The position numbers were made by a program, and so were the translations under genes. DNA of 64,000 bases from Eledone cirrhosa (lineage: Eukaryota), in NCBI GenBank assembly GCA_964016885.1, contig OZ024743.1, positions 85,684,001 to 85,748,000 of the forward strand. Direction: 5' to 3'. The first letter of the stretch is position 1, and every line of letters starts with the position of its first letter. The notes under the pieces are model-generated. The model saw only the letters and a program-made list of their open reading frames with translations. It was not told where the DNA came from and made no database searches. Of this stretch, positions 1-64,000 are shown one piece after another.

Positions 1-535
1 AATCTCATAGATGCCATATTATATGAGATAATTATGTAAAGTAAAGCCTTTACCATGAAAATATAGTAAATATAGAGTAATGTAAATGCTAAAGGGTTAA
101 TGAATAATTTTGAGGGATTTACTAAAATTATTAACTTATTTCATTATTAAGATATTAGTTTTATATAAGGTTCTATATAAAATTATGTTGTAAGATTTTA
201 ATATAAAATTGGAAACCTTTAAAATGGGTGGTTTTATTTCATAGAACCAGAGCTGGTCTTGGCTGGATTGGTAACTAAAAGGTTAAGTGTTCTTAAAATA
301 TCAAGAGATGACATACATTGACTGGTTGTTCCTATGTCCATTTCATGTTGACGCTTTTACCTGTACACAACATTTCATATTGAGTGGTGGAGTTGGTGGT
401 GGTAGTACTGTTTATTGATTAGATTGTTTCATTGGTTTAAATTCATTTCAAATGACATCCTTTTCAAAGATTTGGTGGCCTCTAGCTTAAAACCTACTTT
501 TGTCCTCTTTCAGAATTCTGTTGGAGTGAGCTGCA

Positions 536-2032
536 ATGATGGAACAGATTTCGAAGCTGAGTGAACCGCCTATCTATTTATGTGACTCTCTCACACTGCC
601 TTGTGACAACGATGACAGCTCTATGTTGCCTCTCAATGGAGTTGTTGCCGTAGTATATAACTTCTACCAAGCATTGATCAACAATGATCTGAATGCTGTA
701 GAAAAGCTTCTTGAATCTACTCCAACTGTGGTAAATCATTGCTTCACTGAGCCATTTGTTCAGTCATGGCACCTTGGTCAGGCCGGCATTCATATTATGG
801 TGAAAAATGGAGTTGTCGAAGGCCTTCATCTTCTAATTCGTTATGGTGCTGATGTGAATCTACCAGATAAAAATGGTGATTCAGCGTTGCATCTGGCTGC
901 CATGTATGCACATCATATGTGCACCAAAGTATTGTTAGACTATGACAGTGCAGTGAAGGATGTCATTAATAAACAAGGCTTAACACCTTTACTGAGGGCT
1001 TTGCTCTGTTACCAGAGTGGACTGAAGCTCCAGTTCTATAAGACTCTCAAGTTTCTTGTTGACTTTGGCTGTGATTGTAATTTGTGCCCAAACATCAATC
1101 TGTCACCACTTTACCTGGCCATTGTCAAAGAAGATCCTGCTTTAATATGTCTATTAGTGAAAGGTGGTGCTGATGTGAATGCTGTGTATAAGAATGGACT
1201 CACCCCTCTCTTGTTAATTGTCTCTAGTAAAACAGTGAACTATGCAAATCTGAAACTACTGTTGGAGGCAGGTGCATCTCCAGACATCTGCAATGTCGAT
1301 GGTTCCACACCACTGCACATTGCAACAGCGAAAGGAGACATCAAAACTGTACTTCATCTGTTGGCAGCAAAAGCTAATTTAAACATTAAGAACAATCTAG
1401 ACGAGACACCATTGTGGATTGCTGTGAACGATAATAACTACGATCTCGTTAATATCCTCATTCAGTTTGGAGCAGATATCAATTACAGAAATAAACAAAA
1501 GAAAGTTCCTCTTGTTTTGTTACCAATTCTATCTCAGTCGTTGAAAATCTTGGAACTTCTTCTAGAGAGTGGCGTTAGGATACGTACTGAAGGTAAAATG
1601 GGACAGACACCGCTCTATTTGGCTGTTGGCTTGAAAAATCTCTATTTGATTCGACTTCTGCTCAGAGCTAATAGCCAATTGAACATTCCCTGTAATAAAT
1701 ACTGTTTATTAAAACCAATGACACCGATTCAATATGCATTTGAATTAGGTGACGAGACTATTATAAAACTGCTCATTCGTGCTGGATGTCCAGTGAAGGA
1801 TATCTGGCTCCGGAAGCAAAATCTTCCTCCTGCATTACAGGCCCAGCCAGACTTGGAGAAGTGGGTGCTTGATTACATTCACTCCCCATGTTCTTTGGCT
1901 CATTCAACACGCCTTGTAATTCGACATATGTTTGGGGAGGACCTGCAGGCGAAGCTGAATTACCTGGCTGCCCAGCGCAAATTGCCATCTCCTCTCATAA
2001 AGTATATCATGTTAGATGATCTGGTTTCATGA
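536..2032 (+). CDS. Ankyrin repeat and SOCS box protein (ASB family), single coding exon
   Basis: 498-aa ORF with repeated ankyrin motifs (GDSALHLAA, GLTPLLRAL, GSTPLHIAT, ETPLWIAV, GQTPLYLAV). C-terminal SOCS box SPCSLAHSTRLVIR...LPSPLIKYIML. Polypyrimidine tract and CAG acceptor at 497-513; in-frame TGA at 527-529 before the ATG. Confidence 0.92.
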   Translation: MMEQISKLSEPPIYLCDSLTLPCDNDDSSMLPLNGVVAVVYNFYQALINNDLNAVEKLLESTPTVVNHCFTEPFVQSWHLGQAGIHIMVKNGVVEGLHLLIRYGADVNLPDKNGDSALHLAAMYAHHMCTKVLLDYDSAVKDVINKQGLTPLLRALLCYQSGLKLQFYKTLKFLVDFGCDCNLCPNINLSPLYLAIVKEDPALICLLVKGGADVNAVYKNGLTPLLLIVSSKTVNYANLKLLLEAGASPDICNVDGSTPLHIATAKGDIKTVLHLLAAKANLNIKNNLDETPLWIAVNDNNYDLVNILIQFGADINYRNKQKKVPLVLLPILSQSLKILELLLESGVRIRTEGKMGQTPLYLAVGLKNLYLIRLLLRANSQLNIPCNKYCLLKPMTPIQYAFELGDETIIKLLIRAGCPVKDIWLRKQNLPPALQAQPDLEKWVLDYIHSPCSLAHSTRLVIRHMFGEDLQAKLNYLAAQRKLPSPLIKYIMLDDLVS

Positions 2033-4979
2033 GAACCACTCCTTCCTCCTCCTACTCAAGTCTGTTACTTCGAGTCTCTATCTCTCTCTTGTCTGTCTGT
2101 CTGTCTGTGAGTGAGTGTTAGCAACACTGCTGCTGGTTATCTCTCTATGAAGACTGAAAATCTTTAAAACCAATATCTTGTAGCTTTTAGATATCTGTAA
2201 TAGATACCAGTGTATGTTTGTGTGGTTGAGGGAGAGAGGGTAGGTGACCAATTGTCGACAGCAGTAGAGTTACTTCATATCTTCTGCAAATATTTATATA
2301 TAACTTTCTCTAACATATATGTATATATGTGCATATATAAATATACATATGTATATATAATATATATATATATGCATATGTATATATAATATAAATATGC
2401 ACATACATATATATATATATATGTATATTCCGGATCTTTCTATTTATTTATTGACATTTCCTATATCTATATCTTTCAATCAATTCTCAACTTTATATGA
2501 CTTTGTGCTTTATGTTGCTCAGCAGAAACTATAATACACACACACATACTTTACATATACACACGCACACAGCAATACATTCAACCATCTATAGGTATAC
2601 ACATTCAAACAAGCACACTCACACATGCGCATGCATATATATATCATCATCATCATTGTTTAACATCCTTAACTCATATATACATACATGCACACACATT
2701 CAGAAATACATATATACACACTATAATGATAACTATGTGTATGTGCAGCCATACTACCTACACTACATAGCATCTCCCTCCCACATACATCAGTACACCT
2801 GAATATACAATGACTATCACAGATTTAGCTACAGATTAATTGTATGTCTTTTGAATGTTCTTAATGACAGACCCGTCCTTATCCCACATGTTGACAAACA
2901 TATATATATATATCATTACACCTGCTTTTCCCAGGTTGGCAGAGATTGTTTTTGAGGTAGAATTTACTTCTGGATACCATGTATGTTTGTTTATGGTGGA
3001 AGCTAACTTCTTAACCACACAGCTATTTCTGCATCTATATGAATATAAAATATGTGTGTGTGTGAAATTTGAAAATGTGAGAGTTCCAAATGCAGAAAAT
3101 AACTAATAACACTCAATCATTATAGATAATTGTTTCTACTTTTGGCACAAATAACACTCAATCATTATAGATAATAGTTGAGAAACATGGATAGATTATT
3201 TATAGAGATGGGAAAAGCATAGTGATCAAATGTTATTAGTTATTTTCTGTATTTGGGACTCACATCTTCAAATTTCAAACACCTGTGCTTCATCGGGTTT
3301 ATATATATATCATCATCATCACTGCTTTACATCTAGTTTCCATGCTTGCATGGGTTAGATGAGTGGTCACACACTGAGCCTAGACAAGTAGCTCTGACTA
3401 CCTTGTTCATATGTTCTGTTTTGGCATAGTTTCTACAACTGAATATCCTTCCTAATGCCAACCAAATGAAGTGTTCATGGTTCCAGGACTGGGAAGACCA
3501 CAAATCAGGGTAGTAGTAAATGCATGTTGAGTTGTAGAGTAGGTTTAGTTAAAATGTGTAGTCATAAGGGAAAGCCAGTCCATTTCAACTCATTGGATTT
3601 GTTCCTTGTCCCCTTTTCCATGCTTGTGTGTATGTGTGCATCATCATCATCATCATCATGTGTGTTTTTCCTGCTAACAAGGGTTGGATGAGTTGTCGCA
3701 GACCAAATCAGTTGTTAATTAGAGCTACTGACCTCCCAAGAGGATCGAGGACCATGTCTTGTTTACATACATTCCTACACTTTACATAATGTACTAAGTG
3801 CATGTTATGGCACCAGTACTATGGAGGTTGTCACCACTGAAAAGTTCTTTCAACCCTTTGTTTGCAAGTTTTCTTTGGATAGATGCCTTACTATCACCTC
3901 CTATATTACAGAGTGTACTGGGTGCGTTTTTTCGTGACTCCAATACAAGAGGTTGTTATGCCCTTATCATAACTAAAGAGTCCTCACAACCCTTTTTTGA
4001 CAAGTTTTTTATAGCTGGATGCCCTTCCTATCACCAAGCATTTTACACAATATACTAGGTGCATGTTTCGTGGCACCAGCACTAGAGTGGTTGTTGTGCT
4101 ATGACAGAAAGATCTTCTTAAGCCTTTTTTAGCATAGTTTCTATGGCTGGAAACCCTTCCTAACACCAACCATTTTACAGAGTGTACTAGGTGTGTTTTA
4201 CCATGGCACCAATATTAGGGAAGTTATTTGTCATTGACTCAATCAAAAAGCTCTCTCTACCCTATGTGGGGTAGGAATTGTTCAAAGTGAGAAGACATGT
4301 TTGGAGGGCAATAGAATGGGAAGAGGTAAGAAGAATTTTATATGTAACAATTGGTGGGAGGGAGAAGGGAGGATACAAATGTGGTGGGATTTGACAGGCT
4401 GATGTGAGAGAGATGTTGGGAGGTCAGCAATGATGAGAACAGTTACTGAAGAACTGACTTATGTGTTAAGATTTAAAAGGAGTGGTAGTGATCCTGGATA
4501 GTGTGGTGGTACAGGGATGGTAAGAATTATTACTGAGGAATGATGAGTTGGGAGTATGTATGGGTCAAGTCACATTCACATTCTTTATATTGGTAAGTGT
4601 TTTCCATTGCCATGTTGCTAATCCTCACAATCCTTGATCATTTCCATTGTGAAGATTCAACTTTCTAAGGTATTTTCAATAGTGATAATGTATATTTAAC
4701 AGTTGGCTGATTATTGTTTGTAGAAGTTCACTAAATCAATAGATTCCAGATAAATTAACAGATCAATAGCAGATGTTTTTGGAAATGTATATTTTATTTA
4801 ATCTTACGATAATGTCTTAGTAAAAGTACACAGCTTGATTTCAATCTCTATCTACTTAACTGATTCTGAGAAGATAAATACAAATGCAATATGTCCGGGT
4901 TAAATACAAATAAGTGGACATAAACACACATATATATGGTTATATACACAATCATTAAAATACATTTATATACACATGG

Positions 4980-5330
4980 ACATCATCATCGTGTAGGTGT
5001 CACGATAAAAAAACACAGTCCACGCTGTAAATGTGGGCGTGTAGGCAACACGGTAAAAACCTCCCAGCCCCACACTGTAAATGTGGTTGGTGTTAGGAAG
5101 GGCATCCAGCTGTAGAAAACCCGCCAGACAGTCCGCGCTGTAATGTGGCCGTGTAGGCAACACGGTAAAAACCTCCCAGTCCCACACTGTAAATGTGGTT
5201 GGTGTTAGGAAGGGCATCCAACTGTAGAAAACCCGCCAGACAGTCCTATGCGAGCAAGACAACCACTCTTGCCTCAAGTGGGAAAACCCCCGTCCAAACC
5301 CATGCAAGCGTGGAACACGGACGCTAAACC

Positions 5331-5360
<30 letters not shown>
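4980..5360 (+). mobile_element. RTE LINE 3' UTR fragment / RTE-tailed SINE ending in (TGA)n
   Basis: Nearly the same as the 3' UTR of the RTE at 48077-48330 (tgttaggaagggcatccaactgtagaaaacc...gcaagcgtggaacacggacg), followed by a (GAT)n tail. Confidence 0.8.
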
Positions 5361-5405
<45 letters not shown>

Positions 5406-5800
5406 CCATCACCATCACCATCACCATCATCATCATCATCATCATCATCATCATTTTACGTCCGCTTTTCCCTGCTTGCAAGAGTGGGATGGGAACTGAT
5501 TCTGGCTTGATTTCTACAGCTGGATGCCCTTCCTAACACCAACCTCATTTACAGTGAGCGCTGGGTGCTTTTTTTTCCGTGGCGCCTACACGTCCACTTT
5601 ACAGTGTGGGCTGGGAGCTTTTTTTTGCAGTGGAATGATACGGACCCAAGTCCCCATCATCTCATTTCTACAGCTGAGTAAACTGGAGCAATGTGAAATA
5701 AAGTGTCTTGCTCAAAGAAACAACACATCACCCGGTCTGAGAATTGAATTCACAACCTTTTGATTGCAAGGCCAATGCTCTAACCACTAAGCCATGTGCC
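5361..5800 (-). mobile_element. tRNA-headed SINE with CORE-like middle and RTE-derived 3' tail
   Basis: Minus strand reads ggcacatggcttagtggttagagc (A-box-like) ... gaattcaattc (B-box-like) ... ctttgagcaagacacttt (CORE-like) ... tgttaggaagggcatccagctgtag ... (TGA)n. Partial copies at 9721-10025 (+), 28215-28345 (-) and 46245-46510 (+). Confidence 0.75.
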
Positions 5801-6190
5801 TGTACTTATATTTATATATATGTAAAGTGGGTGTGTAGGTGTCAAGACAAAAAGCACTCAGCCCACACTGTAAAGTGGTCATGTAGGTGTCATGAAGAAA
5901 AGCATCCAGCACTCACTGTAAATGTGGCCGGTGTTAGGAAGGGCATCTAGCTGTAGAAACCAAGCCAGGAGCAAGGCATGGTCACCAGGCCTGGCATTTC
6001 TCACAACAGGACAACTCGTCTAACCCATGCTAGTGTGAAAAAATGGATGTTAAATGGTGATGATGATGACAATATATATATATATATACACCTGCATACA
6101 CACACCTATGACTATATACTTACAGCCATATACATATTAATATACATGCAAATGCAGATGGACACACACACACATACACATGATGATGAT

Positions 6191-6248
<58 letters not shown>

Positions 6249-6747
6249 TCACATAAACATCCACAAGTCCGACCCTTGTAAGTAGGGAAAACAGACATTA
6301 AATGATGGTTGATGATGTGTAGATACACTCACATATGTACACATACATACACACAAACCAAAATGTTCACACTCACTAACAGACAACATAGAAAAAATAT
6401 AGTAATACCTTGATTAAATTTTAGTTTTTGTCCCACCCCTCATATTTGTGGCTCTGTTGATAAGATGTTTGACATATTGCTAAAAAAGTGAGGGCGTAAT
6501 TTGAATTCAGACACTGGCTCTGTTCTACATCCCTAGTCAATACTCCTGGACTTTGGATGGTTCACTGTTCATTTAGTTGTAAATAAGTGCAATGGTGATG
6601 TGCAGTTTTATGGACAGCTGGATGGCCTTGTGGTTTCTAATGGGCTTTAGACTTTTTCAAATGTTTTTGTGTAGGCCATGGGCAAAACAAAACAGAAAAT
6701 TAAAATTAGGCCATTTCAATTATACATGAGTTTATATATATATATAA

Positions 6748-6900
6748 AATTAGTTACAACAGTGACATATACAGGTACTTAAGTTTCGTTGGGTTATACA
6801 CCCTAACCTGTATATGTCACTGTTGTAACTAATTATACTTAATTCATCCTATAGACTGAGTGCTCTTATCCTTGGATATTTCTACCAAACTTATACTACA
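6748..6900 (+). mobile_element. Short PLE/retrozyme terminal fragment with inverted arms and half a hammerhead
   Basis: 28-bp perfect inverted arms at 6748-6775 and 6807-6834. On the minus strand the spacer reads stem II-GAAAC-TTAA-GTA. Abuts (TA)n. Confidence 0.6.
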
Positions 6901-7316
6901 GTACCTACACACGTGCGCATACTCACACTCACACACATGATTTTATTATGATTTAACAAGAACAAACATTGAAAATGGAGAAAAATGATTCTTCTTGTGT
7001 AATTTGAATTTTTATCTTTGTTGCTCTACTGATTCTTGTCATGTTATTTATTCACTTCAATTATTTAACATGTGCTGTTGTTCATGTCTCTGGACATTCC
7101 ATTATATATTTAGGGTATTTTTGTTATCTTCTGAAATCCATCACAGCCTTTGTTTCATTTGGTTTGACATACACATACACACACTCTTACAGAGACACAT
7201 ACACAAACACTCTCTCTCTTTCATATACACACACTCTTACAGAAACACGTATACACAGACACTCTCTCTCTCTTTTTCACACACTCAAACACAGTTTTTT
7301 TTTACATGTAAATATT

Positions 7317-7355
<39 letters not shown>

Positions 7356-8035
7356 CAATCCTAGCTGATGACTTTGTGTCAGTATTATGGTCGGACGCCA
7401 TGCTTTGATGCATAGTTATGGCCCTTGCTATTCTGAGTTCAAATCCCGCCGAGGTTAACTTTGTCTTTCATCCTTACGGGGTCGATAAAATAAAGTACCA
7501 GTAATGCGCTGGGTAATTGCTGGCCTTGTGCCAAAAAGTAGAAATAATTATATATATATATACATACATATGTATGTATGTGTGAATACACATATACACA
7601 CATTCATTTCTAAAAATCTTAATTGTGCACTTTTTCTTTCCTTCAGTTGTGATAAACATTTTTGAGTTTGATTTATTATTTGGACTAGCAGAAAAACCAC
7701 CCTTCCGGTGGTTTTTCTGCTAGTGTTGTGTGTATATTGTTATTATATGCATGTAGATATGATCAAATAAAATTGTAATTGACAATATACACAGAAATTG
7801 AATGAAGACTGTGTTACACTGTCAATCCATGATACATTAAAAAAAGACGATATTATATATAAACTGCATTAGGAGAAAATTAGTGACAGAAATATATGAA
7901 TATTTATTTAAACGATTGCTAACCGGAAAAAGTGTTGACATTTAGAATATTTTAAAGAAGTGAATCTTTAAATAAGTAATAAAATATATTTAATAAACAG
8001 CCATGAAATTTAGTAGATAAATTATGTAATATTCA

Positions 8036-8222
8036 TGGTGGATTGGCAGTATCAGTAGAGGGTCGGACGCCATGCTTTCCAGCATAGTTACGTCCCTTTA
8101 CGATCCGAGTTCAAATCCCGCCGAGGTTGACTTTGCCTTTTATCCTTACGGGGTCGATAAAATAAAGTACCAGTAATGCACTGGGTAATTGCTGGCCTTG
8201 TGCCTAAAGTAGAAACAATTAT
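8036..8222 (+). mobile_element. tRNA-related SINE with MetaSINE-like core
   Basis: B-box gagttcaaatcccgcc followed by gactttgccttt.atccttacggggtcgataaaataaagtaccag and a ttgtgcc.aaagtagaaacaatt(att)n tail. Other copies at 7375-7548 and 37640-37870. Confidence 0.75.
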
Positions 8223-10362
8223 TTATTCAAAGTAATCCAACTTAATTTACTAAGGAGATAAAAAATTATAAACCGTACGTAGCTCCGCGCATCTTACTTT
8301 ATTATAGTTTAGATGAGAGAGAGAGAGAGAGTGGTGGAATTAATTCACTGATTTGAGAATAAAACCAAAAAAGCTGAGTTAAATAAATGAAGGAAAAAGT
8401 AGTTCATAAAAACAACCCCCTTCACACATTTCCCTTTTCTCTGGATTGGGTTTCAGTTATTATTTAAATACAAGGGCTGTGTTAATGGTCCCTCCACCCT
8501 GGGGTATAATTTAATTCCCTAAATTATTTAGTTGTATCACTTTACATGGTTGACCTTTTGTGTCAGAACCCTTGTCCTGCCTCATTAACTACCAATTTCT
8601 TTCTGCTCCCAATGAAAGACACTGCCTATCATTTTGAAAATAATTAAGAATTTGGCAAGATTTAATATAACTTTCTTATTTTTAAGCTGCTATTTGGAAT
8701 ATATAACAAATTTTTACACCAACTTATTATGGAAGTTTTTAAGATAAATATGAACACTTTAAAGCAAACAATTTTGTATCACAGAAACAGAAGTGCTTTA
8801 AGATGGTTTGGAATCAAGAAGGTTAAGTTTGAAATCATTAACCTCTTTTGATACCAACCCAGCTAAAACTGGCTCGGGTTCTATGAAACAAAACCACTCT
8901 TTTTAAAAAGCTCCTATTTAAATTAAAATCTTCCAATATAAATTTATATTAAAACCATATGTTAAATTACTATTTTATTAATGAAATAATTAATAATTTT
9001 AGTAAATCCCTTAAAATTCTTCATTAACCCTTTAAATAGAACCTTACCAAAAACCACCCCTACTAAAGTGTTCAAATTGAAATTACATAATTATATACCA
9101 GATACTATTAAATTTCTGTAGTTAAATATCTTGTGGTCCAGAGCAAGACTGTTGGATAACATCTATAAATTTGGTTGGTCTCATTTGGGAATCCAGCCGG
9201 ATCATTTAGAGACAGTTGTTTCTGATAGGACCTTATGGAAGGTGTGTTTGATTACTCTACTCCCAATGACCTTTTCAGGAATAAGTGGGCAAGAAAGAAT
9301 TAGTAGTTAAGGTATTTGTCATTTGTTAAGTTGAAAGTTAGTTATTTCACTAAACCTCTCATAATTGCTGATTATATTGGTAATTAAAACACAAAGGCAG
9401 TATATTCTTTTTAGAAATATGGTATGGAAAGGAATCAATGATCACCATCATCATTTAACATCAGTTTTCTGGTAGCAAGGGTTGGGCAGAGCGACTGACC
9501 TCTCAGATAACTGAAGGTTTCTGTCCCACAATCTATTGTGGCACCATCACTAGGGAGGTTGTAATGCCTTTCACACAGCTAAAGTTCTGCTGAAGGGCAT
9601 GAAAGAATTAATACTGTAAATATTTTTAGTATTATTCTGGCAGCAGTCAGCATGATGTAGCTAATGGTAATGTCAATAAAGTGATGACCTGATTTATATT
9701 GTTTCCATATATATGTGTTTACTCGGCTGTAGAAATGAGATGATAGGACTGGAGTCCCTATCATTCCACTGCAAAGTGGTCGTGGAGGTGCCATGGTAAA
9801 AAAGCCCCTAGCCCACACTGTAAAGTGGACGTGTAGGCGCCACGGAAAAAAAGCACCCAGCACTCACTGTAAATGAGGTTGCTGTTAGGAAGGGCATCCA
9901 GCTGTAGAAATCAAGCCAGAATCAGTTCCCGTATGAGCAAGACAAGGTCAGCCGACCGGACACTGCCCACAACAGGACAACCCTAGCATGGAAGAACGGA
10001 CGTAAAACGGTGATGATGATGATGTGTGTGTGTATATCTATCTGTATGTCTGCATGCATATGTGTGTGTATGTGTTTACAAACTCACCTCTTCCTCCATC
10101 CTCCTGTAGTAGTGTTAGTGTTTACCAGTGTGTCAATCCCACCACAACCATGCACTCACTGTTGTTTAGTGGCCATAAATGTTAGCTATGTACCATTTGG
10201 TATGGCTGTGGTGTCGTGTGGTACATGGTATGGCTGCTGTGGTGCCATGTGGTACAGGGTACAATGGCTGTTGTGTCATGTGATACATGGTATGACTGAT
10301 GTCATGTGGTACATGATATAGTTGTTATGTGGCATGGCAAGAATGTTGTGTGTGTGTATGTG

Positions 10363-10396
<34 letters not shown>

Positions 10397-11041
10397 TACA
10401 CCCGTCTAACCCATGCTAGCGTGGAAGATAGACGTTAAATGATATATATGTAAATGTGTTTGTGTGTATATATATATATATATGTGTGTGTGTGTATGTT
10501 TGTCTATACATATATATATCATCATCATCTTTACAAACGTAAAAACGATGATGGTGATATATATATAGAGAGAGAGAGAGACGCACACACATAAATAGAC
10601 ACACTCGCTTATTATATATATGTGTGTATGTATTTCTATGTAAGCTATTCTCTCAGAAAAGAACTGGCTGTCTTGGGAATAAATGTTAGTACATGCCTGT
10701 GAAATGTGTAGTAAAGAGAATGTTAAGGAGTTGGGGTTCGGGGGTGACAGATTAAAAAAATATTTTCTTTTTCTTTTTTTTTTTGTCTGTTGAATTGTTT
10801 ATTTTATTTTTTAATCAATCAAACATTATTTTTTGCTTTCTGACATCTGTAATGTGTGTTAGTTTTGTAATTTTTGTTATCATGGGACTATCACCCGAAA
10901 TCAAATTATATATATATATATATATCATCATCATCATCGTTTAAACGTCTATCTTCCACACTAGCATGGGTTAGACGAGAATTGTCCCACTTGAGGCAAG
11001 ATTGGTGGGTGACTGTCTCGTTCGTATATATGTGTGGCATA

Positions 11042-11093
<52 letters not shown>

Positions 11094-11459
11094 ACATATT
11101 TAGATCAAGTGATGCCTGTGCTTGAAGTTTTTTTAAGTAAAAAAAGGCCTTGCACTGGACCAATCCCACTCTGAAAGACAGGACAACATCACTGGTTGTC
11201 GTTGTGTCACAGTTTACATCAGAATTTTCCTCCTAGAACTAATAAGAATTAGGGAACTCTCATTCCTGGTGGGCTAAATGCATGCTCGGGGGACATATGT
11301 GTACATTTATATATACATACACCCATACATATATGTATATGTGTACAGGCATGGCTACGTGATTAAAAAACTTGCTTTTAACACGTGTCATTTACTATAA
11401 TACCAGTCAGGTCTTGAGTGAATTTGCTAGACAGGAACTGTAAAGAAGCCCATTATCAT

Positions 11460-12320
11460 CATCATTGTCATCATCACTATCATCATTCCTATATCAGTTT
11501 TTCCATGTTTGCATTTGCATGGTTTGGATCAGTTTTCTCCAGCACAGTACCCCTTCACTCTCACCACTTCTACCTAGGTTTTTCTTGGTCTTCCTCTATT
11601 GCTGTTTCCTTCCACTGGGATCTCTTGGTATTTCTTTATCCAATGATTATCATCCATTTGCATCACATGTCTATACCAGTGCAATCTTCTTGTACACAAC
11701 ATCCAGTTCTTTTCATGCATATTATCATTACATATCCAACTGACCATGCTTGGTTTGTTTCTTTTCAGCCTTTGCATGCAAGCATTATACACTCACTCTA
11801 GCTTTCACTTGGGGAGAAAATCCAACAGAGGTAGTAGTTTCCAGAAATATTTTGATCCTGTTCTTATTTTGGCTACTATGCTTTCGAAGGAACCTCATTC
11901 ATTGCAAATTCGGTCAGATAGGTAACAGAAGAGATCCACTTTTTCTATGGAACCTTCCTGGGACAAAAGTGTTTTACTGGCGCTCTTACTACCAATTATC
12001 GCTATGCATCTGCTACATACAAAATCTGCTTTTTCTGTTATCTTGCCTGTGATTCTACTACACCTCTTGTGTACCCATATTTTACATTGAGTACACTCTA
12101 TAGAGTTCTAACCTACTCCTTTTTTGCATATTGAGCACAACCATTTCCCAATGGTATCAAGGTTTTGTTATCTTTCCTTCTTTCTAAATTTTTGTTCTTT
12201 GCTTGGTTTACTCTGAGCCTTTTTGATTCTAAGTTCTGTTTCCACAAGAATTTATTCTTAAGGTGTTCCACTGACTCAGTTATAAGAACTAGGTCATCAG
12301 CATACAGACATTCCTATGGA
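11460..12320 (-). pseudogene. Old, decayed RTE LINE 3' portion
   Basis: Fragments MYNACM..., RRLHWYRHVMQMDD...GRPRKT, LYADDLVLI, homologous to the RTE at 48469-51699. Confidence 0.7.
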
Positions 12321-13049
12321 TGACTAGTCTTAAACCCCACATCATCCACCAACAAGTTTTCTCCAACCATCACAGCTCTGGGCTAATCATTTCAACGTTC
12401 CCCAAGAATACCCCCAACCTTTTTTTATTGTGCTTCCAGATCAAGGTGCCAGGTATTCTTTTCCTTTTCCCCTGTGGAATCAGATCAGGGCTTGCTTTGT
12501 TGTGGTACTAGATGTAGTCTTTCGAAGGGTGTGACATCTCCATCTCTTTTGGCTAATTTTATCGGCGACAATCTGTTGATGAGTTTTCTGGTTATAATTT
12601 TCATGGTTACTAATCGTTTCTGGCCAGCAAATCCTAAGAATTTTCCAGCAGAAGGTATTGACAAATATTTGTATTGTCTTCATGATAAAAGTGGTTCTCC
12701 AGGTCTCTGAAATGGTGCAATTCTAGTTGAAGTTAGTTACCACTGTTCAATCTTGTAACATTACTATAGAAACACATTGCAAATATTACTACATCACTTC
12801 CTCTCTCTGGCTGTGTGTGTGTCTTTCTTTTTTGTTTTGATCTCAGGCCATTTGGCCAACAATGCTATTTCAGTTCTGCTCCATTGTTTTCTATTAACAC
12901 ACACACGCGCTCATATATACACACACCTATATATATACATATACATATTCACACACACACATACAAATATATACACACACACACACACATGCATATATAT
13001 AATATATACAACCACACAAATATTCACACACCCATGTATACACATCTAT

Positions 13050-13126
<77 letters not shown>

Positions 13127-13377
13127 TCCAACAATTTGTGAAAGAGATACATTGTGATTTATTTATATAATTTATCTATCTATTGATCTCCTTTAAATCT
13201 TCTATTATCACTACTGTGTATTGCTTCTACTAATGTACTATTGTTGTTATTATTACTATCAATATTGTCCATTGCTTGTACTACATCTAATGTTTCTTAG
13301 ACATTTCCAGCTGAAATAAAACCAATAAAAACATCTAAGTAGTTGATATTTATTTATTATTGTTGTTTTTATTAAGA

Positions 13378-14910
13378 GCAGGATTGGCAGTGTCGGTGGA
13401 GCGTCAGATAAAATGCTTTGCAGCATATAGCTTTGCCATACATCCTTATGATATCGATAAAATAAAACACCAGTAATGCACCGGGGTTGATTTAATCGAC
13501 TCTCTCACCCACCCTTTGCGCGGAAAAAAAATTGCTGACCTTGTGCCTAAATCAGAAACCATTATTACAAGTGCAGTAGATTTGGCATTATCAGTGGGGT
13601 GGCGGACAAAATATTTTATGGTTTTTAGCTGACTTTCTCTGTTCTGAATTCAAATCTCACTAAAGTTAGCTTTGCCTTCCATCCTTATGTTGTTGATAAA
13701 ATAAAGTACTAGTAACACACTGTGATCAATTTAATCGACTTATCCCCTCCCCAAAATTGTTGACCTTGTGTCTAAATCAGAAATCATTATTATTATAGGG
13801 TGGTGGATTGGCAGTATCAGTAGAGGGTTGGACGCCATGCTTTGACGCACAGAGTTACAGCTCTTGCCATTCTGAGTTCAAATCCCGCTGAGGTTAACTT
13901 TGCCTTTCATCCTTATGGGGTCGATAAAATAAAGTACTAGTAATGTACTGGGATAATTGCTGGCCTTGTGCCAAAAGTGGAAACAATTATTATTATAAAG
14001 AAGAAAATCAGGGAGGAGAAGGAAGTGCTGCCTGCTAGCCAGTTTGTTGAAAAGTGGGTGTGGTCCGAATGGATGGGCCTGCTCTGAGTATGTGCTTGTA
14101 GATTGGAGGGGGTACATGCCCCAGTGGTCAGGGTGACAGTGGCTTTTTCTGAAATTTTATTTTGTTTCTATTTTTATGTTTGTTGTTTTGTTATCACACT
14201 TTTTACATAAAACACATAGTGCTGTTTTTAATGTTTTCTTTATGTTAGCCCTATATGGCTAATAAAGAAATCATTATTAATAGGGCGGTGAGGGTGGAGG
14301 ATAGACTATATCGGTAGAACATCGGACAACATGCTTTACAGTATATTGTTCTGGCTCTTTACATTTTGAGTTCAGATATCACTGAAATCAACTTTGACTT
14401 TCATCCTTCCATGGTCAATAAAATAAAGTACCAGTCATGCACTAGGGTCAATATAATTGACTTCCCCTTCCTCCCAAATTGCTGGCCTTTTGCCTAAATT
14501 AGAAATCATTAATTGCCAGTATCGGTAGAGCGTCAAACATCATGCTTCGTAGCACAGTGACGGCCTTTTATGTTCTGAGTTCAAATCCCAGTGAGGTTAG
14601 CTTTGCTTTTCCTCACAGCGTTGATAAAATAAAGTATCTGTAAGCACTGGGGTCGATTTAATTTACTTTTCTTTTCCTTTCAAATTGCTGGCTTTGTGCT
14701 TAAATTAGAAATCATTATTATGGATTGGCAGTATCGGTAGAAGGTCAGACGCCATGCTTTGATGCATAGAGTTACGGCCCTTGCCATTCTGAGTTCAAAT
14801 CCCGCCGAAGTTAACTTTGCCTTTCATCCTTACGGAGTCGATAAAATAAAGTACCAGTAATGTACTGGGTTATTGCTGCCCCTGTGCCAAAAGTAGAAAC
14901 AATTATTATT
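13378..14910 (+). repeat. Cluster of about six same-orientation MetaSINE-like copies
   Basis: Units start near 13378, 13575, 13797, 14283, 14515 and 14721. Each has ggattggcagtatc...gataaaataaagtacc...tgtgcctaaat.agaaa.c(att)n. Confidence 0.8.
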
Positions 14911-14914
14911 GTTA

Positions 14915-15166
14915 TTATCTTAATCTTATTTTCATTGCACGCACAGCTCTATGTACCTTGGGTATGTGCAGATTTGCTTTTGGTATTGTTGTCTTTACTG
15001 TATTGAAATTACTCTGTAAAATATGTATTCCAGTACCTAATAGTGCAATTTTCTGTATGTTGTGTTTATTTATAAGTCCTGGTGTTAGGGGTATACCCCC
15101 CCCCCCCTCCACAATTCCAAAAGCTCCTATTATTATAGGGATTGTTTCTGATTTCATGATTATCAT
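14915..15166 (-). pseudogene. C-terminal remnant of a restriction-like-endonuclease non-LTR element (R4/NeSL-like)
   Basis: Peptide IPIIIGAFG...NIQKIALLGT.HIL resembles the conserved C-terminus of such elements. Confidence 0.5.
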
Positions 15167-16679
15167 TTAACGTCTTTTCTATGCTGACATGGGTCAGGTG
15201 GATTATTGCAGACCAAATCAGTATTTAATCAGGGTTACTATCCTCTCAGATGGGTTGAGGGCTACATCTTGTTTACTTATGTTCCAATTGTGGCCTGTTT
15301 TCTACTGCTGGATGCCCTTCCTATCATCAACCACATTACAGAGTGTACTGAGTGCATTTTATTGTGGCACTGACACTAGTGAGGTCGTAATCTTCTTGGC
15401 ACCACTGAAGACTCCTTTCAACCCTTTATTTAAGTTTTCTACAGCTGGATGCTTTCCTAATGCCAACCTCTTTACAGAGTGTACTGGGTGTATTTTTTGA
15501 AATATTAACACTATGAAGGTTGTCATGTACTTAACGTAACTGAAGAGTCCTTTCAACCTTTTGTTTGTTAAGTGGTTGGCATTGTCAGAGTGTACTGGGT
15601 GTATTTTTAATAGCACCAGCACTAGGGTGGTTGTCATGTACTTGACAAAACTGAACAGTCCTCTCAAATCTTCGACAACTGAATGTTCTTCCTAATTTCA
15701 ATCGAATACAACTTTATAGAGTATACTGGTTTACATTTTTGTGGCTACAGTACTGGAGGTTATCATGTTTGTGACATGACAAGATATAAACTTCAACAGT
15801 GGAAGAGAGGGAAGCTTTCCTAGATGGATGAATAATTGGCCACTGGAATCCTGAATCTATATATTATTATTTTTTCTTGTCAGAGACCAGAAGGGTCAGA
15901 GAAATCAGTCTTTCTTGTTACCTTTCATATTTTACATGGTTTCTATGACTGGATGCCCTTCCTAACACCACAACTAACCTCCAAGGTGTGCTGAGTGCAT
16001 TTTTCATGAGATGAGCACTAGCACTTTACATAGGTAAATGGGTGCATTTAATTGTGGCACCAGTGGTAAAAGTTATTCACATGCATGACATAAATGGGGG
16101 AGAATGTGTTCTGAATTTAAAGCTCCCAACAATGGATGTATTGAGCTGGAAGAGAGGGAAGATTACCTAGATTGATGGATACTTGGCCATTGGAATCCTA
16201 AATGTACGTTATTAGGAAATTATAGATTAATATTGTATTAATGTGTGTTGGTATATTACTTAACATTTGCTGTACATAACACAATAAATGGAATACCGCA
16301 TCAAATTTTAAATACTCTCGGGACTTGGGTAATTCCCTCCACCTCCACCCACCTATAAAAAAAAGAAGAAAATATTTTTTCCAGGTAGCTCTTATTCCAA
16401 GCCCCAATAAATATATAAATATAATACCTCCACTGTGCAAGCTTGAAGGACATGTCTGCGACTACCAACTACTTCAAGCCCTGTAACAACGGGGAAGGGA
16501 TGAAAGCGGCAGGTGTAAGATGATACTGGAATCCGTAGTCCCAATCCAGCATGCAGGCGATTCAGGGGTTTGGTCATCTGATGTTGACCTGGGGACAACA
16601 ACAGCATTCGGCACACTCTGAGTGACCTAGCAGCCTTCTCTATGGACAGCACTGCTTGCTCAACATGGAGAGGTATCTA

Positions 16680-17287
16680 GAAAAGGTGGCCTAAACAAAG
16701 CTTGTCTTCTACACCCCCAGTTGGTAAGGTACACATCCACCTGCAAGGGTGCAAAATTACTGAAAATGCATGCTGGAAGATCAGAATCATGCACCTCAAA
16801 GAACAAAGACTGGTTTCAAGAATTGCTGATAAAGAAGAGATCCACCCACCAGCAAAATAAAGGGCTATATGTGGTGGCTGCTGACTTGACTAAAGCATTT
16901 GATACAGGTAGCAGAAAAGGAATGTGGCAGATCATGATCATCCAGCTACATGGAGACTATTGTGGCCAAGACAGAGCCCTTCTTGATCATCAACAGAGTG
17001 AAGCATGGTTGCATCCTAGCTCCAACTATCTTCATCTTCTTCAGCATGATGCTCAAGCATACCACAGAAGATCTTGATGATGAGGATGGAGTCTATGTCA
17101 TATACGGTCTTGATGGCTGCCTGTTTAATCTTTGTTGACTACAGGTCCACACAAAGACCCTAGATAACTAATCCGCGACCTACTCTTTGCCGACAATGCT
17201 GCTCTTGTTACCCATACGGAAAGAGCCTTGCAGCACATCACTTCCTGCTTTGCAGAAGCTGCCCAGCTCTTTGGGCTGGAAGTCAGC
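16680..17287 (+). pseudogene. Decayed RTE/BovB-like RT fragment cut by the piggyBac insertion
   Basis: Motifs DLTKAFD, VKHGCILAPTIF, LLFAD.AAL. Stops at the TTAA at 17288. Confidence 0.7.
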
Positions 17288-18840
17288 TTAACGCTTTAGT
17301 GTTGAAAGCGCCCGAAATTATTTCCCCTTCATTTGTTCAAACCGCCTGAAAGCGCCCAAAATTATTTCCCCTTCATTTGTTCAAACCGCCTGAAAGCGCC
17401 CAAAATTATTTCCCCTTCATTTGTTCAAACTGCCTGGAAGCGCCCACACTAAAATATAATTCTAAAAATAAACAAACCATCATCAAAATCTCGTCAATTC
17501 CAGACTACTGCGGGATTAGGCCTTTACCACGAAAATTAACACTTAATATAGTGAAACAAGTTAAAGCAATACGTGTTTTTTTAACTTTGAAAGTGCAACA
17601 AATTTTTTTTGTATCAACATGGCTTCTGAAAGTAGCGATACCGACTTTGAAAGTTTTACACAAGACGACATTCAGAATGAACAAGAAACAAAAGATAATA
17701 TTAGTGATATATCATCAAATGAATCTGATGTTTATATTTCTGAAATTTCGTCCGACGAAGATTGTTATTTTGAAAGTGAAAGCGAAGCAGATCTCCAGGG
17801 CGCCATTGAAGATATTTCAGCAACATGGTCGAAAAATACCACACGAATACATGTTCCCAATTTTGTTGAAAATACTGGTCCACAGCATATATTACCTCCC
17901 GATGCTAAAGCACTGGATTATTTCTTTTTGTTTTTTCCACAAACTTCGAAGTTGTGGCTAAAGAGACGAATCGATATGCCCAACAGCAGATTTCATATCG
18001 AAGAAAACCTGATCAGTTATGGCGACCTACAGATGCTGCGGCGATGCAAGCGTTTTTTACCATAAACATTATGTTTGGTATAAAACAATTTCCAAGACTG
18101 TGGAATTACTGGAGCACTGATATAAGGTTTAGCGACCCTTATATATCGAGTATTATGCCAAAAACAAGGTATTTGAAATTAAACCAATATTTGCATCTGG
18201 TTGATACTTCAAATGCCCCTGGTAGAAATGATTTAAATTATGACCCTCTGTATAAAGTTCGACCATTAATTAAAATGCTCTCGGAAAAATTAAAAATATA
18301 TGGGTGGGGTTGACAAATCCGACCAACATTGCGCCTACTACCCAGTTGGACGCTCTGGGAAGAAATGGAGATATATCTTGTGGTTTTTAGTGAATTTAAC
18401 CATTGTGAATTCTTTTATTGTATTCACTAAAAGCCACAAGAATCCGCCACAACCAAAGGACTACTGCCACATGAAATTTTGTGTAGACGTTGCATCTCAG
18501 CTACGTGGAGGATATTCTTCTCGTAAACACAAAGCTGGGAGAAAGTCGAAATTATCTGAGGTAAACACGGAAAATATTGATTTTCACAAAGTGGAGAAAA
18601 TGAATGGGAGGAGGAAGGTTTGCTGAATGTGCTCTTTGCAAAAGAGAAAAACTGTTAATGGTTAGGGAATTCAAACCACGTTTATGTGTTCATTTTGCAA
18701 AGTGCCATTATGTAAAGGCTGTTTTGGCCAATATCATGATAGAAATATTGTCTGACAATATTGAAAAAAATATTTTAAAAATACATTGGAACACATTATA
18801 TACAAAAAAACACCTGCATTCATCTGTATCACACCTATTA
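17288..18840 (+). mobile_element. piggyBac-like element, frameshifted and internally deleted transposase
   Basis: Starts at TTAA. Acidic N-terminus, ETNRYAQQ, YDPLYKVRPLI, MGGVDKSDQ..YYP and Cys-rich C-terminus. The region holding the first two catalytic Asp residues is missing. Right end not located. Confidence 0.85.
17303..17445 (+). repeat. 44-bp subterminal tandem repeat (3+ copies) of the piggyBac
   Basis: tgaaagcgccc.aaattatttccccttcatttgttcaaaccgcc at 17303, 17347 and 17391, partial at 17435. Confidence 0.9.
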
Positions 18841-19017
18841 AGGTGAAGGTGATGGTGGTGGAGATGATAAAAGTTTAATTAGATTAACCTCATTTCTTCC
18901 AGTATTTAGAGAGGTGGGCTTCTAACGTCTTCTTTTGGCTCTCTCTATCAAACACACATTAAAACACTCTCTATTTATCATACATGCATGCTCTCTCTCC
19001 CTCTTTCTCCCCCCCCC

Positions 19018-19054
<37 letters not shown>

Positions 19055-19056
<2 letters not shown>

Positions 19057-19287
19057 AACAAGAAGTGTAAGTCAATAGATTAAAATTAACTTTATTTATT
19101 CATATTCACTGTTATATATATTTCGGTGATAACCATTATTCAACAGCTATGGCCATTTTAACCTGTTGACTTACACTTCTTATTCTTAAACTACTCCAGA
19201 GTAAACAGACCCACCTCCGCACTTTGTTGAGTGCTCTACCTTGCATACTGAAGTGTAGGTAACTAACCAACACATACTCAAATTTAT
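19055..19287 (+). mobile_element. PLE/retrozyme terminal fragment related to 54762-55299
   Basis: Inverted arms aagaagtgtaagtcaa / ttgacttacacttctt. Minus-strand half-HHR caccGAAAtatatata-acag. The tail 19180-19287 aligns with the reverse complement of 54762-54865. Confidence 0.65.
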
Positions 19288-19290
19288 ATA

Positions 19291-20173
19291 TCTATATATA
19301 TATAATTCTTTGTCTCTCTCTCTCTCTGTCTGTCTGTTCCTATGCATTCTCTAATGGCTGGACCAAATCAAATTATTAGATCCCGGGAGTGTCAACATGT
19401 AATTTTTATTTTCATTTGGATTAAAACAATATAAGATTTTATCTAAAATAATATTTTTATAGTCAACTATAGTAAACCACCACGACTCACATTTTGTATA
19501 TGTGTGTGTGTTTGTGCGTTTATGTATGTTAGGCCTCAGAGAATTAAACACACACACACATCTACACATGCATACACATAATGTGTGTGTGAGTGTATGT
19601 GAGAGTGTAGACGGCACATTTTGTATGTGTATGTCTGTCTTAGTATATGTATGTTAGAGTGTATTTGTGTGAGAGTGTATGTGTGTTGACTGACATACCA
19701 ATATTTTCTTTAGTCAACTATAGTAAACCACCACCACTACACATACAGATACATATGTAATGACAAACAGGTGTGCGTCAATATATGTCTGTGTGTGTCT
19801 GTCCTAGTATATGTGAGAGTGTATGTGTGATCATTTTTATTTTCATTTGGATTAAAACAATACGACGGCACATTTTGTATATAAATATGTATGTCTGTGT
19901 GTGTGTTTGTGCGTTCATTAGGTACGTTATTAAATACACACACACATCTACACATACATGAATTACAGAATGAATATTGTTTACCCTAAGGTGCTTCAAG
20001 ATTGACAAATTTTCATTTCTAAATTCTATTATCATTACAATTTTGATATTTTAAAAATAAAATATAGATATTTTGAAATAATTATGAGAAAAAAAAACAT
20101 ATCTTCATATTTATTGTTTACTAATCTGAATAAGAATAGCAGTAACCCGGGCAACGCCGGGTAATTCAGCTAG
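19291..20173 (+). mobile_element. Non-autonomous Helitron-like element
   Basis: 3' GC-rich hairpin acccgg-gcaacg-ccgggt (20145-20162) followed by CTAG|T (20170-20173). 5' TC start and (TCTG)n microsatellite near 19291-19335; the 5' boundary is approximate. Confidence 0.65.
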
Positions 20174-20223
20174 TATATATATATGATAAAGAACACAAGA
20201 GCGTCTACAACATCAAAAGATTT

Positions 20224-20279
20224 TTATTGGCTTACAATGTTTCTTCCTTACGTAACCATAGGATTCTTCAGAGCTATAA
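20224..20279 (-). ncRNA. Type I hammerhead ribozyme
   Basis: Minus strand: ttatagct CTGAAGA a-tcct...agga-a GAAAC att GTA^ agccaataa. Confidence 0.7.
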
Positions 20280-22062
20280 AAGGGGTTTGATTGGTGTTAT
20301 GGACTCTACCAACCAAACATTCAAGAACAAAGAGTAAAGAGAGTAAAGAGCAAAAGCAGGGGACGATAAGTCTAATTTTGGTGCGGGAGGGTGGGGTGTG
20401 GGTCCTTGTTTACTAGCTGTGGTCATATTCATTCCCGGTAGTCGAGTGGTTAGTGGAGTCATAGATGGGGTGGCGTCGATAGTAGGGTGCAGAGGGTGTG
20501 CAGAGGCTACACACACACAAAGGGCATACAATATATATATAACGGAGGAGAAAGTACATGAGGTAATTAGAAATGGAATAAGAGTAATAATAATAATCTG
20601 TAATTAATAATGTATAATAAGGCATGGGGTAGATTACACTATAATAAGGTATAAAAGTAAGAATAAGGTAAAATATAAAGGAGGATAAGAGTGAAAATAA
20701 GAATAAAGATAAAAAAATATATATATAAAAAATATATAGAGAATATATAAAAAAAATATAAGCAAGTATTAGAAGGGAAAAACAATGTAAAAAAACCGAT
20801 TTTGTCAAATAAAGATATTATAAATATGGGGGGAGAAAACAGGATAGAGAAATATAATCAAATGTGATTAGTTGAGAGAATATAAGATGATAATAGTTAT
20901 GTCAAGTTTAGACATCTTAATAATAAATAATCTGTATATCAGAGTTACACATCCTTCAATTCACTTGCAAGTTCAACCCACGTGGCATAGTCCATTGCTC
21001 ATCTGTGCGGTCGTGTGCGTTTGTGTTTGACACCACAACGGATGCACAAGTTCGTAAATTTCAATGCAGATAGAAATCTATTTTTGCTCACCCAAACATT
21101 GACGGAGGATCTAGTATTCCTAGTTCATTGCCGACCCAATATGTGTGTGGTGTTATTTTGGTCGCTCAAATCAATCACTTGGTTCAATATTATGGAGTAT
21201 GGTTTTCTGGTCTTCGTTACACTATCAGTGGTTGTATATCTCGAAATCACAAGGATCACAGTACTCTGGTTTGGTGTGATTATCGGTCATCCAACTATGT
21301 TGTCGGTGGTTGGATTCAATTCTATTGCCCAGAACGTAGAACTTTGGTGTTGATTGAACATTAACGAAGCAGAGTGAGATCGCATCTGTGGTACAAAACG
21401 GTCCGCAAGGAAATTCTTCGTCTTCGTTTCATCCGGGTCTAGCAGTCACGTGCAAGAACCGCTACGTAGTAATTGTGAAGGTAAGCGGTCAAGATAGTAA
21501 CTGACCGAAAATTTTCTTGGGAATTCAGACAGGCATGACAGGTACATTTAGGTCAGCAGTTTCTTCATGTGTATGTGTGTCCGATACACACAGACACATA
21601 TTTATATGTATTTCAACTCAAAAAATTCAATTGATTCGCTTATTGATATTATATCTCTGTTGCTCCGATTTGCATGTTGTGATGTTCTGGTCGTGTTTAC
21701 CATTCACTGTGTTTTGCCATTACCTTGGAATGTGATGTTTTGGTCATCAATAGTCCGGCAAGCGCATTCCTCTCTTATATTGTGGAGAATGGTGTTCTGG
21801 TCCTCAGTAAACATTTGGGTCAGCAGGAGGGGTGGTGGTTCTCAGTTTCAACTGCGACAATACATGTGTTACATATCGTGCTCCTCTCAAAGAAGAGTAT
21901 TATAGGAGGAATTCATGCCAAACACCACATATAGAGAAGACTTCTACAGAAAAAATATATATACATATACACACACATACACATATATACACATATACAT
22001 ACATATATATATATACATATCACATATACACACACAATATATATGTATATAATATATATATA

Positions 22063-22684
22063 TAAATGTTTCTTCTCTCTTCATAATGTATTTTTAACTC
22101 TGATACTGGTTCAGTCTGGTTCAACCGGATTGGTCTGTCCCAGTCATTCATTGAGCAACATCGGTGAAGTTGGCACCCTTAACTCACGGTTGGGTGCGGA
22201 TGCATTCATGTATATGTGTGTGTCCGCATGTATCTGTGTGTTTCTAAATATATTGTTAATAACTCCCTCTGGTCGAGCAATCTTTGAAGTGTGGGGACTG
22301 CTGGAAAGCTTCCATTACTCATACTTCTCGCCTCCTTCACCACCTCTTCTACGGCTTCGATATAAATACCCCCTCCGCCTCCGTGGTATTTTCTTCGGGG
22401 TTATAAGAGGCTTAGCTCTGTTTCTCGACCGTTATATCGCGTGACTATCTCCCCCTCCGCCTTTTGGGATTCTTTCTCACGTCGTGTAGACGCGTTCTTG
22501 GGACTAGTAAAATGAGGTATCCTCTTGATAAGTCGGCAGACCTCGCAGGGACTCTATATCTTTATGATGTATTGTTTTTGTTTATGCCACGAAACTACGT
22601 AGTCGAGGAATCTAGGAGCAGTTTAGGTATGATACATTTTATTACTAATTATATCTAAATGTTTCTTCTCTCTTCATAATGTAT
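22063..22684 (+). mobile_element. Non-coding ~620-bp retrozyme-like element with 29-bp terminal direct repeats
   Basis: taaatgtttcttctctcttcataatgtat at 22063-22091 and 22656-22684. Flanked by (TA)n and contains an HHR. Confidence 0.7.
22520..22609 (+). ncRNA. Type I hammerhead ribozyme, U3-A8 core variant with long stem II
   Basis: tcctc TTGATAA gt(c)ggca...tgccac GAAAC tacgta GTC^ gagga. Confidence 0.7.
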
Positions 22685-22951
22685 ATATATATATATATAT
22701 ATATACACACAATATATATGTATACAATATACATATATATGCATGTATGCATGCACACATATATACATACATACATACATGTGTATGTGTGTGTGAGAGA
22801 AAAAAGGAGAATACACAAACACAAACCTTGTAGGGGACTGTTCCACCCATAGGCTACCTATCTATCTGGGTTATAGGTTGGGGGGGGGGGGAAGTTATAG
22901 TCAAGGAGGGGTATGTCTAGGTGGGGGTTGCGTAATATATATTATTTACGT

Positions 22952-24990
22952 CTATGTGCTAGGTTTAAAATAGAAGAAGGAACTCAGGATTTTGTGTTGG
23001 CAAGAGGAGAACATTTCCAATTTCCTGTTAAGCAGGTTCAGTTTAGAGTGTATTATGGCATGGCACTCTAGTAAACACAGGTCACAACTCCCGCTCTGCG
23101 GTCGGTATGGCGTGGATCTAGTAAGCTTTCTCCAAAAAAGTTTGTATGGGGTATTATTATTTTTTAAAAAGGAGATGTATCCCGCCAGTGAGGTGGCATT
23201 CTTATGTCTATCGTGTCTAAATGTGCACATATGCGCGTTATATCTAGTTTTAAATGTATTGGACGTTGATCCTATATATGTTTTGGTAGAGTTGTGTGTG
23301 GTTACGTCACATGCATATACGATGTTTTTCATGAGGCAAGCCCCCCTTAGGGGACAGTTACTACTCTGCCTACAATTGCAACTGCGGGTTCGATCAGTTA
23401 GCGTACCTCCCGAACTTTGGTTACTAGCATTATCACTAGGTGCCTCTATATCATTAGATGGTTCAGTGATGCTATTATGTTGCCTATTTTCCAGTGTAGT
23501 CGGTTGCTGGTGGTTAACCGCCATTTTAATTGTTTCGAAACCTTCCCTAGTTTTCCTAATGTTCGTGCGTGCTAGGTGTGATGTGAGGTTAGGTGTGGTC
23601 AAATAGGATAATTTAATCACGTTTTTGTTAATTATGTTGCGATATCTATTGCCTGGTGGGAAGTTTTTTTCTAATAATGAGAAGAATACTCTGGGGAGGT
23701 TAGTGAGGACCTCAGAGTTAAAAGGTGGGTTAAAATACATGTTTTTCCTTCTTCTATTTTTCTTATCTGTGGGGTGAGTCTCATTATTGTGCGTACTATT
23801 TTGTAGGGTTCCATTATTAACGTTAGTGGCGTTGTCTGTTTTGCTTATGCCCGGATGGTTTATATTCATGGCATGATCATTTGCTGCTTTAGAGTTGTGG
23901 TGAGGGACTCTAGTATTTGTGGCCATACTATGTGTGATTATGTTGGTAGGTTTCACACTCATGGTTTAGGAGGCCTTATGTATATATGATAATCTATTCC
24001 CGTAACCAGATTCTGCTAGGGCCTTGTCATAATACTCTGCATTGGAGTTGAAGATACTCTCATTACAGGACAGTCTGCTAATTCTATTAGAGACTCCTTG
24101 GGAATAGCGTTTAGGACTGATTTGGGGTGGTTGGAGCTGGCGTTTCCATATGTTAGTCTATCATTAGGTTTATGGTAGGGTGCAAATGTTTTAGTTTCTA
24201 GGTCAAGGGTGGCGTCTAGGAAGTTTACTGTTTTGTCATTTGCATCTATGGTAATACTTAGATTAAAGCTTTTAAAGAACCCACGTAACTGTTTCCTAGT
24301 TCTTTCTATATTGCACTTTTTATACTCGAGAGTGAAGAGGGCGTCATCACGATATAAGCCGCCCTTCAGGTGCAGTAATTTCTCATGTAACTCCTTTAAG
24401 AGGTACAATCCTACCAGGTCCGTTACTTGTGCAGAGTCACTAGATCCCATTGTGATGTTGAAGTATTGGGCGTATTCTTGCGGGTCCACAATTCGTCCTC
24501 AAATGTGATTATCGTTTTCCGGGCCGCAAGAATGACATCAATTTGGGACCTAGTGAGGTCACTTTTCTGCATGGCCATGATTAGGGCCTTATTAAGGAGT
24601 ATGGGGGAGATTGAGGTGTAGTACGCATCGATGTCGAATTGTATAAATTTAAGGGATTTATGGTTGCTAAGGCTTGAGAACCATTTCAAAACCTCTTCCG
24701 TATTCTCCCATAGCTCTAGATTTATTTTCCTCCTGATGGTAGGTATAACGGCGTCTAAAATTTTCTTACTGATAATCCCTATATCTGACTTCGATGGGCT
24801 AATTAATCTAACAGAGGGTTTACTAATGAAGTCAGCCTTATGGTCTTTAAGGGTGAACCTGGGTTGCCTAGGGGTATATGGTTGGGTATACTTTTCCAGG
24901 CCTAGTTTATCCACTATGGTGCATGCTTCCTTATTAATTTCATCTAGGTTTGCGCTTGTTGTCTTTTTATAGTTTCTATTTAATTCATTG
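22952..24990 (-). mobile_element. Penelope-like element (Naiad-type), 5'-truncated and frameshifted RT + GIY-YIG
   Basis: FIQFDIDAYY, NITMGSSDSAQVTDLVG, GLYRDD, VNFLDATLDL, YFNPPF, CNCR..CPL.G.CL..NIVY..YIG, CDLC..E, LLNRK.E..C.H across three frames. Confidence 0.9.
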
Positions 24991-25350
24991 TATATATATA
25001 TGTATATTTCATCTTAATGTATTTGTTTATTTCCTGTCCTGTAAAACATCTTTTAACAATGGTTGCAGATATATTTGTGAGCAGAAAATATGTTGGGACC
25101 TTTCTGGTTGATTCCCAATATGGTTTCTTTTTGGTAAAATTACTGCTATGTTTTTCACACTTGATGTAATCATCCCTAAGTGATATATTTTTGAAATTTG
25201 TTTGTATGGTCCTAATTTGCTCTTAATAACATGTGTATCTATTAATTGAAATATTGATAGTATCTATGTTTGATTGAATTTTGATCTCAATTGTAAACTA
25301 ATAAACACTTCTTCAAGAATTTTGGTTGAATTTCTCTAATTGTAACTTTG

Positions 25351-28213
25351 ATCATCATCATCATCATCGTTTAACGTCCATCTTCCACGCTTGCATGGGT
25401 TTGGACGGGAATTTTCCCACTTGAGGCAAGATTGGTTGTCTTGCTTGTATAGGACTGTCTGGCGGGTTTTCTACAGCTGGATGCCCTTCCTAACACCAAC
25501 CACGTTTACAGTGTGGACTGGGAGGATTTTACCGTGTTACCTTCACGGCCACATTACAGCGTGGACTGTGTGTTTTTTTGTCGTGACACCTACACAACCT
25601 CATTTATTTGGGACTGGATATTGTGGTACCAACATAACTTTACATCGAAAGGGGTGGTGTGGATGGGGTAGGGGTGGTGGGGATGGGGGTAGTGGGACGG
25701 GGGTGTATTTTTGTTAAGAGGTACCTACTGACTGTAGGTTTCGCTTTGTACTTAGGCAAGGCGGGTCTTCTGTATTACTGTATAGCGCCAAAGATCTCGG
25801 TCCAGTGACATTGTCTTGGAGAGGTGAAAGTGCGTGAGGTCGCAATTTATCAAGTTGTCCCAGGTTTTTCTGGGTCTGCCTACTCCGTGGCTACCGTCTA
25901 TTTTTATCGCCCTGCAGTTTTTTATACAGCTGTCGTCTTTCATGCGCATCACGTGACCATACCAACGTAGTCTTCTCTCGAGTAAACAACATCTGATCCC
26001 TCTTATTCCTAATTTCTCCCTTAGTTCATTTATGCTTTACCGTTCACGTATATTACTATTACGCATCCAGCGGAGCATGCAAGCTTCGTTCCTCTCCAGT
26101 CTATGTATATCCTCTGCACACAATGCCCAAGTCTCACTGCCATGTAACATTACTGTTTGTATGCAGGCATCATACAGCCTGCCTTTCATTTTTAGAGAGA
26201 ACCCTTTAGCGTCCAATAGTGGTATAAGCTCTCTGAACTTTTTCCATCCCGTTCTGACTCTAGCTACTGTACTTTCAGAGCACACTCCATCACTGCTGAT
26301 TTTGTCACCCAGGTAACGGAAGGTGTCCACTATTTCTATAGAACCATCTTTGCAATGGAATGAGCTAGTATTCTGTGGGCACTTGCTGTTACTTATTGCA
26401 CCAGAGCACTGGCCGCATATAAAATCTATATTCTTAGTTAGCTTACCTGTGATCCCACTACATCTTTTATGCATCCATACTTTGCATTTTGGACATAAAA
26501 TGGAGTTTCTGCCTACTCCTTTCCTACACACTAAGCATGGCCATTTCCCAGATGGGACCAGTGCCCTATTTTCCTTCCTACAAACTAGAACTTTAGTCTT
26601 AGACAGGTTAATTTTAAGACCTTTTGATTCTAGGCCATGCTTCCATGTTTGGAATTTCATCTCTAGTTCAGCCATTGTTTCAGCTATGAGCGTTAGATCA
26701 TCTGCGTATAGGAGTTCCCATGGGCAGCCGGTCTTGAACTCCTCTGTTATAGCCTGAAGGGCAATAATAAATAGTAGGGGGCTAAGGACAGAGCCCTGAT
26801 GAACACCAACTTTTACGCTAAAATCTTCACTATATTCGTTGTTAATTCTAACCTTGCTGACTGTTTCTTTATACATGGCTTGTATAGCTCTCACAAGCCA
26901 TTCATCAACACCTAGTTTTCTAAGGGCCCACCAGATAATGGAGCGGAGCACTCTGTCAAAGGCTTTCTTCAAGTCAACAAAAGCTAAGTATAGGGGTTTA
27001 CTTTTAGCTAGGTACTTCTCCTGTAGTTGTCGTACAATGAAAAGAGCGTCTGTGGTACTTTTACCTGACACAAACCCGAACTGCATTTCATTTAGATCAA
27101 TTCGCTCTCTGATTAGTTGCGCTATTACTTTTTCTGTGACTTTCATGACCTGGTCGATTAATTTAATGCCTCTATAGTTTCCCCTATCTAGGGCATCTCC
27201 TTGTAGCAGTTAATGATGATGCTGCTCGCCAGTCCTTCGGAACGACCCCATTCTGTATGACTTGGTTTACTATCCGTGTGACCATAGTGTGTCCCACCGT
27301 TCCAGATGCTTTCAGCATTTCAGCAACTATTTCCGAAGGCCCAGCCGCCTTACCCGTCTTCATATCTTTGATTGCCTTACTTATTATACTACCTTGGCCT
27401 GACTAACACTGCTGGTCACTCTATTGGATCGATGTGGGGGAGACTGTCTTTCTCCCATTTATTCTCCTCATTTAGTAGCCTTTCATAGTGACACTTCCAA
27501 GCTACCTTCTTATCAGCGTCAGTGATGGCAAGTACACCATCATCATTAAGGACACACTTCTCCCCAACAATATCACGGTTTTCCTTGACACATTGCCTAG
27601 CAATCCTGAACACCTCCGTTTTTGGTCCTCGCGTTGTAGAACATGCTTGAACTTTCTTTCCTCTGCTTCCCTTCTTGCGAAGTACATTTGTCTCCTAGCT
27701 TCCCTCCTGGCCACTTGATAGTCTTCTCTACTTCCCCCATCCCACCATACTTTCCAAGCCTTCTTTTTGGCCTTAATTGACTCCTCCACCTTACTGTTCC
27801 ACCACCAAGTTACTCTCCTCCTGCCTATACGTCTGCTCCAGCCACAGATTTCATCTGTCGCCTTCAGCAGGTTAGCTTTCAGGAATTTCCACTGTTTCTC
27901 TATATTGTACGACCCTAATTGCTCTTCCTTACTATCAAAAGCATCAAGTAATATGCTTTTAAATTTATTACTGGCTGTGGGGGTCCTTTAGCTTCCATAT
28001 TTTTCTCCTGAGGATAGTCCTCTTCTGCTGTTGAGTACGTCTCGTCTTGATTATGAGTCTATGTTGAGGGAGGGATTTAGTGTTTACAACAGACACTCTG
28101 TCACGTCTTCTGGTAAGGATATAATCTATCTGGCTGGTGTGTTCCCCTGATCTATAGGTGATCAAGTGATTGTCTCGTTTTTTTAAGTTAATGTTACAGA
28201 TAGTTAGGTTATT
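25351..28213 (-). mobile_element. RTE LINE, 5'-truncated, several frameshifts
   Basis: RT motifs VDLKKAFD, GVHQGSVLSP, LYADD; PHD-type finger; 3' UTR and (TGA)n tail. Colinear with 48077-50960. Confidence 0.92.
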
Positions 28214-28609
28214 TCATTTTTTCATTTCATTTTACGTCCACTTTTCCCTGCTTGCAAGGGTGGGACGGGAACTGATTCTGGCTTGATTTCTACAGCTGGA
28301 TGCCCTCCCTAACACCAACCTCATTTACAGTGAGTGCTGGGTGCTAATTTATGTATATATTTACTTATGTATATGTTTGTATATGTGTATGTAATACTTG
28401 TGTGTGTTTGTATGTATGTAATGCTTGTGTGTGTATGTGTATGTATGGAATGTATAAGTATGTAATATTTATGTGTGTACTTTATGCTGATGGCGTTGTG
28501 GTAGTTTTTTTATACCAGCCGTTGAATGTCTCAGTGTGTATGTGTTGCATGTTGTTATGAAGATCAATTTCGGCTAAAACAAAGATAATATTTATTGGCA
28601 TATTTATTG

Positions 28610-29712
28610 CTGAATGGGGTCATACCAAATGACTGGCATATCAGCATTATCGTTAACTGATACAAAGACAAAGGAGATGCTCTAGATAGAGGCATTACGT
28701 TAGTTGACCAAGTCATGAAGGTCACAGAAAGAGTTATTGCATAACTAATCAGAGATCGAATTGATCTAGATGAAATGCAGTTTGGGTTTGTGCCAGGTAA
28801 AAATACCATGGATGCTCTTTTCCTTGTGCAGCAACTACAGAAGTACCTAGCTAAAAGTAAACCTCTCCTCTTAGATTTTGTTGTCTTGGAGAAAGCCTTT
28901 GAAAGAGTTCCACGCTCCATTATCTGGTGGGCCCTTAGAAAACTAGGAATAGATGAATGGCTTGTGAGAGCTGTACAAGCCATGTATGTATAAAGAAACA
29001 GTCAGCAAGATTAGAATTAACAACGAATATAGTGAAGAATTTAGCGTAAAAGTAGGTGTTGATCAAGGCTCCATCCTTAGGCTCCTCCTGTTTATTATTG
29101 CCCTTCAGGCTATAACAGAGGAGTTCAAGACTGGCTGCCAATGGGAACTTCTATATGAAGATAATCTAACTCTCATAGCTGAATCTATGGCTGAACCAGA
29201 GAAGAAATTCCAAACATGGAAGCATGGTCTAGAATCAAAGGCCTTAAAGTTAACTTGTCTAAGACTAAAGTTCTAGTATGTAGAAAGGAAAATAGGGCAC
29301 AGGTGCCCTCTGGGAAAAGGCCATGCTCAGTGTGTAGGAAAGGAATAGGTAGAAATTCCATTCTGTGCCCCAAATGCAAACTATGGGTATGTAAAAGATG
29401 TAGTGGGATCACAGGCAAGCTATCTAAGAATGTAGATTTTATATGTGGCCGATGCTCAGGTGCAATAAGTAGCAAGTGCCCACAGGATACTAAGCCCCTT
29501 CTACTACCCAGATGGTTCTATAGAAATAGTGGACTCTTTCTGTTACCTGAGTGACAAAATCAGCAGTGGTGGAGGGTGCTCTGAAAGTACAGTAGCCAAA
29601 GTTAAAACGGATGGAAAAAGTTCAGAGAGCTAATACCACTGTTGCCCACAATAGGTCTCTCTCTAAAAATGAAAGGCAGATTGTATGATGCTTATATACG
29701 AACAGCAATGTT
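28610..29712 (+). pseudogene. Decayed RTE LINE internal fragment, opposite orientation
   Basis: Same RT/PHD peptides as the other RTE copies, broken by frameshifts. Confidence 0.9.
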
Positions 29713-29744
29713 CTCCAATCTCTACAGAACCTTTCATTATTTGT

Positions 29745-30222
29745 TACCATATTTTCAATGAAAGACACTGCCTATGGTTTTCAAATAATTTTGAATATTA
29801 TCAAGAATTTGGAGTCATTTAGTAGTATATCTAAATTTCTTATTATTTATCTGGTATTTGGAGCATAACAATCTTTTCCATATTCTTCTAATAAAAGCCA
29901 CTGCCTGTGGTTTTCAAATAATTTTGAAAATTATCAAGAATTTGGAGGGTTAATTTTGTTAAGCTGGTGTTTGGAACATAACAAAGGCTCTAACATAAAA
30001 TTATGATCAAAGATTTTTAGATAAATACAAGCATTTGAGAATAAACAGTTTTGTATTATAGAACCAGAGACACATTCAGGCAGTTTGGTATCAAAAGAGT
30101 TAAAGATTCTGAGATAAAAATATGATGGCAGGATTTTAGATAAATATAAACATTTTAAAACAAACTGTTTTGTATCATAGAACAGGGAGCAGTTTGGCAT
30201 CATTTGGTATGAAAAGGGTTAA
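29745..30222. repeat. AT-rich repeat family with ...aaagggTTAA ends (possible piggyBac-type MITE remnants)
   Basis: ttttgtat.atagaac.ag...gtttggtat.aaaag.gttaa recurs here, at about 230-286 and at 8600-9030 in both orientations. Confidence 0.45.
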
Positions 30223-30514
30223 CATTCCATGCTCAAATGTTCCCAGCACCATGTGGCAGCACCACACTACATTTGCACACTTCATGGAAGGAAAAACTAT
30301 GTGTTTTTGTTATTGTTGATTAGTCACATGTCAATCATGATTGAGCAGACCTATGACTAAAGATGTTCCAGTCATGACCACCCTATTTTTTCAGACTATT
30401 TCCCTATTATGAAATGTGCGGTTCCAATTTTTAAATTGGTAGGGTGGTTTGAGGGAGATTTGACTGCAATTTCTAGCATGTGATGCAGCTATATAGAGGC
30501 TACCTCTTTGTTTT

Positions 30515-30875
30515 GTATATTACCCCACTGATAGATGTCCCTGTTACTCCCTGTCTATAGATTACCCCACTGGTGGATGTCCCTGTTAGTCCCTGTCTAT
30601 ATATTACCCCACTGGTGGTTGTCCCTGTTACACCCCTCTATATATTACCCCACTGGTGGTTGTCCCTGTTACCTCTGCTGTCTATCTATTACAGCACTTG
30701 TGGTTGTCCTTGTCTATATATTACCCCACTGGTGTTGGACTTTGTTACCCCTCTCTATATATTATTCAGCAGGTGTTTGTCCCTATTATTCCTCTCTATA
30801 CATAACCTCACTGATGGTTGACCCTGTTACCGCTATCTATATATATTACCTCACTGATAGTTGTCCTATTTCCCT
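30515..30875 (+). repeat. ~39-bp minisatellite
   Basis: About nine diverged units of tatattaccccactggtggttgtccctgttacccct. Confidence 0.85.
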
Positions 30876-30906
30876 TGTTTATATGACCCCTTCTTTTCTA
30901 TTGCAG

Positions 30907-31051
30907 GTATTATCTAAGCTATACATGAGCAATGCTCAGATGGTTTGGAATGGAACATTTGTGGAAGGAATGACCGAAATTATGAAGTTTATAGAACACT
31001 TACCTTCAACAGAGACCTCAGTCGAAACATTTGATTGTCATCCACTGGCTG
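30907..31051 (+). CDS. NXT1: NTF2-related export protein (NXT1/2, p15), internal exon
   Basis: ttttctattgcag| acceptor. Encodes VLSKLYMSNAQMVWNGTFVEG...LPSTETSVETFDCHPLA, matching the NXT pattern LSRLY...LVWNG...LPSS...DCQP. Donor G|gtatgt, phase 1. Confidence 0.88.
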
Positions 31052-31719
31052 GTATGTATGCACATATATACACAACATGCCTTACATTACTATATATATA
31101 TATATATATCATCATCATCATTTAACGTCTATCTTCCACGCTAGCATGGGTTAGCTTGGAATTGTCCAACTTGAGGCAAAATTGATCGGGTGACTGCATC
31201 TCGCTTGTATAGGACAGTATCTGGCAGGTTTTCTACGGCTGGATGCCGTTCCTAACACCAACCACATTTACTGTGTGGACTGGGAGCCTTTTTACCTTGT
31301 CTCCTACACAATCACTTTACAGCGTGGACTGTGTTTTTTGTTGTGACACCTACACAACCTCTTTAGCTTGGACTGGATGTTGTGGTACCAACTTAACTTT
31401 ACAGAGAAAGGGTGGTGTTGGTGGGAGTGGGAGGATGTAGTAGGGGTAGTGGGTTGGGGTGCATATTTGGTTACGAGGTGCCTACTGACTAGGTTAACTT
31501 TGTGCGTGGTGCCAAAGGTCTCATATATATATATCATGAAATATATAGATGGAAAAATTCGATTTTAAATCATTTTTAATTCCTTATACATGTTTCAAGA
31601 GCTTATTTTTCCTTTTGCCATATATGGAAGCTAGGAAAAGATTCAACAAGAGAAACTTCTGTTTTACAGCTTCCCTTCATTTCTATTTTCCTTTTCTTTT
31701 TCCTCTTTTTATACATAAT

Positions 31720-34410
31720 CTGCCTAGACAAACACTACTGGAATTTCAAAAAGAATACTGGACCAGAAACACATATAGTAATCTATTCGACATTACTATG
31801 GGCTCAAGTGATTCTGCCCAAATTACCGATCTTGTGGGCCTCTTTCTTCTATTTAACATAAATGCTTCTTTTCCCCACCTTAAAGGTGGTTTATATCGTG
31901 ACGACTGTCTTCTTCTTTCCAATAACCTTAGCCTATCGGAAATTGAAAAAAATAAAAAACTTATTAGAACTTTCCTCAAAGACTATTATAGTCTAGATAT
32001 TACATTTGAAAACACAAGTAAAGTAGTTAATTTCCTTGATATAACATTAGACTTATCTACGGGTATCTACCAACCTTACCATAAACCTAACCAAAACTTA
32101 CATTACATACACTCACAATCTAATCACCCTAAATCTATCCTTAAAAACCTAGCATATAATATCTCACTCAGAATTTCTAACCTTTCGTCTAACCAGGTTG
32201 TATTTGATAAAAATGTGACTTTTTATAACGAAGCTTTAGCTAGAAGTGGCCACAAAAACAAATTAGTATATATACCTTGTACCAATAACACTACAAACAT
32301 ACAACCAAATATCACCAACAAACACCAAATGAAATATACACACCTAAATGCCACTCACACTATACCCAAAAATACCAACATAAAACTTAATTTCTCTAAC
32401 TCTTCTAATATACAATATAGTAACTTTCAAAAAACTATTCATCCTAATACTCCAATATATGTTAATAATAAAATTCCTAATAAACAGGCTAAAACACCTA
32501 AATCAATGAATCTAACTAAAAATATGTGTGATGAAATCATTAACAATAATTCTCTTAATAAACATCAGGATACATCCTATACAAATAAAAATAATAAACA
32601 ACATCGAAACCGTAATAGACGAGTTACTTGGTATAATGCTCCATTTAATCTACAAATTAAAGATAATATACCTAAAAAATTTTTTACTATCCTAGAGAAA
32701 AACTTCCCGCCAAACCACAAATACCATCAAATTTTAAATAGATCAACGGTTAAATTCTCCTACTCAACAACCAAAAATATACAACAAAATATAAGTGCCT
32801 ATAATGCATATAAATGTAAAAAAAACATGAATATACCACCAACACATCAAACTAACCATAATACTAAAATAAACCACAGCAAACCACCATCTCATTCACA
32901 TACAACAAGTCGTAAAAAATCCACACCTTATTTGACTATCTCCTCTGATACAGCATTCACGAAAGGTTGTAACTGTAGAAACAAAGCAAATTGCCCATTA
33001 AAAAGAAATTGCCTTATTAATAACATAGTATATAAATGTAAAGTTAACACTAAGGACTCAACTTATTCATATATAGGAGCTACTTCTAACCAATTTAAAG
33101 TAAGATTTAATACCCACAAACACAGTTTTAAAAATGCCGCATTAGCTAATACAACATCTTTAGCTGAAATAATTAATAATTATAGAAAGAGGAATATAGA
33201 TTATAACCTGACCTGGAGTGTGCTCAAAAGGGCCACCCCTTATCAAAATAATAGATATGAATGTAGATTATGTTCCCAGGAACTTTTTGAAATAATGAAA
33301 TCTAAGGATATCCTATTAAATAAACGACAGGAGTTAATTATATCATGTAATCATAAACTGAGAAGAACTTTTAAATATTATAAACCTAATTAATATACAT
33401 TTTAGAAATTATTATAATAACACTTTTTTTAAATTAGTTAACCTATAATTAATATTCTACTACTAATGAACTGCATAATATTATTTCCCTTTTACAGCTA
33501 TCTTTTCCTAAAATTTATACCAATAAGTATACATATAAACTATTTTAATTTCAGATTATGATTCTATGTTCCTTATAATCTATATAAATTTGTTATTTCT
33601 CACTAATAAATTTACCCCCCCCCCCCCCCAAATAATAATAATAATTATTATTTTTTTATTTTCCCTTCGTTTTTAACAGCACTCTTCAATTACATCTAAC
33701 TCTTATTTATCATATCTATATGAATTAATATAAATTTATCAATATAAATATACCTATTAATTTAATTAATTTATTTTCTTTATAGATGTAAATTCCTTAT
33801 GTTTTAAATAAGATTGATATTTTTCACTAACACATTTACCGTAAAATTTTACTCCTTAGATATTTACATTGGCATTATTCTTTTATAACATCAATTTGTC
33901 GTGTACCTTTTACCGACCTGACCTATTTTCATCCCTAAAATATTCTTTTCATTCATCATACTCTTTCCATTCAAAACTGAAATCTGCCTTCCTCTACCCC
34001 TAAATTAAAGTTCTATTACTACTATTCTACCATCTTGACCACTTACTACCTTTCTATTGGTCAATTCAAAACCTGTTCCCAAACAGACCTATTATATTAA
34101 ATCTTTGTTGTTTTTTTTCAATAAACAAATATCATTATTTCTGAAGACAGCATATATATGTGTAGGTATGTATATTCCCTCTGATAGTTTGTAAACATTT
34201 TACATAGATCTGTATGATATACATACCAACACAAACACATATATATCCTAGAAACGATCGTAAAATGATGAATCTTTTAATATAAGGAACTGTTTCTTTG
34301 TTTTTATTCATTATTTTTATTAATTTATCTTGACTCTGTTTTCCTGTATTTTTCATCGGAAAAAAAATTTTTGAATACATCTCTTTTCATGATATTCGGA
34401 TTACATTGAG
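31720..34410 (+). mobile_element. Penelope-like element (Naiad-type), 5'-truncated, open RT-C/GIY-YIG frame to 33393 plus 3' pseudo-LTR
   Basis: FDITMGSSDSAQITDLVG, GLYRDD, WYNAPF, CNCR..CPL..CL..IVY..YIG, CRLC..E, LNKR.E..C.H. HHR in the 3' region. The first ~60 aa of the listed ORF are probably non-coding. Confidence 0.9.
34132..34271 (+). ncRNA. Type I hammerhead ribozyme with ~100-nt stem II
   Basis: tcattattt CTGAAGA [atatatatgtgt/acacatatatat and ggtatgtatat/atatacatacc pairings] GAAAC gatc GTA^ aaatgatga. Confidence 0.78.
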
Positions 34411-34417
34411 TATATAT

Positions 34418-37218
34418 ATATTTATTAAAATAACAGATTAAAGTTTAAGCAAAGAATCGCTGCTTTCACCCTTAACGGGATCTTCTGAAACTAACAAAGT
34501 CAATCTGTAAACGCAGAACTGGATATTTCAAAAAACGTTGCAACCGGAGGAAGACAGGAAGATGATACTTTGGTTCGTGGTAACGTTCGCTGGCAAAGAA
34601 CGGGAAAAAACGAATAATACGTCATTAATAGGAGCGGTGAAAAACAATTACGCGCAAAGACAGAACCACATTTATGGTATAAAAGAGGTCGAAGACTAAT
34701 GTTCTCTTAGGTGGTGCATAGAGACGTTCTCTGGCAATGAACGAAAAAACGAAGATAATAAGTCATATGTGGAGCGTGGAGAACAATAGCACGCAAAGAC
34801 AAAACCACGTAAATGGTATAGCAGAAGTCATAGACTAAAATTCTAACTAGAAGACCAAATGAATCTCCGCTATTAAGAACAAAGTAAATAAATACAATAC
34901 AGAAGTAATAGAAACAAATAAATACATACACGCAAACAGATACGTACATACACAAGCATACACAAAACCTTACTATAGGTATACAAAACCACGCACATAT
35001 AAATATGTGTGTATGTGTGTGTATGCTTGTGTACAAATAAATAAATAATTATATAAACGTATATAAGTAAATAAATACGTATATAATAAGCGCACACGCA
35101 TACCTACATATAAATACACGAATGTTCGGAGACGTAAGTCAACTAAAACAAGAAGTACACATATACACACACCCACCATACGTACGAACCTGCATACTCA
35201 CGCAGACACAAAACTCCCGTATACACATAGCCAAACCCTAAATACCAGAATATGTAAAAATTATACGCCATGACAGTCAAATATACGTACGAGAAGGTAT
35301 ACATACCTTCACAAAACTTACGGGTAATATATACTTACCTATGCAAATAAGTAAAGGAATAAACAATGAAGCTCTTGCTCGAAGTGGATTTGTCGATAAG
35401 GTAGCATATACAGAGTACGAAAATAGACCTAGAAGAAATAGATCCCGTCGCATTTGTTGGTTTAACCCACCATATAATATGGAGGTGGCCACACCATTAG
35501 CTAAGATCTTTCTTTCCCTTATTACGAAGCATTTTCCCCCTACACATATAGTAAAATTTTTAATAGAAATACTATTAAAATTTCTTACTCTACGACTCCT
35601 AACCTTGCACATAACATCACAGCTTCAAATTTAGCTAAACTACCTAGCCGTAGGAACACGTGCAACCCTGTAGTTAGTACGAACTGTAATTGTAGGAATC
35701 GGGCTGATTGCCCCCTATCCAGGAAATGCCTCTCTAGTAACATTGTCTACAAATGTAAGGTTGTAACGCCCACGTCCCGTAGGGCCTACATAGGGTTAAC
35801 CGCCAATAGTTTCAAGCAGCGTCTTTACATGCATACCCATTCTTTTCGTTACCCTCTAAGAAGGAATATGACGTCACTTTCAGCTTATATCTGGAGTCTA
35901 AAAGACAACCACACCCAATATAAGTTACACTGGGAGATCCTAGCTAGGGCTAGATCGTATAACGGAAATAAAAGACCATGTGACCTCTGCGCCGCTGAGG
36001 CCCTGGAAATACACTACGCCACAGACCACATCTTAAACAAAAAATCTGAGGCAATTTCGGCTTGTAAACATAAATTGCACAAAACTTTCCTGTATTACAG
36101 CCCCACGTTATACCCTAACGGATAGCACGATCTATACGTGGATATTTTACGTCTTGATGTGGGAGCTAAGTATATGTTTTGTTTATTCCTTTACTTATTT
36201 GCATAGGTAAGTATATATTACCCGTAAGTTTTGTGAAGGTATGTATACCTTCTCGTACGTATATTTGACTGTTATGGCGTATAATTTTTACATATTCTGG
36301 TATTTAGGATTTGGCTATGTGTATACGGGAGTTTTGCGTCTGCGTGAGTATGCAGGTTCGTACGTATGGTGGGTGTGTGTATATGTGTACTTCTTGTTTT
36401 AGTTGACTTACGTCTCCGAACATTCGTGTATTTATATGTAGGTATGCGTGTGCGCTTATTATATACGTATTTATTTACTTATATATGTTTATATAATTAT
36501 TTATTTATTTGTACACAAGCATACACACACACACACATATTTATATGTGCGTGGTTTTGTATACCTATGGTAAGGTTTTGCGTATGTTTGTGTATGTACG
36601 TATCTGTTTGCGTGTATGTATTTATTTGTTTCTATTACTTCTGTATTGTATTTATTTACTTTGTTCTTAACTCTGTAGCGGAGATTCATTTGGTCTCCTA
36701 GTTAGAATTTTAGTCTACGACTTCTGCTATACTATTAACGTGGTTTTGTCTTTGCGTGCTATTGTTCTCCACGCTCCACATATGACGTATTATCTTCGTT
36801 TTTTTCGTTCATTGCCAGAGAACGTCTCTATGCACCACCTAAGAGAACATTAGTCTTCGACCTCTTTTATACCATAAACGTGGTTCTGTCTTTGCGCGAA
36901 TTGTTTTTCACCGCTCCTATTAATGACGTATTATTCGTTTTTTCCCGTTCTTTGCCAGCGAACGTTACCACGAACCAAAGTATCGTCTTCCTGTCTTCCT
37001 CTGGTTGCAACGTTTTTTGAAATATCCAGTTCTGCGTTTACAGATTGACTTTGTTAGTTTCAGAAGATCCCGTTAAGGGTGAAAGCAGCGATTCTTTGCT
37101 TAAACTTTAATCTGTTATTTTAATAAATATTTGCTCTACGGTTCTTATATATTTGATATATATTTTCCTTATCGAGCCCTCTTTGGATTTTAGTCTTCAA
37201 TTTTATTATTATTACTAT
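34418..37218 (+). mobile_element. Truncated PLE with ~950-bp inverted pseudo-LTRs
   Basis: 34418-35366 is the reverse complement of 36179-37130. Between them is a GIY-YIG C-terminal fragment (CWFNPPY, CNCR..CPL, YIG, CDLC..E). Unpaired 3' tail at 37131-37218; (TA)n on both flanks. Confidence 0.9.
37041..37114 (+). ncRNA. Variant type I hammerhead (A at position 4, CUU triplet); mirror copy at 34434-34507 (-)
   Basis: cagattga[ctttgtt]agttt CAGAAGA t-ccc gttaa ggg-t GAAA gca..tg CTT^ aaact ttaatctg. Confidence 0.6.
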
Positions 37219-38088
37219 ATATATATATATATATATATATACATACACATACACATACATACACACACTACTTAGATAATGTGTATATATACCATTATAT
37301 CCACTTCCATACACCTCCCATGCCCCAACACCCACCAACCACTTCGGTTCACACCACCCTTACACTGTAAAGTTGTCATGTTGGTATCACAACAAAAAGC
37401 ACCCAGCCCACACAGTAAATGTGGTTGGAGTTAGGAAGGGCAACCAGCTGTAGAAACCAAGCCAGAAACAGTTCTGTATGAGCAAGACACAGTTTCCTGA
37501 CTCAACTTGCCTCAAACGAAACAACTTGTATAACCCATGCTAGCATGGAAAATGGACGTTAAATGATACACACATGGGTTGATATGTACACTATCTGATA
37601 TTACTATAAATACACTGAATTCTTCTTCCTCCTCCTCTTACATTGAGTTTAAATCCCAATGAGGTCAACTTAGAGTGTTGATAAAATAATGCACTGGGGT
37701 TAGTTTAATCGATTTTTTCCCCCTCCCTTCAAATAGCTGGCCGTGTGCCAAAATGTTGAAACAATTGTTATTATTACTTGTTTTGCCTTTCATCCTTACA
37801 GGGTCGATAAAATAAAGCACCGGTAATGCACTGGGGTAATTGTTGGCCTTGTGCCAAAAATAGAAACATTATTGTTTGTTTACTGAGGTGAAAGCCATGT
37901 TTCTTCTCAGTTTCTGTAAGTTTTTCCAAAACCTTGAATTTTTTGTTGTTTTAATATTTTTTTTCAAGGTTTTAAACTTGACAGAAACATAGAGAAACCA
38001 CACCTGCTAATTGCAGGTGTGGTTCTCAGCTCCAGAACACCACCCCAAAATTCTGAAAATCAACATTCACATCATCTGTAAAAACATA

Positions 38089-38411
38089 CCGTATTTTCCA
38101 GCATCGAAGATGCTATTTCTTCCCTAAAATAAGCCTAAAAAATCTACCATGCATCCTAGAGGGCAAAGGTTGTCATAGGCACATCCTAATCCCAGAAGAA
38201 AATTCTCTATGCTAGACAGTAATCTGAATGCTGGTATATGATCTATCAATGAAGTGTATAAATTAAAATTAGTTAAAGTAGTAAATAAACAAAATATAAA
38301 AAATTAGGTAGCAAGACCTGAAGTGTCCGGACTTTATTTTTATGTTTATTATTGTTTTTTAAATGTTCTGATGTCAAAATTGGGGTGTGTCTACAATGAC
38401 TGGAAATACAG
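38089..38411. mobile_element. Tc1/mariner-superfamily (Tc2/pogo-like) MITE
   Basis: TA|CCGTATTTTCCAG ... CTGGAAATACAG|TA: imperfect TIRs with TA duplication. Confidence 0.55.
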
Positions 38412-39339
38412 TATCTATCATGGATATATTGAAAGAAAAGAGAATAATACTGCACCACAAAGAGAGTGGGACAAATGTTTAACAAGTGAAGAAAAAAATG
38501 TTTGCGTTTGACAGTCCTCAAACAAACAAAAATATTTCTGTTTTAAGCAGCAAAGACATTGCCAGCGAAGAAAATAGCATGAAAAACAACAACAACAATG
38601 ACAATGACAATGATGAAAAGAAAGCAGACAGCAAACAGGTTACTGATATCACCACCAACGCACAACAACCAAGGCCGTTGGTGGGGACAGTGAGAATAAC
38701 AACAAAACACATACAAGTCTTTCCTTTACAAGTGCTGCAAAAGAATAACATGCAATGAAGAGGCGGTGAAACAGGTTAGATGGCTGGTTGAAGAAACTAA
38801 CCACATATTCAATATAAACACCACAATGACCAGAGTGACCACAATCCAAATTACAGTACCTTTCATGATGACGTACTATACAATTGGATTAAAAACATGA
38901 CATGTGGAGTGGGCAAGTGATACCCAAATCCCAAAAGCATTAGGCTTAAATATCAATAATTTACAATTTTTACCTGATTTTTTTTTTGTTAGATTAGACT
39001 TTTATGGGCAGGTGAAATTAATTAACAGGTTAATGACTTTATGGATACACACAAAAATTTAAACTTTATCTGACTTACCTGTTAGATTTGTATAAAAAGT
39101 ATCCAACAATGACCTAGATGTTGACTTCCAACAATTTTAACACTTTTCCAAACAGGTGAATTAATTTAAAATGCAGGTATAATCAGTACACGGTTTTAAT
39201 GTTTTTCTACATTCCATGCAAATATTTTCATTGAAAAAAATGTATAAAACCCTTTCACCAGTCAAAATAATATTGGCAATGTACTCTTACACAATGTACT
39301 GAGTAGATTTATATAACAGAATGTACCCAATATATAAGT

Positions 39340-42300
39340 TCATTAACAGGTGTGATGCAGATGAATGCAGGTGTTTTTTGTATATAATGTGTTCCAATGT
39401 ATTTTAAAAATATTTCCTTCAATATTGTCAGACAATATTTCTATCGTGAAATTGGCCAAAACAGCCTTTACATAATGGCACTTTGCAAAAGGAACACATA
39501 AATGAGGTTTCAATTGGATACCCTTTAGCAGTTTTTCTTTTTTGCGAAGAGCACATTCGGCAAACCTCCCATCAATGTTCTACACTTTATGAAAATCAAT
39601 ATTTTCTTTGTTTACCTCAGATAATTATGACTTTCTCCCAGCTTTGTGTTTGCAAGAAGTATATCCTCCACGTAGCTGAGATGTGACATCCACACAAAAT
39701 TTCATGTGGCAGTAGTCCTTTGGTGGTGGTGGATTCTTGTTTCTTTTAGTGAATACAATAAAAGAATTAACAATGGCTAAATTCACTAAAAACCACAAGA
39801 TATATCTCCACCATTTCTTTCCAGGGTATCCAACTGGGTAATATGCGCAATACTGGTTGGATTTGTCAACCTTATCCATATATTTATTGTAGGAGAGGTT
39901 GACTAAAGGTTTACCTTCAGCCCCAAAACCTGGTTGTTGGTTAGAAGATAGGAACAAAATTTGCCGTTTATCTTTGTCCCTTTTTGCACTTGGAGAATGT
40001 CCCCTCTTTTTTAAAATTTTGTACCTTTTATTTCTTGGGGTAGCTCTTCGCGATTCTTCATTATTGAACCGCAGGTGTACGTATTTATGAGGTTTGAACA
40101 AATAAAGGGGAAATAAATTTAGCCGGTTTTTGCTGAAAAAAACCTCACCCAACCAGCAATGGCCACAACAGCGGCACCATCACCAACACCACAAGCAGCA
40201 ACACTCACAAACACAAACTTTGTAATCCCATTGTCTTTCAATTGTCAAATGTATTTTGACAAAGGTGTTGAATTCTGCAGTCGTCTGTTATTAAATGTAT
40301 TCAGGTGTTGAGAGAAGCAAGATTAAAAGTATTTTCGGTCACTCCAATGTAAATTTTTCCCTGTACTTCTGCTTTATATATGAGCTCTGGAAGGCATTTA
40401 TTGTCTAGTGGGCATTGAGTTTGGACTTTACAATTGCATTCCCAGGTTGCCTGAGATGTGTTGTTGTGGAACTGGTACAGTAATGCGCCAGCTTCAGTAA
40501 TCAGAAGAAGGGAAGTAGGCATAAAAGCCAAACTTGCTGTCTTCAATTTGGTATTTGTGCCAACCCTTACCTATGGTTATGAATCTCGATAGAGTATGTA
40601 GCTCAGAGATCAGAGAGTCACTCCAGGTAGAGTAGCTAGTTCTCTGAATTGAGAGATCACAGCTCTGATGCTATTGGAATGTGGTTAGAATGTGTCAAAG
40701 AATCGCTGGACAGATTTTTATGGTCAAAACCAACCGACAGGAGACCCGAGGGTAGACCCCGAGCAAGATGGTTGGATAAAATCAATGAGCTTGGCTGGTC
40801 TCGCTTGGGGATACAGCCGGATCAGTTGGAGACAGCTGCTTCTGACAGTACCCCCTAGAAAGAATGTTTCAGGACTCTGTCCCCCCTGAACCTCTCGGGA
40901 ATAAATGGGCGAAGAAAAAGAAGAATTTCAAATACTCTGAACCTTCGTCTTAATTTTCGAGACAACAATATTTATTTATTTACCCTTATGATAGCTATGA
41001 TTTTATTAGCTTTCCACTTTGGATAGGCACCATGACCTTTTCCTTCTGTCTCCCTTTCTCTCTCTCCCACTCTTCTCTTGTACCTTCTCATGCTTGCTGT
41101 TCTGCTCTCAACTTGCCACCCCCAGGGTTAACACCCTCCTTTTCACTGGCAGAGCATGCTTTATCTCGCTTTCTGATCTGTCTGTTTTTGTCTTGTCGGC
41201 ACACATGCATCATACTAGCAGAAATGTTTATTTTCTGTTGCACGAGCTGGCATAATAAATTACAGTCCTTTCGATTAATTTGTGCAAAACTGCAAGCCAA
41301 AATTTTTGTTTCATTTATAACTTTAATCTTGACTCTTCTTGTAATCCTAATCTCCATTTGTCTTCCTTTCTTTCTTTTTATCACTTCTATGTACCAACAT
41401 ACTCTTTCTCTCAATTATATCTATATTTCATCTATCTGTCACCCACCTCACAACTTTAACCACTTCTATGTGTCAACACACTTCTCTCTCAATCATTTCT
41501 ATATTTCATCTACCTGTCACTCACCTCACAACTTTACTTTTCTCTTCACCAACTGATTTCTGTCCTTAGATGTATTTTTTTTACCTCACTTACATGTTGT
41601 TGTCATTGGCAGCATTTGGCTGTTTTAATGCTATTCCTTGCGTGCAAATTCTTTCTATGAATTTATTTGATTATTGTTTTCTCTTTTATTTTTCATTTTT
41701 TAAAAATTTATTGCAAACAACGTAATCCAATTTTAATTTTTTTAATAAAAAAAAAAAGTGGTATGGAGTGTATAGAACAAGCTGTGAATGACAGCCACAT
41801 CAAGCTTGGATGATATCCAAACATTGAGAGAGAAGAGAGGTGGGAGGAAGGGGTGCTTTGGTGTTGTTCTGATATGTTTATTTAACATATTTCATTCTTT
41901 TTTACCCTCACTGATGGCTGCTAATGGCTGCTGTTTCACAACAAATCAGTCTTTATTTAAGTGATCTATGACTGATTCTACTCCAGCTGTGACCATCCTG
42001 TTTATGGAGACATTTTGAAATATATACTGCCTTTGTTAAATCAGTAGAGTGTGAGTTGAGGATTCCCCATTATTGCACCACAGGTGTACGTATTCATGAG
42101 AGCAAGATCCTCTGCTAGAAGCACTGAAGAAAAAAACGGTCAAATATATGTGTCAGGTTGAGAGTAGAAGGGTTCAATCAGAGAGCACACAACATCGTAT
42201 CCCAATCCATTTTTTCTCTCTCCGTTATGTTTCTTTCCTGTGTAAACATCAAAGTTTGCACAGTATCCTGTGTTCGATTCACAGAGTTCCCACACTTTGA

Positions 42301-43310
42301 TGCCCCATTTGGTTGGTTTAGCTCACACACATTGTCTGAAATGTACCCTACCCTTATACCCAATCATAGCTTCATCAACACTGAGATTTTTTCCAGGTAT
42401 ATATACAGTTTAAAATTTTTCAGATAGCATTTTAATTAATGGACAAACTTTATACAGATGGTCATAATTCAATTCATTTCTACCGGGGGCATTTGAAGTA
42501 TCAACCAGATGCAAATACTGGTTTAATTTTAAATACCTTGTTTTCGGCATAATATTTTATATATAAGGGTCACTAAACCTTATATCAGTGCTCCAGTAAT
42601 TCCACAGTCTTAGAAATTGTTTTAGACCGAACATAATATCTATGATAAAAAATGCTTGTATTTCTGCAGCATCTGTCGGTCACCATAACAGATCAGGTTT
42701 TCCTCGATTTGAAATCTGTTGTTGGGCATATCGATTAGTCTCTTCTGCCACAACTTTGAAGAAAGCCAGTGCTTTAGCACCGGGAGGTAATGTGTGTTGT
42801 GGCCCAGTATTTTGAATAAAATCGGGAACATGTATTGGTGTGGTATTTTTCAACCACATTGCTGTAATATTTTCAATGGCGTCCTGGAGATCTCCTTCGT
42901 TTTCACTTTCAAAACAATCATCGTCAGATGAAATTTCAGAAATATAAACGTCTGATTCATTTGAAGATATATCACTATTATTATCTTTTGTTTCTTCTTC
43001 ATTTTGAATGTCATCGTGTGTAAAACCTTCAAAGTCGGTATCGCTACTTTCACAAGCCATGTTGATACACACAACAAAATCTGTTGTATTTTCAACGTTA
43101 AAAAGACACGTGTTGTTTTAAGTTGTTTCACTATATGAAGTGGTATTTTTCGTCGTAAGGCCCTTATCTCGCTGTAATCTTGAATTGACGAGATTTTGAT
43201 GACAGTATTGGTTATTTTTAGAATGATATTTTAGTGTGGGTGTTGTTGGCCAGTTTGAACAAATAAAGGAGAAATAATTTTAGCCTGTTTTTGCCGAAAA
43301 AGAACCCACC
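39340..43310 (-). mobile_element. Second piggyBac-like copy, decayed and interrupted
   Basis: 5' part 42425-43290 matches 17400-18290. Catalytic-core remnants (DEAMIGYKGR, KPTKWGIK, VYTGK, DRFF) at 42060-42400. 3' part 39340-40090 matches 18295-18840. Confidence 0.85.
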
Positions 43311-43589
43311 CAACCAGCAGTGAGCACAACAGCGGCACCATCACCCCCACTCACCCCCACCACAAGCAACAACACACACCTGCACCACACAATAACAGAT
43401 TAACCCAACAAGTGGCAGACATTCCACTCTCCAGTGACATGGTTAATCTGACTAGGATAAGGAGTGAAAAACTGTAACTAAACGGAGAAGAGACAAAAAT
43501 AAAAAGCAGTAAACAATAATGAACAAACCTTGTCCATGCAAAAAGCAGAAATAAAGACAGGAAAAGAAAAAAAACATCACAAACACAAA

Positions 43590-44165
43590 CTTTGTAATCT
43601 CGCTGTCTTTCAATTGTCAAATGTATTTTGACAGAGGTGTTGAATTCTGCAGTCGTCTGTTATTAAATGTATTCAGGTGTTGAGAGAAGCAGGATTTAAA
43701 AGTATTTTCGGTCAGTCCAATGTAAAATTTTCCCTGTACTTCTGCTTTATATATGAGCTCTGGAAGGCATTTATTGTCTAGTGGGCATTGAGTTTGGACT
43801 TTACAATTGCATTCCCAGGTTGCCTGAGACATGTTGTTGTGGAGCTGGTGCAGTAATGCGCCAACTTCAGCATTCAGTAATCAGAAGAAAGGAGGTAGGC
43901 ATAAAAGCCAAACTTGCTGTCTTCAATTTGGTATTTGTGCCAACCCTTACCTATGGTTATGAATCTTAGGTATTGACCGAAACAATACGATCGCGAATAT
44001 AAGCAGCTGAAATGGGTTCCTTCGAAGGGTCTTAGAAGTAACATTACTCGATAGAGTGTATAGCTCAGAGATCAGAAAGTCATTCCAGGTAGAGCCGCTA
44101 CTTCTCCGAATTGAGAGATCACAGCTCTGATACTATAGGAATGTGGTTAGAATGTCTCAGGAACG
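43590..44165. pseudogene. Back-to-back GIY-YIG (minus) and RTE RT (plus) remnants; duplicated at about 40210-40680
   Basis: CNCKVQTQCPLDNKCL.ELIYKAEV..YIGLTENTFK (-) joined to KLAVFNLVFVPTLTYGYES (+). Confidence 0.75.
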
Positions 44166-44936
44166 AGCATGTGTATGTGTTGGTGAATTTCAGGAAGCAT
44201 GGAAGTGTTGAAATCACTCATTCAATGCAAAAATTTTGTGTGTCATTTTAACATCAAGTGAGTGAATGTGGGAAATTTCTGAAAGAGAAAACAGAAATTA
44301 ATATGAGAAACACCACTGTTTTCAAGCTGCTGGTGTGAAAGTGAAATAGCACTTACAGTTTCTGTACCAAATGACTTCATGTAAATAACTTCCTATATTA
44401 TTTATAATTAATTTTATTAAAATACAGTTTCAGATTGTTACAGTTTTTAAAACATTCAAAGTTTTGTTCTTGGTCTTCCATTATCTGATTTATATCCAGT
44501 CTGAATAACTATTTGAATGTTAATGACTCTTCTCAGAACTCTAGAAAATACCAAAATGTTCCTTGTTTGCAGGGATATTTATATCTTATCTAGGAATATG
44601 GCCTGGCCATTCCCATTTAACCTCCTGTCTTTTTTTTTTTTTTTTATATACAGGTTATTTGCATATCTCCTTTGAATATTTTTTTCATGTAGCATATGTT
44701 GAAATACCTTCTTAATACTCAAAATCCTTTAATGCCCATTAAAATTTCCAATCGTCCACCATTTTCTGTTCAGTTGCTCATTGCCCAAAACAGTTAATAC
44801 TGCCCAGGTTGGCAAACTCTGCTGTATGTGTTGTCTCAATAGATGAAAGCGCTATCCTGCTACCTACATAAGAGAGACAACATTCTATCCACTGTTCATC
44901 CAGCTGTATAAACCATAGAAAGAAAATAAATAAAAC

Positions 44937-45140
44937 CATTAGAGGCAACCTGTCAAAGGGGACAGTAGCTCAGGGAGGAGGATCTCTATTAGAGACAACC
45001 TATCCAGGAGGGTGGTAACTCTGGGCAGAAGTGACTCTGTCTATCTGAAGCACCGTGTCAAGGAGGACGGTAACTCAGGGACTGTTCATTCATCAGAGGC
45101 AACCTGTCAAGGAGGCCAGTGACTTAGAGCAGAGGGGACT
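44937..45140 (+). repeat. Diverged ~50-bp minisatellite
   Basis: Four units of agaggcaacctgtcaaggaggac.gtaactcaggg. Confidence 0.6.
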
Positions 45141-45806
45141 GTTTAACTCTGCTGCAGACATCAGTCAGAACCAGTGCCAAATAGAATGGTTGGAGGAAAG
45201 GAAAGGTGCCGAATCATCAAAAATGCCAAACAGGCTCAAATGACTAACACAGTCAGTCTCTGCTGTGTTTGTCAGACTAAAAGACTGTACCCACTTCAAC
45301 ATGGAAAAAGCAGTTGTAAAATGTTGTATGTGTGTGAGAGAGAGGGGTGTGTTTACGTAGTCTGTAACTGTATATTCTATTTTATATTAGTGTAAGGAGA
45401 AACTGGAAGTTATATTACTGTTGGTTCATGATCACATGATCAGATTGAACTATTGGAAGTCACGGAGTGATGGTGGTGATGGAGATGATGGGTGATAGTA
45501 GTTGGGGTGGTGCTAGTGGTAATTGTGGTGATAGTAGTTGGGGTGATGGTGGTAATGGTGATGGTAGTTCGAGTGGTGATGGGTGCTGTGGTGTGATGAT
45601 AGTACTTGGTGCGGTGATGGTGGTTGCGGTGGGGGAGGTAGAGACTGGGGTATGGTAGAGTGAGAGGATAAATATGGTAGGTGTGGTGGTTGTGGTGGTG
45701 GTGGTCCATGGTTTCAAGTTACACATTTGTCCTAATTCCTTTGCACTATTAAATGTTTCAATCACCTTACTAAAGTGAAACCTTTATAAATTTTCTCTCA
45801 TTTCAG

Positions 45807-45964
45807 ACATTGTTTCCCAAGGGCAGACAACCATTGGTGTCACAACGTTTGGTCTCGTCAAATTTCCTAAAAAGAAATCTAAAGCTTTCCACCAACATTT
45901 CATTCTGACGTCACAGGAGAACGTATGGAAGATCGTTAGTGACAATTATCGATTCGTTGATTAA
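45807..45964 (+). CDS. NXT1: NXT1/2 terminal coding exon
   Basis: ttttctctcatttcag| acceptor, phase-compatible with 31051 (G+AC = Asp). Encodes DIVSQGQTTIGVTTFGLVKF...FHQHFILTSQENVWKIVSDNYRFVD*. AATAAA at 45974 and about 45985. Confidence 0.9.
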
Positions 45965-46516
45965 TCTTCATTTAATAAAGTATAATAAATTGGCAAAAAA
46001 GAACTATTTAATTATAGTTTGTTATCCTTTGGTTTTAATTGTGTTCCAGTTCACCAACATTGACTTGTTACTTAACAAATTTTAACAACTAAATATTAAC
46101 AACTAAATATTAACAACCTAGATTTAAACCTTGAGCAAGTATCTTCTACCATAGTCTCTAGTTGACTTCGTGAGTAGAGTTTTGATTGGAAACTGTGAAG
46201 AAGTTTGTGTGCGTTTATATATATATACATATATATATATATATGGGTGATGTGTTGTTTCCTTGAGCAAGACACTTTATTTCACATTGCTCCAGTTTAC
46301 TCAGCTGTAGAAATGAGATGATAGGGACTGAGGTCCATATCATTCCACTGCAAAGTGGTCGTGGAGGTGCCACGGCAAAAAAGCACCCAGCACTCACTGT
46401 AAATGAGGTTGGTGTTAGGAAGGGCATCCAGCTGTAGAAATCAAGCCAGAATCAGTTCCCGTCCCACCCTTGCAAGCAGGGAAAAGCGGACGTAAAATGA
46501 AATGATGAAAATGATT

Positions 46517-46944
46517 ATATGTATATATATATATAGATATATGTATATATGTATATATGTATATGTATATATGTATATGTGTATATGTATATGTATATGT
46601 ATATGTGTATATATATGTATATGTGTATATATATGTATATGTGTATATATATATATATGTATATGTATATATGTATATGTATATGTGTATATATATGTAT
46701 ATGTATATATGTATATATATATGTATAGATATATATGTATATGTATATGTATATATATATGTATATGTATATATATATGTATATGTATATATGTATATAT
46801 ATATGTATATGTATATATATATGTATATATGTATATATGTATATATATATGTATATGTATATATATATGTATATGTATATATATATGTATATGTATATGT
46901 GTATATATATGTATATGTATATATATATGTATATATGTATATGT

Positions 46945-46975
<31 letters not shown>

Positions 46976-46980
46976 TATGT

Positions 46981-47011
<31 letters not shown>

Positions 47012-47041
47012 TATGTATATATATATGTATATATATATATG

Positions 47042-47072
<31 letters not shown>

Positions 47073-47191
47073 GTATGTATATATATATATGTATATGTAT
47101 ATATATATATATGTATATGTATATATATGTATATGTATATATATATATATGTATATGTATGTATATATGTATATGTATATATATGTATATG

Positions 47192-47224
<33 letters not shown>

Positions 47225-48078
47225 GAATTAGTTTAGCGAGGTTTTTTATATGAAATCGTATACACACACGCAAACGCATGCGCAAAGAAGACAAAATAAA
47301 ATAAGATAAACAAACAAGCAAATAAATAAATAAATATATAGACAGACTGAATAAAAAAAATGGCGTAGACATACAACACAACAGGAGGAACAATGAATAT
47401 AACACCACTGATGATGTTGCAGATGTGCAACGAAAGATTTATGTAAATTATGTAAACTATATATATGTGTTTGTGTCTATATTGTATCTGTATTATTTTT
47501 GACCGCCGGTCAGTCAATGGCAACATTGAGGACCGAGTAAGTTAGATCGCAGATATAAAAGACAGCGAGAAGCGAAAGCCAACCAAACAGTGAGTGTGTT
47601 CTGTTATTAATTCTGGCAATATTACGCAAATATGACCCTCCCCAAATATAACAATATATATATATGTATATGTATATATGTATATGTATATATATATGTA
47701 TATGTATATATATATGTATATATATATGTATATGTATATATATATATGTATATGTATATATATATATGTATATATGTATATATGTATGTATATGTATGTA
47801 TATGTATATATATATATATGTATATATATGTATATGTATATATATATATATGTATATATGTATATATGTATGTATATGTATATATATATGTATATGTATA
47901 TATATATGTATATGTATATATATATGTATATATATATATGTATATGTATATATATATGTATATATATATATGTATATATATATATGTATATATATATATG
48001 TATATATATATATGTATATATGTATATATATATGTATATATGTATATATATATGTATATATATATATGTATATATGTA
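46517..48078. repeat. (TA)n/(TATG) microsatellite tracts split by a ~430-bp unique island (47225-47653)
   Basis: Seen directly in the sequence. Confidence 0.95.
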
Positions 48079-51000
48079 TCATCATCATCATCATCGTTTT
48101 AACGTCCGTGTTCCACGCTTGCATAGGTTTGGACGGGGGTTTTCCCACTTGAGGCAAGAGTGATTGTCTTGCTCGCATAGGACTGTCTGGCAGGTTTTCT
48201 ACAGTTGGATGCCCTTCCTAACACCAACCACATTTACAGTGTGGGTCTGGGAGGTTTTTACCGTGTTGCCTACACGGCCACATTACAGCGTGGACTGTTT
48301 TTTTTTTTTTGTCGTGACACCTACACGATCTCATTTGTTTCGGCCTGGATGGTGTGGCACGAACATAACTTTACATAGAAGGGGGCGGTGTGGATGGGGT
48401 GGGGGTGGTGGGACGGGGGTGTATTTTGTTAGTGATGCCTACTGACTGTAGTAGGTTTTACTTTGTATTTAGGTATGGCGGGTCTTCTCTATTACTGAGT
48501 ACCGCCAAAGGTCTCGGTCCAGTGACATTGTCTTGGTGAGGTGTAAGTGTGTGAGGTCGGAGTTTATCAGCTCGTCCCAGGTTTTTCTAGGTCTGCCTAT
48601 TCCGTGGCTACCGTCTATCTTTATTGCCCTGCACTTTGTTATACAGCTATCGTCCTTCATGCGCATCACGTGACCATACCAACGTAGCCTTCTCTCTAGT
48701 AAACAACATCTGACCCCTCTTATTTCTAATTTTTTCCTTAGTTCGTTTATGCTTTGTCGTTCACGTATATTACTATTACACATCCAGCGGAGCATGCAAG
48801 CTTCGTTTCTCTCTAGTCTGCGTATATCCTCTGCACACAATGCCCAGGTCTCACTGCCATGCAACATTGCTGTTCGTATGCAGGCATCGTACAGCCTGCC
48901 TTTCATTTTTAGGGAGAACCCTTTATCGGCTAATAGTGGTATAAGCTCTCTGAACTTTTTCCACCCAGTTCTGACTCTAGCTACTGTACTTTCAGAGCAC
49001 CCTCCCCCACTGCTGATTTTGTCACCCAGGTAACGGAAGCTGTCCACTATTTCTATAGAACCCTCTGCGCAGTTGAAAGAGCTAGTATTTTGTGGGCACT
49101 TGCTGCTACTTATTGCCCCAGAACACCGGCCACATGTAAAATCTATGTTCTTAGTTAGCTTACCTGTGATCCCACTACATCTTTTATGCACCCAAACTTT
49201 GCATTTGGGACACAAAATGGAATTTCTACCTACGCCTTTCCTACACTCCGCGCATGGCCACTTCCCGGAGGGGACCGCCGCCTTATTTTCTTTCTTACAA
49301 ACTAGAACTTTAGTCTTAGCCAGGTTAATTTTAAGGCCTTTTGATTCTAGGCCGTGCTTCCATGTTTGGAATTTCTTCTCTAGCTCGGCCATTGATTCAG
49401 CTATGAGCGTTAGATCATCTGCGTATAGGAGTTCCCATGGGCAGCCGGTCTTGAACTCCACTGTTATAGCCTGGAGGGCAATAATAAATAGTAGGGGGCT
49501 AAGAACAGAGCCCTGATGAACACCAACTTTTACACTAAACTCTTCACTATATTCGTTGTTAATTCTAACCTTGCTGACTGTTTCTTTATACATGGCTTGT
49601 ATAGCTCTCACAAGCCATTCATCAACACCTAGTTTTCTAAGAGCCCACCAGATAATGGAACGGGGGACTCTGTCGAAGGCCTTCTCCAAGTCGACGAAAG
49701 CTAAGTATAGGGGTTTACTTTTAGCTAGGTACTTCTCCTATAGTTGTCGTACAATGAAAAGAGCGTCTGTGGTACTTTTTCCTGACACAAACCCGAACTG
49801 CATTTCATCTAGATCAATTCGCTCTCTGATTAGTTGCGCTATTACTTTTTCCGTGACCTTCATGACCTGGTCGATTAATTTAATGCCTCTATAGTTACTC
49901 CTATCTAGGGCATCTCCTTTACCCTTATAACAGTTAACGATAATGCTGCTGCGCCAGTCCTTCGGAACAACCCCATTCTGTATGACTTGGTTGACTATCC
50001 GGGTGACCATGGTGTGTCCCACCGTACCAGATGCCTTCAGCATCTCGGCAACTATTTCCGAAGGCCCAGCCGCCTTGCCTGTCTTCATATCTTTGATTGC
50101 CTTACTTATTATACTACCCTCGACTAACACTGCTGGTCCCTCTATTGGGTCGATGTGGGGGAGACTGTCTTTCTCCCATTTATTCTCCTCATTTAGTAGC
50201 CTTTCATAGTGACACTTCCAAGCTACCTTCTTATCGGCGTCGGTGATGGCAAGTATGCCGTCATCGTTAAGTACACACTTCTCCCCGACAATATCACTGT
50301 TTTCCTTGACACATTGCCTAGCAATCCTGAACACCTCACGTTTTTGGTCCTCACGTTGCAGAACATGCTTGAACTTTCTTTCCTCTGCTTCCCTTCTTGC
50401 GAAGTACACTTGTCTCCTAGCTTCCCTCCTGGCCACTTGATAGTCTTCTCTGCTTCCCCCATCCCGCCATATTTTCCAAGCCTGCTTTTTGGCCTTAATT
50501 GACCCCTCCACCTTACTGTTCCACCACCATGTTACTCTCCTCCTGCCTACAGGCCTGCTCCAGCCACAGACTTCGTCTGCCGCCGTCAGCAGGTTTGCTT
50601 TCAGGAATTCCCACTGTTCCTCTACCTTGTACGTCTCTAATTGCTCTTCCTCACTGTCGAAAGCATCAAGTAATATGCTTTGGAATTTATTTTTGGCTGT
50701 GGTGTCCTTTAGCTTCCATATTTTTCTCCTGAGGATAGTCCTCTTCTGTTGTCTAGTACGTCTCATCCTGACTATTAGGTCGCTAATTATCAGTCTATGT
50801 TGGGAAGTGCATTCTTCATGGGGGAGGGATTTAGTGTTTACGACAGTCACTTTGTCACGTCTTCTGGTAAGGATATAATCTACCTGGCTAGTATGTTCCC
50901 CTGATCTGTAGGTGATCAAGTGATTGTCTCGTTTTTTGAAGTTAGTGTTGCAGATAGTTAGGTTATTTGCGTCGCAGAATTCCAGGATTCTGGAGCCTTC

Positions 51001-52340
51001 CTCATTTCTAGTATCAAACCCATAGCCTCCATGGATTTCGTCGTAGCCGTCACAATGTTGTCCAACGTGACCGTTTAGGTCGCCTGCAATAATTATATAG
51101 TCACTGTCGGTTATTTGGGAGGTAGTGAGCATCAGTGTCTCATAGAATCTGTCTTTTATAGTGCTGAGCAGTTCGGATTGGGGTGCGTACGCGGATATTA
51201 CTGTCACCGTAGTTCTATTGAGGACAAGTCTTATTTTAAATATTCTGTCGTTCACTCTATTTACGTCTATTATCTTATCTGACCACTTTTCTGCTACCAT
51301 GATTCCTACTCCACCCAGCCCATTGTCGTTTCCCACCCAGAAAAGCTTATAGCATCGTTTTCTACCCACAATGTATCTAGCAGATCCACCCCTCCACCTG
51401 GACTCTTGAATACAACAAACATCGACCTCCTTACGTTCAAGCATTTCTACAACCTCGTTAGAGCGACCCTTTAAGGTGCCTACATTCAAGGTACCAAATC
51501 TGAAGTTTTGGATTGCGTTTGGGGGGTTGGAAAGGTGGGGAGCGGGGGGAGATGGGGTTAAGTTAGCCATCCGCGGTCGAAACAAAGAGGCATGTTCGCA
51601 TTTTCGTCCTCGAGGTGTGATTGTCTTTAACTTTGGCATTGTCGCTGAGCGTCCAGATTTTTCTCTCTTCAACTCTCCGGAACTCCGTAGTCCTTCCATC
51701 CTACATATCGAAGGCGACCAGGTAAGCGATAGTATAGGCCTCTGGCTTATGATTGGTCCACGTAATAATAATGGTGGTGTGTGGGGGCGAGAGGGAGGGG
51801 TGTTGAGTTGTTAGCGAGAAGATAGGTATAGGTGAGAACCCCGTATTAATGAACAAAAATACAAGATTTGTTTAGTAACTATACGTCAAAAACTTCCGTA
51901 TTTTTACAAGCATGACAGAAATACAAGAGATTTGTTTTGGAAAATACATGGGGAATGGATAGAGGAATAAAAAAAAATGCTATGGGAAGGACTAAAAATG
52001 CTGTTGGAAGGACTGACTATGGAGTTAGGCGTATGTTAGAAGAGGTGGAAAAATGAGTACATTACATTATAACCATGAAATGAATGAAGTTACAGCCACA
52101 AGTTTGGCGAAAGTGAATTACTTTGTCTTATATATGTATCTGGGTTGGGTAGAGAGAGAGAGGGGTGGGTGGTGGTGGTGATTTGACCGCATGTTGTAGA
52201 GTGTGGTGGAGGGGAAGGCGATATTAAGGAGCGGGGATTAGGAGTTTGAGATAGTAACATATATTTGAAATATTGTTAAGAGTTTGAAGTAACAAATATA
52301 TTTAAAATATTTGTATATGAGAAGATAGGTTTAGGTGAGA
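48077..52340 (-). mobile_element. Near full-length RTE-clade LINE (APE endonuclease + RT + PHD-type finger), one premature stop
   Basis: APE motifs TLNVGTL, CCIQESRW, SAYAPQ, GDLNGH, SQVDYIL, SQHRL. RT motifs NYRGIKL, QFGF, LYADD, FRYLG. ORFs 49738-51699 and 48469-49689 are in the same frame. (TGA)n tail at 48077-48095. 5' boundary approximate. Confidence 0.95.
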
Positions 52341-54761
<2,421 letters not shown>

Positions 54762-54908
54762 ATTTTGAGTTTATGTTGGTTGTATACCAACACCTCAGTA
54801 TGCAGGCTGGAGCACTCGACGAAGTGCGCAGGTTGGTTTGGTTACTCCGGAGTAGTGTAAAATAAAGTTAAATAAAAGTCAAATGATTAAAATTTAGCTT
54901 CGTTTATT

Positions 54909-54963
54909 ACTGCTATATATATTTCAGTGACAGCCATCTTTGGCTGTGACCTCTTCAGGCAGT
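54909..54963 (-). ncRNA. Type I hammerhead ribozyme (left arm of palindrome)
   Basis: Reverse complement of 55194-55248. Confidence 0.85.

Positions 54964-64000: not shown

Follow-up and report, generated by a model that had tools for sequence, protein, structure and literature searches.

We report a 622-bp insertion in the 64-kb stretch of DNA analysed here (the window) that is best read as a non-coding, non-autonomous retrozyme dependent on the enzymes of Hydra-clade Penelope-like elements (PLEs), with reverse transcription begun inside a head-to-tail RNA, a reading to which we assign a probability of about 80%. Its unit is abundant and present head to tail in genomic DNA, the step of the proposed cycle that is observed directly; the remaining steps are proposed from the anatomy of this copy, from its relatives in public sequencing runs and from the PLEs that share its genomic setting.

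Anatomy and setting of the insertion

An earlier note on this DNA had described a ~593-nt monomer with an exact 29-bp direct repeat at both ends, lacking an ORF and inserted in (TA)n, and all of these features are borne out (Table 1). The two 29-bp copies are identical, lie at a period of 593 and cannot be extended in either direction, a repeat pair for which the chance expectation, given the base composition, is ~1e-7 in 64 kb. A TA/CA microsatellite adjoins the insertion on each side, and the 5' junction falls at a TA common to element and microsatellite. Neither the frames nor Pfam gave an RT or GIY-YIG ORF, an ORF remnant or any credible ORF within the element, the only stop-to-stop frame over it (21935-22444) having no Pfam match and the ATG frames reaching 78, 48 and 38 aa. 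The CpG-rich interior claimed by the same note is real but mild: the observed/expected ratio is 0.93 versus 0.55 for the window, a value reached by 19 of 163 windows with GC >30%. To the left of the element, 21000-21945 is non-coding and unexplained, with a CpG ratio of 0.83, short repeated motifs and no PLE homology.

The element is also extensively self-paired. For the segment 22605-22684, the predicted fold has an energy of -21 kcal/mol (z -3.63, none of 200 shuffles being as stable), the whole element has a fold z of -4.33 (20 shuffles), and the predicted circular fold reaches -173.9 kcal/mol with 64% of bases paired.

Table 1 Features of the insertion, its ribozyme and related loci, in window coordinates
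Feature	Position	Strand	Remarks
Whole insertion	22063..22684	+	593-bp unit + 29-bp terminal redundancy (1.05 units)
29-bp repeat, 5' copy	22063..22091	+	insertion 5' end; +52 after ribozyme cut (unit coordinates)
29-bp repeat, 3' copy (PLE-type tail)	22656..22684	+	insertion 3' end, 80 nt past cut
Left TA/CA microsatellite (target)	21950..22062	.	
Right TA/CA microsatellite (target)	22685..22795	.	
Candidate target duplication, left copy	22030..22049	+	exact 20-mer; ~33 bp with 2 mismatches
Candidate target duplication, right copy	22705..22724	+	
TG-rich block	22200..22253	+	
Type I hammerhead (predicted)	22520..22609	+	descriptor scan
Hammerhead helix I	22520-22524 / 22605-22609	+	5 Watson-Crick pairs
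Hammerhead core	22525-22531	+	U3-A8 covariation
Hammerhead helix II region	22532-22590	+	59 nt
Helix II extension	22545..22581	+	
Hammerhead G12-A14	22591-22593	+	
Hammerhead helix III	22594-22603	+	fully palindromic, 10 nt
Predicted hammerhead cut site	after C22604	+	
Hairpin across unit boundary	22614..22666	+	19 bp
Neighbouring frameshifted Hydra-clade PLE	22952..25013	-	RT + C-terminal GIY-YIG
Second Hydra-type PLE, 5'-truncated	31549-~34410	+	~1-kb 3' UTR
Hammerhead in 3' UTR of second PLE	34141..34262	+	~100-nt helix II, loopless palindromic helix III
Tandem hammerhead array, another family	61605..64000	+	4 motifs; units 507, 501, 511, 519 bp

Origin of the terminal repeat

The 29 bp are element sequence and not a host duplication, as established by head-to-tail junctions of period 593 and by the hairpin across the unit boundary, in which element sequence upstream of the repeat is base-paired with its first 11 nt. 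The contrary reading, that a 564-bp element is flanked by a 29-bp target-site duplication, was the one that the earlier note had named as incompatible with its proposal; the junctions in two sequencing runs (X21 and X8, described below) and the hairpin contradict it. The exact identity of the two copies would suit such a duplication, as would the statement that retrozyme duplications exceed 4 bp (PMC7229834), but the sequence occurs once inside head-to-tail junctions from two organisms, it pairs with element sequence, and a better duplication candidate lies outside it in the microsatellite; we therefore regard a host origin as next to impossible. The exact 20-mer of that better candidate (22030/22705) was matched by none of 184 control comparisons and its 33-bp form with two mismatches by 11 of 184, and it is possible, though uncertain, that the true target duplication lies there.

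Family copies in sequencing runs

Relatives of the element were taken from four of 23 listed runs (X1, X4, X8 and X21), aligned to 22043-22698 at 85% likeness; X5-X7 and X9-X20, from other organisms with shares of 0.10-0.35, do not enter the evidence. X1 and X4 come from the same study and X1 is possibly the source of the window itself, so they are not independent; X21 consists of raw DNA reads with the same species label from another study, and X8 derives from another organism. The family is high-copy: 1800 contigs of X1 were aligned, with summed depths of 1e5-5e5 against 4-17 for the listed rare contigs (depths that are not copy numbers). A second subfamily is represented by one X4 contig (record 13), with 20 differences over 146 nt.

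Head-to-tail junctions are explicit in four reads and two contigs, a small number because the counts leave out 22043-22071, where two joints and three loose ends fall. Four of the 3198 aligned X21 reads, with two different starts, join 22683 to 22092. One X8 contig (record 17) runs through 22619-22664 and then 22072-22396 at a period of exactly 593, and a second continues past 22683 into the homolog of 22092 onward. The two deepest terminal contigs of X4 (depths 109 and 114) have a 30-nt overlap spanning the junction, as would be expected of adjacent unitigs at k=31, the value taken from the run index description. The lengths of a further 638 and 351 partly aligned X21 reads agree with an AATT-to-AATT fragment of 75-79 nt; judging from their median loose lengths, these reads probably represent a fragment that starts from the AATT at 22647 and crosses the junction, and the left flank in the window has no AATT site that would yield a fragment of 75-79 nt. 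No head-to-tail joint was present among those listed for X1, and the four aligned runs showed neither a second full copy with both ends nor a molecule carrying two hammerheads in succession. Exact-pattern scans of metagenome contigs, viral contigs and prokaryote genomes returned no matches.

The 3' end recurs, since two X1 contigs stop at 22683 plus one base and then enter (TA)n. Another boundary, at 22253, leads into (TA)n in five X1 contigs and 167 X21 reads (six starts), and may be either a second end or permutation of the unit or the mark of a subfamily whose units contain a TA tract. Among the loose ends listed, further 5' ones fall at 22284 and at 22624, the latter with an inverted piece. 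X21 read ends also pile up at 22129, 22611, 22647 and 22230, but these are restriction-site positions and were not accepted as ends of the element: 22647 is an AATT and 22227-22230 a CATG site in the window, and 22129 and 22611 become AATT in listed family variants. The mixed loose ends at these piles look like library chimeras.

Compared with the X4 majority over 22126-22612, this copy shows six A-to-G and four T-to-C changes against two opposite transitions (10 of 12; p 0.02 against an even split, from 40 listed of 106 variant rows). The excess could conceivably reflect RNA editing of a self-paired circle that was written back into DNA, an idea that is weak because editing of both strands would be needed, two of the sites are CpG here, several of the alleles are common to a subfamily and p is 0.02.

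Predicted hammerhead ribozyme

The single internal hammerhead announced by the earlier note was recovered as a predicted type I motif: the descriptor scan finds one on the plus strand, complete, with its core at 22525-22604, and none of 2000 dinucleotide shuffles yields an equally good motif under thresholds that were chosen after seeing the match. Rfam hammerhead models gave no match in the window at gathering score and none among the 31 rows at E<=10 in 20000-26000, where the weak matches are those of microsatellite sequence to miRNA models; the element thus supplies a hammerhead variant that Rfam misses. The catalytic core is untouched by any of the 40 listed variant rows of 106. In the helix II extension, variants common in the family replace G-U by A-U pairing at 22548 and 22569, and a 2-nt deletion at 22563 found in the family lies within the loop of this extension.

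The predicted active fold lies 1.1 kcal/mol above the local minimum, local folding does not stand out at 22495-22625 (z -0.49), and the circular minimum-energy fold lacks helices I and III. The U3-A8 pair is a described covariation of PLE hammerheads (PMC4209133), and PMC3088659 states that a U3-A8 variant has activity in vitro. Prediction does not guarantee activity, however: eight of nine dimers of predicted Xenopus retrozymes did not cleave in vitro (bioRxiv 10.64898/2026.07.22.740005). The U3-A8, long-helix-II hammerhead of the element may self-cleave as predicted.

Penelope-like elements and other loci in the window

The PLE that the earlier note had placed next to the insertion is present, on the opposite strand. 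Its endonuclease carries the CxCX5C linker, CxxC and CxH of the Hydra signature, and its assignment to the Hydra clade is by translation motifs, those of the RT having been compared by eye with the text of Fig. S7 of PMC8557442. It has no recognisable RWK/DKT N-terminal region and no Pfam match, and two homologs were found among 1808 candidates. No hammerhead was found in its 3' UTR, and the element has no homology to any PLE piece in the window. As the neighbour shares no sequence with the element, their adjacency is best read as the result of a common (TA)n target, and this PLE is another occupant of such targets rather than a demonstrated parent.

Altogether, five Hydra-type stretches occur within the window. 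The second PLE (Table 1) ends ~148 nt past its predicted cut, in (TA)n, and its putative hammerhead is built similarly to that of the element, with a long helix II. The sole likeness between the element and the 3' end of this PLE covers 13 of 16 nt, a level reached by 10 of 400 random segments. The apparent link between the element and Hydra PLEs is one of architecture, drawn by analogy from the (TA)n target, the placement of the hammerhead and its build. Another Hydra-type endonuclease fragment (35365-36074) lies between 955-bp inverted repeats (34418-35366 and 36179-37130) of 97.5% identity.

This likeness raises the question of whether an autonomous Hydra PLE, 5'-truncated to its 3' end, could have left the 622 bp as a solo pseudo-LTR with a tail. 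The placement and build of the ribozyme do match Hydra 3' UTRs, and PLE insertions are mostly 5'-truncated (bioRxiv 10.64898/2026.07.22.740005). A truncated 3' end would not begin with its own last 29 bases, though; unit-to-unit junctions of period 593 occur in two organisms and an ORF remnant is absent, and we consider this origin highly improbable, although an autonomous partner with the same 3' end may exist outside the window.

The tandem hammerhead array of another family at 61605 has an internal (TA)n tract in each unit and extends beyond the end of the window; its likeness to the element is microsatellite-like only. Its 5' end is the first base after its own predicted cut site, an arrangement that suggests linear templates. 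Part of the array unit recurs in inverted orientation at ~61524-61550. Elsewhere, a near-perfect palindrome at 54914-55243 holds a further type I hammerhead twice (55199-55243 on the plus and 54958-54914 on the minus strand), with AT-only palindromic helix III and very long TA-rich tracts on its flanks; kilobase-long (TA)n-rich tracts occupy 46.4-48.2, 52.3-56.9 and 59.0-61.6 kb. The window also harbours LINE-type RT ORFs at 26037-27209, 48469-51810 and 56962-60837 (minus strand), in two of which a PHD finger follows the RT and one of which has an upstream APE-like endonuclease, as well as a 500-aa ankyrin-repeat frame at 530-2032 (plus strand) whose closest atlas cluster is mostly Mollusca, a lead suggesting that the host animal is probably a mollusc. 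Pieces of a repeated element (17402-18841, 39343-39885 and 42414-43281; 85-88% identity) are also present, and one of them carries a fragment of a piggyBac-like transposase (PF13843 at 39625-40179).

Proposed copying mechanism and nature of the template

We envisage that head-to-tail arrays give rise to head-to-tail RNA, which the hammerhead could cut and a host ligase could close, and that a PLE protein would nick (TA)n DNA and begin reverse transcription inside this RNA at a constant site, 80 nt downstream from the cut. The 3' end of the insertion probably marks this start. From 22684, as the anatomy suggests, synthesis would have passed through an intact hammerhead junction and beyond one unit and ended 29 nt further on, the stop falling inside the 3' arm of the 19-bp hairpin and the product being joined to the target at the common TA. 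It follows from these copying steps that the start and stop of synthesis would overlap by the 29 bp on a head-to-tail template, and that these 29 bp would correspond to the PLE 'tail'. The 80 nt between cut and 3' end compare with 30-355 nt (median 79, 24 entries) between sense hammerhead and 3' end in Hydra PLEs (PMC8557442 File S2).

A template cut at the ribozyme predicts 80 or 673 nt unless truncated, and 622 are observed. By our own estimates, the chances that the template was an uncut linear multimer are about even, those of a circle are lower though substantial, and a longer insertion that collapsed later is rather improbable. In the last case, an array of n units plus 29 bp would have shrunk to one unit by recombination between units, so that only the phase of the two ends survives in the 29 bp. 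The collapse of direct repeats is textbook behaviour, and head-to-tail copies are common in the family. Solo pLTRs of rotifer PLEs have likewise been ascribed to recombination or deletion (PMC3846280). Nothing speaks directly against such a history, but it requires an extra event and we judge it improbable as an account of this copy.

In its strict form, the circular alternative holds that reverse transcription made exactly one turn of a ligated circle of 593 nt, displacing 29 nt of the DNA it had made. The copy does read across the hammerhead junction and its 5' end lies away from the cut site (622 versus 80 or 673 nt); related animal retrozymes accumulate as circles (PMC7229834), and copying of circles beyond one unit has been proposed for both PLEs and retrozymes (PMC7229834, PMC4209133). 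Several observations weigh on the other side. Tandem junctions exist in DNA, so that linear multimers would be available; the array at 61605 starts right after its cut site, as a cut linear template predicts; and a 5' end within a strong hairpin is sufficient reason for a stop. In vitro, moreover, uncut RNA was the dominant substrate of the one PLE studied and ribozyme mutants inserted normally (PMC11167929), and a terminal extension of 30-40 bp is already a PLE signature (PMC11167929, PMC8557442, PMC3846280). We thus hold the single turn round a circle to be possible but doubtful, and are equally tentative about its general form, in which a 593-nt ribozyme circle would ride on Hydra-clade PLEs, each monomer would record a single turn of reverse transcription with a short overrun, and the PLE 'tail' would be the overrun on a circle. 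Of the earlier note's central proposal, the footprint of a retrozyme circRNA, what stands is the retrozyme type, the element-derived repeat, a template longer than one unit and PLE enzymes as the likely carrier; the circle itself becomes one of several templates that give the 622-bp anatomy.

Novelty and implications

The element is a new family within a kind known from many animals; neither the family nor a retrozyme monomer bearing a tail was found described in the literature covered, which included few subscription papers and no repeat databases. Movement of retrozymes via circular RNA and PLE enzymes has been proposed but is unproved (PMC7229834; bioRxiv 10.64898/2026.07.22.740005), and a single copy does not settle the question of template and mobility. 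The high copy number, fixed 3' end, PLE geometry and measurable 5' ends nevertheless allow the circRNA proposal to be examined in a genome assembly alone, where circle, uncut multimer and cut multimer would be told apart by how copy lengths modulo 593 are distributed. If a circle does ride on Hydra PLEs, monomer insertions would be its dated footprints. Through this element, moreover, a retrozyme is linked to the Hydra clade, which has been little studied.

Comparison with known systems

Plant LTR retrozymes carry type III hammerheads in LTRs of ~350 bp and show a 4-bp duplication (PMC7761336); membership in this group was rejected, the element having a single type I motif that lies outside the 29-bp repeat. 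An autonomous PLE was likewise rejected, as there is no RT or GIY-YIG ORF inside.

The closest PLE parallels lie in the Hydra clade. Hydra PLEs target (TA)n (PMC8557442), and the element shares with the clade this target, the sense hammerhead near the 3' end and a longer helix III, its 29 bp matching the 30-40-bp tail reported from PLEs (PMC8557442). Hydra PLE hammerheads have a helix III of 3-4 bp with a loop of 1-3 nt (PMC8557442 File S2); all those listed in that file combine a C3-G8 core with a short loop 2, whereas the element has U3-A8. It differs further in having no ORF and no homology to the Hydra pieces in the window. Among other PLEs, Poseidon PAc of Anolis starts reverse transcription inside its RNA 85-92 nt past the cut (111-118 minus 26) and has a 30-40-bp tail between two RT start sites (PMC11167929), so that a tail and an AT-rich target are common to both, as is, on our reading, an internal start past the cut; PAc differs in being autonomous, in belonging to another clade and in a ribozyme that overlaps the ORF start, and its start lies in an AC-rich stem-loop of which no counterpart is evident in the element (PMC11167929). 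Rotifer PLEs have a 31-bp tail (PMC3846280). Non-autonomous Chlamys PLEs such as MRC1 are, similarly, PLE derivatives with pLTRs and head-to-tail insertions, but they occur in green algae, generally resemble the 3' end of their autonomous partner and mostly lack canonical hammerheads (PMC8557442).

Animal non-LTR retrozymes span 170-400 nt in the families studied at the RNA level (PMC7229834), and retrozyme units in general 51-972 bp, with monomers common in many families (bioRxiv 10.64898/2026.07.22.740005); at 593 nt, the element exceeds the former range and falls within the latter. Its ribozyme is PLE-like (U3-A8, 59-nt helix II region, palindromic helix III) as opposed to the canonical ones of retrozymes, e.g., in coral, and its 29-bp overlap is of the PLE type, none being described for retrozyme monomers in the available parts of PMC7229834 and bioRxiv 10.64898/2026.07.22.740005. 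Animal retrozymes are known as RNA circles, the element here from DNA alone. With metazoan non-LTR retrozymes it has in common a non-coding unit with one type I hammerhead each, head-to-tail copies, a GC content <50%, strong self-pairing and PLEs in the same genome, and every feature of animal non-LTR retrozymes that was checked (hammerhead, lack of coding capacity, head-to-tail arrangement, many copies, self-pairing and the presence of PLEs) is found in it.
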